Part shown: one piece after another, positions 1-64,000 of the stretch
Numbering within the stretch: position 1 is the stretch's first letter
How the letters are laid out: each line of letters opens with the position of its first letter
Assembly: GCA_037917685.1 (NCBI GenBank)
Contig: JAVCBU010000012.1
Location: 371,509 to 435,508, forward strand
Source of the DNA: Thermoproteota archaeon
GTDB taxonomy: Archaea > Korarchaeota > Korarchaeia > Korarchaeales > JAOZGB01
Length of the DNA stretch: 64,000 nt
Direction of reading: 5' to 3'
Translations under genes and position numbers: made by a program
The notes under the pieces: model-generated
Told to the model about the DNA's origin: nothing
The model's input: the letters and a program-made list of their open reading frames with translations, nothing else
Database searches by the model: none

Positions 1-2
1 AG

Positions 3-1385
3 GAAAAACCAATTACGGTAAGTGAAATGAAAGTAACAATTAAGGGGCTTCCAGCCAGTCCTGGAATAGCATGGGGGAAGGCTAAAGTGGTGCTCTCCCC
101 CGAAGAAGCTGCTGAAAGATTGAAAGAAAAGGATATACTAGTAACAACAATGACCAATCCAGACTGGGTTCCATATATGAAGAAAGCCTCCGCTATAGTG
201 ACAGACGAGGGAGGAATGACATGCCATGCAGCTATTGTTAGCAGAGAACTTGGAATACCATGTATTGTAGGAACCAAGAATGCAACAGAAGTGCTCCGTG
301 ATGGAGAAGAGTATACGGTGGACGCTAAGTCTGGAGTGGTATACGAAGGCTACGTCGAAGAGCTCGTAAAGCCGAAAGAGGAAGTAGCTGCACCCGTGGC
401 GAGGATATCCGAAAGACCGATAACTGCTACAAAGATTTATGTTAACCTTTCGCTACCTGAAATCGCTGAAAAGGTATTCAATGAAAGCCAGCCAGATGGC
501 GTCGGATTGTTAAGAGCAGAGCACATGATGCTCTCGGTAGGTAAACATCCAAGATTGCTTATAGAAACAGGTGGAGAACAAGAGATGATCGAAAAATTTG
601 CTGAGGGAATAAGGAGAGTAGCCGAAGTATTCTATCCAAGACCTGTAGTATACAGATTCCTTGATTTCAAACCAGATGAGTTCCTAACGTTGCCTGGCGG
701 TGAAAAATATGAAAAGGAAGCTGGACATGTTGGTCCTAATCCTCTGATAGGATACCGAGGGTGCTACAGGTACATAAGGGAACCAGACATATTTAGGCTA
801 GAATGTAGAGCAATAAAGAAGGTTAGAGAAGAGTATGGTTTAAAAAACGTATGGGTAATGATACCATTCGTTAGAACCATAAGAGAGTTTAGAATAGCAA
901 AGAGAATAATGGAGGAAGAAGGACTCATCAGAGATCCGGACTTTAAACTGTGGATCATGGTTGAAGTTCCAAGCACTGTAATCCTTATAGATAAGTTCAT
1001 AGAGGAGGGAATAGACGGAATCTCATTTGGTACCAATGATCTTACAATGTTAATAGCAGCAATAGACAGGAATGATGCGATGGTTCAAGGTGTCACCGAT
1101 GAGAGGGACCTTGCAGTCCTTAGGGCTATGAGCCATGTCATTAGGGTCTGCCGCAAGCATGGTGTTACGACGAGCATATGTGGCCAAGCGCCTTCAAACT
1201 ACCCAGAGGTAGTGGAATTTCTAGTTAGAGAGGGAGCGACCAGCATTTCGGTTAATCCCGACAAGGTCGAAGAGACGAGGAGACTGGTGGCTGAGATAGA
1301 AAGGAGAATCATGCTAGAAGCTGCAAGAGAGATGAAAAGATCTAAGCCTATATGGTCGCCTGAATGGTCGAAGGAACTGGAATAG
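3..1385 (+). CDS. ppsA: Phosphoenolpyruvate synthase, 5' truncated by window edge
   Basis: Phospho-His motif GGMTCHAAIVSRE, DGVGLLRAE, SFGTNDL, SICGQ; frame is open from position 3 (EKPITVSEM...), so the gene starts upstream. Confidence 0.93.
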   Translation, partial: EKPITVSEMKVTIKGLPASPGIAWGKAKVVLSPEEAAERLKEKDILVTTMTNPDWVPYMKKASAIVTDEGGMTCHAAIVSRELGIPCIVGTKNATEVLRDGEEYTVDAKSGVVYEGYVEELVKPKEEVAAPVARISERPITATKIYVNLSLPEIAEKVFNESQPDGVGLLRAEHMMLSVGKHPRLLIETGGEQEMIEKFAEGIRRVAEVFYPRPVVYRFLDFKPDEFLTLPGGEKYEKEAGHVGPNPLIGYRGCYRYIREPDIFRLECRAIKKVREEYGLKNVWVMIPFVRTIREFRIAKRIMEEEGLIRDPDFKLWIMVEVPSTVILIDKFIEEGIDGISFGTNDLTMLIAAIDRNDAMVQGVTDERDLAVLRAMSHVIRVCRKHGVTTSICGQAPSNYPEVVEFLVREGATSISVNPDKVEETRRLVAEIERRIMLEAAREMKRSKPIWSPEWSKELE

Positions 1386-1840
1386 GGCTTCTTCTTCCAA
1401 AGCACAAAAAATTGATAGAGTACATAGCAAAAAAGTACTGGTGGACAAACAAAATAGCTGAACTTGGAGTGGGGTTTTACCCTTTACCCTCTTGTTTGTT
1501 AGAGAAACTTACGAAGAAACAGATAATGGTAGTAGACAATAACAGGGAAGCCTTGGAGTACGCATTAAAGCACTGTCCGAATTTAGTGGCTGTCTACGAT
1601 GACATTGTGAGGCCAAACCTGCAGATTTATCGGGGGGTGGAACTCCTATACTCTATAAGACCGAACGAAGAACTTGTTCCTTATATGGAAGATTTAGCCT
1701 CTAAGATAAATACAGACTTAATAATTTCTCCCATGGAATATATCGACATGCCTGAGGAATGGAAAATGGTTAGATCGGAAGGATATGTATTTTACGTGAA
1801 GTCATTCTCTAACAATCCAAGTTCCAGTTTTCCCTTCTAA
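1364..1840 (+). CDS. UPF0146 family protein (start uncertain)
   Basis: ELGVG, DD..RP..Y and LLYSIRP motifs typical of archaeal UPF0146. Confidence 0.7.
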   Translation: MVEGTGIGLLLPKHKKLIEYIAKKYWWTNKIAELGVGFYPLPSCLLEKLTKKQIMVVDNNREALEYALKHCPNLVAVYDDIVRPNLQIYRGVELLYSIRPNEELVPYMEDLASKINTDLIISPMEYIDMPEEWKMVRSEGYVFYVKSFSNNPSSSFPF

Positions 1841-2776
1841 TGCCTCCATAGCCCTATCAAGTGATGTTATAATTGCATATTTTCCCTTCGTTTTCTCGAG
1901 AAATCTTATACATGCCTTTACTTTAGGGCCCATGCTTCCTGGTAAAAAGTGTCCTTCTTCTAAGTATTTCTTTGCTTCATTTACCGTCATCCTATCGATA
2001 TCCTTTTCATCGGGTTTACCATAATTAAGCTTAACCTTTTCCACGTCTGTCAGTATAAGGAATATGTCAGCATCGATTACCTCCGCCATTCTTTCTCCCG
2101 CTAAATCCTTGTCAATAACTGCTTCTACACCTTTCAAAAATCCGTTCTCTTCAATTACGGGTATTCCGCCTCCTCCCGAGGCGATTACAATTACCCCGTT
2201 GTCTACAAGTATTTTAATAGGTTTCTGTTCAATAGTTTTAATCGGGTCAGGAGAGGGGACAACCCTTCTATACGGCTTGTTACCTGTAGGTTTAACTTTT
2301 CTGATGGTGTATCCTTTCTCCTTGACGAGACGCATAGCCGTCTCGTAATTGTAAAAAGGCCCCACAGGTTTATGTGGATCTTTAAAGTCTGGGTCGTCCT
2401 TGTTTACTAGAACCTGTGTGACAACTGTGGCGACAGGTATGTCTAAGCCTTCTTTCCTGAGTATGTTTAGGAGGGTTTGTTGAAGCATGTATCCTATTTG
2501 ACCCTGGGTCATAGCCCCACATACATCCATCGGCTGAGGTGGCACAATATTCTTTGCTTCTTCTTGTTGTATCAGTAGCGCACCGACTTGAGGCCCGTTC
2601 CCATGTGTTATAGCCACCTTATAACCTTTCTTAACTATCCTAACGATGCTCTTGCATGTTTTTCTTATATTTTTCATCTGCTCCTCGTATGTACCTTTCT
2701 CATCTGCCTGTTTGATAGCATTTCCACCTAGGGCTATTAAAACTTTTTCTCCTGGCATATCGAACACCTTGGCCAT
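1802..2776 (-). CDS. arcC: Carbamate kinase
   Basis: IALGGNA, THGNGPQVG, RRVVPSP, EAVIDKD, GSMGPKV. Confidence 0.95.
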   Translation of the reverse strand: MAKVFDMPGEKVLIALGGNAIKQADEKGTYEEQMKNIRKTCKSIVRIVKKGYKVAITHGNGPQVGALLIQQEEAKNIVPPQPMDVCGAMTQGQIGYMLQQTLLNILRKEGLDIPVATVVTQVLVNKDDPDFKDPHKPVGPFYNYETAMRLVKEKGYTIRKVKPTGNKPYRRVVPSPDPIKTIEQKPIKILVDNGVIVIASGGGGIPVIEENGFLKGVEAVIDKDLAGERMAEVIDADIFLILTDVEKVKLNYGKPDEKDIDRMTVNEAKKYLEEGHFLPGSMGPKVKACIRFLEKTKGKYAIITSLDRAMEALEGKTGTWIVRE

Positions 2777-2861
2777 CTCTCATCCGTTAAAAAATTTAAT
2801 CATTGTCCTCCGCTAAACAACTAGATTTATATGGAACATGGATTAACATTCATGAACCAAG

Positions 2862-3752
2862 TTGAAAATAGGGATTTTAGTTTCTAGCAAGAGAAGAAGG
2901 ATATGGCCTGCTAAAGAGCTTAAAAAAACAGCATTGAATATGGGGTACAAGGCTGTAATTTTAGATCCAGCTGAACTGACTATAACTATTAAGGGAAGTC
3001 TAATTGATGTAACCCATAATAGAACAAGAAAAAGCTTAATAGGGGGGGATTCCGTTTTCTTGTTAAGAAGACCTGACTATGCTAATCCTGAACTCTTATT
3101 TTATAGAATCGACGTTATAAGAGCACTAGAGCTTTCCGGAAAGACTGTAATAAACAAGATCGAAGCCTTTCTAAAGGCTGTAGATAAGATAAGAACATCT
3201 TTACTTCTAGCTAAGTATGGAATTCCAACACCTAACACAGTCGTATCTGAAGAGGAGCCCCCTGCTATGAGAGCACATATAGAATTTGGGCGGTCTGTTG
3301 TTAAGCCTATTTTCGGCTCTCAGGGTAAGGGATCAGTACTCATAGAAAATATAGATAGCGCATGGCGTGTATTTAGGCTGCATAGGTATTACAGAGTTCC
3401 AATATATGTACAGTCGTTTGTTGAGCATAGAAACAGGGATATAAGGGTGTTTGTCCTAGGTGAAAGAATATTGTCAGCGATGTATAGGGTTTCAGACAGT
3501 TGGAAAACAAATATTTCTCAGGGGGCGAAGCCTATGCCTATAAAGCTGACCAGCGAACTTGAGGAGATAGCTTTGAAGTCGGCTAGGATAATTGGAGCTG
3601 AAATAGCCGGAGTAGACATCGTAGAGAGTAAGGAGGGGCCTCTGGTTTTGGAGGTTAACGCGTGTCCAGAGTGGAGAGGGCTACAAAAAGTAACTAAAGT
3701 AAATATTAGTGAGGAAATCATAAGATATGTTATCTCACAAGCTAAAAGATAG
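2862..3752 (+). CDS. RimK-family ATP-grasp ligase (RimK/LysX/MptN/CofF group)
   Basis: KPIFGSQGKG, DIRVFV, WKTNISQG, GVDI, LEVN. Confidence 0.88.
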   Translation: MKIGILVSSKRRRIWPAKELKKTALNMGYKAVILDPAELTITIKGSLIDVTHNRTRKSLIGGDSVFLLRRPDYANPELLFYRIDVIRALELSGKTVINKIEAFLKAVDKIRTSLLLAKYGIPTPNTVVSEEEPPAMRAHIEFGRSVVKPIFGSQGKGSVLIENIDSAWRVFRLHRYYRVPIYVQSFVEHRNRDIRVFVLGERILSAMYRVSDSWKTNISQGAKPMPIKLTSELEEIALKSARIIGAEIAGVDIVESKEGPLVLEVNACPEWRGLQKVTKVNISEEIIRYVISQAKR

Positions 3753-4430
3753 AAGAGAAATCTTTCTTTTAAGTATAAAGGTTAAAAAGCGGAAAGCATC
3801 TTTTACTGGGTTTATTTTCGAATCTTTTCTGTCATATATCGTCATGATTTCGACTTCCCTTATCCTCAGATTGTGTTTTTTAGCTTCTATAAGCAATTCG
3901 CTTTCGATATTAAACCTATTTTCCTCGAGTTTGAGTTTTGAGAATGCCTTAGGATTAATGGATCTATATCCACATTGGCTGTCTCTCACCTTCACATTAA
4001 ACAGTAAGTCAAGTAAAAATGAGGTTAATTTATTACTTATAACCCTAAATATCGGCATACCCGCCTTTGTGGAGATATTCCTGTACCCGCAGACGAGGTC
4101 AGCTTCCCTATTTATAATTGGATTTAACAGTTTTGGAATATCTTCAGGGCTATGCTGCCCATCAGCATCCATAAGAATAACTGCTTCAGCATCAAATAGT
4201 TTGAGTATCTTTTCGAATCCTTTCCTTATAGCTGCACCTTTACCCATATTTTGACGATTAATAAATAGAAAAGCACCCCCTTCCAGTGCTTTTAAACCTG
4301 TTATATCCTTAGAGCCGTCATCTACAACCATAACATAAGTAACATATTTCAAAGCCCCTTCAACTACAGTATATACAGTGTTCTCCTCATTATATGCGGG
4401 TACCAGGGCAACTGTCTCCATGCCAATCAA
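3735..4430 (-). CDS. GT2 glycosyltransferase (Dol-P-mannose synthase-like)
   Basis: PAYNEE, VVDDGSKD, MDADGQH, DSQCGYR. Confidence 0.9.
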   Translation of the reverse strand: MIGMETVALVPAYNEENTVYTVVEGALKYVTYVMVVDDGSKDITGLKALEGGAFLFINRQNMGKGAAIRKGFEKILKLFDAEAVILMDADGQHSPEDIPKLLNPIINREADLVCGYRNISTKAGMPIFRVISNKLTSFLLDLLFNVKVRDSQCGYRSINPKAFSKLKLEENRFNIESELLIEAKKHNLRIREVEIMTIYDRKDSKINPVKDAFRFLTFILKRKISLLSFSL

Positions 4431-4499
4431 CTCCTCTACTAATAAGATCCAGAACTATAATGTTAAAAGCTTGCGTCCGCCAAGAAATATGGAAAGCAT

Positions 4500-5756
4500 A
4501 TGCATGAGTACAGAATCAAAGACATAAGAATGGCTGAGGAGGGTGAAAGACTTATCTATTGGGCTGAAAGACACATGCCTGTTCTAGAAATGATAAAAGA
4601 AAAGTTCAAAGAAGAGAAGCCTCTCAACGGATTAAAAATAGCTGCTTGTTTGCATGTAACTAAAGAGACAGCTGTATTAATAAAGACACTCTTAGAAGGA
4701 GGTGCAACGGTATCCTTATCTGCGGCAAACCCACTTTCCACCCAAGATCCGGTGGCAGCTGCTCTAGCTTCTATAGGAGTTTATGTGTACGCATGGAAAG
4801 GAGAGTCCACTGAAGAGTATTATGAAAACATCGATAGAGCTCTCAGCATTGAGCCTGATGTAGTTCTAGACGATGGGGGCGATCTTAACGTTAGAGTTCA
4901 TAGTACTATGCCAGAATTGGCTGCTAAGATCATTGGGGGATGCGAGGAGACGACAACAGGAGTAATAAGAGCATTAGCTCTACAGAAAGACGGACTTTTA
5001 AAGTATCCTTTAATAGCTGTCAATGAGGCGACTACGAAATCTAGATTCGACAATGTCTATGGTACAGGACAAAGTACGATTGACGGTATTATTAGAGCAA
5101 CGAATGTATTATTTGCAGGGAAAACAGTTGTGGTTGCAGGATATGGAAGATGTGGATATGGAATTGCATGGAAAGCTAGAGGTCTCGGTGCAAACGTTGT
5201 TGTAACGGAAGTTGATCCTGTTAAAGCTCTAATGGCGGCCATGGATGGATTTAGAGTCCTACCTATGAAAGAAGCGTGTAAGATAGGTGACATATTCATA
5301 ACCGCAACTGGTAATAGAGATGTGATCAGAGGAGAGCATATTGCAATGATGAAAGAGGGAGCAATCCTCGCTAACGCCGGACATTTTAATGTAGAAATAT
5401 CGGTTGATGATCTTAACAAGTTAGCAGTTGAGAAACGACGCATAAGACCTTATGTTGATGAGTATTTGCTTGAAAACGGGAGAAAGGTTTATTTGCTTAC
5501 TGAGGGAAGAGTTGTAAATCTAGTGGCTGCCGAAGGGCATCCAAGCGAGGTCATGGATATGAGTTTTTCAAACCAAGCCCTATGTGTAGAGTACCTAGTG
5601 AAGAATCGTGGTACGTTAAGTGTAGGAGTTCATAAAGTTCCGGTTGAGGTTGATATGATGGTTGCGAAGTTGAAACTTCAAGCTATGAACATTGTTATCG
5701 ATAAACTTTCTGAAGAGCAGAGAGAATACCTTAAAAGCTGGGGCGTCGGAACATAA
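4500..5756 (+). CDS. ahcY: S-adenosylhomocysteine hydrolase
   Basis: CLHVTKET, NPLSTQD, EETTTG, FDNVYGTGQS, GHPSEVMDMSF. Confidence 0.96.
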   Translation: MHEYRIKDIRMAEEGERLIYWAERHMPVLEMIKEKFKEEKPLNGLKIAACLHVTKETAVLIKTLLEGGATVSLSAANPLSTQDPVAAALASIGVYVYAWKGESTEEYYENIDRALSIEPDVVLDDGGDLNVRVHSTMPELAAKIIGGCEETTTGVIRALALQKDGLLKYPLIAVNEATTKSRFDNVYGTGQSTIDGIIRATNVLFAGKTVVVAGYGRCGYGIAWKARGLGANVVVTEVDPVKALMAAMDGFRVLPMKEACKIGDIFITATGNRDVIRGEHIAMMKEGAILANAGHFNVEISVDDLNKLAVEKRRIRPYVDEYLLENGRKVYLLTEGRVVNLVAAEGHPSEVMDMSFSNQALCVEYLVKNRGTLSVGVHKVPVEVDMMVAKLKLQAMNIVIDKLSEEQREYLKSWGVGT

Positions 5757-5771
5757 GTTTTACTTAAAGCA

Positions 5772-6554
5772 TTAATTAAGAAAATTTTCAATTGATTTTT
5801 CAATTAATTTCCTACCATTTTCTGATCTGAATATTGGGGGCTCCCAATCTACTGTCAGTTTTCTCCGATAAGTTACAGCTTCCCTTTTCTCAAGAGGGTT
5901 GTAACCATGTTTTTCCTCGATGAGATATCTTATCAATATTCCCCTTCTCTGCCAAGTGGGTGTATTTGAAAGATTAATACCTGAAGTCTTGTATACCAAT
6001 TCATGTAGCTGGTCTGTTTTTAAGCCTTTAAGCATTCTTGAAGCTTCTTTAGGAGTATAACCTTTATCTATTAAAGTATAGTAGGCGTAGGAGTTGTTAT
6101 GATTCCTCCAGGCTTCAGCCTGCCTAAATGTGAGATACGCTGGCAAAAGTTCCCTATTTAGGATTATCATTCTCGCATCAAATGATACGATCTTCTTTAC
6201 CTCAAGTTTCTCCCTAAGTCCAAGAGAAAAGGTTGAGGATAGCACACCTGAAACTACAGAGATTATTTTTTCCACACGGCCGTTGAAAGGTAGCCTTAGA
6301 AGTAAAATGTTCACCTCATCCGAAAATATATATGCTAGGCATGGATTAAAGCCGCTTCTAAAAACTTCGACGGTAGCATTAACCATTAACTCTGCAAATC
6401 TTACATCATATGGTTTTCGAAAGCCACATTCACCTGTTAATCTGTGAAAATTGCGACCATCGCATCTTACTACATAAAATCCGTACCTAGGGAGTCTCAA
6501 ACCACTAAAGATTTCATGCTCCTTCCACGGATAACCGACTGGTTCTGGTTCCAT
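5772..6554 (-). CDS. tRNA(His) guanylyltransferase / Thg1-like protein
   Basis: VRCDGRNFH, FSDEVN, FDAR, RQAEAWRNH. Confidence 0.9.
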   Translation of the reverse strand: MEPEPVGYPWKEHEIFSGLRLPRYGFYVVRCDGRNFHRLTGECGFRKPYDVRFAELMVNATVEVFRSGFNPCLAYIFSDEVNILLLRLPFNGRVEKIISVVSGVLSSTFSLGLREKLEVKKIVSFDARMIILNRELLPAYLTFRQAEAWRNHNNSYAYYTLIDKGYTPKEASRMLKGLKTDQLHELVYKTSGINLSNTPTWQRRGILIRYLIEEKHGYNPLEKREAVTYRRKLTVDWEPPIFRSENGRKLIEKSIENFLN

Positions 6555-6555
6555 T

Positions 6556-7521
6556 TTAAATATAGTTGTTGATTGACTCTAATATATATCTTAGCGGGTT
6601 TTCCAAAATCCCTTTTAGATGCTGTGGGTCAAACTTGTGCTTTGCGGGTTCTCTAAGTATCTCTTTTATTTTGTCCATTTCTAGCCATATTGGAAATCCT
6701 TTAGAGATCAGATAATTTATTGACTTCTCCTCTAACCCTATATATATTGTGGGGGTTCCGCTTAAAGCTGAAGATCTCGCTATCAGAGGATCAGCTGTTA
6801 TAGTCAAATCTGAGTAGGCTAATACTGAATATACATCGTATGTGTATTTCTTTTGAATCCTAACTCTTCTCCAGGCTATTAAACCTTGCTTACTTGTCGA
6901 ATCTATAAATATCTTCTCATATAGGCTGAAGTCTCCCATTATTTTCTTTAGTTTCGGGAATAACGTGGATGGCGAGATTGTTATGGTAATATTTTCTGGA
7001 TTTATCCCTAGCTGAGTTATTATTGTTGGACGCAGTTTCCTTTCCAAAATTAGCTCGGGTATGCCGTCATAGGCAATAATTTTTTCTTCAGCGATATTGA
7101 ATTTTTCAATTATAGTTTTAAGATAGGATTTAGGTGATATTATCCTGTCGGAAAGGGGAAGTATCATCTTTAACCTTTTTTCAGGGTATCCTGGAATGAA
7201 TATTGTTATTATTGGTATCGCTAAGCCGAAAGCTGTTCTAACGGATGAAGGCGAGCTAAAGGCAATGTGTACCTTAGGTTTCTCTCGGCTAATTAGTGGT
7301 AGTAACTTTTGAACTATTTTTGCGTGTGCTTCTATACTCTTCCACGGGGGTTCATCTACTTCTGGGGGGACTCTGTAAGTCTTCCATCTGTTTAAAGCCC
7401 ATATAACCGATTTTTTATTGTCTGCAGTTATAATTATACTCTCGCCTAGCTCTTTCTGCATGTAAAGTGTCATTAAGGCTTGGTGTATGTCAGAAACGTG
7501 TATCCATACTGGTCCTTTCAA
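6556..7521 (-). CDS. DUF354-like protein (GT-B fold)
   Basis: N-terminal VWI..SD..Q, SPSSVRTAFGLAIP, YDGIPE, SALSGTPTI resemble DUF354. Confidence 0.6.
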   Translation of the reverse strand: MKGPVWIHVSDIHQALMTLYMQKELGESIIITADNKKSVIWALNRWKTYRVPPEVDEPPWKSIEAHAKIVQKLLPLISREKPKVHIAFSSPSSVRTAFGLAIPIITIFIPGYPEKRLKMILPLSDRIISPKSYLKTIIEKFNIAEEKIIAYDGIPELILERKLRPTIITQLGINPENITITISPSTLFPKLKKIMGDFSLYEKIFIDSTSKQGLIAWRRVRIQKKYTYDVYSVLAYSDLTITADPLIARSSALSGTPTIYIGLEEKSINYLISKGFPIWLEMDKIKEILREPAKHKFDPQHLKGILENPLRYILESINNYI

Positions 7522-7523
7522 GT

Positions 7524-8249
7524 TTACCCCACATATTCAGGTGGAGTCCTTGAAGATCTCACCATTGACACAATATCTAGCTCACGGATGTTTCTGTCCA
7601 GTGATGAAAAGTCTACACCTAGATTAAGCCACTTGTCAAGTAGATAGAGGATTTTTCTCGTTGCTCTAAGGTCATATACTTCGTTCTCTGTAACTGCTGT
7701 AAGTGATACATGGCTTATTCCTCTCAACCTAGCTACCGCGAGTATTACTCCTGCAGCCCCGATTATTGATTCTACTATCCTCTCGTCTGTTGCACCAAGT
7801 TTTAACAAGTGTTCAACATACTTTGTTTCACCTGTCACTAAAACTTTGCCGGCAATATCGGGCTTGTAAAATCCGCTTAGACTAACTATTAACCTACAGT
7901 TGTATCTTTCGAGAACCTCTACTAATTTATCTAATACTGTAAATTGCGCCCAGGGTGCAGGTTGAACACTGCTTGTAACTATTATGAGATTATTCTTTTG
8001 TCTTTGAATAAGATACGCCTGTATAGAGGGTAGCTCTAAGAGGCCGTTTCCTCTCACTATCACTCCGAGGGATGATCCTGGCAGATATAGGTGTTCAGAG
8101 TATAAATCAAAGATTTTAACCGGTTTAAATACATCAATAAGGTATGTGGCTACGTTTCTTCCTACAGAACCTATGCCAGGGAATCCTAAGACTGCTGTTG
8201 ATTTGTCTACATCTATTTTTTCATACTGCTTTATATGTATCCAGCCCAA
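7524..8249 (-). CDS. PAC2-family proteasome assembly chaperone
   Basis: GFPGIGSVG, IIGAAG, C-terminal ..EYVG. Confidence 0.85.
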   Translation of the reverse strand: MGWIHIKQYEKIDVDKSTAVLGFPGIGSVGRNVATYLIDVFKPVKIFDLYSEHLYLPGSSLGVIVRGNGLLELPSIQAYLIQRQKNNLIIVTSSVQPAPWAQFTVLDKLVEVLERYNCRLIVSLSGFYKPDIAGKVLVTGETKYVEHLLKLGATDERIVESIIGAAGVILAVARLRGISHVSLTAVTENEVYDLRATRKILYLLDKWLNLGVDFSSLDRNIRELDIVSMVRSSRTPPEYVG

Positions 8250-8281
8250 AGTATCCCCCTAGTAATTGCCTATTGTTAGTA

Positions 8282-9523
8282 TTAAAGTGGAGCTATTTCG
8301 ACGAATTTTTTAATTCTTCCTATACCTTCCCGTATCTTATTTGTTTCTAACACTAAAGGAGCGAAGGATAACCTTGTCCATCCCTCAAGCCCGAAATCTA
8401 ATCCTGGCGCCAATGCGATCTGCATTCCTTCAAGGAGCCTTCTACAGAATACCCTGGAATCTCGTATAAATTTTTCATGGTTAAAGAATATATAGAAACC
8501 ACCCATAGGTTTAATAGGGGTGAATATGGGGATTTCCTTTCTAAGAAGTTTATACGTCTCTTCTGCAACGTTCCTGTATAGCTCTCTACCCTTTTCATAG
8601 AAACTGCGAATCTCGTTAAGGGATTGTTCATCTAGTAAAAGGGTGGCTAAGACTTCTTGCTGAAGGCTGGCGGGTGTAAGATTCCGGGCTTGTTCTACGG
8701 TTTCTACAGCTCTTACTAACTCTTCGTCGGCTATCATATATCCTACTCTCCATCCTGGGATCCTAAGTTCTTTAGAGAACGTGCAGATATGTACTTCGTT
8801 TTCAGACGGTGGAGAGTGCAGGTATTCAGGGTCTAACTCGTATGTAAACATTCTGTATGCTTGATCTAGAATCACAAGGATCGATTTCTCAGATGCTAAT
8901 TCAACTATCGCGTTATACATTCGTTGATCAAATATCTGGCCGTCGGGATTGCCTGGTGAGGTTAAAATTAGGGCTTTAGTTTTAGCACTTATAAGGTTGT
9001 ATAGTCGTTCAAGCTGGGGGTTAAATTCATTGTCCTCTATTATACTCCAATATTTCACCTTAACTTTAAGATTTGTTTCTATTTCAATTTGCCTTTTATA
9101 ATTCAGATAGCCGGGGGAAGTTATCACTATTTCGTCTCCCTCATCTAGAATAGATTTGAGTAAAGCTGACGTGAGGTCTGTGCTGCCTAACCCTACGATT
9201 ATCTGCTCTTTAGATATTTTTCTACCTAAAATCTTGTCTTCATAGTTGACAATCGCATCTATAAATTCGGGGATCCCTCTAGTAGCCCCATACCTTACCG
9301 AAATAGTGAACTTCTCTTCGTCATCGAGCACCTTAAGCATGGCGTCTTTTAATATCCCAGGGGGGTTGTCTTGAGGCCAACCTCCGCCTAGGTATATTAG
9401 TTCTCTAGGATATTTTTCAGGATGCAATTTGTAGTCTGTGACAACTGTCATTATTTCTCTTATAGAACTTGGGTTATCTACTGCGAATTTAGCAACAGAT
9501 GATAATTGAACCATCCGAATCAT
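8282..9523 (-). CDS. PLP-dependent class I/II aminotransferase
   Basis: SPGNPDG, DQAY, TFSKELRIPGWRVG. Confidence 0.9.
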   Translation of the reverse strand: MIRMVQLSSVAKFAVDNPSSIREIMTVVTDYKLHPEKYPRELIYLGGGWPQDNPPGILKDAMLKVLDDEEKFTISVRYGATRGIPEFIDAIVNYEDKILGRKISKEQIIVGLGSTDLTSALLKSILDEGDEIVITSPGYLNYKRQIEIETNLKVKVKYWSIIEDNEFNPQLERLYNLISAKTKALILTSPGNPDGQIFDQRMYNAIVELASEKSILVILDQAYRMFTYELDPEYLHSPPSENEVHICTFSKELRIPGWRVGYMIADEELVRAVETVEQARNLTPASLQQEVLATLLLDEQSLNEIRSFYEKGRELYRNVAEETYKLLRKEIPIFTPIKPMGGFYIFFNHEKFIRDSRVFCRRLLEGMQIALAPGLDFGLEGWTRLSFAPLVLETNKIREGIGRIKKFVEIAPL

Positions 9524-9574
9524 AGAGGATTAAGAAGGGTAAATGTAAAATATTTTTCCGTAGATGTACTCTTT

Positions 9575-10300
9575 GTGAAGCTAAAAAGTATAGTTTCGAA
9601 GGTAGCCGTGACGGGCGAAAATGTCCAACTGGGGGTTGCTTCGATTATTTTAGGGAGAAGTAAAATTGGAGGCGGATGTTACATCGGGTCCTTTAGCATT
9701 ATAGGATACCCTCTGCGGAAAACTCTTATAGAATCATTTGAAAAAGGTATTGATATCTTTGAAAGATACGTGAACGGCGAAGGTCTAGGCTCAGTCTTAG
9801 GTGAGAGTTGTATTATTCGAAGCCACTCTATAATCTATGAAACCGTTGTTATCGGAGATTACGTTGAGACAGGTCATTCGATTATGATAAGGGAAGGGGT
9901 TAAAGTGGGATCTAACTCCAAAATAGGTTCACATACCATTATTGACGGCAATAGCTCTATAGGTAGAAACGTAAACATCCAATCCGGAAACTATATCCCT
10001 CCGGGATCTAATATAGAGGATGATGTTTTTATGGGACCCTGTGTCACTGTAACTAACGATAAGTATCCCGTTAGTAAAAGATTAGCAGGTGTATCAATAG
10101 GTAGGGGTGCAGTCATAGGGGCAGGCTCTGTGTTAATAGCTGGAGTCACAATAGGTAGGGGTGCAGTCATAGGGGCAGGCTCTGTAGTTACAAGGGATGT
10201 CGATGATGAAACCGTTGTTTATGGTTGTCCAGCTAGGTTTAGGTGTACACGGGAGGAGTATGACCTAAAAAGATCGTTGTACGAATCCGGAGAATCCTAA
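9575..10300 (+). CDS. Hexapeptide-repeat acyltransferase (sugar N-acetyltransferase-like)
   Basis: Left-handed beta-helix repeats, FMGP..TVTNDKYP, VYGCPAR; GTG at 9575 chosen to avoid overlap with the divergent gene. Confidence 0.85.
   Translation: MKLKSIVSKVAVTGENVQLGVASIILGRSKIGGGCYIGSFSIIGYPLRKTLIESFEKGIDIFERYVNGEGLGSVLGESCIIRSHSIIYETVVIGDYVETGHSIMIREGVKVGSNSKIGSHTIIDGNSSIGRNVNIQSGNYIPPGSNIEDDVFMGPCVTVTNDKYPVSKRLAGVSIGRGAVIGAGSVLIAGVTIGRGAVIGAGSVVTRDVDDETVVYGCPARFRCTREEYDLKRSLYESGES
10095..10185 (+). repeat. Exact 37-bp direct repeat, period 54 nt, inside the acyltransferase gene
   Basis: caataggtaggggtgcagtcataggggcaggctctgt at 10095-10131 and 10149-10185. Confidence 0.95.
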
Positions 10301-10307
10301 TGAAGGC

Positions 10308-11294
10308 CTATGCTTCGATTATTCCCTTCTCCGTTATCAATACCTCTACTTCGCCTTCAGGTAGATATGGGCTTTTCATAAGCCTTATCACTCTAACCCC
10401 TTTCTTACCCTTTCTTATGTAGAGTCTCATTGTCACACCGTGACCAAGGATATGTCCACCCGCTGGTCTAGTCGGGTCTCCATAGAAAGTTGACGGGTCA
10501 GCTAACACTTGATTTGTTACAAGTACCGCGGCATTGTAAACAGTTGCAAGCTTTAGGAGCTTATGCATGTAAAGGTTGAGCTTCTGCTGCCTTACAGCAA
10601 GCGTTTCTCTCCCTACATATTCCCCCCTAAAATGGCTTATCAAAGAGTCTATTATTACTAATCCTATGTTTTTAGGTCTCATCAGCGCTTCAGCCTTTTC
10701 TGTTATCAGCATTTGATGGTCTGAAGTGAAAACTCTTGCATACCAGATCTTTTTCAGTGTTTCAATCGGGTCTAGGCCGAACGCCTCAGCTATTTGTGCT
10801 ATTCTCTCAGGCCTAAACGTGTGTTCGGTATCTATATAGAGAACCCCCTTTTCATACCCGCCTTTTTCTATCGGAAGCTGTGTTGTAACAGCAAGCTGGT
10901 GAGCGAGTTGTGTCTTCCCTGAACCATATGGGCCGTATATCTCTGTTATTGTTTGAGTTTCTATCCCTCCTCCAATAAGGGAATCCAAAGAGCGGACTCC
11001 CGTCGTTATCTTAACTATGTTTTTCCTTTTCAGGTAGTAGTCATAGGCTGTTTCTACTCCTATTTTCAATCTTTTCCTCGCGGAAGCTATTATCTTTGAA
11101 GCTGTTGTCTCGCTTACTCCTATGGATGCCGCTAGTTCAGCGGGAGACGCAACCGCTATAGATTCAAAGGTGGCATAACCCATAGAAGCGAGTTTTCCAG
11201 CTGTTTGAGGGCCCACTCCTTCAAGTTCTGTAAGATCAACCGTCGTAGGCTCAGTATCAGCCTCAAGATCCTCCACAGATTTTTTCCTGGGCAT
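10308..11294 (-). CDS. radA: DNA repair recombinase RadA
   Basis: N-terminal HhH, GPYGSGKTQ, YIDTEHTFRPERI, RQQKLN, GGHILGH. Confidence 0.95.
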   Translation of the reverse strand: MPRKKSVEDLEADTEPTTVDLTELEGVGPQTAGKLASMGYATFESIAVASPAELAASIGVSETTASKIIASARKRLKIGVETAYDYYLKRKNIVKITTGVRSLDSLIGGGIETQTITEIYGPYGSGKTQLAHQLAVTTQLPIEKGGYEKGVLYIDTEHTFRPERIAQIAEAFGLDPIETLKKIWYARVFTSDHQMLITEKAEALMRPKNIGLVIIDSLISHFRGEYVGRETLAVRQQKLNLYMHKLLKLATVYNAAVLVTNQVLADPSTFYGDPTRPAGGHILGHGVTMRLYIRKGKKGVRVIRLMKSPYLPEGEVEVLITEKGIIEA

Positions 11295-11334
11295 AAACTC
11301 ACTATAATATTAGGCCAGTATAGAGTTATTTAAT

Positions 11335-12621
11335 TTACCTGTTGTAATACATGCGATACATACGAGGCTTTGAAGACGTTTTAATGCCATACTCTTCCGC
11401 CCGATCAGCCGCATCTAGGACTAAGGGCATGATGTCTAATCCTCTAATGAATCCTAACCCACCCATGATTGCAGATACCTCATCAAAGCTTTTAACTTCG
11501 TCAACCCTGACTCCCCCGTGGAAGAGTATTGGAACAGGATCTCCAGTATGCATTCCAGTGATGCATGACGTCGAATGGTCGCCGGTTAGCACGATTAATA
11601 CGTCATCAGAACTAATATTATTTATGATTTCTATCCCCCGATCTATTTTTTCAATTAATTCTACTTTTAATAGTGGTTTCATATCGTGAGAGGCTATGTC
11701 TGTGGCCTTGATATGAACAAATACAAAATCGTATTCTCTGACAATCCTCGCAGCATACTTAAATTTAGAGTTGAAGTTACTGTTCACCCTACCAGTTGCT
11801 CCTGGTACATTCACAATATCCATCCCCAACGCTGCCGCTACACCTTTGTAGAGAGGCCCCCCAGCTATGCAGGCCGCTTTGAAACCCCATCTCTCATGAA
11901 AACTTTCGAGAGAAGGTTTTACTCCTGCGCCACGGATAATAATGATGTTAGCAGGGGGTTTCCCTTTTATAATTCTATTTTTATTTACCTCAGATTTGTG
12001 TAGCACATCTTTGACATGTTTCAGATATTTATTAATGGCCTCTGCTGTTCTAATGGCATTCTCAGGGTTAGAAGCAGCCTCAAGAGGTTTACATTTTAAA
12101 GGTGGAACGCCTGTAACGTGAGGGTCAGTGTCGGTGATCTCAGATGATACTTTCGATCCGGAAACTAGAAGAATACCCCTGTGATCTAATGTATTTATCA
12201 ATTTAAATTTGAAACCGTCTATGGTCCCTATTTTCATGTTTACTTCGTCAGCAAGCTGTGAAGCGTACTCACTTTCTATTCTACCAGCTCTTCTATCAAT
12301 TATAACATCTCCAGATAATGTTGCGAAGTTGACTCTAAATGCGATTGTCCCCTCTTCGATTTTTATCCCATACCCTAGAGCTTCTAAACTACCTCGGCCG
12401 GGGTTTTCGATGTTTGGATCATATCCGAAATATGATAAATGAGCGCTGTCACTACCTGGTGGGACCCCAGGTGAGATTGGATGCACTAATCCAACAGAAC
12501 CTTCTGAGGCTAGCATGTCAATATTAGGCTTAAGAGCTGTTTGAAGTGGGGTTTTATAACCAAGATCAGTGATGGGTCTGTCCCCAAGACCATCAAGGAT
12601 TATAAAGATTACTCTTCTCAA
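11335..12621 (-). CDS. apgM: BPG-independent phosphoglycerate mutase, archaeal type
   Basis: LDGLGDRP, PGSDSAH, DRRAGRI, TGDHST, HTGDPVP. Confidence 0.92.
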   Translation of the reverse strand: MRRVIFIILDGLGDRPITDLGYKTPLQTALKPNIDMLASEGSVGLVHPISPGVPPGSDSAHLSYFGYDPNIENPGRGSLEALGYGIKIEEGTIAFRVNFATLSGDVIIDRRAGRIESEYASQLADEVNMKIGTIDGFKFKLINTLDHRGILLVSGSKVSSEITDTDPHVTGVPPLKCKPLEAASNPENAIRTAEAINKYLKHVKDVLHKSEVNKNRIIKGKPPANIIIIRGAGVKPSLESFHERWGFKAACIAGGPLYKGVAAALGMDIVNVPGATGRVNSNFNSKFKYAARIVREYDFVFVHIKATDIASHDMKPLLKVELIEKIDRGIEIINNISSDDVLIVLTGDHSTSCITGMHTGDPVPILFHGGVRVDEVKSFDEVSAIMGGLGFIRGLDIMPLVLDAADRAEEYGIKTSSKPRMYRMYYNR

Positions 12622-12631
12622 TTTAGAGACC

Positions 12632-14662
12632 TTACGGTGTCTTTATAACTTCGAAGATTGCTACCCTAGGGGCTGTCTGCCCTGTCAAATTGCCTGGAAA
12701 TACTAGCCTGAAGTATTTAAGAACATGATAATTATAGCCAGCTTCAATCCCCATCTTAAACAGTGTAACGTTGAGAGCGGTCATGTAGTTAAGCGTAATT
12801 TGGAAATCCCTCACTTGGAAGTACCTCCTAAAGTCATACTGGTAGAATTGCCGAACCGTCTTGGGGGAGTAGGGATTATATGTAAATTTCTTAGCTATCC
12901 ATCCAATTGCAACCCACTTGCCATCTCCGCTGAAAAGCTGGCCGGAGTTTCCTGCGAGTTCTCCTAATAAGTCGACCACCACATAGCTTATGTTGTATCT
13001 CATGCAGATATCGTAAGCTTCCTCCTCACTACCCATAAACGCTGTTGCTATTACTCTTATCTGTGTGGAATTAATTGTAAGCCCGTCTGCCATTGTAACC
13101 CTCATAGACCCGTTAACTATCCAGTAGCCGTAATCCCACCATGACATTATTACATCGTTGTCATTAGCATTTTCCCTGAGCCATTTGAACGCAGCCTGCC
13201 ATTGAGGATCTAGTGGGTCACTATAGGCTAAGCTCGGAATCAAATGGTATGTTTGAACAGATGAACCGACGAGGCATGTCATAACAAGTAGGGCTAACAG
13301 CAGTGGACTTATCAGAAGGTCGTATCTTGTTTTCACTTTTCTTCTCTTCTTGGCACGGACTTGCTTGATTCTTTGAATGGTTTTTATTCTGTCCTTAAGT
13401 ATCTTATAGCTCTGTGACCATGTTATGCCAGATGCCACTGCCACAAAAGGTGCCGCTAGAGGGGGAAGCCTAGCCATAGACCACGCGAAGTATAATGAGG
13501 TTAAAGTTGCCAGTAGGACTAGTAAGGAAGGCTCGTCATCCCATTTTTTAGCAAAAAAGATTAAACCTACAAGCGCGATGGGAAGTAGGAAGTTGAAATC
13601 GAAAAACAGACGACCTGTAGAATGTTCCGCAACTGTGTAAACTACTGAACCTCTTTCAAACTCTGTGAAGGGGTTTACCACTCTAAGCAGTCTACCTCGT
13701 AGGGGTGTACCGAGGCCTAGGTAGGGGAAAAGCATTATTACTATAGATAGAAGGATAGAAAATAGACTTCTATACTTCACTTTCAGCTTTAAGCGAGGTA
13801 GAAGCTCATATATAACTGCTGAAAGTATCGCCCCGTAAGCTATGTAAGCTTCAAGGTCGTCGGGGAAGAATGTATAAGCAAGGTTTGGAAACCATAGTGT
13901 TCCCGCAATGGTATACAGCATGGTTATCGACAGTGAAAGTTCACTTTTCAGATCTATCCTCCCCAAGAGCCCTAGTAGTAACATAAACAGAGCATATCCA
14001 TCAAGCAGGAACCTAAAACCTTTCCACATCCCAGCTACATATATGGAAGCAAAGCCGGATAACATAGAATAAATTATCGTTTTATAGAGCTCTTCTGATC
14101 TGAAAGCTTTTATGAGTAAATACAAGGACAACAATATTCCAGGAATTGCGAATTGTTCATGTCTATAAAACGATGAAAATGTTCTTTCATAGTATGCCAG
14201 AACTGTAGCTAACCCAAAGGCTGCAAAAACCCCGGAGGATTCATCCCATACCTCTCTTCCTATTAAATATACAAGAGGTATCGCAAACGAGGAGAAAATG
14301 GCTGGGATGTATACACAGAAGTTATGGATCGAAAGTTCTGGCATAAAGATTTTAGAAAGCTTGTAAAGGTATGCCCCTACATAATAGTGCAAAACTGGCA
14401 AAACATAATTTGGATTATAACTCCAGGGATGCCAAGCATAAGGGTCTCTACTTGGTAAAGTTCCATTATTAACAACATACTCTGTCATTCGATAATGTAG
14501 TAAGGGATCATCACCAGGCAGATGCTCCCCATACCTTAAGGCAGGTAGGATTCTAATATACACAGATAGGGTAAACGCTCCTAGAACCAATAAGATAATT
14601 ACAAATCTCCTTATAAGTGGTTTCTGAAAGATCCCGGTTAGCGCCTCCAATCTTATCAGCAC
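12632..14662 (-). CDS. aglB: Oligosaccharyltransferase AglB (STT3)
   Basis: Multipass N-terminus with DDP..H, TVAEH, and WWDYG motif. Confidence 0.93.
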   Translation of the reverse strand: MLIRLEALTGIFQKPLIRRFVIILLVLGAFTLSVYIRILPALRYGEHLPGDDPLLHYRMTEYVVNNGTLPSRDPYAWHPWSYNPNYVLPVLHYYVGAYLYKLSKIFMPELSIHNFCVYIPAIFSSFAIPLVYLIGREVWDESSGVFAAFGLATVLAYYERTFSSFYRHEQFAIPGILLSLYLLIKAFRSEELYKTIIYSMLSGFASIYVAGMWKGFRFLLDGYALFMLLLGLLGRIDLKSELSLSITMLYTIAGTLWFPNLAYTFFPDDLEAYIAYGAILSAVIYELLPRLKLKVKYRSLFSILLSIVIMLFPYLGLGTPLRGRLLRVVNPFTEFERGSVVYTVAEHSTGRLFFDFNFLLPIALVGLIFFAKKWDDEPSLLVLLATLTSLYFAWSMARLPPLAAPFVAVASGITWSQSYKILKDRIKTIQRIKQVRAKKRRKVKTRYDLLISPLLLALLVMTCLVGSSVQTYHLIPSLAYSDPLDPQWQAAFKWLRENANDNDVIMSWWDYGYWIVNGSMRVTMADGLTINSTQIRVIATAFMGSEEEAYDICMRYNISYVVVDLLGELAGNSGQLFSGDGKWVAIGWIAKKFTYNPYSPKTVRQFYQYDFRRYFQVRDFQITLNYMTALNVTLFKMGIEAGYNYHVLKYFRLVFPGNLTGQTAPRVAIFEVIKTP

Positions 14663-14730
14663 TCAACTATAGAAAGCTATATCATATAAAGTTTGCATAT
14701 TCTCCTCCAAGACCATGCAAATAAATTGAT

Positions 14731-14850
14731 CTATAAATTAGCAGTTGAAGTAGCAACTTTGGTCTCATATAGTAAACTGCTGCTTACAAAATAGAACACA
14801 AAGATAATACCAAGCATTAAACTCGCAATTACGCGGCTCCTCTTATACAA
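14731..14850 (-). CDS. Putative 39-aa single-pass membrane peptide
   Basis: TTG...TAG ORF MYKRSRVIASLMLGIIFVFYFVSSSLLYETKVATSTANL in the gap upstream of aglB; below the ORF-track length cutoff. Confidence 0.4.
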   Translation of the reverse strand: MYKRSRVIASLMLGIIFVFYFVSSSLLYETKVATSTANL

Positions 14851-14896
14851 TATATCGAATTAAACGGTTAAATGTTTCCAAAAAGTAGAGGTAAAT

Positions 14897-16393
14897 GTGG
14901 ATCGGCGAAGAGTAGCACTAATCACCCTAATTCTACTCCTATTGCTTATTTCTCTCTATAAAGGTGAGAAATGTATAATAAATGCAAAAATTCGTATAGT
15001 GAACACAAAGCTTGAGAATCTCAGGTCACAGAGGGATTCTATTATGGAAGACATCCTATTTAGCTCAGATTCGGATTATGTCAGTAAGGCTATGTTTGAT
15101 TATTCAGAAATAGTAAGGGAAATTTGCAGACTAGAGGAAGAGTTGAGTAATCTTGAATACAGTTTAAATCCTGAAGAAGGGCGGAATAAACTCATTGAAG
15201 AAATGGAAAATCGAATCGAAGGTGAGCTTAAAGGTCATTTAAATGCTATTATCAAAAATTACCCTGATGTAGTGCCCTTCGACGATGAAAGAATAGCCTT
15301 AGTGCTCTATGATACCGAGGAAGGTAAAAGACTCTGTTATAACCCGGAGACTATTTTCTGGATGGGACAAGCAACGTACCTTGACTATATTGAAACAGGA
15401 GAGCCTTTTTATAGAGATTTTTTTATGAGAGTTTTGAACTGGTCTTTAAAACACGCTGTCTGGAGAGCATGTATGGAAGATCAGGATATCCACATGCCAT
15501 TGAGAATTTTACCCTCACCAGGGTGGTCCCAACCATTTGTCGATAGAAATGTAAGCTTTAGATATCTCATCCCCAACAGAGAGGCAAGAATACATGTTGA
15601 AAATATCTCAGGTAGGGGTAAACTTATCATCGAATATTCGGGTGGAGGTGGAAAATTGGATTTGGATTACGGATACGGGAAAACTAGAATTTCTATTCCA
15701 AAAAGTGCCAACGGAAAGATTGAAGTTGAACTTGCCATGTTTAAGCGTGAGTTAAAGTTAAAATACAAGGGGGGAACCATTCAGGTTGATAAAGTAAGCT
15801 TAAGAACAGAGTTTGAAACTTTTGTATTGGACGTCGGTAGAAATTCAAGACCGTATATTTCCCATGAGTATGGATTTCTCTTCCCCTACTCCGGAGTAGA
15901 ACCGCCTTGGATTTCAGCTATGGCCCAGGGAGTCTTGCTTGAAATATTATCCTATGGATATAACCTTACCGGATTAAAGATTTATTATGAGATAGGTATA
16001 AGACTGCTTCCGGTATTTGATGTCCCTTCATACATGGGTGGAGTCAGAGAAGTAGACTCTAACCATGAATGGTGGTATGCAGAATATCCTGGGTCGAAAA
16101 ACTACGTGCTAAATGGTTTTTTAACCAGCCTTAGAGGATTACACATGTTCTACAAAGTTACAGGTAGCATAGAATCATACATACTTTTTATGTATGGTTT
16201 GAATGAGGCCAAGAGACATCTTAACGAGTACGACACTGGCTCTTGGACGTTCTATGACGCTAAGGGAAACAGAGCTAATATTGGATACCACAGGTATCAC
16301 ATTAAACTCCTCAGATACCTGTTAGAGGTTACTGGAGACAAAGACATAGAGATTATCCTAAAGAGGTGGGAGTCATATCTTACAGGAGACTAG
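14897..16393 (+). CDS. Membrane-anchored D-glucuronyl C5-epimerase domain protein
   Basis: N-terminal TM plus coiled coil; WISAMAQG, WYAEYP, VLNGF, YH..HI..L motifs of the C5-epimerase C-terminal domain. Confidence 0.82.
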   Translation: MDRRRVALITLILLLLLISLYKGEKCIINAKIRIVNTKLENLRSQRDSIMEDILFSSDSDYVSKAMFDYSEIVREICRLEEELSNLEYSLNPEEGRNKLIEEMENRIEGELKGHLNAIIKNYPDVVPFDDERIALVLYDTEEGKRLCYNPETIFWMGQATYLDYIETGEPFYRDFFMRVLNWSLKHAVWRACMEDQDIHMPLRILPSPGWSQPFVDRNVSFRYLIPNREARIHVENISGRGKLIIEYSGGGGKLDLDYGYGKTRISIPKSANGKIEVELAMFKRELKLKYKGGTIQVDKVSLRTEFETFVLDVGRNSRPYISHEYGFLFPYSGVEPPWISAMAQGVLLEILSYGYNLTGLKIYYEIGIRLLPVFDVPSYMGGVREVDSNHEWWYAEYPGSKNYVLNGFLTSLRGLHMFYKVTGSIESYILFMYGLNEAKRHLNEYDTGSWTFYDAKGNRANIGYHRYHIKLLRYLLEVTGDKDIEIILKRWESYLTGD

Positions 16394-17706
16394 CCTGGCA
16401 CGACTTTAATGATTACAAATCCTCTCCTATCTCTAAACTCTATTAAACAGGGGTAAAACTTGAAATGGTCATAAACGTATTTAGGAGTAGTTTTTTCATA
16501 GCTGTCAATTATGATTATTGAGACATTCATCTCCTTTATATATCTATCAACTCTTTCCTCTTCGGGAAAGTAATAGGTTACCTTTCGGGAAAAGAAATGT
16601 ACCTGCCTGTAGGACTGAGCTAAGATTGTTGTATTGTCTACCGAATGAGTTCTTATCCACATTCCGGCGTCCTCAATTAGGGAAAAAGTCCAGTTATGAC
16701 TATACGTTAAACCTAACCCAGATTTACATTGGAACACCACACATATCAGAAATATACAGAATAACACTTTCTTGCTAAACTTTTTGATAGAATAAGAAGC
16801 CGCTATCAAAACAGATGCATGTGCTATTAACAAGTATCTGAGAGTTGGATGATACCACAATATATTTGCAATAACAGGGAGAAGGAACAGCAGAAAACTT
16901 CTTTGATTCCACCTACTTTTACATTCAGATCGCCAACCAGCGATCGATAGTAAGAAAATCGGTAAAGGTAAGTACATGTAGAATCTTAAGAGAACTACTC
17001 TCAGTGAATATTCTACATTTCCACCTATATACCTCACGAGATAAGCTGAGTGTGAGACTAGTGGAGTCCCATGGTTGGCCATTGACCAGTATATCCACGG
17101 GGAAATCAGTGCCACGGTTAAGCCGAGTTGAAATATGCACCGTTTAGGGTGGATGCCATCCTTCACACGTTCATATAGAAGTGGCAAGAGATATACAGCT
17201 GCGCTATACTTTGTAAGAAATGCAGCGGCGGCAGGTATAACGGAGAAAGTCCTTAATAGTCCACCGAGATCGTTTAGTATATACGTTAGAAGCGTCAAGA
17301 AAAGCAAGAGAGTGTCAGGTGTAGTTCTTGTGGCAACTTCCATATAGATGGGACTTAACCCTAAGAGAAGAACGGATAGTATAGCTATAGCAGGATTTGA
17401 CTCTTTACTAATAACATAGTATAATAATAGAAGAGTTAAAACAGCAAACAACGGGCTGACATATCGATAGCCATCCATTCCTAGTACCCCCATAAAAACA
17501 GCCATAGTTATGGGATATCCCGGGGGAACGTCTCCTGGCATGTTATTAAAGCTGTAACTTCCGTTTTTTATCAGTGAGTATGCAAGAGAGGCGTATAGAC
17601 CTCCATCGTAAATCAATCCTGAATAGCTTGCAAAATAAAAGTACAAGAAGGAAAATAGACATGATATTATATATGAATAAATCCTTCGCTGGTCCATTTT
17701 AATCAA
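16390..17706 (-). CDS. GT-C glycosyltransferase (ArnT/PMT, GT39/83-like)
   Basis: D...Y..LA, PPGYP, AFLTK, RYLL motifs with many TM helices. Confidence 0.78.
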   Translation of the reverse strand: MIKMDQRRIYSYIISCLFSFLYFYFASYSGLIYDGGLYASLAYSLIKNGSYSFNNMPGDVPPGYPITMAVFMGVLGMDGYRYVSPLFAVLTLLLLYYVISKESNPAIAILSVLLLGLSPIYMEVATRTTPDTLLLFLTLLTYILNDLGGLLRTFSVIPAAAAFLTKYSAAVYLLPLLYERVKDGIHPKRCIFQLGLTVALISPWIYWSMANHGTPLVSHSAYLVRYIGGNVEYSLRVVLLRFYMYLPLPIFLLSIAGWRSECKSRWNQRSFLLFLLPVIANILWYHPTLRYLLIAHASVLIAASYSIKKFSKKVLFCIFLICVVFQCKSGLGLTYSHNWTFSLIEDAGMWIRTHSVDNTTILAQSYRQVHFFSRKVTYYFPEEERVDRYIKEMNVSIIIIDSYEKTTPKYVYDHFKFYPCLIEFRDRRGFVIIKVVPG

Positions 17707-19079
17707 CTACGGACCTTTATAGATGCAAGTAAGATTGCTATAGAAACCGCGATATAGACATATACATTTAAGTCAAGCAACCCTGTTTCTACAGCTACGA
17801 TTGTATACGCCACAAGCGTCGAGTAAGGACCAAGCAGGGTTTTGCAGTTAGGTTTGATAGAAAGACCATAGCTTAGACCTATCACGAAGCCGTACATGAA
17901 AAGTACAATGACAGCACCTATAAGGCCGAAATCTACTATTAACGGACCATATAGTGTTGAGGTAATAGAAATATAGGGTGTCCCTCTTAATAGAAATGCC
18001 ACAATTCTCCGCGGTGCAATTTTTGGGCCAGGAAGAGATCTAAACATCGAGCTTAAGACAGCCCAGTGTAGGGATCCCTTTGTTAATCCTCCAATTCCAT
18101 ACTTTTCTATTAGAAGGTCAAGGTTAGAGCAGGTGACCGTATTTCTTATCAGTACTGTTTGAAGGGGAGAAAAAGCTACACCTATAAGCCAATATCTCAA
18201 CACGCTTATGCCAAGGTACAGGAGAATTGAAATTATGGCTGCTATCCCTATTTCAATGAAATTAATGAGTTCCAGGTAGTAAGCAACAACTAGATAGCCA
18301 ACAAGGAGTGCTACAACCTCTGTCCTATAAGCCAGAAGCATCACAACAATTACTGCTGGGATAAGGATTAACAATGAATTAAGCCTAGCTTTAGCCATTT
18401 CTTTGACGTCTCTCGACACTTTAAGGCTACTTATAGTGTATAGACTCCCAGGAACTATGGACCATGACAACATTGTATATAGGGGTAGGAGCCTTCTTCT
18501 GACATCCTCGCTAAATAGCGGGACGCCTCCCGCGATCCTGATCTGATATATAAATGCTACATATCCTATAAAAAGCATCACTAAGCCTATTTTAAACACT
18601 ATTTTAGGTTTGACGTTTACTGCCACGCTGTTTGAGTCCTTATATCCAATTAATGCCCCTAATACGAAGCTTAACGAGCAACATGCAATTACTGTTAGAG
18701 TTCTAGCAGAAAAATGGGTTTTTGCAGACGAAAAAAATATTAGTATAGTCAACATAACGATAAGAGGACTCATGAAATGTTTTATCGTCCAGCTTCTCCA
18801 CTTAATTTCTGGAAGTAGATCTGTCCAAATCATGTATATTCTATGGTGGAGCCTTTCGAGGTAAGTATAGAGTGTTTTTATAAGTCTAAACGCAAGTGAC
18901 TCGTATACAAGAGTTTTCCAATCTGTTATGGTTCTCCCCGTTCGAATCTTTTTTCGAAGCTTTTCTACAAGAAAACTTTGGTATATCGAGTTTCTAACGA
19001 AGTTAAAGGATATATCAAGAGCTTTGTAGGATATGCTCATCGTAACTATTCTTTTTAGGTTTTGTATCATGTTGAACAC
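17703..19079 (-). CDS. Oligosaccharide repeat-unit polymerase (Wzy-like, archaeal)
   Basis: GGVPLF...RR, LAYRT, SITSTLYG....DFGLIG; about 10 TMs. Confidence 0.72.
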   Translation of the reverse strand: MFNMIQNLKRIVTMSISYKALDISFNFVRNSIYQSFLVEKLRKKIRTGRTITDWKTLVYESLAFRLIKTLYTYLERLHHRIYMIWTDLLPEIKWRSWTIKHFMSPLIVMLTILIFFSSAKTHFSARTLTVIACCSLSFVLGALIGYKDSNSVAVNVKPKIVFKIGLVMLFIGYVAFIYQIRIAGGVPLFSEDVRRRLLPLYTMLSWSIVPGSLYTISSLKVSRDVKEMAKARLNSLLILIPAVIVVMLLAYRTEVVALLVGYLVVAYYLELINFIEIGIAAIISILLYLGISVLRYWLIGVAFSPLQTVLIRNTVTCSNLDLLIEKYGIGGLTKGSLHWAVLSSMFRSLPGPKIAPRRIVAFLLRGTPYISITSTLYGPLIVDFGLIGAVIVLFMYGFVIGLSYGLSIKPNCKTLLGPYSTLVAYTIVAVETGLLDLNVYVYIAVSIAILLASIKVRS

Positions 19080-19081
19080 CT

Positions 19082-19954
19082 TTAGGGTGTTGGCTGTATC
19101 GTCAGATGGTCTTTATCTATTATTTTTGAAAGTTGAATTGCATTTCTCTGTATCTCTCTTGAAGCTCCTGGAGCGGATAACCCTTTCGTTGTTCCTATAT
19201 AAAGCTTTAACTCACCTGAGAGGACTCCTTGAACTTTTATTCTGAGTTCATCCATGATTTCGTCGATGACGTTAAGGCTGTCAATGCTCCATCCCGGCGG
19301 CTTAACGCTGATGGATATGTACCCGTCACCGACTGAAACGTAGAAATCGCTCATCGGTATCTTATTCTCAATCATGGACCATACTGCCAGTGTGTTTTTA
19401 GGCGAGGACTCGAGTTCTGGTGTATCAAGAATTATGAGACCTACGAATTTTATCGTTGAAACCCCGTATTCTCCTGCTATTATGCTGGACGCATTGTAAA
19501 TTTTAGAATACATATCTGAAAGAGAGGTGTAAGAAGCCGGGTACATGGTTACTCTTACAACAGAGGAGGATAAGGGTGTAAACTTAATGCTGGAGGCTGC
19601 TATGTTCTCAATATAAGCAGTGGATCCACCTACCGATATTAATACCCCATCTACTATTATATATAGCCTGTCTTGTTCGGCTTTCGCTACTATTCCTTCC
19701 ACTGTGACCTTACTGTTATTTAAGGTCCATTTTCCTTCTACCTCGGCTCTGACTATGAAACCTGCATTCGCTAGCCAACTATATTTGAGGCATGCTTTGC
19801 TTATGTCGTATCCGGAAAACGTGGTTGATGATGTGATTCTATAGTTTGAGTAAAAGTATAGTAGAGATCCTATTATAGCTATAACTAACAGTAGGTCGAA
19901 AAAATTGATGCCAGCTATTTTTCCTTGTTTCAAATCTACGACTTTCATCCTCAA
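19082..19954 (-). CDS. Hypothetical membrane-anchored protein (DUF4330-like N-terminus)
   Basis: GKIAGINFFDLLLV N-terminal anchor; co-oriented and abutting the polymerase gene. Confidence 0.55.
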   Translation of the reverse strand: MRMKVVDLKQGKIAGINFFDLLLVIAIIGSLLYFYSNYRITSSTTFSGYDISKACLKYSWLANAGFIVRAEVEGKWTLNNSKVTVEGIVAKAEQDRLYIIVDGVLISVGGSTAYIENIAASSIKFTPLSSSVVRVTMYPASYTSLSDMYSKIYNASSIIAGEYGVSTIKFVGLIILDTPELESSPKNTLAVWSMIENKIPMSDFYVSVGDGYISISVKPPGWSIDSLNVIDEIMDELRIKVQGVLSGELKLYIGTTKGLSAPGASREIQRNAIQLSKIIDKDHLTIQPTP

Positions 19955-20003
19955 TATTGTATACTGGATAAGATTAAAAACTAACAGCTTAACTATTTGA
20001 GGG

Positions 20004-21134
20004 TTGATGAGTGTAGAAAATTATTTCAGGCGAGAAGACAAAGTCGAAGCGGAGGTGTACGGAGAGGTTTATAGGATAATTAGAGGAATAGTTGGAGATG
20101 AAGATCTTAAGTTTCTGAGATATGTTGGGTTTATAATTTTTAAACCTGACACTGTGGCCAGAGGTATTGTTGGAGAGGTTGTTTCAGAATTCAGGAGGAG
20201 AGGGATATATATTTGGAAACCTAAGAAAGTTAGTTTAACCGGAGAAAAACTTGACAAGCTATACTTGTTTGTTAAACAAAAGTACGCGGATACTTGGTGG
20301 GTGATGGAAAAGGTGTTTAGGCTAGCCCCATGTATTGTCAGCTTATGTATAGGTAACCCTAAGAATTTCCCCCATCTCCCCGGCCGTATAAGGTTTGAGA
20401 TAGGACCTACTACTCCAGCAGCTGGAGAACCCGGGAAAATCAGGTATGATTTTTCCGGGTCTAACCGGATATTTAACGTGGTTCATGCAACCGATGACCC
20501 AGCGGCTTGTGTTAGAGAAGCGTTAATCTTTTACACAGAAGAGGAGATGAAAGAAGTTATTAGAGATGCAAAACTTTACCATCTAAGGGGGGTAACCCCC
20601 AAGTATGAGGTTAGAGATGAATATGATAAAACTGATATTGACATTTTCAAAATTATGGTAGCTTTTAAGAGAAGAATCTGTAACAAGTTAGAAGATTTTC
20701 ATGAGTATAGGGATAACATCGGTTTATTCACCAACCTTTTAGACGAAGAGGAGAAAGTGATCCGGAAGGTAACTGAGATAAGAAAAAGACGTGGGAGCCT
20801 TTCCCCAATTTACAAGAAAGAGCATGAACTGTCTATCAGGATGGAAGAGGAATTTGAAGATATCGTCAAGGAATATGCAAGGAAACCTGGAGAATATGAA
20901 TTAAAAGTTAGATTTGGAAGCTTAATTGGAAAATTAGGGTCTCTTATCACCGCCCTGAAAATCTTAAGCTCAGAAAGCGAGATGGCTAAGATAGATATGG
21001 ATCGCCTCTTATTAGAGATGATGTCCCTAGGAATAGTTAAGGGGGGCTGGGAAGAAACACTACTCCACACAACATGGGCTGTCATGCCCCAAATGATCAA
21101 GGACATGGAAGAGAATGGAACAATAGTCTTGTAG
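20004..21134 (+). CDS. Nucleoside-diphosphate-kinase-like domain with long helical C-terminal extension
   Basis: IFKPD, G.T.P...PGKIR, N..HATD. Confidence 0.7.
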   Translation: MMSVENYFRREDKVEAEVYGEVYRIIRGIVGDEDLKFLRYVGFIIFKPDTVARGIVGEVVSEFRRRGIYIWKPKKVSLTGEKLDKLYLFVKQKYADTWWVMEKVFRLAPCIVSLCIGNPKNFPHLPGRIRFEIGPTTPAAGEPGKIRYDFSGSNRIFNVVHATDDPAACVREALIFYTEEEMKEVIRDAKLYHLRGVTPKYEVRDEYDKTDIDIFKIMVAFKRRICNKLEDFHEYRDNIGLFTNLLDEEEKVIRKVTEIRKRRGSLSPIYKKEHELSIRMEEEFEDIVKEYARKPGEYELKVRFGSLIGKLGSLITALKILSSESEMAKIDMDRLLLEMMSLGIVKGGWEETLLHTTWAVMPQMIKDMEENGTIVL

Positions 21135-21142
21135 GGGAGAAA

Positions 21143-21994
21143 ATGAGAAATTTGTTTCCTTTGCTAGTAACAATTTCGGTGTGCATTCTGTTATTCATGA
21201 ATAGGTATGAGTATAAGCAGCCAGCCAACAATGAGGAAGATGTATTAAGTACAGTTTTCACCCCAAGTTACGGCCTCAGATTTTTCCTAGAAAAAGACCC
21301 TGTAGGTATAGAGTTTTCTAGATGCGAATCTCTGCTTGTAACAGTGAGACTTGGGAAGATTTCAGGAGAAGCTCTAGGGCTTTATGGTTTTAGAAAGGCA
21401 GTGGGTAATTATTATTGCTGGAGTCTTCATGTTTCATCCAAATGTAGAGCGTTACCTTGCAAGGTAGTTGTACTCATCGATGATGGTAGGGTTCTCGTAG
21501 ATGACTATATTTCGAAAAAAAGAGGATATAACGCGTGTTTAAACCTTACTGCAAGGAATCTAACCCTAAGAATAATTTCTGTAGTTGAAGCTGTATCCGA
21601 AGTTAAGAAAAGAGGAGAATGGAAAAAAGTAGAGGATGCAATCCTGAATATCAAGAGGAGATATGGAGAAGAGGGTATAACTACAATAGGAACTGAGAGA
21701 TTCTATTTCTCGACTGATGGTTTTGTACTTGAGAAGAGTCTCAACATTTGTATTAAGCATTTAGACCCAAGCTATGCTGAAAGAGGTAGCCGAAAAGGGA
21801 GCGAGCTACACAGAATCGACGACTTGGATTTCATGGTTAACCTGGCTCAAATGGTAGAATGGAGGGAAGCCGCTGGCTCCGGGAAGTATGTTATCGTATA
21901 TGCAACTTACTACCCTTTCACGAGGGTTCTATGGGTGGAAGTTGCGGAGGCGTATCCAGTAAGTGTGGTTAAGGAGTTTGTTTTCAATTTATAA
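21143..21994 (+). CDS. Hypothetical membrane-anchored/secreted protein
   Basis: ATG at 21143 after GGGGAG; hydrophobic N-terminus; no family recognised. Confidence 0.6.
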   Translation: MRNLFPLLVTISVCILLFMNRYEYKQPANNEEDVLSTVFTPSYGLRFFLEKDPVGIEFSRCESLLVTVRLGKISGEALGLYGFRKAVGNYYCWSLHVSSKCRALPCKVVVLIDDGRVLVDDYISKKRGYNACLNLTARNLTLRIISVVEAVSEVKKRGEWKKVEDAILNIKRRYGEEGITTIGTERFYFSTDGFVLEKSLNICIKHLDPSYAERGSRKGSELHRIDDLDFMVNLAQMVEWREAAGSGKYVIVYATYYPFTRVLWVEVAEAYPVSVVKEFVFNL

Positions 21995-22109
21995 AATAAG
22001 TGCTATGATATTTGCAGCTGTTGCCATTTTACACGGATTTTTTAGACCCGTCTTAATATGTTTGAATCCTTAAGTTATAAACTGACCAGTAATCCAATCT
22101 TATCGAAAA

Positions 22110-24278
22110 ATGAGGCTTGAATTTATAGTTTCAGAGGTTTTGAGACAAGATGACATAGGAAAGAATGTGGTTAAAATAGACCCTCTCATCTTTGAAAGGG
22201 AAGGCCTTAAAGTCGGTTCTTATGTTTCAATACAAGGTAACAAAGCTACCCACGCAAGGATATACCCTTCAACCCAAATAGATGTTGGCTCTGGAGTCGC
22301 GAGGATGGATAAGTATATCAGAATGAACTGTGGTGTCACCACAGGAGATAGAGTTTTCATAGAACCTGTAGAGTTTACAAAAGCCAAAAAAGTGATAGTC
22401 GTTCCCCAAGAAGGCGCCATCCTCGCAGACGAGGTTAGCACTTGGATTAAACATAAGCTTCTAAACAGAGCTCTAACTAAGGGAGATTTCATATCGGTAA
22501 GCGGTTTCGTCGGATCTCTACATCTTAAAGTTATGAGTGTTCAGCCAGATGGGTGGGGGGTCGTGTGCAACGACACTATAATAATATTAAAGGAGTTCAT
22601 AGAGGAACCTGAACATGTACTTACACCCATAACATATGAAGATATAGGCGGGCTTGCGGAGATAATAGGAAGAATAAGGGAGATGATAGAACTTCCTTTG
22701 AAGCATCCTGAGCTCTTCAAAAAACTAGGCATTAAACCTCCTAAAGGAGTACTACTATATGGACCTCCGGGAACCGGTAAGACCTTAATCGCCAGAGCCG
22801 TAGCCAATGAAAGTGGGGCGCATTTCATATCAATAAATGGACCAGAGATAATGAGCAAATACTATGGAGAATCTGAGAAAAACCTTAGAAGTGTTTTTGA
22901 AGAAGCATCGAAGAATGCTCCATCGATAATATTTATTGATGAAATAGATTCTATAGCCCCAAGGAGAGAAAACATCTCTAGGGACGTTGAGAGAAGGGTT
23001 GTCGCAACGTTACTATCTTTAATGGATGGATTAGAACCGAGAGGAGATGTTATCGTAATAGGAGCGACTAACATGCCTGAAATACTTGATCCAGCGTTAA
23101 GGAGACCTGGACGTTTCGATAGAGAAATTGAATTACCAACCCCTAATTTTGAAGGAAGAAAGGAAATACTTAAAATACACACTAGAAACGTACCACTGAC
23201 TGAGGATGTTGACCTCGACAAGATAGCAGAAGTAACGGTGGGATTTGTAGGTGCAGATCTAGAAGCATTAGTCAGAGAAGCAGCGATGATAAGGCTACAT
23301 AAGGTAGCACCGAACATTGGCGATGAGGGAAAGGTACCAGAGAGTATACTCGAAAACCTGAGAATTAGCATGTCTGACTTTATAGACGCGTTAAAAATCG
23401 TTCAACCATCAGCTCTAAGAGAGATAAGCTGCGAAATATCAAAGGTGAAATGGAGGGACATCGGCGGTCTAGACGAGGCTAAGAGGCTTCTCAGAGAGGC
23501 TGTGGAGTTACCATTCACAAGGCCTGATGTATTTAAGCGGTTAGGGATTAAACCTGCTAAAGGCGTACTCTTATATGGTCCACCTGGGTGTGGGAAGACA
23601 CTATTAGCAAGAGCTGCAGCAGGTGAAAGTATGGCTAATTTTATCTCAATAAAAGGGCCAGAGATCCTTAGCAAATGGGTTGGCGAATCCGAAAAGGCTA
23701 TCAGGAGAATTTTCAAGAAGGCAAGACAGGTTGCCCCGGCAATAATATTCATCGATGAAATAGACTCGATAGCTCCTAGAAGAGGAATGTTTGATAATTC
23801 CGGAGTTGTTGAAAGGGTTCTAAGCCAGCTTCTCACAGAGATTGATGGTATACACTCACTAACAGGAGTAGTTGTGGTTGGTGCAACAAACAGGCCTGAC
23901 ATCGTTGATCCAGCTCTTTTAAGACCGGGAAGGCTTGACTTGTTAATATATGTCCCACCGCCGGATTATCAAGATAGGGTTTCGATCTTGAAAATACATA
24001 CTAGAAATATGCCCTTATCAGAAGACGTAGATTTCGAAAAAATCGCCAAACTAACAGACGGGTATTCAGGTGCAGATTTAGAAGCGTTAGTCAGGGAAGC
24101 TGCGATGAACGCAATAAGGAGAGATATAAATACTGAGCTTGTCAAGATGGAAGACTTTATGCTTGCGTTAGAGAGGATAAAGCCTAGTTTAACGGGTGAT
24201 GTAATAAAGTATTATACGAATGTCGAGAGACAGATGAAATCTTACATCTCAGATGACAAGACCTCATATTTCACATAA
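22110..24278 (+). CDS. cdc48: CDC48/VCP family AAA+ ATPase
   Basis: N domain plus two AAA modules (GPPGTGKT, GPPGCGKT, DEIDSIAP, RPGR). Confidence 0.95.
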   Translation: MRLEFIVSEVLRQDDIGKNVVKIDPLIFEREGLKVGSYVSIQGNKATHARIYPSTQIDVGSGVARMDKYIRMNCGVTTGDRVFIEPVEFTKAKKVIVVPQEGAILADEVSTWIKHKLLNRALTKGDFISVSGFVGSLHLKVMSVQPDGWGVVCNDTIIILKEFIEEPEHVLTPITYEDIGGLAEIIGRIREMIELPLKHPELFKKLGIKPPKGVLLYGPPGTGKTLIARAVANESGAHFISINGPEIMSKYYGESEKNLRSVFEEASKNAPSIIFIDEIDSIAPRRENISRDVERRVVATLLSLMDGLEPRGDVIVIGATNMPEILDPALRRPGRFDREIELPTPNFEGRKEILKIHTRNVPLTEDVDLDKIAEVTVGFVGADLEALVREAAMIRLHKVAPNIGDEGKVPESILENLRISMSDFIDALKIVQPSALREISCEISKVKWRDIGGLDEAKRLLREAVELPFTRPDVFKRLGIKPAKGVLLYGPPGCGKTLLARAAAGESMANFISIKGPEILSKWVGESEKAIRRIFKKARQVAPAIIFIDEIDSIAPRRGMFDNSGVVERVLSQLLTEIDGIHSLTGVVVVGATNRPDIVDPALLRPGRLDLLIYVPPPDYQDRVSILKIHTRNMPLSEDVDFEKIAKLTDGYSGADLEALVREAAMNAIRRDINTELVKMEDFMLALERIKPSLTGDVIKYYTNVERQMKSYISDDKTSYFT

Positions 24279-24286
24279 TGGAGGTA

Positions 24287-24371
24287 CGCCGCCGGCCGGA
24301 CTTGAACCGGCGACCACTCGGTCTCTACATTTATTAACAGCCGAGCGCTCTACCAACTGAGCTACGGCGGC
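24287..24371 (-). tRNA. tRNA-Asn(GTT) with 12-nt intron at 37/38 (24323-24334)
   Basis: Cloverleaf GCCGCCG...CTCGG-CTGTTA[ATAAATGTAGAG]A-CCGAG...GCCGG-TTCAAGT-CCGGC-CGGCGGC-G; relaxed bulge-helix-loop splice motif. Confidence 0.92.
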
Positions 24372-24382
24372 ATAATAAAGTA

Positions 24383-24471
24383 TAGCCCCGGCCGGATTCG
24401 AATTCGCCGCTTGAGGCTCCGGCGTCAGCGGGTCCAGAGCCCGCTGTGCTTGGCCACTACACCACGGGGCT
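24383..24471 (-). tRNA. tRNA-Gln(CTG) with 16-nt intron at non-canonical 53/54 (24403-24418)
   Basis: AGCCCCG...GCGGG-CTCTGGA-CCCGC-TGAC-GCCGG[AGCCTCAAGCGGCGAA]TTCGAAT-CCGGC-CGGGGCT-A; A1-U72; strict BHB. Confidence 0.92.
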
Positions 24472-24497
24472 ATCAATATAATAGAAGGATTAGATTA

Positions 24498-25259
24498 TTA
24501 AGTTTTAGCTGCACTGTTAATCTCAGATCTAAATTCTCTTATCCATTCTTCAACGTCTCCCACTTCCTCTATGGCTGTGCCAACGACTACAATATTAGCT
24601 CCGGCCTTGAATTTTTCAGCAGCTATTTTCCCTGATTTAATACCTCCGCCAACGATTATTCCTAGGTTAGTGTTTTTTCTGATAATAGTTATAGTCTTTA
24701 GTGGGATAGTCTCTTCAGCTCCGCTCCCCGCTTCTAGGTATATCCACCGCATACCTAGAAATTGAGCTGCTAAGGCGTAGGCTAGACCTATCTCAGGCCT
24801 ATCCCTTGGTATAGGGTTAGCATCACCTACCCATCCTGCAGATGTACGCCCTCCAGGCTCGAAAATCATATATGCTGTGGGTATAGCCTCAAGCTTGTAC
24901 TTCCATACTATTGGGGCGGCTAGGGCTTGGGCTTTAATTATCCAATAGGGGTTTGTAGAGTTTATAAGGCTCATGAATAGTACAGCATCCGCGTATGGCG
25001 AGACGCCGTCAACATTACCAGGGAATAGGATAACAGGTATATTCACCTTTTCCTTTATTAGACGCACAGTTTGGTTAAGAGAGATGCCGGCACCTACTGA
25101 TCCACCGATTAGGATAATATCTGCACCGCCTAGCGAAGCTTTCCGTGCTCTTTCAGCATTGATTTCTGGATTGTCTTTGAAAGGATCTATGAGAGCTGCA
25201 AGTAAAGGTCTTTTACTAGAGGCTTCATATAGGTAGCTTTCGACTTTACCGATTCGCAT
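24498..25259 (-). CDS. Geranylgeranylglyceryl phosphate synthase
   Basis: LIDP.K, IGGS, LFPG, SLINS.NPYWI, YLEAGSGA, VGGGI. Confidence 0.92.
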   Translation of the reverse strand: MRIGKVESYLYEASSKRPLLAALIDPFKDNPEINAERARKASLGGADIILIGGSVGAGISLNQTVRLIKEKVNIPVILFPGNVDGVSPYADAVLFMSLINSTNPYWIIKAQALAAPIVWKYKLEAIPTAYMIFEPGGRTSAGWVGDANPIPRDRPEIGLAYALAAQFLGMRWIYLEAGSGAEETIPLKTITIIRKNTNLGIIVGGGIKSGKIAAEKFKAGANIVVVGTAIEEVGDVEEWIREFRSEINSAAKT

Positions 25260-25262
25260 ATG

Positions 25263-26942
25263 TCACAATCTACTCAGCTCTGATTTTAATTTTTCTACGT
25301 CGATCTTTGTGAAGAGAGGCTTGGATCTCCTTATTTTTTTACCTGGACTAATTGGGAGGTGAGCATCGAGCCAATTAAATGTGTGGATGTCGCCAGGCAT
25401 ATTAAGAGTTTCCCATATTTTTTCCCCGGTATCTGGAAGAAACGGTTCTATTATTACTGCTATCGTCTTTATTGCAGACGCTAAGATGTATAAAGATGTT
25501 GCAGCTTGCCCTCTATCGTTTTTCACTAATTTCCACGGTTCTTTCATGTTAAAATATGAATTACATTTTCTGGCAAGATTTAAAACCTCTACTAATGCAT
25601 CTCTGAACCTAAACTCATCTATTTTCGCTGATACAACCCCAGGTGTTTCTTTTATGCATGTCAGTAGCATTGTATCCTCCTCTGACATTTCTGATGGAGG
25701 GGGTATTTCTGAATCGAAGTACCTATTTATGAAGCTTAGTGTTCTATGAATTAGGTTGCCTAAAGTATCATTTAACTCATTATTTATTTTACGCTGAAAG
25801 TCACCCCATGAAAAATTAGAGTCACTTGTCTCTGGTCTTATGAGGGTAAGATAAAAACGCCAGTAATCTGATGGAAGGATCTTTATAGCTTGGTCAAGCC
25901 ATATACCAACTCTTCTACTCTTTGAGAATTTTTGACCTTCATACATTAGGAATTCAGTTGAAGATACCTGCCACGGCAGTGGATAGCCGTCGCCGGAGGC
26001 TAGTAGCAAGGCAGGAAATACTATTATATGAAATGGTATGTTGTCTTTTCCTATGAAATACAGTGTTTTTGTGTCTTTAGATAGCCAAAAATCCTTCCAT
26101 CTTTCAGGGTTGCCTTTCTGCTCAAAGTACTCAATCACAGCGGATATATAGCCAAGTACAGCCTCCATCCATACGTATATTGTCTTGTTTTCCGCACCAG
26201 GGAACGGTGCGTTTATACCCCATTTGTTATCACGTGTAAGGGATCTTGGTTTAAGCCCTTCTCTTATCATTGATAAGCTCATATTCTTAACATTAGGTGG
26301 AAGCCTCGGGTGATTTTCTATATAGGTTTTAAGCTTATTTTCGAATGCTGGAAGATCAAAGTACCAGTGCTTAGATTTTTTAAACGATGGTTTTGACCCG
26401 CAAAACGTACATTTAGGGTTTATGAGGTCTTTAGGATCTAGGAGTCGGCCGCAATTCTCACACTGATCTCCTTTGGCATATTCATACCCACAGTGTGGGC
26501 ATTGACCTTCAACAAAACGGTCTGGAAGGTAAATATTACAGTTATTGCAAAAGGGAATTATTTCGTCTTTGGTAAAAATGTAACCTCTTTCGTATACTTT
26601 TCTATAGAATGTCCTCACAAATTTTTTGTGTATTTCACTTTCTGTCCTAGAATAGTTATCAAAGGATATCCTAAATTTTTCAATAAGCTCTTTAACGATC
26701 TTATGATATCTATCCGTGAGTTCCCGAGGCTCTATACCCATTTTCCTGGCTTCAACCTCTATCGGAGTTCCATGTTCATCAGAACCCGAGACGAATATTA
26801 CTTCGTTATCAGGGTTGTGCCTTAGGTATCTCGCGTATATATCCGCTGATAAAAGTGAACCTATCAGGGTACCTAAATGCGGAACTGCATTTATATATGG
26901 CCAGGCACAGGTTACGACCCACTTCGCCTTGAGTTTTACCAC
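25263..26942 (-). CDS. metG: Methionyl-tRNA synthetase (no C-terminal EMAP-like domain)
   Basis: AWPYINAVPHLG, GSDEHGTP, Zn knuckles, GKDNIPFH, KFSKS. Confidence 0.95.
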   Translation of the reverse strand: MVKLKAKWVVTCAWPYINAVPHLGTLIGSLLSADIYARYLRHNPDNEVIFVSGSDEHGTPIEVEARKMGIEPRELTDRYHKIVKELIEKFRISFDNYSRTESEIHKKFVRTFYRKVYERGYIFTKDEIIPFCNNCNIYLPDRFVEGQCPHCGYEYAKGDQCENCGRLLDPKDLINPKCTFCGSKPSFKKSKHWYFDLPAFENKLKTYIENHPRLPPNVKNMSLSMIREGLKPRSLTRDNKWGINAPFPGAENKTIYVWMEAVLGYISAVIEYFEQKGNPERWKDFWLSKDTKTLYFIGKDNIPFHIIVFPALLLASGDGYPLPWQVSSTEFLMYEGQKFSKSRRVGIWLDQAIKILPSDYWRFYLTLIRPETSDSNFSWGDFQRKINNELNDTLGNLIHRTLSFINRYFDSEIPPPSEMSEEDTMLLTCIKETPGVVSAKIDEFRFRDALVEVLNLARKCNSYFNMKEPWKLVKNDRGQAATSLYILASAIKTIAVIIEPFLPDTGEKIWETLNMPGDIHTFNWLDAHLPISPGKKIRRSKPLFTKIDVEKLKSELSRL

Positions 26943-27017
26943 CCCCGAAGTATCACCGTATCTTGATATAAAGTTTAGTTAATGTTATTAAAATTTGATG
27001 GATAGAACGGGATAGAG

Positions 27018-27728
27018 GTGTGGGTTATGACTGACATTAGTGACATCTTGGAAAAAGCTAAGGCGGAAGGAAGAAATTATCTCCTAGAACCTGAAGCTAA
27101 AGAGGTCATCGCAAGATACGGGATACCGGTAACGAAAATAAAGGTTGGTAAAGATCTAGATGAGGTTTTAAAGTACGCCGAAGAAATAGGTTACCCGGTT
27201 GTCCTCAAGATAGTTTCACCCGATGTTATACATAAATCTGACATCGGAGGGGTTAAAATTAACCTCAAAAACGAGGAAGAAGTTGAAAAAGCATATAAAG
27301 AAATTATCTCTGCTACTAAAAAATTCAAGCCGAACGCTAGGATAGTAGGAGTACTGGTACAAGAATTTGTACCGCAAGGAACAGAGGTTATCATTGGGGT
27401 AAGTAAAGATCCCCAGTTCGGGCCTACCATTATGTTTGGATTAGGTGGAATATTTGTTGAAATATTGGAGGACGTCTCATTTAGGATAATTCCAATTACG
27501 AAACGGGATGCTAAGGAGATGATTAGTGAGATAAAGGGATACAAGGTTTTGATGGGTGCTCGTGGGAGAGAACCTTGCGATATGGAGGCTATCATAAACG
27601 CCCTCCTTTCTGTATCTAAGCTTGCGTGGGAACACCAAGAAATTAAAGAGTTAGACCTTAATCCTATAGAGGTTTATAGTAAGGGTTTAAAGGTTGTAGA
27701 TGCAAGAATAATCCTTGAAGGGGAGTAG
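27018..27728 (+). CDS. acdB: ADP-forming acetate/acyl-CoA ligase beta subunit
   Basis: LKIVSPDVIHKSDIGGV, DPQFGP, FGLGGIFVE, ELDLNP. Confidence 0.9.
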   Translation: MWVMTDISDILEKAKAEGRNYLLEPEAKEVIARYGIPVTKIKVGKDLDEVLKYAEEIGYPVVLKIVSPDVIHKSDIGGVKINLKNEEEVEKAYKEIISATKKFKPNARIVGVLVQEFVPQGTEVIIGVSKDPQFGPTIMFGLGGIFVEILEDVSFRIIPITKRDAKEMISEIKGYKVLMGARGREPCDMEAIINALLSVSKLAWEHQEIKELDLNPIEVYSKGLKVVDARIILEGE

Positions 27729-27729
27729 T

Positions 27730-27936
27730 ATGCCTATAAGAGTTTCTGCCATGTATGATAAAGAAGTTTACTCGATGGACGGGAGGAAAATCGGCATTGC
27801 AGTCGACTTTATCTATGACGATGTTGAACATAGGATTGCCGGAATAGTGGTTAGAAGACCAAATAAGGAAGAGGTTACAATACCTTATGAAAGTGTTAGA
27901 GCGTGCAAAGATATATTCATCATCCAGTTTGAGTAG
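27730..27936 (+). CDS. PRC-barrel domain protein
   Basis: K.VYS.DG..IG...D, IPYESV...KD.FII. Confidence 0.8.
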   Translation: MPIRVSAMYDKEVYSMDGRKIGIAVDFIYDDVEHRIAGIVVRRPNKEEVTIPYESVRACKDIFIIQFE

Positions 27937-29059
27937 ATTCAAAAGCTTCAACCATTTCTTCAAACACTGTGAAGGACTGAGTGAAATAATCCATTGTGAT
28001 TTCCTGCTCGCGATTTTTGTACAGCTTTGTCGTTGAAAGGAATAGTAATAAGTTTATGATACGTGAGGCGGTTGTGGAGTGCTCGAATAAAAGATTCCTG
28101 CGATTGAACTTATGCAGCAGATAGCTAATTAATTCTTTTTTAAGCTTGAGAATGAGTTCCATGTATTCCTGGCTAACCTTTACTTTCTGGATGTAAAGTT
28201 GAAAATCCCTGAGGTTTTTTACATCTAATCTAAGAAGTTTTAACAGCAGGTTCGAATATATCTCGAAATCTAGTACATTGACTATGGGTTTGTTTAAAAC
28301 CAGGTAAAGGAGTGTTTCGAAACCATAGTAGATAGAGTATCTACCACCATCTTGCCTGAAACTCTCTCTTATATCACCTGATGGTACGGATAACTCCCCA
28401 CGAATTTCCCTTAGTATCCTTGATAGTTCTGGTTCGCATTTGTAACTCGGTATCTTTGGGATAAGCTCTAATAAAATTCTACGGTAAGCTGTAAGGGCTT
28501 TAAGTATGTTTAAATCTATCGAATACAAACTTTCCAATAGTTGTAAAGCTTTGGTTACGTTTCTTTCCGTAATTAGAATTGATTCGGTTAAATAAGAGTG
28601 GAGTGTGGCCAAAACAAGTATCGTATCTATTATAAGTCTCTCTTCGGAGATCCTAATGTTTGAAACTAGATTGGATATGGTCTCTTCTGCTTCCTTGCTG
28701 ATCCTTACCTTATAGATCCATGATTCAAAATCAGGATTCACTAGAACGGATCTTATGTCTAAAAGCTTAATGCCATCATCAAAAAAGGCGATTCCTTGTT
28801 TATTCGTGAGGGTAGATAATAGAGCGTCTGCAAAATATATCGCTGAAGGATTTATAGATGCCATTTTTGTCCTGTCAGCATATATGGATGCTACTCCCAT
28901 TAAACACCTGTATAAGGATGACTTCGGCCACACTGGTTTTCTCCTAGCCTGAATGTCGATTTTGGACGATATTTGGGCAAGTTGCAGGATCTCAGGCTTA
29001 ACACCCTTATATTTGTTAAATGACGTAAAAATCTTCGACGATACCTCCAGTTGTATCAC
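27920..29059 (-). CDS. Hypothetical helical protein, possibly two AAA+/MCM lid-like repeats
   Basis: 379-aa ORF filling the gap; no Walker A. Confidence 0.6.
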   Translation of the reverse strand: MIQLEVSSKIFTSFNKYKGVKPEILQLAQISSKIDIQARRKPVWPKSSLYRCLMGVASIYADRTKMASINPSAIYFADALLSTLTNKQGIAFFDDGIKLLDIRSVLVNPDFESWIYKVRISKEAEETISNLVSNIRISEERLIIDTILVLATLHSYLTESILITERNVTKALQLLESLYSIDLNILKALTAYRRILLELIPKIPSYKCEPELSRILREIRGELSVPSGDIRESFRQDGGRYSIYYGFETLLYLVLNKPIVNVLDFEIYSNLLLKLLRLDVKNLRDFQLYIQKVKVSQEYMELILKLKKELISYLLHKFNRRNLLFEHSTTASRIINLLLFLSTTKLYKNREQEITMDYFTQSFTVFEEMVEAFESTQTG

Positions 29060-29123
29060 CTTTTCAAGGAAATCTTTTTAGAAAGTTCCTCCGCCACTAT
29101 TTTAAAAAACAATGTGAGGTGGC

Positions 29124-29999
29124 TTGACAGACATCGAAGAGCTTATAAAGCAACATGACTATCTGAAGAACGAGCTCTTCAAACATTACAAAGAGAAAGA
29201 AAAAAGGCTTGAGAAGTTCAGAAAACTCGTAGAGGAAAAAAAGGAACTATACAAAGAAAAAAACAGTGTTTATGAAGAGATAGAGAGAATTAGAGAGGAA
29301 AGAGACAAACTTATACAAGAAGCCAAGGAAGAACGGTCTAAAGCCAAAGAATACATCGAAACAAGCCGGAAACTGCTTGAAGAGGCAAGAAAACTAATGG
29401 ATGAGTATCGTAATCTCATGAGTGAAGTAGGCCTAAGCCTTAGGGCATTAAAGAGAATGATAGCTGAAAGGGAGAGGAGAATAGAAACTAATCCGATGGA
29501 TCTAGAGCTTGAGAAAAGAGCTGTTATGGAAGTTTTCATGTTGGAAGAAAAGATGAAAAAGGCAAGAAAAGCTCTAGAGATAAGGAGCAAAGCATTAGAA
29601 GTATACACTGAAGTGGCTAAATATAAGTTGCTAGCTAAGACGCATAGGGAAAATGCTGAAAAGCTTTCGGAAAAGATAGACAAGCTGTCGAAGGCTATTA
29701 AAAATAAACTTACAGAGGTTGGCAAGATAAAAGAAAAGATTAAAGAGAAAAATGAAGAGATAAAGAGCGCTGAAAAGGAGCTTGATGAGATTTCTGCTAA
29801 GATTCAACCGTTAAAAGGGAAGATACAGGAGATAAAGAGAAAGATACATGAACTTTTAAATGAGGAGGAGACTAAAAGAGAAATGATGGTAAAAGAATTA
29901 TTGAAAGCAAAAGTAGAAGAAGCGAAGAGGAAAATGATGTCTGGAGGTAAGATTTCCCTCGAAGAATTGAGACTAATTTTAGCGGGTTCGGAAGGATAG
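29124..29999 (+). CDS. Archaeal long coiled-coil protein (COG1340-like)
   Basis: Continuous K/E heptads, IET..MDLE.EK, C-terminal GGKISLEEL. Confidence 0.75.
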   Translation: MTDIEELIKQHDYLKNELFKHYKEKEKRLEKFRKLVEEKKELYKEKNSVYEEIERIREERDKLIQEAKEERSKAKEYIETSRKLLEEARKLMDEYRNLMSEVGLSLRALKRMIAERERRIETNPMDLELEKRAVMEVFMLEEKMKKARKALEIRSKALEVYTEVAKYKLLAKTHRENAEKLSEKIDKLSKAIKNKLTEVGKIKEKIKEKNEEIKSAEKELDEISAKIQPLKGKIQEIKRKIHELLNEEETKREMMVKELLKAKVEEAKRKMMSGGKISLEELRLILAGSEG

Positions 30000-30001
30000 A
30001 T

Positions 30002-31096
30002 ATGAAAAGAGATAAAATCATAGTTCTTTGTGTAGACAGAGATAATGACCTAGGTGAAAAAACAGGGATAGAAGGGCCTGTAATAGGTAGAGACGAGAAC
30101 CTAAAAGCGGCATATGAGCTTGCCATCGCAGATCCAGAAGAGGCTGATGCAAATGCTATATTTGGAGCTATAAGAGAATATGATCGCTTAAAAAGAGAAA
30201 ATCCTGACAAGGAGATAGAAATAGTAACGATTACCGGAGACTCTAAGAGCAATTATCGCGCTGATCAAAAAATTAGAGCACAGATAGAAAGCGTACTTGA
30301 GAGATTTAAGACGAACTATGCGATCCTTGTATCGGATGGTGTAGACGACGAGATTGTAATACCCCTCTTACATGAGTATTTTCCCTCCATATCTCCCCGT
30401 AGAATAATAGTTCAGCAAAGTAAGGATTTAGAGGAGACGTATTTCTTAATGAAGAGATATCTGAAAAAGCTATACAGCGATCCGACTCTTAGAACAATTA
30501 CAATTGGTTTACCAGGCCTAATAATGTTCTCTGCAGCGCTTCTAGCGATCTGGGGCTATCAGGGTTACATATGGAAAAGTGTTGCGGGTGTTTTAGGGGC
30601 TTTTATGATGATAAAGGGTTTTGGGGTAACGCCTACAGTTAACGAACTTAAAGGCTGGATCGGGGGAAAGCTTGGGATGTTTACATTTACAGTTGGGGCG
30701 ATACTTATCGTTATAGCGGCCGTTTACGTATATTTTAGAGCAATCGAACTTGCGGTAAGATATCCCTCTATCATTGCACTTACTAAAACCCTTCAAGAAG
30801 GCTTAATTCTTGCGGTTCTTGGAATAGTAATATCAGTGACAGGAGGAGTCTTAGAGAAGTACGCATCTAAGGATGCTGGGTTTATAGATAGAATCTTTAT
30901 GATATCTCTAACTATCATCTTATATTTCATAGTATACCAACTTCTAAGGTTCCTTCAAGGAGAAATCTCTATAATCTACCTCTCGTCTCTAGTAGTTCTA
31001 GGTGTTATGATTGCAGCGGGCAGTTTTGCAGCTGCTATGACAGGGAAAAAGAGGATGCTTGAAGAGATGCGTAAAAAGGTGGAAAGTAAACAATAA
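30002..31096 (+). CDS. DUF373 family membrane protein
   Basis: LCVDRDNDLG, DPEEADAN, VSDG.DDE, VQQS..LEETY. Confidence 0.88.
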   Translation: MKRDKIIVLCVDRDNDLGEKTGIEGPVIGRDENLKAAYELAIADPEEADANAIFGAIREYDRLKRENPDKEIEIVTITGDSKSNYRADQKIRAQIESVLERFKTNYAILVSDGVDDEIVIPLLHEYFPSISPRRIIVQQSKDLEETYFLMKRYLKKLYSDPTLRTITIGLPGLIMFSAALLAIWGYQGYIWKSVAGVLGAFMMIKGFGVTPTVNELKGWIGGKLGMFTFTVGAILIVIAAVYVYFRAIELAVRYPSIIALTKTLQEGLILAVLGIVISVTGGVLEKYASKDAGFIDRIFMISLTIILYFIVYQLLRFLQGEISIIYLSSLVVLGVMIAAGSFAAAMTGKKRMLEEMRKKVESKQ

Positions 31097-31105
31097 AGGT
31101 ATATA

Positions 31106-31594
31106 TTACTCCACACCAGAATTACTCTGACTATGCAACATTATAACCTTATCTGCAGCATTTCTTAAGGCTACACTAAAACCCGGCTCAGCACCAATAA
31201 CGTAAACTTCCTTCCCAAAATGTTTGGCCTTATATATTAGGGGGAGAAAACTGGCGCTCCTTGTAACAAGTGACATAATGTCTATCTCGGAGTCATAAAT
31301 TATGTCCATAGATTCTATTGTAAATTCGACCTCTACCTTCCCCTGGCTTATAATAGCCTCAAAACCAGCGTTGTTTACAGCTTCGACAAGCTTGGATGGA
31401 GCATGCTTGTCAAGAATGACTTTTGCATATCTTATTCTTCCGTAAGCGGATAGTTTCTGTTTAATCTCTAATAGGTCGACGGAGATTTCCTTTCTCAGGA
31501 TATTTGGCCCATCAACAATGACTCCTATATGTTTCTGTTTTCTTTTCCTCAAGGATCCTATAACCCTTACCAAATCTCTCATAGTACTTGCCAT
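31106..31594 (-). CDS. NYN-domain protein (TIGR00288/LabA-DUF88-like)
   Basis: VDGPNILRKE, GAEPGFS.AL..AAD; several usual Asp positions look substituted (KVEVE, RSASF). Confidence 0.85.
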   Translation of the reverse strand: MASTMRDLVRVIGSLRKRKQKHIGVIVDGPNILRKEISVDLLEIKQKLSAYGRIRYAKVILDKHAPSKLVEAVNNAGFEAIISQGKVEVEFTIESMDIIYDSEIDIMSLVTRSASFLPLIYKAKHFGKEVYVIGAEPGFSVALRNAADKVIMLHSQSNSGVE

Positions 31595-31598
31595 ATAA

Positions 31599-32942
31599 TC
31601 ACCTGCCAGGTGACGTAAACCTTACGTTTCTAACCAGAATTGGGGGTGTAATGACAGGTATCCCTTGTTCGAGCCACCAGTGATATACCTGTCTCTTTTC
31701 CCTTCCAATCTCAGCCATGTTTCCAAGAATATTAAGGAAGTTATCGCTTAGCCTCAGATTCCTTACGGAAAACTTTATGTTTCCATTTTCTACGTAGAAA
31801 ACACCATCTCTAATTATGGATGAGAACTCTCCTGTCTGATAATTTTGAAACCTTGTATAAGTAGCATTCATAACAACAAGGCCTTTGTTTACTAGCGACA
31901 GCAGCTCTTCTAAAGAGCTGTCTCCAGCTTTCATTTCTATCTGCCATGCAGAAGGCGATATCCAGCCAGCATTCGCTGTAGTCTCTGTGTTAAATTCTCT
32001 TGCGGTCAACCTGTTATGCAGGAATGTTTTTAGACATCCTTCCTGGACTATGAAAGTCATCCTAGTAGGTACGCCTTCATCGTCAAATTCTCTCGAACCG
32101 AAACCTCCCGGATACAGAGGGTTGTCTATTATCGTCACCTTCTCTGAAGCTATTCTCTGCCCAAGTTTATTTTTAAAGAATGAGAATCCTGCGGAAACAT
32201 TGAATGCTGATGCTGCCATTGCCACGTTATTAAGAATGTTAGCGATAGCTGCATGGCAAAATATAGCGTCGTACACGCCAGGTTCTATTTTACCCTTTTT
32301 TAATGACATCTTCGCTGTTTCACCTGATTCTCTTCCAGCTTCTTCTGGTTTAAAATTGCTAAGTACCCTTGAACATCTATCTCCATGTCCGGTGGCTTCA
32401 CCGTTTGCAAACGCTCTAACGTCCACATAGATAAAAGTTTCTTTGGTGTTGGCCTGTACGTTCTTGGAAGTTGATAGGCAAATCTCGTTTAACCCCCATC
32501 TGAGACTCCCGGCCACCCTTTTAGCACCGGAATCTAAGGCAGAAGAGACAGTAGAGTATACCATATCCACGGCCTTATCGCCGAGTTCAGTTAGGTTAGG
32601 GTCGTATAAACCTTCGATCTTCCTGTAGTTAAACGGTCCTTCCGGAAGTTGTACATAGTTTTTATGAATAGGCAGAAGTTTTATGTAGGAATGAAGTTTT
32701 TCGAGAGAACGCTTTGCAACCTTCACATCTTCAAATGTGGAAACTGCCATCCTGCCATCTTCAGCAACGAAAATATTAATTCTATGGGATATCCATTTCT
32801 TAGCTATATCAATGGAGTTATTAGAAAATCTAATCTGTGATTCCGTGGTCTTAATTATTTCTACAGCTGCTTCGTCGAACCCTATCTTTAACGCGTCTAC
32901 AACTAGATCATTAGCCTGGCTAACTATGTCTTCTTCACCCAT
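31599..32942 (-). CDS. TldE/PmbA family protein
   Basis: IRFSN, FDDEGVPT, TTANAG; no HExxxH. Confidence 0.88.
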   Translation of the reverse strand: MGEEDIVSQANDLVVDALKIGFDEAAVEIIKTTESQIRFSNNSIDIAKKWISHRINIFVAEDGRMAVSTFEDVKVAKRSLEKLHSYIKLLPIHKNYVQLPEGPFNYRKIEGLYDPNLTELGDKAVDMVYSTVSSALDSGAKRVAGSLRWGLNEICLSTSKNVQANTKETFIYVDVRAFANGEATGHGDRCSRVLSNFKPEEAGRESGETAKMSLKKGKIEPGVYDAIFCHAAIANILNNVAMAASAFNVSAGFSFFKNKLGQRIASEKVTIIDNPLYPGGFGSREFDDEGVPTRMTFIVQEGCLKTFLHNRLTAREFNTETTANAGWISPSAWQIEMKAGDSSLEELLSLVNKGLVVMNATYTRFQNYQTGEFSSIIRDGVFYVENGNIKFSVRNLRLSDNFLNILGNMAEIGREKRQVYHWWLEQGIPVITPPILVRNVRFTSPGR

Positions 32943-34359
32943 TTATATACACCCCTTTGAGAAGGATGTCAGGTCCCCCGGTCCATACGGGCACCCCTTG
33001 GGCAGGATCGCTTTTGCCACATGTAGCTGCTTTAAAGATAAGGTTTTTCCCAACTCCAGCTATGCACTTATGGAATGATGGAGTGGTTATTTCCAGTATA
33101 GGTTTCAATACCGGTTTCTCTAGCCGTCCGGATTTTATCAAATAAGCCTCAGAACCTACAAATCTCATGTTGTATCTCCTATCATCTATGTTCCACTCCA
33201 TAAATTTCTTCATGTAGATTCCATGGGAAACCTGTTCGATCAGTTCCTCAAGGCTCATGTCGCCAGGTGCCATGTACGTATTTGCCATTCTTATTATGGG
33301 TTCTCTATTATAGTTTGATGCTCTAGCAGATGCGTTGCTTTTAATACCGAAGGTTGCAGCCGTTTCCCTATTATGAAGGAATTCATTTATCACCCCATTC
33401 TTTATAAGATACCTTGGCCTAGCCTTTACCCCTTCGTCATCATATAGGTAGTAGCCGTATGAACCATTTATAGTAGGATCATCAATTACTGTATCCATTT
33501 CAGATCCTATTCTAGAGCCTAGCATTTCTCTAGATATGAAGGATTCTCCTGCCTGAGCAGCCTCTCTGCCGAGTATCCTGTCCGCCTCATACGGGTGACC
33601 TACAGACTCATGAACAGCGAGACCTACGACGTCCCCCCCGAGAACTACATCCATTACACCAGTCGGTGATTTTTCGCCTTCGAGAAGACTTCTAGATAGA
33701 GAGGCTACCATGTTATTTGCCAATGCTAGGGGGTCCTCCTTTTCGATAAGCTCCCACCCACCTGACCCCCCTATCTGCTCCATGTCTTGGAGTATTTTTC
33801 CGTTATGGAGGGCGGTGAATGCCATGAAGATTAGGATTCTAGGTATTTGCGAAGATACTTTGCTTCCTTCACTGGTTAAAATATGTTTACTCTGCATATC
33901 AGTATTTAAGAATATATATCTACTTGATATCTTCACTTTAGAGTTGCTTGCTATTTTATCGATGTCCAATAGTAACGATAACATGTCAGAAATATCAATA
34001 TTTACGAGCGGCTTAGCCTCGTTCACGGCATATTTAGCTTCGTGGATATCTTCTTCGCTAAGTTTAACATGGCTACCTGTTTTAAAACTTATATTTTTAG
34101 CCATTGAAATGGCTTTTCCCATCTCGCTTCTGAGCGTGTTTTTATCGTAGCGATTTAGCGAGAAAAAAGACATACCACCTGAAGCAAGCACCCTAACTCC
34201 TACGCCCTCTGTCTCTGTAGTAAGCAAGCTCTCAACATTACCATTTTTTATGACTAGACTTCGGCTTATATGGTGTTCTAATCGGACCTCAACATAGTCG
34301 GCACCCGAATTAACGCCTTCCTCAACGATGTACTCAGCAATGTCTATGTCAAATTCCAT
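32935..34359 (-). CDS. tldD: TldD metalloprotease
   Basis: HESVGHPYEADR, YDDEGV, PIIRMANT, TCGK. Confidence 0.9.
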   Translation of the reverse strand: MEFDIDIAEYIVEEGVNSGADYVEVRLEHHISRSLVIKNGNVESLLTTETEGVGVRVLASGGMSFFSLNRYDKNTLRSEMGKAISMAKNISFKTGSHVKLSEEDIHEAKYAVNEAKPLVNIDISDMLSLLLDIDKIASNSKVKISSRYIFLNTDMQSKHILTSEGSKVSSQIPRILIFMAFTALHNGKILQDMEQIGGSGGWELIEKEDPLALANNMVASLSRSLLEGEKSPTGVMDVVLGGDVVGLAVHESVGHPYEADRILGREAAQAGESFISREMLGSRIGSEMDTVIDDPTINGSYGYYLYDDEGVKARPRYLIKNGVINEFLHNRETAATFGIKSNASARASNYNREPIIRMANTYMAPGDMSLEELIEQVSHGIYMKKFMEWNIDDRRYNMRFVGSEAYLIKSGRLEKPVLKPILEITTPSFHKCIAGVGKNLIFKAATCGKSDPAQGVPVWTGGPDILLKGVYING

Positions 34360-34434
34360 CAGGCTGAAATAGTATAGCAGAATTTAAAACTATATGCTAT
34401 AACGCCTTCGACAAAAAGTTAAAAGTTTACGGTT

Positions 34435-34905
34435 GTGTCTACCCATGTGAAGTTTCTATTCGACTCAATGCTATCCAAGGCAGGAAGAATGTTTAGAATC
34501 ATGGGCTATAACGTAAAGATTGCCAAAAGTAGCTCTAAAGATGAAGAAATATTACAAGATGCTAAAATGGAAAATAGGATTCTAGTTACAAGGGATAAAT
34601 CGCTCTATAGAAAAGCTGTACTGCAGGGCTTAAACGCTATATTTACCCCACATTCTGATCAGCATTCTATACTGCAAGATATAGCTCGCATGTCAGGAGT
34701 TAAATTAAGAATTGACTTAACAAAAACGAGGTGCGCAAGGTGTAACCAGCGTTTAAAGGTGAAACTTGTAGAGGAAATACCAGCAGATGCCAGGATGCTA
34801 GTCCCTGAAAACTATTGGACTGTCTTTTACTGTTGTAGATGCAAGCGCCCCTACTGGCTTGGAAGCCACTATTCAACATTAATTAAGATACTTGAAGTAA
34901 CCTAA
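34435..34905 (+). CDS. Mut7-C RNase (PIN + Zn ribbon) protein
   Basis: FLFDSML, RILVTRD, RC..CN, C..C...YW.GSH. Confidence 0.88.
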   Translation: MSTHVKFLFDSMLSKAGRMFRIMGYNVKIAKSSSKDEEILQDAKMENRILVTRDKSLYRKAVLQGLNAIFTPHSDQHSILQDIARMSGVKLRIDLTKTRCARCNQRLKVKLVEEIPADARMLVPENYWTVFYCCRCKRPYWLGSHYSTLIKILEVT

Positions 34906-35696
34906 AGAAATGTTAACAAGTGACCTTTCTGGATTACACCTATAGGCTTAACATCTGAAACAACTGGGAGGCCTGGAAGTTTGTTTTGCAACATTATATT
35001 AACGGCCTCCCCAACGCTTGTTGTTTGCTCAACAAAAGGCGGATTCTGAATCATTATATCCTCCGCTATTAAAGACCGCACTCTTACATCCATTTTGTAA
35101 GGATCTTCAATGGTACTCCTTATACCATAAAAAGCCTTAGCGAGATCCCTTTCAGTAACCAAGCCAACAAGCCTGTCTTCCTCACTAACAGGTACAAGTT
35201 TAAGATTATAATTGTGAAGAAGTCTCTTTATATGGACTATCCTGGTAAAAGGTGTAATTGTGAAATCTATCTTCTGGAAAACAGTTGAGATCGACACTCT
35301 TTCTTCGTTTTTAAGCAGCTTAATAAGATCTGTCTTTGTAATTATCCCTACAAGCCTTTTTTGACCGACTACTGGAATGCCTGAGATATTCTTCTCTAGC
35401 ATTATGGTAACTGCCTCTTTGATATCCGTGTCGGGGCTCATCGTGATTAAATTTTCACTCATAACTGTTGAGATTCTAATCTTCGATGGTGGGAGATTCT
35501 TAAGCCTTGAAGAACCGAGCCTGTCCATTATGTCTCGAATAGTTACTATACCCACGGGAATGTTATCTTCTACAATTATAAGCCTCGAGATACCCTTTTT
35601 AAACATGATTCTAAGAGCTTCGTCGACATTTGATTTTTTCTGGATTGTGTACACTTTTCTAGACATAACCTCTGAAACATTCATTTCAGAATACAC
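34902..35696 (-). CDS. CBS domain protein (4 CBS)
   Basis: Repeated V...M...V, PV...LVGI.T..D motifs. Confidence 0.9.
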   Translation of the reverse strand: MYSEMNVSEVMSRKVYTIQKKSNVDEALRIMFKKGISRLIIVEDNIPVGIVTIRDIMDRLGSSRLKNLPPSKIRISTVMSENLITMSPDTDIKEAVTIMLEKNISGIPVVGQKRLVGIITKTDLIKLLKNEERVSISTVFQKIDFTITPFTRIVHIKRLLHNYNLKLVPVSEEDRLVGLVTERDLAKAFYGIRSTIEDPYKMDVRVRSLIAEDIMIQNPPFVEQTTSVGEAVNIMLQNKLPGLPVVSDVKPIGVIQKGHLLTFL

Positions 35697-36502
35697 CTAA
35701 CAATATCTTTTCGAGACACTCCCCCCTCGAGAACATCATGACTTACAACAGGGACGACAACTTTTCCGGGTTGAATAAGTATCTCAGCGGCTTTTACAGC
35801 GTCGCTATCAGGCGATACTCTAGGGTAATCTTTATCCATAATATCTTCTGCTGTTAGTATAGGTAGATATCTATATTCTCTCCCCTCTCTAGCATAAATA
35901 CTAATTATCTGCTCTGTTTTTTCAGGATTTATAGAAACGTAGGTTAACGTCTCAGTTGATATAATACCAATGAGTTTTTCAGATGGGTCGATGACAGCCA
36001 CCCAATCAGATCTCTTTTTATTCATCAGTTTTACCACGTGTGCTACTGTGTGGGCAGGTTTAACGCATATGAACTCTTTATTCATTATGTCTTTAGCCTT
36101 ATACACGCCTTTATACTGCTCTTGGAAGTATGTACATATCCCAACACGGGTAACAAGCCCGATAACCTTATCACCCTCCAAGAGTGGGATGGAACCTATG
36201 TCTTCTGCGGCCATCAACCGTGCTGCCTCTGTTATTTGGGCGTCTGAAGATAGGGTTTTAAGGTTTCGGGACATTATTCTACCTACAAGTATTTCGTCTA
36301 TGGGACGCCGTCTCCAAGTCGGAGAAGAGGAAAATAGCCTCCTTGATACGTCTTTCAGGGTAAGAATTCCTACAAGTTTACCTTTATCCTCCACTAAGAG
36401 ACTATCCACCTTTCTCTCAATCATGATATTCCTAGCTCGTGCCAGAGTATCGTTAACATTTATAAACAGAGGTTCCTCCATATAATCTTTGCAGATAACC
36501 AT
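35681..36502 (-). CDS. CBS domain protein (4 CBS)
   Basis: CBS repeats; WRRRPID linker. Confidence 0.9.
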   Translation of the reverse strand: MVICKDYMEEPLFINVNDTLARARNIMIERKVDSLLVEDKGKLVGILTLKDVSRRLFSSSPTWRRRPIDEILVGRIMSRNLKTLSSDAQITEAARLMAAEDIGSIPLLEGDKVIGLVTRVGICTYFQEQYKGVYKAKDIMNKEFICVKPAHTVAHVVKLMNKKRSDWVAVIDPSEKLIGIISTETLTYVSINPEKTEQIISIYAREGREYRYLPILTAEDIMDKDYPRVSPDSDAVKAAEILIQPGKVVVPVVSHDVLEGGVSRKDIVRCILK

Positions 36503-37434
36503 TATAGTACACCTACAATAGCTTTAAGTATATCCTTCTCCGTTAGAATTCCGATAAGAGTCTCTCCTTTAACAACAGGCAAGCCCCCAATTCCATGGTC
36601 AACCATTAAATCCACGGCATGCTCCACAGTATCTTCGGGTAGTACTGAAATTACATTTTTAGCCATTATGGTTGCAACAGGTAAAGTTAGAAATTCTTCT
36701 AACTTTCCCATTTGTAGAGCATTAAAAATCTTACCTGTCGAGATGAACGATATAACATCCCCAGCAGTAGCCATCCCTATAATTTTACCTTGAGACAGTA
36801 CTGGCAATCTTCTATATCCTGTAGTGATCATCATTTTACATGCTTCAGCTACGGAGTCGTCAATATTGCAAGTTACTGGGTCAGCAGACATGTAATCTTT
36901 CACTTTTAATCTAAGGTGTTCGCCGTGTAGTTTAACTACGAAGTCTCTCTCAGAGACTATTCCTTTAAGAACGCCTTCCTCATCCACAATTAGCAATGAG
37001 CCCACATTTTTGGAGATCATTTCATAGGCGGCATCTCTAATGCTTGTATTAGGCGGGATCGTTTTCAATCTTTCCAGGGGGGTCATTATATTTTCTACTG
37101 GTGCATTTAACGCCTTTATAATGTCTCCCCGATATCTTTCTGTGATTAATGATGATTTATAACCGCCTATTAGGCTCACTATATCGGTTGCGGATACTAT
37201 TCCCTTCAGAAACATTCTTGATGGAACAACAACTGGAAGTCTTCGAAGACCAGTAGAAGCCATCTTCTTAATAACAGTGATAATTGGACAAGTTGAAGAT
37301 ACTGTTTCAACCTCTAAAGTTGCTATTGAAAATATGTTGCCCTCTTTACCCTTGGATCTACGTTTTGCTTCTCCCCGATAGTAGTTCCAGGATCTTGAAT
37401 CTCTAATAACATGGGACATAGTATTACACACCAA
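36502..37434 (-). CDS. CBS domain protein (4 CBS)
   Basis: RRLPV, GIVSERD, GILTEKD. Confidence 0.9.
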   Translation of the reverse strand: MVCNTMSHVIRDSRSWNYYRGEAKRRSKGKEGNIFSIATLEVETVSSTCPIITVIKKMASTGLRRLPVVVPSRMFLKGIVSATDIVSLIGGYKSSLITERYRGDIIKALNAPVENIMTPLERLKTIPPNTSIRDAAYEMISKNVGSLLIVDEEGVLKGIVSERDFVVKLHGEHLRLKVKDYMSADPVTCNIDDSVAEACKMMITTGYRRLPVLSQGKIIGMATAGDVISFISTGKIFNALQMGKLEEFLTLPVATIMAKNVISVLPEDTVEHAVDLMVDHGIGGLPVVKGETLIGILTEKDILKAIVGVL

Positions 37435-37437
37435 ACG

Positions 37438-37980
37438 CTATGTTTCCCGACAGCTGGGACAAACTAGAAGCCCTCCGGCTTCTATGAGATTGTCTGAGTA
37501 CTCCCCACAAACTTCACATATTCCACTGTATCTTCTTCGTCTAAGCCTCTCCCTCCCACGCATTATGTTAAGTTCTTCGTAGAGGATACCTATAATATCA
37601 GGATATACCTGCAACAAGTCTTTAGATGTGATTATACCAACAATCTTTTCACCTGAAACAACAATGAGCCTTCTGATTCCGTATTGCCTCATTTTTTCAG
37701 CTGCGTCAGTGAGGCTGTCATTAGGCGATATAGTAACAAGATCCCTCGTCATTATTTTACTGATCGGCATTATTCTGGGATCACTAGACTCGGATGCAAG
37801 AGCACGACAAACAAGATCTCTCTCCGTAACTATCCCCACAGGCTTACTACCAGACACTATCACTATCGAACCAATGTTATTCTCCTTCATAAGCCTAGCA
37901 ACTTTTTCAACACTGTCATTTGGTGATGCCGAGACTACCTCTGTCCGCATTACATCCCTTACCCTTAGTTCCTCCCCCAT
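37438..37980 (-). CDS. CBS pair plus C-terminal Zn ribbon
   Basis: GIVTERD; GICEVCG...VCPSC. Confidence 0.9.
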   Translation of the reverse strand: MGEELRVRDVMRTEVVSASPNDSVEKVARLMKENNIGSIVIVSGSKPVGIVTERDLVCRALASESSDPRIMPISKIMTRDLVTISPNDSLTDAAEKMRQYGIRRLIVVSGEKIVGIITSKDLLQVYPDIIGILYEELNIMRGRERLRRRRYSGICEVCGEYSDNLIEAGGLLVCPSCRET

Positions 37981-39892
37981 CTCCGTGTACCTCTAAAATT
38001 TCGTAACCCCCAGGAGGGAGTATCCTCACTAGCTCATCTATCGATAGTAAGTTATTAAGTTTGACCCATGGAAACTTTGATAATGATGATAATTTATCAT
38101 TCAAAGTTTGAAGTATAATTTTAGCCGCCTGATCTTTGGGTATGTCGCCTGGTCGGACGACTATACATAATGGAGAGAGTTTGAGTGCCGAAGGGGGAGC
38201 TGAGACGAGATAAACATCATCATTGTATTCTATAAACCCTATTGCAAGCTTCAGCTCTACAGTAACATAATTTCTTTTCCCTTCGATATAGAAGGAGCCT
38301 TTAGGGATGTAGTGGCCCGGTGGAGCTGATCTCTTAACTTGTTCACCTTTCACATAGTAAACTTTTTCGATAAAGGATTTCTCACGCCATGCTCTAGAAT
38401 TACAAGCCGCGTACGTCGCCGCTTCAACGATGGTTTTCTCACCTATTTTATTAGTTGATTTAACTATTACACAAGACCCTCCCGGTCCTTCTATGTGAAA
38501 GAACAGATCATCTTTCTTAAGATACTTATTTACAAGCTCTTTGTTGGTCTTGTTATCCCTACCGGCAACAACTAGACACCCATCAGATGATATAAACCAC
38601 CTAAACCTCGAAAACCAACGAGCCTTAGGCCTAACAAGCTTTCTCTCAACTTTCTTTACTGGTTCAATTTCTTGTTTAGAAAGTTTAGAGAGGGCTTTTA
38701 AAGCTGACTCTAACTTTCTCTCCATTTTACCCGAGAGCATGTAGTAATAAGCAGCATTCTCATCCACACTGCGGTTAAGATCTATATCAAAGGCTATGCC
38801 AGATAACTCTATCCTTGCCTTCCTCCTTCCTTTATCAAACTCGATAATTTTCACACCGGAGGCGTCTACCTTCTCGTTATTCCATAGTGATTCAATTACA
38901 GCTTCTACTGTTTTATAGTTAGAATATATCGTATCTCCGATTTTTCTACATTGCTCAGTAAGAGTTTTATATCTCTCTATATTTGTTTTAAGCTCCTCAA
39001 TAGATTTTCTAAGTCTCTCCCTTTCCTTATCAGTTGAAGACTTTGCCTTAACCTCGGTAGTTAATATATCGTCCAATATTGCTGAAATATTACTATAACG
39101 CTTACCCTCTAAGGTACTGTAAGCCTTAAGCGGGAAAGGTGAATAGTCAACTGCTTGTTTGGCACTGTCAAGGTACAAGACAGGTTCAGAGCTCTTCCTA
39201 GTTCGCTCGTAAAGCTCCTTAAGGGCTTTTACAATAGCTTCTACTTCACTTGTAGAAAGCTGCTGAATTTTAATCTTGGGATCAATATTTAACGGTTTTA
39301 CGATCTCATCGATGTAGGGTGGCCCGATACCGGCCTTATAAACTAAGAATCTCCAGACCTCGCCTTGGAAAGATATGGCAACATCCCGTATCTCCTCGAA
39401 AGATGAGTTCGGGGATAAGAGTGGATGTTCAGGGGGCTTATATATTTCTCCCCTCCTAATAGTTCTCTTAGAAGTCTGAAAACTTCTAAAATTTAGAATT
39501 ATCATGCCATTAGGGTCTATTAGAAGTATGTTGCCCCGGGCAAACAGTTCAACTATTACCGTCCATATCTCACCTGCCCTTAAAAGTTTGAAAAATATTA
39601 TTCTATCAAAGTCTAATTGCTCAACAGCTTTGATTATAGCGTTCTCCGTATATTTCCTCATGGCCATCGCAAACATAGAAGGTTTAGTAGGCTTCGACCA
39701 TTCCTTTTTACTAAGATATACAGCTTTTCCCGGAATAATTACCAAGTGGAATTTTCCAGCTCGACTTGAAATCTTAACAAGAAAAGTGTCCTCTGACACT
39801 TGGTAGGTTTTCCCCCACCTTGAGCCTTCAATCTCCTTAAACTCGCTAATAAGAAACCTAAGGTCTATACTAGTTAAACCCCTCATAGTCAT
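37916..39892 (-). CDS. rqcH: Ribosome quality control factor RqcH/NEMF (NFACT)
   Basis: DRI, VELF..GNILL, ENA..YY, WF..FRWF.SSDG..V.AGRD. Confidence 0.9.
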   Translation of the reverse strand: MTMRGLTSIDLRFLISEFKEIEGSRWGKTYQVSEDTFLVKISSRAGKFHLVIIPGKAVYLSKKEWSKPTKPSMFAMAMRKYTENAIIKAVEQLDFDRIIFFKLLRAGEIWTVIVELFARGNILLIDPNGMIILNFRSFQTSKRTIRRGEIYKPPEHPLLSPNSSFEEIRDVAISFQGEVWRFLVYKAGIGPPYIDEIVKPLNIDPKIKIQQLSTSEVEAIVKALKELYERTRKSSEPVLYLDSAKQAVDYSPFPLKAYSTLEGKRYSNISAILDDILTTEVKAKSSTDKERERLRKSIEELKTNIERYKTLTEQCRKIGDTIYSNYKTVEAVIESLWNNEKVDASGVKIIEFDKGRRKARIELSGIAFDIDLNRSVDENAAYYYMLSGKMERKLESALKALSKLSKQEIEPVKKVERKLVRPKARWFSRFRWFISSDGCLVVAGRDNKTNKELVNKYLKKDDLFFHIEGPGGSCVIVKSTNKIGEKTIVEAATYAACNSRAWREKSFIEKVYYVKGEQVKRSAPPGHYIPKGSFYIEGKRNYVTVELKLAIGFIEYNDDVYLVSAPPSALKLSPLCIVVRPGDIPKDQAAKIILQTLNDKLSSLSKFPWVKLNNLLSIDELVRILPPGGYEILEVHGDGGGTKGKGCNADRGSLGITK

Positions 39893-39939
39893 CCTATTCT
39901 ATGGAAACCAATATAAGATAATAAGGGTTCTATGGATCT

Positions 39940-40869
39940 GTGAATTTAGAGTTAAGTAAACTTTTATACGTAGCACACTGCATAGCAGGCTTCATAGCTG
40001 GCACCATATCTGGGGTGTTACTGCTACCAGGATACTCGGCTTTGGCGCTACTAGCATTCCTGTACAGTCTTACTTCTGCGCTATCGTTAACCACCATTAT
40101 ATGGAAAAAAGGCGCAATGCCACCTATGAGCAAACTATATAGAGAGGGCTTATTTACAACACTTGCCATATTTATAGCGGTTTGGGTAGTCTCGTATAAT
40201 CTTGGAGGAGCCCATCCTATAATCGTTAAAGCAGAAGTTATGATTGAGAAACCACAGATCTTAAAGTGGACAAATGGTGAAATGCTATCACCCAACGAGA
40301 ATGTGAGCTATGGGTACAATTCATGTTATATGGTAGAGCAATATCCAAATGGAAGTTTTAAATTGATACTTGGCAAGTACTACGAACAAGCAACAGGAGT
40401 GTTCGAGTTCTCCAATCCTGTAAACGGTGAGATACTGGTTTGTGACATTAACAGGCTGTCATTTACTCTAGTATCGATCTTAAATACTTGTAAAAGTGGT
40501 ATTTTATGGGGGTCTATTAATATCACAGCTGAAGTAGGAGACAACGCTGCAATAGTCAGGTTAAAACTTGCTGAAAGCGAAGTTTCTGAGAGGATATCAG
40601 TTGGGGATATTAAAAGTCTTTATATCGAAAAATTGGATATCAGTCTTAGAATTGAGGTTTTAGGAATAGACGGAAACTGTACACGTTTAAAGATATATGG
40701 AGAAGAATTTAAAGGTTCCACCATCAATCTGAGCATGGGGAAATTAAACTATAATGTTGCAAGTCTTGTCGTTTTTCATGACGGCAAACTTTATGTCTTC
40801 TATTCTCAGCCATACATTGTTAAGGACCTGCTTAAAATCGATGATGCCTATTTGGTGATTGAAAGTTGA
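39940..40869 (+). CDS. EMC6/Rab5ip-like 3-TM domain fused to a beta-rich soluble domain
   Basis: AG.I.G.L.L.G....L...Y and LY.EGL......F...W...YNL pattern matches EMC6/OPTI as recalled. Confidence 0.6.
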   Translation: MNLELSKLLYVAHCIAGFIAGTISGVLLLPGYSALALLAFLYSLTSALSLTTIIWKKGAMPPMSKLYREGLFTTLAIFIAVWVVSYNLGGAHPIIVKAEVMIEKPQILKWTNGEMLSPNENVSYGYNSCYMVEQYPNGSFKLILGKYYEQATGVFEFSNPVNGEILVCDINRLSFTLVSILNTCKSGILWGSINITAEVGDNAAIVRLKLAESEVSERISVGDIKSLYIEKLDISLRIEVLGIDGNCTRLKIYGEEFKGSTINLSMGKLNYNVASLVVFHDGKLYVFYSQPYIVKDLLKIDDAYLVIES

Positions 40870-41228
40870 ACTACAAGCTCATGGAAGACTCTAAAACTGA
40901 GAAGTTCAAGATGGACCCACAAGATCTTCTCTACTATGTCGTTAAAGCAGTCGAAAAAATGGGGTACGAGTACACCATCAGCACTGAGGGGTTTCCAGGA
41001 GCTGGCCTACTTCGGATTGTAAAAATCAAGGACTCAGATGTTAAATTTGTCATATATGGATTCGGCGAGGACACATGGATAGAGATGGGGCCTGTTTCAA
41101 AATACACGGAGATGATTTCAAGGTTTATGTTCGAGCTAATAAGTATTCTCCCCAAAAAACCGTGGAATAGAATAACTCGAAGATTTTGGGTGAAAAGATG
41201 GCCCATACTTAAGGATTTAGGTGAATAG
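40866..41228 (+). CDS. Hypothetical protein
   Basis: 120-aa ORF overlapping both neighbours in an operon-like run. Confidence 0.65.
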   Translation: MNYKLMEDSKTEKFKMDPQDLLYYVVKAVEKMGYEYTISTEGFPGAGLLRIVKIKDSDVKFVIYGFGEDTWIEMGPVSKYTEMISRFMFELISILPKKPWNRITRRFWVKRWPILKDLGE

Positions 41229-41433
41229 AATGGTTGAGGATCACGCCCATTGTCTGGTATGCGGAAAAGTAATATCTCCAGGGAGAAAGTTTTGTTCTTC
41301 AAAATGTGAAGAAAAATATCTTGAAAGGAAAGCTTCACTTGAAAGGTCTAGAAGGATGATCAATATATTAATGCTACTTACACCGGTCTTACTTGTAATA
41401 TACATAGTAATAGTGAGGCTGTGGGGGGTATGA
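41221..41433 (+). CDS. DUF2116-like Zn-ribbon protein with C-terminal TM
   Basis: HAHCLVCGK.I.....FCS..C then hydrophobic tail. Confidence 0.8.
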   Translation: MNRMVEDHAHCLVCGKVISPGRKFCSSKCEEKYLERKASLERSRRMINILMLLTPVLLVIYIVIVRLWGV

Positions 41434-41810
41434 AACTCGGTAAAAGAAAGGGGACCACGACAATAGATAGAGCTAAACTCCTGTCGTTAAAGCCTAAACC
41501 ATCAAGTAATGTTAAGTGGGAAGTTTACGATACGGGTGAAGTGGCGATAATCATAGAGAGGAAGTACAGAGGTAGACTTGGAGAGATACTGGCGACAATA
41601 TTTATGCAACCCAAAACGAGGAAAATAGTATTAGATGAAATAGGCTCCTACGTTTGGAAATTGCTTGATGGTAAAACCTCAATAAGAGAAATGATAATAA
41701 AAATCTCCGAGAAATTTAAGATGTCAAAAAGAGAAGCAGAGGTCTCTCTAATAGCCTTCCTGTCGGACCTAGAAAAAAGAGGGGCGATAACTGTCGCAGC
41801 CCTACCCTAA
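41430..41810 (+). CDS. PqqD-family protein (RiPP recognition element)
   Basis: LDEIGSYVWKLLDGKTSI.E....I...F.......E..L..FL..LE.RG.I; ATGA overlap with the upstream stop. Confidence 0.85.
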   Translation: MKLGKRKGTTTIDRAKLLSLKPKPSSNVKWEVYDTGEVAIIIERKYRGRLGEILATIFMQPKTRKIVLDEIGSYVWKLLDGKTSIREMIIKISEKFKMSKREAEVSLIAFLSDLEKRGAITVAALP

Positions 41811-43630
41811 TATGGTGTTGCCCATATTAGTCTCGGGTAGAACATTAAGGCAAGGTAGAGTATCTGTACTATTGAAACCCCTGCAAAGATGCCTGCAGCG
41901 ATGCTAACCACGTACCTGTTAACCCATTCTTCTCCGAACACCTTAGCCATTATTTTCTTTGAAATTATAGCAGCTAGATATGTAAACATAAAGAGGGGCG
42001 GGCTTCCAAGCCCAGCGTACAATCCTATAGCAAACAGGTAGGTTTTAGGCCATACGCTTAAAGCAAACCCTACTATGAAGCTTGGTATTATCAAGGAGGG
42101 CTTCAATATAAGTTCAAGTTTCTTTGTAATCCATATATTTTGAAGTATCAGCTGTGGTATCCAGAATGGAACCGGGAACACGTCGCTAGGAATATTATAC
42201 AGCCTCCAGAATATGGATATTATTAGGAGACCCATTATAGTACCAATCCCCCATCCCAGAATGTCTGCTTTCAGTATACTTGTAGGCTTTGTTCTAGTGA
42301 TCTCGGCTGCTTTAAATCCAATACCAAGCGTTAATCCGGCAGATGTTATAAAACTAGGGGCTACAAACCATCCAGCAACTCCATCGTAGAATTTAACTCT
42401 CATGAACTCTGTTAGGTAAGGTATATCTACAACAACGAGGGCTTGGCCAAAAGTATATCCGGAGATAAGAGTGAAGAATATTGAGTATCCGATAGCCGCT
42501 AAAGCTAGCCAAACCGGGTAATCCGGAGCAAGGACTTTTGTTATAGCTATCGAGTATGCGTAGCCTCCTGCAAGCATCAAAATAATAATGTTTAACGGAA
42601 CTAGACCACTACCCTTAATGGATGAAATTCTTTTTATACTTCTAACGCCTCTTGGTAAAAGTTTTACAGAAGTTATAAGGGGAGGTATAGCCAGTGCAAT
42701 TGCAAATCCTATATTTGGACTTACCCAGAAATGAAGCATGCTATCCCTCAGCAACATGGTCCAAGATTCTTGCGGAATCCAGGGTATTATCCCCTTACTG
42801 ACGAGTAACGGATTAAATATGAGTTGTGATATTAAAGAAGAGATTATATAGCCGATCATGTAAGGTGTTCCAAGCACGAGTGCCACCGCATAATCTAGTG
42901 CGGTGGGGTAAAAGGTGATCATGGCCCCTGGAAGCCGTGTACTAAGCGTAGGGGTAAGGTCAAGTGCTGGTTGAAGTCCCATTATCACCGTTATAATTAA
43001 TGTATAGGCTGCTGAGGCTGAAGCTGCTATGGAGAAGATTCTGAACCTCGACGGGTCTCTTCTCCCGCTCATATCCAATGCTAGTTGGCCTGCGATAGCA
43101 CCAGTAGGCCATGGAAGCTTCTCTTCAACGATGAATATTTGCCTTACAATTAACCCTATTCCCCATGACGTTAGAAAACCAAACAGACCAGATAATATTA
43201 TGAGCGCTATTGGGATTAAAAAGTCTTCATGGAATAATGTCCTAGATAATACTGCTTCGGACGATGGAAGGGGGGCAACCCAGTCTGGTATTTTATCTGC
43301 TATCCCCATCATTGCAGTAATAGGACTGGACCTGAAGAAAACGTAGTACATGAGGCCTGTACCTGCTAAACTTGTTACTGCTGCTGAGGCGCTCCATCTT
43401 ATAGTTGCTAGTTCCTGAGCTGTTAGCGATCCCCCGAATATTCTAGCTATCTCTCCAAATAGTACCATTGCCATGAATGCCGCGGCTATACCGAATGCTC
43501 CTATTCCCGCCAGGATTGCCCACACCATTACTGGGGCTAGAACTATGCCTGTCACTATCGTGATTAGTATAACTCTATACGTGAAGCCTTCCCTATATAT
43601 TACTTCTTCATTACTATTCATAAGTCGCAC
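41807..43630 (-). CDS. OPT-superfamily oligopeptide transporter-like membrane protein
   Basis: G.T.R, LT.QE, EEKLPWP.G, AAG..AG; about 14-16 TMs. Confidence 0.72.
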   Translation of the reverse strand: MRLMNSNEEVIYREGFTYRVILITIVTGIVLAPVMVWAILAGIGAFGIAAAFMAMVLFGEIARIFGGSLTAQELATIRWSASAAVTSLAGTGLMYYVFFRSSPITAMMGIADKIPDWVAPLPSSEAVLSRTLFHEDFLIPIALIILSGLFGFLTSWGIGLIVRQIFIVEEKLPWPTGAIAGQLALDMSGRRDPSRFRIFSIAASASAAYTLIITVIMGLQPALDLTPTLSTRLPGAMITFYPTALDYAVALVLGTPYMIGYIISSLISQLIFNPLLVSKGIIPWIPQESWTMLLRDSMLHFWVSPNIGFAIALAIPPLITSVKLLPRGVRSIKRISSIKGSGLVPLNIIILMLAGGYAYSIAITKVLAPDYPVWLALAAIGYSIFFTLISGYTFGQALVVVDIPYLTEFMRVKFYDGVAGWFVAPSFITSAGLTLGIGFKAAEITRTKPTSILKADILGWGIGTIMGLLIISIFWRLYNIPSDVFPVPFWIPQLILQNIWITKKLELILKPSLIIPSFIVGFALSVWPKTYLFAIGLYAGLGSPPLFMFTYLAAIISKKIMAKVFGEEWVNRYVVSIAAGIFAGVSIVQILYLALMFYPRLIWATPY

Positions 43631-43632
43631 CT

Positions 43633-46600
43633 CTACTTAGATTCTGCTCTTTCCCTTTTTACCTTATAAACTACTCCTGTGTATCTTGATTTCTGCTCAG
43701 GGGTTAAGCTTCTCCACACTAGACACTGTTTTCTTATCTTGTCTACGAACTTTTGCACCGCGTGTTTCCATGGTGACGTAAGCCCTCCAAGCCTTCTCAC
43801 ATAGACGTCCATGGAGCAGGTTCCCTCCTTCGGTATTCTGACATTTATCTTTATAATGTTCATTATTCCCTGATCCCACGGTCTGTGCCTTGTATACGCC
43901 ACTATTGTTTTAATACGTTCTGTTTCTGTTTTTTTCTCCTCCATCCATAGCTTATCTGACGTGAATTCCTCCTCTTTTTCTGTCCTGTGTACCTCAAGGT
44001 ATTCGTAGATATAGTTCATAAGTCCGTCAATCTCTATTCTTGCTGGTGCAAATGGGAGAGGAATGAACCATTCGTCCCCTTTGGGTGGTGGGATCTTCCA
44101 TTTCCTCATAACTCCTGGAGTTACAAGTTTTGATGCTACTCTCATCGGATATAGTGTTGAAGCGAGGGTTGTTAGGAGGACGATTAACATGGAACCTGGT
44201 ATCCATCCAGATGTGAAGTTGGGGTGCAATGTTTGGAGGATGTTCAGGGCATCGAATATTATATGGAGTCCTGTGCCCAGTATATATCCTAGCATTCCTC
44301 CTATCAGGCCTACAGTTACTGCTTCGGCTATGAACAGTCCTGAAACGTGGGTCGGTGAGAGGCCTACCGAACTATATGTGAATATCTCAGGCTTCCTTTC
44401 ATAAACTGCTGTTATCATCGTGTTGAGCACTGTAATTATTAGTATTCCCATTAAGACAGTTAACATTGGGAGCCCGAGGGTCATCTGTTCGAATTTAGGC
44501 GAGTATTCCTCGACTGTATTATTGAATCCCATATATACGTGCATCTTATATCTAAATGCCATATCTAACGCTGATTCTCTCATCGCATCGATTGTTACGT
44601 TGGGTTTTGCTTTGATGTATACTTTTACGATCATTCCTCCAAGCTGATATGCTGTTTCGGCGTGCATTATTACAATATTCTCTGGTAGCAGAAACTCTTC
44701 TTCTCTGGCTGTTACTCTTCCTCCTATTCCTACTGATAGTTGGGCTGGCCGCTTAGGATACCCGTCAAAGTCTGTGAGTTGTACTAGATTTTGATCGTCG
44801 ATTATCCCCTTCACGTGGAAGCTTAGTCCGTAAATGTTTATTGTGTCGCCAATATCTATTTCTAGGGACTCTGCTAGGGCTTTACTAAGTATGCATGCTC
44901 TGTAGTCGTCTTCTTCTAACCATGAACCTTTAACTATTGTTGCCGCCATCCCGGATGCTTCTCCCTCCCATGGTGTTACACCCCAGAGGGCGTTTATCCC
45001 GTATTTCTCGCCTGTCTTTTCAACGATAAAATCTATTTCACCTGTGCCTACTGGGTATGCCCACACCGTGAACCCTATATTTCGGACTATTTCGTATTTT
45101 CCGATTGTTTCGTAGAACTTTCTGCTTAGGGGGTTCCATTGTTCGCCTCGTATTAGGAACCCATTGTAAGGTATTTTTCGCTGTGTTCCTGTAATGTATG
45201 ATGGTAAGAATGCTGTAGATATTGATACTGAGGAGACTAGGGCTCCCGTCACGACCATTATTGATATGATTGTTAGCGCGCTTCTGAGTCTTCTTTTCTT
45301 CATGTTTCTTATTCCAAGTACGAATGCAGCCATTAACGCGCCTAGCCTGCTTATTTCCGATGCATGTATTCCCATTTTAGATTCTCTTTTCTCTCTGAAA
45401 AGGGTAAGTAACTCTCCTATCATCAAGACTAGTGCCACTATGCTGAATAGTGACATTGAGAAGACTAATATGTTCATGCCTAGGTTGGGGGCTATCCTGA
45501 AGCCTGGATGTATCACATACATTAGAGCCATAAATACGGCGAAGATTATTACGATTGTTTGTAATGCTTTCATGGTTTTTTCATGTTCGAATAGTAGTCT
45601 TTCTAGGACTACGGCGAAGGGTAGTAGGAAGAATAGAAAAGTGAAGCTGCTATTTGTGGCTCCCTTTAACACTTTCATAACCTCAAGATAAGCGTTTATA
45701 TAAAATCCCCACGCTGTCTTTGCATCTATTCGGTGCATTATGTAGTCTCCCCATTTCCAGTCCTCGATTGCTATTTCCTCGTATTTTTCACCATTCTGAA
45801 CGTAGAGGTATGTCATTGGAGTGTAAAGCTTGCTCTTGTTACATATCTCAAGCCTATTTAAAACTATGTACTTAAGGTTCCGCGCTATTTTAAGTTCCTG
45901 CTGTTGAAACATCAAAATCTTAGCATCTTCTACTAGGTAACCGTATCCATCTGGATTGTCAACAGTGGCATTATTAAGTATGCCGGAGATCTGAAGTGAC
46001 GGAATGAATTTTAAAAACATAAATTCGTATCTTTTCCCGGGAACAAGCATCAGCATGGTCCACGTAGGCAGGTTAGGATGCCCCTCGTTTAAGAAACCTA
46101 CGTGAGGTAACACCATATTGTGGGTGGGGTATTCAAGAGGTTGAACCTGCAGGGATGCATACTGAATTCTACGTTCGTTTGGATCTAGACATTCATAGAA
46201 TAAGACATATCCGGCACGAAATACATTCACTTCGATCCTATATGCAGATGATTTCATGGAGAATATTACTTTAGTAAGGCTGTTTATTCCTGTGATGTCT
46301 ATTGCATATTCAGGCGGGCCCTCGGAGGGATCGTCCTTAAATGCCATGATGACATAGAAGTTTTCAGATTCAGGTTGGAGACCATAAACCTTGAAGAATC
46401 CTTTTTCGTCGGTTTTCACCGTTTCGAAGAATAATGTGAATACTTGTGCTTCTCCGGTCCTTGAGCTTTCTGCTAGGATGACTAAAGAGTTTGGTACTGG
46501 CACGTAACTATCGTTTGACGGATTGTACATTGAAACTCTGCCTATTAAGGTTGCGAATCCGAGGTGGCCGGAAAGTCTATAGGGTCCTTCTACTCTATTC

Positions 46601-48027
46601 GGAAGATCTTCCCATGTCGCTAACCTGTATGCGATGGCGAACGTGGCGTGTATTGGCTTATAGTTTTCATGCAGGTTTATCTTTTCAATAGTATCTGAGG
46701 GAGTGCCGTATGCAGATCTTATGTCTTCAGGCATTCTGTCGGTTATGCTAAATCCTATTCCCCCATATATGGTGAAGACTTCGTGTTCGGAGTACGATAA
46801 ACCACCGTGTTTTTCTAGAATATATTCATCGTATTCTAATAGATATTCTTCTCCAAGTTCTAATGATAACTGGCCCAGAATAGATTTTATCTCGTCTATG
46901 AGGAATTCTATCCTCCTAGATATTCTCTGTTGCTGGAAATAATATAGGTTTCCAGCATCATAAATAGATATTGCGTTTTTATAGCCAGAAACGTCTATAC
47001 TCATAACAACTTTAACATTACCTAGCTCTTCAAAATGCTCGTTAACATAGGCTCTAGCGCCAATACAGGAGTATCCAACTCCGTGACCTGAAAAGGCGGC
47101 AAATATAACACGCCTATAAGGATTTATTTCGCTAATAAATTTAGCTAACTCAAGAAACACGCCGACAGATACAGCTTCACTTGCACCTGGACTTAGAGAT
47201 GGTACTAGGGTTTGAGAGTCAAAATGCGTTGATAATAGGATGGCTTCATCGTTTACCCTGCCTGGGACTTCACCTATTATGTTCTTTATTATTCCATTCT
47301 CATATTCCATTTTGACCTTGACAGTGGCGGTAATCATTTCTCCGTTCTCTAACCTGTCCTTAAGTTCCAACCCTTTGCTTCTTGGTATGATAATGCGGGG
47401 CACATCTAATGGAAGTATGTAGAATGCTTTCTGGGTAATTTCGTCTAGGGTGTACTGCTCTGGTCCAATGAATACTATAGCTTTAACGCCAAGTTTTATT
47501 AGTTCAGCCCAGTCATATTTCACGTCAAATTCGACCAGTGCAATAGCATCCTTGAAATTCTTATTCTGCAGATCGTCTGAAGAGAGTTTTCCAGCGTAAA
47601 CCAATGGACCTGTTATCCCGTTTTCCGGGGTGGAACATGTTTCTACCCCGTTTGGTCTAAGTGCATAACACTGAATTTCTTCTGTCCCCTGAGTTTGAAT
47701 TGTAAGGGTAGATCCGTAATCCTTTAGTATTGTAGCATTATAGTATTCAACCTGGACTTTTAACCCGTATTTTCTGAGTGTTTCTTCCACGTACTTAGCT
47801 GCAAGGTCGTATCCTTCTGACCCTGGCACCCTTGTAGGTAGGCTGGAAAGGTATCTTGCGTGTTCTTCTATTCTTGTAATGTTAATTTTCGAGATTATAT
47901 CACTCCATTGGGAGTTTGCTATGACACCTGAAGCTGTGTAATTTGCTTTAAGCATGAAGATGACTACAAGGATCAATTGCATCAGTAGGAGTTTAATGTT
48001 GGATCTGCGTTTCAGCTTTACCACCAC
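43633..48027 (-). CDS. 1464-aa fusion: signal peptide, M28 peptidase-like + PA domain, beta-sandwich, TMs, MacB/FtsX-type permease
   Basis: RVPGSEG, GITGPLVYAG (PA), STHFDS, TDEKG.F, RNMKKRRLRSALT, AVYERKPEI..YSSVG, LFIAEA. Confidence 0.85.
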   Translation of the reverse strand: MVVKLKRRSNIKLLLMQLILVVIFMLKANYTASGVIANSQWSDIISKINITRIEEHARYLSSLPTRVPGSEGYDLAAKYVEETLRKYGLKVQVEYYNATILKDYGSTLTIQTQGTEEIQCYALRPNGVETCSTPENGITGPLVYAGKLSSDDLQNKNFKDAIALVEFDVKYDWAELIKLGVKAIVFIGPEQYTLDEITQKAFYILPLDVPRIIIPRSKGLELKDRLENGEMITATVKVKMEYENGIIKNIIGEVPGRVNDEAILLSTHFDSQTLVPSLSPGASEAVSVGVFLELAKFISEINPYRRVIFAAFSGHGVGYSCIGARAYVNEHFEELGNVKVVMSIDVSGYKNAISIYDAGNLYYFQQQRISRRIEFLIDEIKSILGQLSLELGEEYLLEYDEYILEKHGGLSYSEHEVFTIYGGIGFSITDRMPEDIRSAYGTPSDTIEKINLHENYKPIHATFAIAYRLATWEDLPNRVEGPYRLSGHLGFATLIGRVSMYNPSNDSYVPVPNSLVILAESSRTGEAQVFTLFFETVKTDEKGFFKVYGLQPESENFYVIMAFKDDPSEGPPEYAIDITGINSLTKVIFSMKSSAYRIEVNVFRAGYVLFYECLDPNERRIQYASLQVQPLEYPTHNMVLPHVGFLNEGHPNLPTWTMLMLVPGKRYEFMFLKFIPSLQISGILNNATVDNPDGYGYLVEDAKILMFQQQELKIARNLKYIVLNRLEICNKSKLYTPMTYLYVQNGEKYEEIAIEDWKWGDYIMHRIDAKTAWGFYINAYLEVMKVLKGATNSSFTFLFFLLPFAVVLERLLFEHEKTMKALQTIVIIFAVFMALMYVIHPGFRIAPNLGMNILVFSMSLFSIVALVLMIGELLTLFREKRESKMGIHASEISRLGALMAAFVLGIRNMKKRRLRSALTIISIMVVTGALVSSVSISTAFLPSYITGTQRKIPYNGFLIRGEQWNPLSRKFYETIGKYEIVRNIGFTVWAYPVGTGEIDFIVEKTGEKYGINALWGVTPWEGEASGMAATIVKGSWLEEDDYRACILSKALAESLEIDIGDTINIYGLSFHVKGIIDDQNLVQLTDFDGYPKRPAQLSVGIGGRVTAREEEFLLPENIVIMHAETAYQLGGMIVKVYIKAKPNVTIDAMRESALDMAFRYKMHVYMGFNNTVEEYSPKFEQMTLGLPMLTVLMGILIITVLNTMITAVYERKPEIFTYSSVGLSPTHVSGLFIAEAVTVGLIGGMLGYILGTGLHIIFDALNILQTLHPNFTSGWIPGSMLIVLLTTLASTLYPMRVASKLVTPGVMRKWKIPPPKGDEWFIPLPFAPARIEIDGLMNYIYEYLEVHRTEKEEEFTSDKLWMEEKKTETERIKTIVAYTRHRPWDQGIMNIIKINVRIPKEGTCSMDVYVRRLGGLTSPWKHAVQKFVDKIRKQCLVWRSLTPEQKSRYTGVVYKVKRERAESK

Positions 48028-48079
48028 ACATGTGGTTGGGATTTTAATGTTAAAAATTTAACGGAGTAATCCTTGATAT

Positions 48080-48718
48080 ATGGCTACCCCTTTTATTGTC
48101 ACCTATTTGGGAAACATTGTTAGGAAATGGGAAGCTAAAGGATCAGAGATCATTATTGATCTTTCAAGCAAGATTAACCGTATCGCCTTTTTTACAAAAC
48201 CTATCGGTTTCGGGTTTGGAGAGCACGAAGCAGTCTTCGTCGGATTTTATACCGTTGTGCCACCAGAAGCTATGGACAAGGATAAATCTGAACTTTATAG
48301 AAGGTTAAAGCCTTTAGAATGTGAACTTACATGGTGTGGACTACTTAGAAAGAAACCTTACTGGAGTCCTTTTATAGGACTCAAGATTTTCAGCGAAAAG
48401 ATAGGTTTAAAGCCGGATAGCTTATTACGTAACATGCTCTTAGAGAATGCTGAGATTAACAGGTTAATAAATCGAATTAAACCAGAAGAAGTATGGATTG
48501 CTCTTGACTCCGGAGTATCGCACATAGCTGGTGGAGTAGAAGATACTGAAAACGCTGCTCTAGAATACTATAGGAATCCAGAGGAGGTTAAATTTGTAAT
48601 GTATGTTTCAAAACTGTGTGAAATTGCCATGATATCGAAGGAAGATACTTTAGATATATTAAGGCTTATGATAGAGATCGCCGAAACGATTGATGACATA
48701 GTGGAAGAGTTAGGGTAA
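48080..48718 (+). CDS. Hypothetical protein
   Basis: 212-aa ORF divergent from the fusion gene; no family recognised. Confidence 0.65.
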   Translation: MATPFIVTYLGNIVRKWEAKGSEIIIDLSSKINRIAFFTKPIGFGFGEHEAVFVGFYTVVPPEAMDKDKSELYRRLKPLECELTWCGLLRKKPYWSPFIGLKIFSEKIGLKPDSLLRNMLLENAEINRLINRIKPEEVWIALDSGVSHIAGGVEDTENAALEYYRNPEEVKFVMYVSKLCEIAMISKEDTLDILRLMIEIAETIDDIVEELG

Positions 48719-48776
48719 GCTCGTTTTTAGACCTTTGCCGTAGTAACTTTTAAAAAACTTCGAATGGTAAAATGAG

Positions 48777-50828
48777 TTGATTAAAATGGCTGAAACCGAG
48801 GTTTACGCTGGTGAAGAGGCTGAAATGATTGAATATAAGGCATTCACTGCGAGAGCTGTAGTGCTAGCGCTGTTCTTTGGATTACTTTGGATATTCGCAC
48901 AGATTATAATGGGAGTGGCGGCCGGCTACATGTGGACGGGAGAGGGAGCTGCTGCGATGATGATAATAAGCTATGCCTTATTCGCGGCTTTGAGACAGAA
49001 AAACGTTAGACTTGAAGAGTACGGAGTTATATTTGGTATTACAGAAGTCATCTGCTGTGCATCCCTTGGCTGGGCCCAATACGCTTTTCCAAGCACGGTT
49101 CTAGCCCTGGCATCACCAAGATACAAGGCTTATGGCGAGTATCTACCATCGTTCTTAGCCCCTGCCGCCGAGGATCAACTAAGGGCTGCAATGTACGGAG
49201 GAGCTATAAGATGGGGTGAATGGATAACACCTATAATCTTCTACATAGCATTCGGCCTCGTAATGTTCCTGTTTTCAATGTTTGTAGTGATGCCGGTTAG
49301 AAAGCAGGTCATAGAGATAGAGAGACTCCCATTCCCAGTAGCAACTGTCAGCGCCACAGTAGTGCGCATGACAGCGGGCAGAGAGCACCCTGAAAGATTG
49401 AGATGGCTATGGCTAGGGCTACTCATAGGATTTCTTGTTGGAATACTCCAGGAAGGCTTTATGTTGACAAAAATGTTCCCAGGATTCGGAGGAATACCTA
49501 TAAGCCACGATTTCACGCCAAACTTGCAGGATCTATTCCCTGGCTCGGCATTAATGATAGCGGGGCTTACACCGGATCTAATTGCATGGGCATACATAAT
49601 TCCGCTTGAAACCCAGCTTACAATGGTACTCTTTGGGATCCTATTCTATGTGGTAATCGCAACAATACAGGTCAGGCTAGGCTGGGTTACATACGAGCCA
49701 GGAGGCGGATGGTATGACTACTCCTACGTAGTTTGGCTTAAAGGGATATCAACAATCCACCTTACTGAAGGAACATACTTTGCAGCAGCTATTGTACCAG
49801 TACTGATTAGCACTGCGTATTTAAAGAGGATGTTTAGAAGCCTTATTTCAGGACCTACAGATGAAGAAAAGGAGGAAGAGCCGTTAACATACAGGACAAT
49901 GTGGGCTATAATAGTAGTACTGTTCGTAGCTGCAGTTGGGCTTCTCATGATGCTCAGAATGCCAGCAATCATGGCAGTGGTAATGATGATTATCCAAGGA
50001 ATTACATTCCACATGTACATGAGGAGCATAGGAGCCGCAAACTGGAGCATACCTATTCCAACGGGGATTCAAAGATTGATGAACATGATATTCTTCCAGC
50101 CATGGCCGGGAATGGAGAAAGGCTTCTTTGAACCAATGAGCCAGGCAGGGTTCAGCACTGGACTAAGCGATATATTAACATTAGAAGCTGGTAGCGGCGG
50201 CGGCGTCTCAAGCATGGAAACATTTAGATTTGCTTTTCTAACACGGATGAAACCAAAGGACATGCTGAAGGCACAGCTTATAGGTGCTTTCATGTCTTTA
50301 ACAATAGGCATCCTACTGGTGTTATTCTTACTAGGGAAGTTCGGAGGTCTAAGTGAACAGATGAAATTCATGTATGGCTACGTAGTCACGAGAGCTGCTA
50401 ACCAAATGCGTGTCAACCTTGGAGGCTTCAGCTTTAAGATATTCGTAGCTGGCTTCATACTTGGTGCTGCAATAATCCTCGCTAGAATAAGATTCCCATG
50501 GCTACCGATAGATGCGTACGGAATAGTTCTCGCAGGACTATTGAACGAGTACATACTACTTTACATGATAACTCTAATCCTAAAGTACTTCACATTAAAG
50601 ATCGGAGGTACAAGGGGATATGAAGGAGTAGCAATACCATTTGTGGCTGGACTAGCCACAGGTGGAATCCTAGTGGGAATATACACGGGAATTCTCAGCT
50701 TGCTCGATGCCCTAGGAGTTCAGCCGATAGCCGGCGTTTCTACAATCCTGATACTAGGGGTCATCTTCATTCTGATAACTGTGATACCAACCGTCATCGC
50801 TATCGTAAGGGCTTTCACAAGGGCCTAA
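48777..50828 (+). CDS. OPT/DUF6785-like multipass transporter
   Basis: AFTARA, W.EW..P, RKQ..E.ERLPFP.A, R.RFPWLPI..YG, PF..GL. Confidence 0.72.
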   Translation: MIKMAETEVYAGEEAEMIEYKAFTARAVVLALFFGLLWIFAQIIMGVAAGYMWTGEGAAAMMIISYALFAALRQKNVRLEEYGVIFGITEVICCASLGWAQYAFPSTVLALASPRYKAYGEYLPSFLAPAAEDQLRAAMYGGAIRWGEWITPIIFYIAFGLVMFLFSMFVVMPVRKQVIEIERLPFPVATVSATVVRMTAGREHPERLRWLWLGLLIGFLVGILQEGFMLTKMFPGFGGIPISHDFTPNLQDLFPGSALMIAGLTPDLIAWAYIIPLETQLTMVLFGILFYVVIATIQVRLGWVTYEPGGGWYDYSYVVWLKGISTIHLTEGTYFAAAIVPVLISTAYLKRMFRSLISGPTDEEKEEEPLTYRTMWAIIVVLFVAAVGLLMMLRMPAIMAVVMMIIQGITFHMYMRSIGAANWSIPIPTGIQRLMNMIFFQPWPGMEKGFFEPMSQAGFSTGLSDILTLEAGSGGGVSSMETFRFAFLTRMKPKDMLKAQLIGAFMSLTIGILLVLFLLGKFGGLSEQMKFMYGYVVTRAANQMRVNLGGFSFKIFVAGFILGAAIILARIRFPWLPIDAYGIVLAGLLNEYILLYMITLILKYFTLKIGGTRGYEGVAIPFVAGLATGGILVGIYTGILSLLDALGVQPIAGVSTILILGVIFILITVIPTVIAIVRAFTRA

Positions 50829-50852
50829 CTCCCCATTATTTTTTAGCAGCTT

Positions 50853-51773
50853 CTAATCCCAACTAAAAATCTTATCTATAATTAATTCGGGATTGTAAGG
50901 CTCTAAATCTTCGATTTTACCACCCACGCCCAGATATACTATTGGTTTTTTAGAAATAGCAGCTACCGATACGATTACTCCTCCTTTAGGATTTGCGTCT
51001 AACTTTGTAAATATGATTGCGTCCACACCTACATTTTTATCGAAAGCTTCAAGTTGAGAGATAGCATCGGTCCCCGACAAACTATCTAACACTAGGATCT
51101 TAAGATCTGGCTTATTTACTCTTACAATTTTCCTAAGCTCCTCTATTAGGTTCTTGTCGAGATGAGACCTCCCAGCAGTATCAGCTAGCACTACATTGTA
51201 ATACTTGGATTTTGCCTTTTCAACAGCTTGGTAAACAACTGAACAGCTATCTGATCCTCTTTTCTGTTTAACGATAGGTAGCCCCGCTTTTCGAGAGTAT
51301 TCTTCCAGTTGCTCGATGGCTGCTGACCTATAGGTATCACCGGCTGCAACAAGCACTCTAAATCCCTTCTTTCTCAACATGTAACCTATCTTGGCAAGAG
51401 TTAGAGATTTTCCTACACCGTTAAAGCCAAGGAAAACGATGAGGAAAGGCCTCTTCTCCTTTGTAGACGCTCTTATTAGGCTTTCAATGTCGATTTGGGG
51501 GGTGGAAAGAAGCCTCCGAATAATATTCTTTAGCGTTTCACGTATGTATTCCTCAGGTGATACTTCTCTTGGTATCTCCTTACCGACAAGCTCTGTTTTA
51601 AGTTGTTGGGCTATCTCGTCAAGCACCTCGAAGTATATACCTGCAGATAGTAAGGCAGGGGTGGATTCGGAAATTATTTGTTCTATATCTTTTTCTGTTA
51701 CCTTTCTGAATCGTGCAATCTTAGCTATTGTTGACGTTAGAGTTCTCATTGAGTTCTTTAGTAGATTTAACAT
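50853..51773 (-). CDS. ftsY: SRP receptor FtsY
   Basis: GFNGVGKS, DTYRSAAIEQL, DTAGR, TKLD. Confidence 0.93.
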   Translation of the reverse strand: MLNLLKNSMRTLTSTIAKIARFRKVTEKDIEQIISESTPALLSAGIYFEVLDEIAQQLKTELVGKEIPREVSPEEYIRETLKNIIRRLLSTPQIDIESLIRASTKEKRPFLIVFLGFNGVGKSLTLAKIGYMLRKKGFRVLVAAGDTYRSAAIEQLEEYSRKAGLPIVKQKRGSDSCSVVYQAVEKAKSKYYNVVLADTAGRSHLDKNLIEELRKIVRVNKPDLKILVLDSLSGTDAISQLEAFDKNVGVDAIIFTKLDANPKGGVIVSVAAISKKPIVYLGVGGKIEDLEPYNPELIIDKIFSWD

Positions 51774-52185
51774 TCTGAGCCACCCTTTGTTCGGTAGTCC
51801 TTTGCTGTATGCGAGCTACTATACTGCCGGCTTGAACCCGTATTCTCTCAGCTGTTTTTGTTAGATCTCTGATCCTAACTTTTAACTCGTCAATTTTCTC
51901 GTCTATTATTTTGAGGGTATTTTCTGCATCCAGTTCCGCAAATAAATCTCCACCTATCCCTATCAGAATCCTGTTGAAGCTTATCGAATCTGCTATCACC
52001 AATATATCCGTGGCAATCGGCAACATAACGTTTCCCTTTATCTCATTCTTCAAGGCTTTGCCTATGATTTTTCTCAGTTTGTTATATCTGTCAAGTTCAT
52101 ACTGAAGTAGTGTGATTTGTTGAATTATTTCTCGATACTGCTGATCTAGGATGCTAAGGTATGCCGTGAGGTTTTGTACTGCCAC
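51721..52185 (-). CDS. pfdA: Prefoldin alpha subunit
   Basis: Coiled coil-beta hairpins-coiled coil, IGIGGDLFAE; conserved position before ftsY. Confidence 0.8.
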   Translation of the reverse strand: MAVQNLTAYLSILDQQYREIIQQITLLQYELDRYNKLRKIIGKALKNEIKGNVMLPIATDILVIADSISFNRILIGIGGDLFAELDAENTLKIIDEKIDELKVRIRDLTKTAERIRVQAGSIVARIQQRTTEQRVAQNVKSTKELNENSNVNNS

Positions 52186-52476
52186 CTAATCACTCTCCGG
52201 TAGTTTAACTAAGGCTGTTTTTTCTTCTTCATCTGATATTACGGCTACTACTATCTTCCTTGGAGGATTTTCGTTTCCCCTGGACCATATGTAGTTGGAG
52301 ACTTCAGGGGATATTTTTACCTCATATTCCTTGAAGTTTCTCTTTATAAATTCTCTGAGAAATTTTACAGCTTTTTCTGACCGCTTCCAAGATGGTTTTT
52401 TCCTCCTGACGATTTTGAGTGGGATAGTAAGTTCCACCTCTCTAGTTTTTTCTTTCTTATCCTTCATATGTTTCAC
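52186..52476 (-). CDS. rpl31e: Ribosomal protein eL31
   Basis: TIPL, KR..KAV..LREF, N.YIW.RG...PPRKI. Confidence 0.92.
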
Positions 52477-52625
52477 CGCTTTAGTTTAGTAACTCTCCAA
52501 TTTCTTCTTCTTCGAGGCATTACTCTTCTATTTGTTCTTAGTATCACCCATAAGGGTATTCTTTGATTTGATTTTAGCTCTTTTGCTAGTCTAAGCTTTC
52601 TGGCGACATGTTTGTATCTGGCCAT
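52473..52625 (-). CDS. rpl39e: Ribosomal protein eL39 (absent from the ORF track)
   Basis: Manual translation [50 protein letters not shown]. Confidence 0.95.
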
Positions 52626-52636
52626 CTCGTCTTAAC

Positions 52637-52924
52637 CTATAATCTTCTTATTCTTATATTTCTTTTTCTCTGCACAACTGTTTTCAATATCTGCTTAAGT
52701 TGTTCATCGGTGATGGGTTTTCTTACTCTTCCAGCTGCGTAAAGCTGGATTAAGTAGTTTGTTACCTGAGCTGCAAGTTCTGGCTTTATCATCTCAACGT
52801 TTTTGAGCCTGTACCTAGCTTCCGATGTAAGTATTAAGGAAAGGATTTTCCTCTTCTCTTCTTCTAACTTTTGGAGCTCATAGAGCCTCCTTAATTCTTC
52901 TTGAGAGTATCCAGAGTATCCCAT
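52637..52924 (-). CDS. PDCD5-like DNA-binding protein
   Basis: ILT.EAR.RL.N....KPELA..V...LIQL, ITDEQLK. Confidence 0.9.
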   Translation of the reverse strand: MGYSGYSQEELRRLYELQKLEEEKRKILSLILTSEARYRLKNVEMIKPELAAQVTNYLIQLYAAGRVRKPITDEQLKQILKTVVQRKRNIRIRRL

Positions 52925-53353
52925 TCATTCAGCCTCCTTTGATAACATTTTGTTGGAAATCTTGTCCAGAAAACTTATCCCTTTAGGTGTAAGTTTTCTC
53001 CCTTCTCCAGGTACTTTCTCAACGAGCCCTGCTTTTTCTAATTGTTGAAGTATGACTCTTATATGATGTCCGCTAGCCTTGTAGAAGTGACATGGTCTTG
53101 CTCCTCTATCTTTTCTCCCACCGTAGGCTGTCCTAAGTCTAGATACTCCTTTGGGGCCGTACAGATATAGTTTTCGCATTATCGAAGCAGCTCTTATATA
53201 CCACCAGTCCTCTTGCTCAGGTGGCCTCTGCTTATAGTGTCCAGTTTTAGTGTATTTAGCCCATTCTGGTGGCTTTATCTCTCTTATCTTTTTGAGTTCC
53301 TCCTTTACTGTAGTTATTAATGTCCATGGGTCTATCTCTCGCGCGGTTGGCAT
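52925..53353 (-). CDS. rps19e: Ribosomal protein eS19
   Basis: PPEWA...KTG, WWY.RAAS, YGGRK.RG..P, GR.LTPKG. Confidence 0.95.
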
Positions 53354-53386
53354 CTTTTATCCCTTAGCATTGTTTACTCCCCAGCA

Positions 53387-53710
53387 TCATTTATAAGGAT
53401 ATCTCGTGACTGCTCCACAGTTGTAGCAATGCATTACGATATGTGGTTTACCTCGAGGGCTGAGTCTGAAATAAGAGTTAACGCCTGGAACTAGGAAGAT
53501 TTTACATTTTTTACAGAATCTCCATCTCCACTCCTTGGGAATACGAACCTTGTTTCTCATAGAGATCTTTCTAACGAGTTCAGAATATCTTCTTATCAAA
53601 GAAGCATCACGAACCTTCTTTTCTTCTATAAGTGTTAGTAGTATTCTTATTCTCTGCCTTGCTATGTCTTTTTGTATCTTTTTCCTTATCGTCCATTTTT
53701 TAGAAGGCAT
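53387..53710 (-). CDS. rnp4: RNase P protein Rpp21
   Basis: IA..RI..L, FCKKC..L.PG, C..CG...R.PY. Confidence 0.9.
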   Translation of the reverse strand: MPSKKWTIRKKIQKDIARQRIRILLTLIEEKKVRDASLIRRYSELVRKISMRNKVRIPKEWRWRFCKKCKIFLVPGVNSYFRLSPRGKPHIVMHCYNCGAVTRYPYK

Positions 53711-53788
53711 TGGTAAGCGTTAAAGGTAAGAAAACATTTAATATATTAATCTTGGCAACTTTCCCAATGTATAGAAAGGTGACAATTT

Positions 53789-54751
53789 ATGGAGTTTGAG
53801 CTTTGGGTTGAGAAGTATAGACCTAGAAGACTTTCTGAAATGTGTGATCAACGTGAAGTTGTAAAATATCTTGAAGCTTTTGTAAGAATGGGTAACATTC
53901 CCCATTTACTGTTTGCAGGTCCTGCAGGAACTGGAAAGACTACTGCGGCTATATGTATTGCTTACGAATTGTTGGGGGACGCATATGGGGCTAATTATTT
54001 AGAGTTAAACGCATCGGATGAAAGAGGTATTGACGTTATAAGAGGAAAAATCAAGGACTTTGCTCGGTCTAAACCGATAGCGGGGGCTCCTTTCAAGATT
54101 ATTCACCTTGACGAAAGTGACAACTTAACAAGTGAAGCTCAACATGCTCTTAGAAGGACTATGGAACTCTACTCTGATAATTGTAGGTTCATATTTGCTT
54201 GCAACTATATTTCTAAAATTATTCCCCCAATACAGTCGCGGTGCGCGGTTTTTCGTTTTTCACCTATTCCTATTGATGATTTTAAGGACTATTTAAACTA
54301 TATTGCTGGAAGTGAAGGTGTAAGCGTCGATAACGAGGCTTTAGAAGCTTTATACAGTGTTTCCAAGGGAGATCTCAGAACAGGGATAAATATATTGCAG
54401 GCCGCCGCCTTTTTGGACAAGAATGTGGATAGCGATGCTATCTACAAAGTTTCAGGTATGGCTAAACCCGGCGAAATTGGAGAAATGATAAAACACGCCT
54501 TTAAGGGAGAAATTACAAGAGCAAGGGAATATTTGCATAGACTTTTGATTGTCGAGGGTGTTTCCCCCTCCGATATCTTGTATCAAGTATACAGTGAAAT
54601 CGTCAATTCGTCTCTTGATGATATGTTAAAAGCAAGGGTTCTAGAGGTTTTAGGGGAAGTAGACTTCAGAATAAGGGAGGGGGCAAATAGTGAGATACAG
54701 CTTTCATACTTTTTATCTCAGCTATCCTTAATCGGGGGTGATAAAAGATAG
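53789..54751 (+). CDS. rfcS: Replication factor C small subunit
   Basis: WVEKYRP, GPAGTGKT, ELNASDERG, ALRRTME, IQSRC. Confidence 0.95.
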   Translation: MEFELWVEKYRPRRLSEMCDQREVVKYLEAFVRMGNIPHLLFAGPAGTGKTTAAICIAYELLGDAYGANYLELNASDERGIDVIRGKIKDFARSKPIAGAPFKIIHLDESDNLTSEAQHALRRTMELYSDNCRFIFACNYISKIIPPIQSRCAVFRFSPIPIDDFKDYLNYIAGSEGVSVDNEALEALYSVSKGDLRTGINILQAAAFLDKNVDSDAIYKVSGMAKPGEIGEMIKHAFKGEITRAREYLHRLLIVEGVSPSDILYQVYSEIVNSSLDDMLKARVLEVLGEVDFRIREGANSEIQLSYFLSQLSLIGGDKR

Positions 54752-55842
54752 AGCTATATACCGAGAAGTATAGGCCTAGGTCTTTAAATGATGTTATTGG
54801 GCAGGATAAAGCGATAAAACAGCTTGTTTCATGGTTTAACAAATGCAGAGAAGGGAATAGGTGGAAGCCAGCCGTGTTATGGGGGCCTAATGGATGTGGT
54901 AAAACTTCAGTGGCTTATTCTTTCTGTTATGATCACATGTTGGAGCCCGTCGAAATTAACGTAGCCTCTAGTTACGATGAAGTTGAGGCGAAACTCTCTT
55001 CACTTGGCGTTTCTACGTTTGATGGTAAAGATAAATGCTTAATTATCGAAGAGTTAGAGTTTGTTCTCGGTTTAAGAGACGTAGGAAGGCTTGTTAAAAA
55101 ATTTTTGATAAAGCGAAAATATCCGGGTCCTATCATAATCACATCAGACGATGTTTACCATAGGAAAATGTATGATATAAGGAGATATTTAGAGGTGATT
55201 CGTCTATCTAGGTTAAGAAAACCCTATATAATAAAGATTTTAAAAAAGGTTTCTATTTCTGAGAGGGTTACAGTGCCACCGCAAATTATGGAAATCATCG
55301 CAGATGAATCCGGGGGGGATGCTCGAGCTGCCCTTAATGATCTTCAGATTGTGGCTGCGTCGGGTTCATTTGATTTGACCGTTCGGAGGAATATTCGTAT
55401 CTATATCTATGATTTTTTGGAAAGTGTTTTTACTGGTGAACCGGGTTCTGAAGTTTCTAAGAAGTTTTCTGAAGTGAGCGTTGACTACGAAATGCTTTTA
55501 TCTTGGATCTATGAAAACCTCCCTTACGTCACCTCAGATATTAAAAGTCTCAACGAGGCTTTAAGGATTCTTTCCGTAGCTGATAAGTTTAACTGGAGGG
55601 CGAGAAGAGTGGACTGGAAGTACCTGAAATATTTGTTTGTAATAATATCTTATGGACTTCCATCTTTGAAATTAAAGAAGAGATACGTAAGGTATTCCTT
55701 TCCGTCGATAATATCGACTAGAGCCTCAGCTAAGAGAGGGGATATCGATGACGTAACTCGGATTTTGGCTTCAAAGTGCCATTGCTCCAAGAAGGATGCT
55801 TTAAGGTTGTACAGGCTGTTTAGTTCGATAGTAAGGATCTGA
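54748..55842 (+). CDS. rfcL: Replication factor C large subunit (probable ATA start)
   Basis: In-frame ELYTEKYRPRSL upstream of the listed GTG; GPNGCGKT, GDARAALNDLQ, WIYEN. Confidence 0.85.
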   Translation: MELYTEKYRPRSLNDVIGQDKAIKQLVSWFNKCREGNRWKPAVLWGPNGCGKTSVAYSFCYDHMLEPVEINVASSYDEVEAKLSSLGVSTFDGKDKCLIIEELEFVLGLRDVGRLVKKFLIKRKYPGPIIITSDDVYHRKMYDIRRYLEVIRLSRLRKPYIIKILKKVSISERVTVPPQIMEIIADESGGDARAALNDLQIVAASGSFDLTVRRNIRIYIYDFLESVFTGEPGSEVSKKFSEVSVDYEMLLSWIYENLPYVTSDIKSLNEALRILSVADKFNWRARRVDWKYLKYLFVIISYGLPSLKLKKRYVRYSFPSIISTRASAKRGDIDDVTRILASKCHCSKKDALRLYRLFSSIVRI

Positions 55843-56115
55843 ATCTATCTTCCGCCATTTTTCAAAAAATTCCTTAAGAAGCAAGGCCCTAGGGTTGTTT
55901 ATATTGAGCGAATATATCTTTATTTTTCCGAATCTCCGCAAGTTAACTATTCTCTTCTCCAGCAAAAAGTCTAAAAAACGTACCACCTGGCTATGTGATA
56001 CTTTAGTTGCTTTTGATATCTTTGTCACATTCACATCACCATATATGCAAAGGAGTTCTATGATCCTTGTCCTATAACGGGATGAAAAGATTTCTGACAA
56101 TTCCATGCAAATCAC
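55801..56115 (-). CDS. Small winged-helix protein (ArsR-like)
   Basis: IFSS..R..I, NV..I, R.FGKIKIY; overlaps the cdc6 stop. Confidence 0.8.
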   Translation of the reverse strand: MICMELSEIFSSRYRTRIIELLCIYGDVNVTKISKATKVSHSQVVRFLDFLLEKRIVNLRRFGKIKIYSLNINNPRALLLKEFFEKWRKIDSDPYYRTKQPVQP

Positions 56116-57305
56116 TCTAGCTGTGACCTAAGCTCTTTCTCGAGTTTGTTTAAAGATATAAGGTTCACACTAAAGTATGTGGTTCTACCGCCGCTTGGAA
56201 CATTCCTAACGTCTGCTTCGATAAATCCTGAGAGCTGCAAAGTTTTTATATCACGGTTTAGGGATGGCCGGCTTTTAGGTTTCACCCCGTATTCTTCGCA
56301 GAGTATTTTGTAATATTTCATTACTCTCCCCATTGGGGTATTAACAGTACCGTCCTCCTTCAGAGATAACACTATGCTCAGAAGGAATATTTTCGTGTGA
56401 AGGGGAAGATTCTCGAGTTCAAATATGTTAAAGCTTTCTACTCTCTCTTTATATTCAGCAACTACTATTCTAACATGCTCCGGGGTTATCTTGGCCTCCA
56501 TACTGTCAAATGCGTATTGCGCAGCGCTATTAAGTATGCTTATAGCTTTCCTTGCTTTACCATCCGAGATATTAGCTATCATCCAGAGTATATCGTCTTC
56601 AAAAGCATTTGGATATAGTGCTTCGCTAGCTCGCACCTTTAATATCTCTACTAGTGAGGCAACATCATAATCCTTGAACTCTATTATATCATACAGGAAA
56701 TCTCTTACTGCTGGGTCTAACCTGATTTTTGCAATGGTTTGCTCACTAACGGTTATCAAGACTAGGGAAAGCAAACTATATGTTGAAGCATCATTAAACC
56801 TAGTGAGAGAGTATAAAAGAGGGGTAGTCTTAGAACCGCGTTCAACAAACCTATCAATATCATCAAGTATCAAAACTAAATGTATCCTGTTGGATTCGAG
56901 AAAGTTTTGAAGGAACATCAAAAGCTCCCCATAACCGACTCCTCTACTAGGAAAGTATGTGTTATAGCCTTTCTTAGCTAACTGAGAGAGAATTAATTGC
57001 ATGACTTGAATTTCATCTCTATAAGCACAGGAAACTCTGACGATCTCTATATTGCCATCATGACTATTAGCCTCCTCTTTAAATTTTTCCGCAATTCTAG
57101 AAACAATAAGAGTTTTCCCAACGCCTATAGACCCGTTTATTATGCATCTAAAGCTATAGTTCAGAGGATCATCGAGGAGAGGTTTGAGCCTATTCAAGAT
57201 CATGTTCATTTCTTTTTTCCTATCAACGATTTTACTCAGAGGCGGCATATATCTTGGGTCGAGTAGTGTTTTATCTTTGAATATTGTAGGCTTTTGCACG
57301 GGCAA
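56112..57305 (-). CDS. cdc6: Orc1/Cdc6 replication initiator homologue
   Basis: IFKD...L...Y.P, GSIGVGKT, LILDDID, LY.L.R, G.ARKA, C-terminal wHTH ending GRT. Confidence 0.9.
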   Translation of the reverse strand: MPVQKPTIFKDKTLLDPRYMPPLSKIVDRKKEMNMILNRLKPLLDDPLNYSFRCIINGSIGVGKTLIVSRIAEKFKEEANSHDGNIEIVRVSCAYRDEIQVMQLILSQLAKKGYNTYFPSRGVGYGELLMFLQNFLESNRIHLVLILDDIDRFVERGSKTTPLLYSLTRFNDASTYSLLSLVLITVSEQTIAKIRLDPAVRDFLYDIIEFKDYDVASLVEILKVRASEALYPNAFEDDILWMIANISDGKARKAISILNSAAQYAFDSMEAKITPEHVRIVVAEYKERVESFNIFELENLPLHTKIFLLSIVLSLKEDGTVNTPMGRVMKYYKILCEEYGVKPKSRPSLNRDIKTLQLSGFIEADVRNVPSGGRTTYFSVNLISLNKLEKELRSQLE

Positions 57306-57387
57306 ATTGCAACCCTAAGTACATGATCTTTTTGAAATTAAATATTGATTAAAGAAGCGAGATAATATAGAGAGCCACCTTTTTAAA

Positions 57388-58347
57388 CTATCGTTTTCTG
57401 AGGTATCTTAATATTAACAATAGTGATAAAAGTATTGATGCTGTATATATTAAAAGTATAATTGTAATATCTAATTTCCTCAGAGAAGTGGCTTCCTCAT
57501 AAAGTGAATCTATAACCGAGACATCTACATCCCAAGGTGAAACTAGGAGCTTCGAATCTATACTTGCTACTTTGGTTGTAATACTTCTATATTTTTCGTT
57601 AAATATCAACGGGGAGATTTTGAGGGAATTAAGACTGTTCTTAATAGATTCAAGCTTTAACTGTGCATCACTAAATTCCTGTATCCTTTCACACATAGAG
57701 AATGAAACTTCTACTCTGATATTGCCTAACGCCCTAAATATGTATTCTACGACTATCCTCCCTTCTTTGTTCACGTACATAAATTCTGGCTGAGGCGTAG
57801 ACATTACTATGCTAAAATTGGCAGGGAGAATGTAAGTCCTGTTTAAAACGTCAGCTGAGGCTCCTATAAATCTCGTTATACCTTCTCCCTCCTTATAATG
57901 TATACAAAGAGCGTCTACGTCTTCTTCCGTACTTCTGAGCTTGAATGTAACAGAGATTATAAATGGGATAGTAGGATCAGAAGTATTTACACCAGAAAGA
58001 GATACCTTGGCAGGTTCAAACATGACAAGAAGTTGAGTGCCCATGTTTTTAGTCGAAATGTATGATGAATCAAGATTATATGCTTTCGTTATATTTTCCT
58101 CTATCGCTGAAATATATGCTTGAGGATTTTTGACGACGAGTTTTCTTAAAAAAGCAGCTGCTGAACCTCTGAAAATAATCATCTCCGAGACGTGGATCTC
58201 CCATGGGCTAACAAAATCAAGTATTTGGTGTCTCTCTACATACATCACTTGGCCTGCATTCACCCAAGAATTAAACGAAGCAATAATAAGAACTATAAGC
58301 AGTAATATGTAAACTCTCATAGTCGTTCTCACCATGTAAATCACCAA
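57388..58347 (-). CDS. Type I membrane protein (signal peptide, beta-rich ectodomain, C-terminal TM)
   Basis: Hydrophobic termini; ILP....I....PQP motif; basic tail RYLRKR. Confidence 0.65.
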   Translation of the reverse strand: MVIYMVRTTMRVYILLLIVLIIASFNSWVNAGQVMYVERHQILDFVSPWEIHVSEMIIFRGSAAAFLRKLVVKNPQAYISAIEENITKAYNLDSSYISTKNMGTQLLVMFEPAKVSLSGVNTSDPTIPFIISVTFKLRSTEEDVDALCIHYKEGEGITRFIGASADVLNRTYILPANFSIVMSTPQPEFMYVNKEGRIVVEYIFRALGNIRVEVSFSMCERIQEFSDAQLKLESIKNSLNSLKISPLIFNEKYRSITTKVASIDSKLLVSPWDVDVSVIDSLYEEATSLRKLDITIILLIYTASILLSLLLILRYLRKR

Positions 58348-58458
58348 TATGTCCCCGAGCCTCCAATTTTATACTTTTAATCACATCAACGAAGTTTAGC
58401 ACGTCTGATAACTATAAACCTTTTCCTTTTAAATACGAATTGAAGAGTTAATTATAGG

Positions 58459-59586
58459 GTGATTAACTTAGAAAGAACACCATCTCCATATCTCAAGTGG
58501 ATGCTTAGTAGAAACCCATTCAGCGAGCTATCAAGCGAAAGTCTTGAGGATGTAGGAGAAATTCATGTTTGGACAAAAACAGATTATGAGATATTCCAAA
58601 CAGTAAATAGAGCTGTTAAGAATAGAGAAAACATTTTAATGATAGTTGTAGGAGAATTTGGCTCAGGAAAAACTGAAAGGCTAAAGATAATTGAGTCCTC
58701 ATTCCATGAAATTCAATCTGTTTACGTAAAAATAGATAGTGAAGATGTTGTATCTGTTATTAGGAGAATAATAGCATCGCTTGAAGACAGACCAGAAAGC
58801 ATACCGAAGATATTTAAGAAAAAAGACAAATTCTCAGAGAAAATAGATCGAGCTAATTTCAACCTTGATGAAACAGTTAACTTCATGGAGAAACTCATAG
58901 AAAAACGTGGAGGATTGTTGTTACTTTTGGACGAGTTGGAAAACATATTACTTACAGGCGGTGAAGACTCTGAGACCTTCATTAAATTCCTATCAGAGGT
59001 AGCAAGCCTAAATAGGCTAATAATTATATGCGCCTGCACGCCCCCGGCCTGGGAGAAAATAAGAAACCATGATGAAATTTCAAGGTTAAAAATAAGAACG
59101 CTACATATAAAAGGAATCAACATAAAAGAAGCCCTCAAGATGGTGGAAAATAGGATAAAAAGATCAAGGAATCCACCTGGACACAACCTTGGAGACCCTC
59201 TATATCCCTTTAACGAAAAGGCAATAAGATATGTTTATAGCATTGTAGGAGGAAATCCTAGGGCCATGATAAAAACATTAAGAATGATACTAACAACACT
59301 ATCAACAGACTCTAAAGTGCATGTTATAGACGAAAAAATCATATCAACGATCTTCAAGAAAGAACAATCAAAGACAACTGTGAGGCTGCCACAACTAACA
59401 GATGAGGAAACACATGTTCTAGGGAAAATAATTGAAAACTTTAAGGAGGAGGAATTCTCTTATATTTCGGCAGCGAAGAGATTATCACTACCACCCGAAA
59501 GAGCCTATAATATTCTAGAGAGCCTGCGGAAGAAGAAAATTCTAAAAAAGACTAGAAGCAAATATAGCCTAGCGATAGAAATTTAA
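58459..59586 (+). CDS. P-loop AAA+ ATPase with C-terminal wHTH
   Basis: L..NPF, GEFGSGKT, LLLLDELE, YPF, GNPR. Confidence 0.82.
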   Translation: MINLERTPSPYLKWMLSRNPFSELSSESLEDVGEIHVWTKTDYEIFQTVNRAVKNRENILMIVVGEFGSGKTERLKIIESSFHEIQSVYVKIDSEDVVSVIRRIIASLEDRPESIPKIFKKKDKFSEKIDRANFNLDETVNFMEKLIEKRGGLLLLLDELENILLTGGEDSETFIKFLSEVASLNRLIIICACTPPAWEKIRNHDEISRLKIRTLHIKGINIKEALKMVENRIKRSRNPPGHNLGDPLYPFNEKAIRYVYSIVGGNPRAMIKTLRMILTTLSTDSKVHVIDEKIISTIFKKEQSKTTVRLPQLTDEETHVLGKIIENFKEEEFSYISAAKRLSLPPERAYNILESLRKKKILKKTRSKYSLAIEI

Positions 59587-59635
59587 AAGTAGGCTCCATT
59601 TAAGGTAGAATTCTTCAATGTATGAGATTGAGATG

Positions 59636-59696
59636 GAGGGCTCAAGACTCAAGATCTTCATCATTGCTCAGGAGGCTCGGTGTTATCATTGCCCTC
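59636..59696 (-). ncRNA. Box C/D guide sRNA
   Basis: GAGGGC-A-ATGATAA(C)-CACCGAGCCTC-CTGA(D')-GCA-ATGATGA(C')-AGATCTTGAGTC-TTGA(D)-GCCCTC with 6-bp terminal stem. Confidence 0.82.
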
Positions 59697-59760
59697 TTTT
59701 TCTATACTTACAACTCCTACAATTTAACAGTAACGGTTAATAGTAGCGGAGTGGGAGGTA

Positions 59761-59884
59761 TAGCGGGGGGTTCCTCCGTGACTGTTGGAGTTCCCCGGGG
59801 AGGCCACCCGTTTTGAACCACCAACCTCAGGGTTATGAGCCAGCCGCCTGATGTCTGCGGGCTACCAGGCTACCCCACCCCGCT
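59761..59884 (-). tRNA. Initiator tRNA-Met(CAT) with three introns (59842-59854, 59790-59811, 59771-59785)
   Basis: Removing 13+22+15 nt gives a 74-nt cloverleaf with A1-U72, three G-C anticodon-stem pairs, CTCATAA loop and GGTGG/CCACC T stem. Confidence 0.85.
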
Positions 59885-59910
59885 AATATTACTATTGTAA
59901 GAACTACTGA

Positions 59911-59920
59911 TATAAATTTT
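59911..59920 (-). promoter_or_regulatory. Probable BRE/TATA of the tRNA-iMet gene
   Basis: Minus-strand AAAATTTATA about 27-36 nt upstream of tRNA position 1. Confidence 0.6.
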
Positions 59921-59921
59921 A

Positions 59922-60190
59922 CGGCTGGGTGGAGGCTGTAATCCACCTTCTGTTTGTACGGGAGATTAGACTATGCGCCCCTACGGGCTTGCACCCCCAC
60001 GGGGAACCCTCGTTTCACCGCGAGGCGGATATACTCCGCGGTTTTGCCGCTTCATAGACATTCACCTGCCTCCTTTACGTTTCTGTAGGGTTCCCTACCC
60101 CTCTCAGGGTACCTGGACGGCGTGGTTAACCGGGTGGGTGGAATTTCCTCAGCCCATATAGGGCCGAACTCCCGCACCTCCTCCCAGCCG
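59922..60190 (-). ncRNA. rnpB: RNase P RNA, type M-like
   Basis: Terminal helix CGGCTGGG/CCCAGCCG; GAGGAAATTCCACC (CR-I), ACAGAAA, GGTGAAACG, GGGTGCAAG, AACAGAAGGTGGATTA (CR-V). Confidence 0.92.
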
Positions 60191-60193
60191 TTC

Positions 60194-60233
60194 GGCCAAG
60201 GCATAGGTACCGTTACGTCGGTCAGACTAGGGC
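60194..60233 (-). other. 3' arm of the 23S processing stem with BHB
   Basis: Pairs with 63290-63329: central CGUC/GACG helix, bulges AAA and UAA, long flanking helices. Confidence 0.9.
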
Positions 60234-63289
<3,056 letters not shown>

Positions 63290-63329
63290 GCCCTAGCCTG
63301 ACCTTTGACGCAGCACCTATGCCTTGGCC
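63290..63329 (-). other. 5' arm of the 23S processing stem with BHB
   Basis: Complementary to 60194-60233. Confidence 0.9.
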
Positions 63330-63362
63330 TTCACCGAACCGTAAGATCAGGTTCTCGGCCTC

Positions 63363-63387
63363 AGCCTTAAACCTCAGGTTTAAGGCT
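63363..63387. repeat. Perfect 11-bp hairpin in the 16S-23S spacer
   Basis: AGCCTTAAACC-TCA-GGTTTAAGGCT. Confidence 0.85.
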
Positions 63388-63444
63388 TCATACAGTGATA
63401 GTAGTAAGCAGTCTAAGCCCCCCTTAAGAGGCGGCAGGATTATG

Positions 63445-64000
<556 letters not shown>

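Follow-up and report, generated by a model that had tools for sequence, protein, structure and literature searches.

Between genes for RqcH and FtsY, the window (the whole 64,000-nucleotide stretch of DNA that was analysed) contains a block of eight genes. An EMC6-like protein of 309 aa with N-terminal TM hairpins and a C-terminal domain (39940-40869, + strand; Pfam EMC6) is followed by a soluble protein of 120 aa that belongs to no Pfam family (hyp120; 40866-41228, +), a 70-aa DUF2116 zinc-ribbon protein with one C-terminal TM helix (41221-41433, +; Pfam DUF2116), and a 129-aa protein with the PqqD/RRE fold (41421-41810, +; Pfam PqqD). The opposite strand carries OPT-A, a polytopic membrane protein of 607 aa (41807-43630, -; Pfam OPT), and a giant fusion of 1464 aa (43633-48027, -; Pfam Peptidase_M28, MacB_PCD and FtsX). 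The block ends with hyp212, a cytoplasmic protein of 212 aa without a Pfam family (48080-48718, +), and OPT-B, a membrane protein of 683 aa (48777-50828, +; Pfam DUF6785 and OPT). All eight ORFs had been described, with their domains, in an earlier sequence-only reading, and both were recovered here. That reading had also remarked on the lack of radical SAM, YcaO and ABC ATPase genes, and profile searches found none within the block; the genome holds 43 ABC_tran matches, all of them outside the block, and even the closest one on contig C1 lies beyond the window.

The fusion (Pfam E-values of 7.5e-14 for Peptidase_M28, 1.9e-10 for MacB_PCD and 2.5e-12 for FtsX) begins with an N-terminal anchor, followed by a PA/M28-like head, a beta-sandwich and helical stalk, three extra TM helices, a MacB/LolC-type permease half and a cytoplasmic tail domain. 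It was examined in two structure models, m02cedfbca5a5 (pLDDT 84.7) and m056aaef8e384 (pLDDT 84.6), and full-length relatives with 24-39% identity were found at 21 other loci. LysM heads are present on some metagenome relatives.

The head (aa about 40-480; 46588-47910, -) was defined by Foldseek and by alignment to 2ek8. The PA domain that had been proposed for it received no Pfam call, but the fold model displays a PA-M28 head, with Foldseek matches to 2ek8 (5.5e-27), BSAP 6hc6 and PaAP, and then to transferrin receptor 3kas_A (9.2e-22) and GCPII. When the head was aligned to 2ek8, the Glu-Glu pair was replaced by His-Gly and the last His by Gly. Among the fusion relatives, the catalytic Glu-Glu is absent from 22 of 22 heads and a His at the last-ligand column is found in 0 of 22. 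The head does retain the H-x-D motif (the His in 17 and the Asp in all of the 22); an acidic residue still follows G-A, and there is a new His. The head is transferrin-receptor-like in fold and, judged from the lost residues, dead as a peptidase, while the H-x-D motif, the acidic residue and the new His may give it some metal-dependent activity.

The beta-sandwich region and three-helix stalk (aa about 490-790; 45658-46560, -) matched no Pfam family and were delimited from the secondary structure of m02cedfbca5a5 (strands 464-680, helices 682-761). The three extra TM helices that precede the MacB-like part (aa about 796-871; 45415-45642, -) were placed with a hydropathy scan and helices 2-110 of m056aaef8e384. 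The MacB/LolC/FtsX-type permease half (aa about 914-1300; 44128-45288, -; Pfam MacB_PCD 916-1152, FtsX 1189-1300) runs in the order TM1, extracytoplasmic core domain, TM2-4. Its Foldseek matches were MacB 5gko_A (1.8e-13), LolCDE 9rlc_E (2.1e-12), HrtBA, YtrEF and YbbAP, and its VIA matches had overall Z-scores of 13-17, including YtrEF 9o9x_C (Z 17.0) and the MacB periplasmic domain 3ftj_A (Z 15.1, rmsd 3.1 over 177). The C-terminal tail domain (aa about 1305-1464; 43636-44115, -), with a beta-alpha-beta4-alpha order in m056aaef8e384, is cytoplasmic and conserved, and includes the conserved stretch P-x-G-D-E-W-x-I-P-L-P-F. KA1-type folds were its top VIA matches (5iri_B, Z 9.7, rmsd 2.6 over 99; 6m1u_A, Z 8.9), followed by Bet v1/START-like folds at Z about 8, and we treat these likenesses of the modelled domain only as a lead. 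The fusion is a surface protein whose ectodomain is tied to half of a type VII ABC permease.

OPT-A starts 2 bp past the fusion stop codon and is a distant member of the OPT superfamily, aligning end to end with the Pfam OPT model at 30.9 bits (cut-off 25.8). OPT-B matched DUF6785 at 2.2e-20 (73.1 bits) and OPT at 6.6e-10 (38.7 bits); with the NCBIfam OPT superfamily model it scored 16.4 against a cut-off of 128.35, and OPT-A gave no match. The E+LP[WF]P motif that the two proteins had been said to share is indeed there, as EKLPWP in OPT-A (residue 170) and ERLPFP in OPT-B (residue 182), and E-x-L-P-[WFY]-P is found in 15/22 relatives of OPT-A and 14/29 relatives of OPT-B. Directly upstream of OPT-B lies hyp212, which is 76% identical in the related genome G001; its matches to 211-aa proteins beside OPT-B at three other loci (L055, L059, L061) were weak, at about 15-24 bits, and reciprocal.

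A second set of OPT-A, fusion and OPT-B genes (hereafter a triad) lies on contig C5 of the same genome, in the same order and with 25-28% identity, and other genomes carry up to at least seven triads. All three genes were present at 14 of 15 loci fetched from DUF6785 matches in five other genomes, with their order and strand shuffled among the loci. OPT-A adjoins the fusion at eight of eight loci (L022-L029), and OPT-B is also there at six of these, the contig ending first at the other two. Among the 120 relatives listed, five Rosetta-stone chains from metagenomes (P0022, P0029, P0045, P0073 and P0090) join FtsX and DUF6785 in one protein, and four of the five also contain DUF6784. In 401 sampled genomes, the fusion family was found in 84, DUF6785 in 68 (all 68 inside the 84), PqqD in 72 (70 with the fusion family), a small FtsX protein in 79 (75 with the fusion family) and all four together in 64, counts that are raw in that they ignore the relatedness of the genomes and come in part from scoring 2-3 candidates per genome. 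Of the 43 genomes in the window's phylum, only the window's own genome, G001 and G039 were found to have OPT-A, a full-length fusion or an intact PqqD gene; G038 contains only wrecks of PqqD, DUF6785 and the small FtsX gene.

Accordingly, the core of the module is the triad, and the module consists of OPT-A, the fusion and OPT-B with hyp212, its small cytoplasmic partner, in one copy in the block. The clustering of the three core genes is far above chance, which is not so for the whole eight-gene set. The sequence-only reading, which had put the whole block into one conserved membrane system, was right that such a system is present; the triad and, at the whole-genome level, PqqD recur together, but the EMC6-like gene and hyp120 do not. 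Literature searches found no description of an OPT-FtsX module, and the membrane system is widespread and apparently undescribed.

The EMC6 match (31.7 bits, cut-off 23.3) covers aa 9-86 of the 309-aa protein. The gene occurs in 31 of the 43 genomes of the phylum, and most of these do not have the system; among them are 17 of the 21 g2 genomes that lack the fusion. Its divergent pairing with RqcH is also seen in G040. Homologs of hyp120 were found beyond its own genome only in G001 and G039; a 121-aa gene near PqqD at locus L056 was considered as a counterpart and proved unrelated. The EMC6-like gene is therefore probably a neighbour outside the system, and membership of hyp120, which lies in the same string of overlapping genes and is lineage-restricted, is doubtful; both would be neighbours by descent. 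The adjacency of OPT-B was also less special to the block than had been supposed. In relatives that lack the fusion, the ortholog of the window's OPT-B is a solitary DUF6785 gene; this is the case in 21 of 21 g2 genomes of the phylum, which have no OPT-A, PqqD or small FtsX either. The window copy is 47% identical to the stand-alone copy in G039 and 25% to the contig C5 paralog. Since DUF6785 stands alone in the g2 genomes, OPT-B does not strictly depend on the rest of the system, and its adjacency in the window may be partly inherited synteny.

The PqqD protein (Pfam PqqD 1.7e-11, 44.7 bits, aa 62-123) is encoded in single copy, has a basic N-terminal extension of 60 residues, and is 36-45% identical across distant genomes. 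In NCBIfam, lasso and PQQ chaperone models matched weakly, and all scores were far under the cut-offs. An FtsX-type or OPT-B gene lies within 10 kb at 11 of 18 PqqD loci, PqqD is directly upstream of the small FtsX gene in eight genomes, and at L058 it overlaps the beginning of an FtsX gene that encodes 695 aa; at 7 of the 18 loci it lies among housekeeping genes. The DUF2116 treble-clef (Pfam 1.8e-14) of the 70-aa protein, which has its TM helix at 47-65, adjoins PqqD at 7 of 18 loci. No RiPP enzymes (radical SAM, YcaO, lasso) were found beside PqqD in the block or at 16 other scanned loci. Together with the overlap of 70 out of 72 genomes, this agrees with the proposal that PqqD acts outside RiPP biosynthesis and belongs to the system at the whole-genome level, probably as a shared accessory.

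The sequence-only reading had seen no ATPase in the block and had proposed a genome search for a co-distributed one of MacB/LolD type; such a protein does exist, beside a small FtsX gene. This pair, a 219-aa FtsX protein and a LolD-like ATPase in single copy (contig C6 of the window's genome, 210463-211872), is adjacent in its own genome and at 7 of 8 further loci, and tracks the same distribution as the module. The best NCBIfam rows for the ATPase were LolD (3.9e-67) and MacB (3e-65). The TM2-TM3 interval of the fusion contains YERKPEIFTYSSVGLSP, and its counterpart in the small FtsX protein is AERVREIGTLKCLGA. The ATPase is 66-75% identical across genomes whose fusions are only 24-39% identical, consistent with one motor serving many partners.

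The surroundings of the triads bear on what the system handles. A carbohydrate-type neighbour (a GH/PL family, a sugar-pathway enzyme or a TrmB regulator) was present at 12 of 22 distinct triad loci, the families being heparinase II/III, DUF6259, melibiase with GalE/GalT/GalK, GH94, GH57, GHL10, ThuA, GH53 and TrmB. Control loci were taken from genomes of the same kinds, and GH, PL or TrmB genes were found at 0 of 11; these were different loci, scored at a stricter E-value (1e-12 versus 1e-5 to 1e-3 for triad loci). The window's own triad has no adjoining carbohydrate gene, its neighbours being RqcH, FtsY and the PqqD string. The presence of up to at least seven triads in a genome is as expected for substrate-specific uptake systems, the LysM heads of some metagenome relatives are a further hint of carbohydrate, and the system most likely imports sugars rather than peptides. 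We infer that ATP drives a MacB-type device which captures glycans at the cell surface and hands them to two OPT-like permeases for uptake, PqqD being a shared accessory, and give this account an even chance of being right. The small FtsX and the LolD/MacB-type ATPase, encoded elsewhere and once per genome, would supply the second permease half and the motor, and one such pair would serve both fusion paralogs of the genome, like LolC, LolE and two LolD in LolCDE. ATP hydrolysis in the cytoplasm would move the outside domains (mechanotransmission), and the head would capture an oligo- or polysaccharide outside the cell, for import by the two OPT-like permeases. PqqD, often with the DUF2116 protein, would serve the FtsX/OPT complex in the cytoplasm as a shared subunit or an assembly factor, and not as a RiPP leader binder.

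The known substrates of OPT proteins are oligopeptides and metal chelates, not sugars, and RRE domains bind peptides. With both OPT-A and OPT-B above the Pfam OPT threshold, these facts favour the machine that the sequence-only reading had suggested, in which the head trims or captures peptides or glycopeptides, the OPT-like proteins import them, and PqqD/RRE binds them in the cytoplasm. Peptide work at FtsX-tethered heads does occur in this genome, which has a Peptidase_M1-FtsX fusion and, immediately upstream of a third M28-FtsX fusion, a canonical PA/M28 peptidase of 494 aa. However, neither the third M28-FtsX fusion nor the M1 fusion has OPT neighbours, the catalytic Glu-Glu and the last His ligand are lost from all 22 heads, and the only peptidase-family neighbour across the 22 triad loci is one S9/esterase-type protein (L054), compared with carbohydrate genes at 12. 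In addition, single-copy PqqD beside multi-copy triads, and its housekeeping context, fit a shared subunit better than a substrate adaptor. A peptide substrate is accordingly improbable. No MacB-type system is known to import; those characterised export, extract or activate outside the membrane. This points to an outward-facing task, in which the MacB-type part would extract, export or remodel a surface glycan, lipid-linked sugar or S-layer component and the OPT-like proteins would export or flip its precursor. Some of the fold matches are to FtsEX-EnvC and LolCDE, which act outside the membrane, there are glycosyltransferases in the vicinity of some members (PMT-like GT at L055, GT5 at L056, GT2 beside PqqD at L035), the stand-alone DUF6785 of g2 genomes lies among PGM, PGK and EF-1alpha, and a 952-aa FtsX relative in the window's genome is near DUF92 and an S-layer gene. 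We regard this role as possible though unlikely, because the triad neighbours serve mostly sugar catabolism or its regulation (GH94 phosphorylase, alpha-galactosidase with Leloir genes, GH57, GH53, ThuA, TrmB), and seven or more diverged paralogs per genome suit diverse substrates better than a single envelope task.

The least probable of the readings, in our judgement, is that there is no single machine, and that independent membrane proteins are held together by co-regulation or shared descent, the eight-gene block being partly an accident of synteny. The distance from the EMC6-like gene to OPT-B is 9-13 kb in many fusion-less g2 genomes, OPT-B has its stand-alone orthologs there, and in G039 the fusion, OPT-A and PqqD share one contig, with the sole DUF6785 gene on another beside EF-1alpha. 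Against this, FtsX and DUF6785 (with DUF6784 in four of five) are joined in the Rosetta-stone chains, adjacency survives many rearrangements at the 14 of 15 independently seeded loci, DUF6785 never leaves the fusion-family set in the sampled genomes (68 of 68), and the genes have decayed jointly in G038.

Several known systems come close to this module, and it departs from each. Like type VII ABC proteins (MacB, LolCDE, FtsEX, YtrEF, HrtBA, YbbAP, BceAB), the fusion has an FtsX domain of four helices, TM1 and TM2 of which flank a large extracytoplasmic domain, and a LolD/MacB-like ATPase and small FtsX are co-distributed with the module; as with LolC and LolE, the large and small permeases would form an asymmetric pair. 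In contrast to these systems, the module locus lacks an ATPase. The fusion is extended by a PA/M28-like ectodomain of 760 aa, three extra TM helices and a KA1-like cytoplasmic tail of 150 aa, and it is constantly accompanied by a PqqD-fold protein and by two proteins of the OPT superfamily, which are sometimes fused to it. No described type VII ABC member is known to have OPT-superfamily and PqqD-fold partners, in agreement with literature searches. The proposed logic, in which cytoplasmic ATP hydrolysis drives a working outside domain, is that of FtsEX with EnvC, PcsB or CwlO, and FtsEX chains are among the VIA matches of the fusion (8tzj_C, Z 14.4; 8hd0_C, Z 12.1), but the outside effector here is fused to the permease and has a degenerate peptidase fold, and the context is nutrient use, not cell division.

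The head resembles non-catalytic M28 relatives, transferrin receptor and nicalin, which have PA and M28 folds without catalytic residues and serve as membrane binding or scaffold modules; Foldseek matched the head to transferrin receptor chains at 9e-22, and there was a weak sequence match to nicalin 6w6l_5 (E 0.008). The kinship is of fold only, however, and the head is prokaryotic and fused to an ABC-type permease. The window's PqqD protein carries the Pfam PqqD domain of the RRE family, and differs from other members in having a basic N-terminal extension, in being single-copy and co-distributed with a transport system, and in lacking RiPP enzyme neighbours at the loci scanned. Finally, OPT-A and OPT-B align end to end with the OPT family (PF03169, TC 2.A.67) above the Pfam threshold and have E-x-L-P-[WFY]-P in common, but their scores of 30.9 and 38.7 bits are marginal, OPT-B belongs to DUF6785/DUF6784, a family of unknown function, and the two form a fixed pair with an FtsX fusion among carbohydrate genes.

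All eight genes that an earlier, sequence-only reading had placed at 39940-50828 of the window were borne out, with their domains, when the ORFs were checked and compared with Pfam and NCBIfam. Genes for an EMC6-like protein, a 120-aa protein lacking a Pfam family (hyp120), a DUF2116 protein and a small PqqD protein form one plus-strand string with overlapping stops and starts (39940-41810). They are followed on the minus strand by a second string of two genes, 2 bp apart, encoding an OPT-like transporter (OPT-A, 41807-43630) and a 1464-aa PA/M28-like-MacB-FtsX protein, hereafter the fusion (43633-48027); the PqqD and OPT-A genes overlap by 4 bp at their 3' ends. A 212-aa protein lacking a Pfam family (hyp212) and the second OPT-like transporter, OPT-B, lie after the fusion, both on the plus strand, and the whole block is flanked by RqcH and FtsY. 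Pfam, NCBIfam and a genome-wide ABC_tran scan detected no radical SAM, YcaO or ABC ATPase gene in the block. The archaeal origin of the window is confirmed by LSU rRNA, SSU rRNA and RNase P at 59927-64000, where the RNase P RNA directly adjoins the LSU rRNA, the SSU rRNA runs past the window end, and G+C is 0.61-0.62 compared with ∼0.40 elsewhere. Two adjoining tRNA matches, 85 and 89 nt long, were also seen at 24287-24471.

When the whole genome (G000) was searched by BLAST and HMM, a second set of OPT-A (654 aa), fusion (1512 aa) and OPT-B (674 aa) was found on contig C5, in identical gene order and with 25-28% identity to the window's set, or triad. A scan that took a single genome from each species, and whose reach is tied to two peptide patterns, returned 11 loci, 10 of them archaeal and the eleventh, from an Arthrobacter, matching weakly and in FtsX only; the wider counts reported below come from searches across sampled genomes. 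With the same-genus locus and that of genome G039 set aside, OPT-A adjoins the fusion in 8/8 of these loci and OPT-B in 6/8, the remaining two contigs ending first. As an independent seed, we took matches to DUF6785 (PF20581), the family of OPT-B, in five of those genomes, and of the 15 loci fetched (3 of them already known), 14 contained OPT-B, fusion and OPT-A together, with OPT-B standing alone in L046. Gene order and strand vary among these loci, indicating that the linkage has outlived many rearrangements, and triads number at least seven in genome G044 and at least six in G046. Furthermore, FtsX and DUF6785 are joined in a single chain in five of the 120 top-ranking database relatives of the permease half of the fusion, and the chain order in P0022 and P0045 is FtsX, tail, DUF6785, DUF6784. 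These single chains provide the strongest single argument that fusion and OPT-B would act in contact, and we consider it highly probable that the triad is one functional module.

Other genes were noted near the triads. Three URO-D/MtaA-like (methylcobamide methyltransferase-like) genes surround the C5 triad (L016:1801-2886, 10493-11659 and 13840-14916), and such genes recur beside triads at L044:19-924, L047:1117-2262 and L054:11396-12454; our guess is that they relate to methylated sugars or methoxylated compounds. A 144-aa ORF located 1.1 kb past the OPT-B of C5 (G000:C5:30950-31384; L016:14951-15385) corresponds to no more of OPT-A than the C-terminal quarter (HMM E 4e-35), and is a fragment or remnant.

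The layout of the fusion was read from hydropathy and from two AlphaFold models on 22-sequence alignments (pLDDT 84.7 and 84.6). An N-terminal anchor (aa ∼10-28) precedes the PA/M28-like head (aa ∼40-480), followed by a beta-sandwich with a three-helix stalk (aa ∼490-790) and three extra TM helices (aa ∼796-871); the MacB-type half then begins with TM1 (aa ∼914-941), and continues through an extracytoplasmic core domain (aa ∼942-1182) and TM2-4 (aa ∼1183-1300) to a cytoplasmic beta-alpha-beta4-alpha tail (aa ∼1305-1464). Consistent with this layout, PF12704 matches the core between TM1 and TM2 (aa 916-1152; 41.9 bits, cut-off 27) and PF02687 the C-terminal four-helix FtsX domain (aa 1189-1300; 47.3 bits, cut-off 25.5), and the MacB periplasmic domain 3ftj_A superimposes on the core with Z 15.1 and an rmsd of 3.1 over 177 residues. 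The idea that the tail might be a cryptic ATPase was dropped, because its best fold matches are to KA1 domains (Z 9.7, rmsd 2.6 over 99) and Bet v1/START-like folds (∼Z 8); possible kinship of the modeled tail with either is a lead only. Three other giants joining an ectodomain to FtsX were found in G000, all lacking OPT neighbours: a 1318-aa M28-MacB_PCD-FtsX protein encoded after a canonical 494-aa PA/M28 peptidase (G000:C2:15607-21044; L017:5608-11045), a 952-aa CarboxypepD_reg-FtsX protein adjoining DUF92 and an S-layer gene (G000:C6:275585-278443; L018:7586-10444), and a 942-aa Peptidase_M1-FtsX protein (G000:C6:370928-373756; L019:6929-9757).

The fold of the head is PA/M28 (PF04389, 52.3 bits; Foldseek match to 2ek8, 5.5e-27). 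The co-catalytic zinc site of M28 enzymes is built from H-x-D, a bridging Asp, Glu-Glu, Asp/Glu and His. When the window's head was aligned to 2ek8, the catalytic Glu-Glu was found replaced by His-Gly and the last zinc-binding His by Gly, and in the same columns neither Glu-Glu nor the last His is kept in any of 22 fusions; the His of H-x-D is present in 17/22 and its Asp in 22/22. Loss of Glu-Glu and the last His makes the head a non-canonical M28 domain that, like the transferrin receptor, is very likely no peptidase. Relatives bearing LysM (P0055, P0060, P0062, P0082, P0086 and P0105) or TPR (P0046 and P0075) are metagenomic proteins of 1950-2479 aa, identified from precomputed Pfam matches with P0055 re-scanned, and the LysM of some lies in the head. 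An ER-translocon-like link, raised by a nicalin match (E 0.008) and the adjoining EMC6-like gene, was rejected since the EMC6-like gene does not track the system.

The sequence-only reading took the system to handle peptides, and the OPT assignments of the two transporters do exceed the Pfam threshold of 25.8 (OPT-A 30.9 bits, OPT-B 38.7 bits); in NCBIfam, OPT-B scores 16.4 with TIGR00728 against a cut-off of 128.35, and OPT-A has no match. A peptide substrate was undermined by the altered M28 head and by gene context. At the Pfam cut-off, 12 of 22 distinct triad loci (window, C5, L022-L029, L040, L042-L044, L047, L048, L050-L054, L056) have as a neighbour a GH/PL family protein, a sugar-pathway enzyme or the sugar regulator TrmB. 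These are heparinase II/III in L022, DUF6259 (matched alongside glycosyl-hydrolase-like models) in L023 and L024, melibiase/GH31 with GalE, GalT, GalK and PfkB in L025, TrmB in L028 and L043, GH94 in L040, GH57 and a maltose-forming amylase-like protein in L042, GHL10 in L044, ThuA in L047, GH53 in L054, and GH57 with GT5 in L056. The window triad has no carbohydrate-related neighbour, and one peptidase-family neighbour was seen at the 22 loci, the S9/esterase-type protein of L054. In a rough control, no GH, PL or TrmB gene was found among 125 proteins (stricter E ≤ 1e-12) at 11 loci holding PqqD or the small-FtsX/ATPase pair in genomes of similar kinds; the genes at these loci are mostly housekeeping (aminoacyl-tRNA synthetases, S25, Lhr helicase, PcrB, Elf1). 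The picture suggested by these neighbourhoods is of triads that would be substrate-specific and probably regulated, with shared parts that would be constitutive. Genomic context thus argues against peptides as the probable substrate of OPT-A and OPT-B, and the carbohydrate neighbours, the control and the LysM-bearing heads together favour glycan capture and import, such that carbohydrate uptake by the system may be put at an even call.

OPT-B is placed in DUF6785 by PF20581 (73.1 bits, cut-off 25), a model with no match in 14 well-known control genomes; the C-terminal PF20580 is called in relatives from L023, L024, L026 and L060, and is not called in the window's OPT-B. The latter is 47% identical to the DUF6785 protein of G039, whose gene lies on a separate contig beside EF-1alpha, 33.5% identical to stand-alone genes of group g2 within the window's phylum, and 25% identical to the C5 paralog. 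All 21 g2 genomes have DUF6785, and the queries used here found no fusion, OPT-A, PqqD or small FtsX in them; DUF6785 proteins evidently can function there apart from the rest of the system. The hyp212 protein shows weak reciprocal similarity (∼15-24 bits, in very small searches) to 211-aa proteins encoded beside OPT-B in L055, L059 and L061. No link by hhalign was obtained to the 250-aa protein encoded upstream of stand-alone g2 OPT-B, and the ESM Atlas offered no informative match to hyp212, the top score being 0.89 with unnamed viral clusters.

The sequence-only reading saw no ABC ATPase in the block, and of 43 ABC_tran matches in G000 neither the block nor contig C5 holds any. The search which that reading proposed for a co-distributed orphan MacB/LolD-type ATPase nevertheless gave a candidate. 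The genome has one small FtsX protein (219 aa, four helices, no outside domain), and its gene is directly followed by that of a 249-aa ATPase (G000:C6:210463-211872), which NCBIfam ranks closest to LolD (3.9e-67) and to the ATPase part of MacB (3e-65), with every score under its curated cut-off. The two genes adjoin in seven of eight further loci, the eighth being at a contig end, and small FtsX orthologs adjoin large FtsX proteins in four g6 genomes, another group of the window's phylum. Identity between those genomes is 39-42% for small FtsX and 24-39% for the fusions; the LolD-like ATPase (L065:8124-8873; L067-L074) keeps 66-75% between distant genomes, unusually high beside the 24-47% of its partners, and such constraint is as expected for a motor fitting many partners. 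We lean modestly toward one small-FtsX/LolD-like motor being shared by the triads, and to a like degree toward PqqD as an accessory. A conventional MacB-type set (388-aa permease, 233-aa ATPase) is also present at G000:C18:59013-65267 (L066:5013-11267), flanked by a CARDB/NPCBM_assoc surface protein on one side and a GH5 cellulase of 838 aa on the other, which is another association of FtsX with glycans in G000.

The PqqD protein (129 aa; PF05402, 44.7 bits, cut-off 23.4) has a basic 60-residue extension preceding its domain, and is single-copy, with 36-45% identity across the genomes compared. An FtsX-type or OPT-B gene lies within 10 kb of PqqD at 11 of 18 loci (window, G001, G039, L055-L061, L064) and is lacking over that distance at seven (L035-L039, L062, L063). 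The PqqD gene is directly 5' of small FtsX in eight genomes, with gaps of 37-53 bp, and at L058 a gene for a 695-aa FtsX protein has its start overlapped by the PqqD stop. In L056 and L057, GH57, GT5, PqqD, proteins of 282, 121 and 612 aa, fusion and OPT-B form a one-strand cluster, with OPT-A after OPT-B in L057, and small FtsX and two ATPase genes lie ∼5 kb beyond. DUF2116 adjoins PqqD at 7/18 loci. No RiPP enzyme (radical SAM, YcaO, lasso) was found in the block or beside PqqD in 16 other Pfam-scanned loci, the G039 locus (L021) having been scanned with our own HMMs only; a radical SAM gene is located ∼3 kb from PqqD in L039. Longer, fused forms of the PqqD protein were not found, which is weak evidence. 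From this gene context and the lack of RiPP enzymes we conclude that PqqD, and probably DUF2116, are predicted shared components of the system.

The four families were searched for in one set of 401 genomes that evenly samples the phylum of G044, and the resulting counts are of related genomes, many of them incomplete, uncorrected for kinship. The fusion's permease half (E ≤ 1e-40) was detected in 84 genomes and DUF6785 in 68, all 68 with the fusion family, these two counts being based on only 2-3 scored candidates per genome. The small PqqD protein (E ≤ 1e-8) was found in 72 genomes, 70 of them with the fusion family, and small FtsX orthologs in 79, 75 with the fusion family, at a cut of our own (E ≤ about 1e-39), which keeps ORFs of 195-270 aa apart from the usual MacB-like permeases of 400 aa. 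The full set of four is present in 64 genomes, and at least one of the four in 90. The two PqqD-only genomes both have weak matches near 1e-10, and of 14 genomes that have the fusion family and lack PqqD, 11 carry only shorter or weaker forms. The window's phylum (43 genomes) is a separate lineage that repeats the pattern: full-length fusion and OPT-A are found only in G000 (twice), G001 and G039, and PqqD in the same three genomes, in G038 as a copy with three stop codons, and as a weak match in G027. G038 is 92% complete and has no fusion or OPT-A, and its DUF6785 (four stops; C57:13653-14849), PqqD (C57:46008-46235) and small FtsX cut to 149 aa (C41:58890-59270) are wrecks, in what looks like joint decay of the system.

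Two of the genes counted in the original block are probably not part of the system. The EMC6-like gene (PF07019, 31.7 bits, cut-off 23.3, aa 9-86) occurs in 31/43 genomes of the phylum, including 17/21 g2 genomes lacking the fusion, often 9-13 kb from a stand-alone DUF6785, and its phyletic spread is independent of the system; homologs of hyp120 were found in G001 and G039 only. By hhalign, neither is linked to the 282-305-aa and 121-aa proteins beside PqqD elsewhere. The distribution of EMC6-like and DUF6785 genes in genomes lacking the fusion indicates that the eight-gene block owes part of its make-up to inherited synteny. RqcH and the EMC6-like gene form a conserved divergent pair (window 37916-39892, minus, and 39940-40869, plus; in G040, L033:5182-8110).

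What stands of the earlier proposal is a real, apparently undescribed membrane system that probably includes PqqD outside RiPP biosynthesis; the proposed peptide substrate, lack of an ATPase and membership of the EMC6-like gene and hyp120 are not supported. In the mechanism we propose, glycans would be captured outside the cell by a receptor-like head, mounted on a MacB-type mechanotransducer that ATP drives, and passed on to two OPT-superfamily permeases acting as a fixed pair, with one small-FtsX/LolD-like motor and one RRE-fold protein common to all paralogous triads. That the whole constitutes a categorically new class of nutrient-uptake machine is a tentative reading, and one we hold as rather doubtful; on it, the system would be a main glycan import route in many Thermoproteota and several bacterial phyla, the first type VII ABC system with an importing role, and a case of the RRE fold serving a purpose other than RiPP biosynthesis. 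The fusion family is present in about one-fifth of sampled Thermoproteota genomes (84/401), some with at least seven diverged triads. If glycan uptake is true, carbohydrate use by these uncultured heterotrophs is being overlooked, or mistaken for peptide use, since the names OPT and M28 point to proteolysis. The known roles of MacB-type mechanotransmission and of the RRE fold would be widened as well.

Database relatives of the fusion are named FtsX-like permease family protein, M28 family peptidase, hypothetical protein or ABC-type antimicrobial peptide transport system permease subunit, and those listed come from Latescibacteria, Gemmatimonadetes, Armatimonadetes, Bathyarchaeota and Deltaproteobacteria, the last including isolates; the names of small PqqD relatives point to Thermoprotei, Bathyarchaeia and, again, Latescibacteria. 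In the library searched by full text there was no paper mentioning DUF6785, DUF6784 or DUF6259 and one unrelated preprint mentioning DUF2116, and broader literature searches on the system gave nothing relevant. We know of no described counterpart that combines an ectodomain-FtsX giant, two OPT-like proteins, an RRE-fold protein and a shared small FtsX/LolD-like motor, and none was found for the combination. Each part is from a known superfamily. The permease half is matched in Foldseek by MacB (5gko_A, 1.8e-13), LolCDE, HrtBA, YtrEF, YbbAP and BceAB, and in VIA-align by YtrEF, MacB, LolCDE and FtsEX at Z 13-17, and the head ranks closest in fold to PA-domain aminopeptidases such as 2ek8, followed by transferrin receptor and GCPII.
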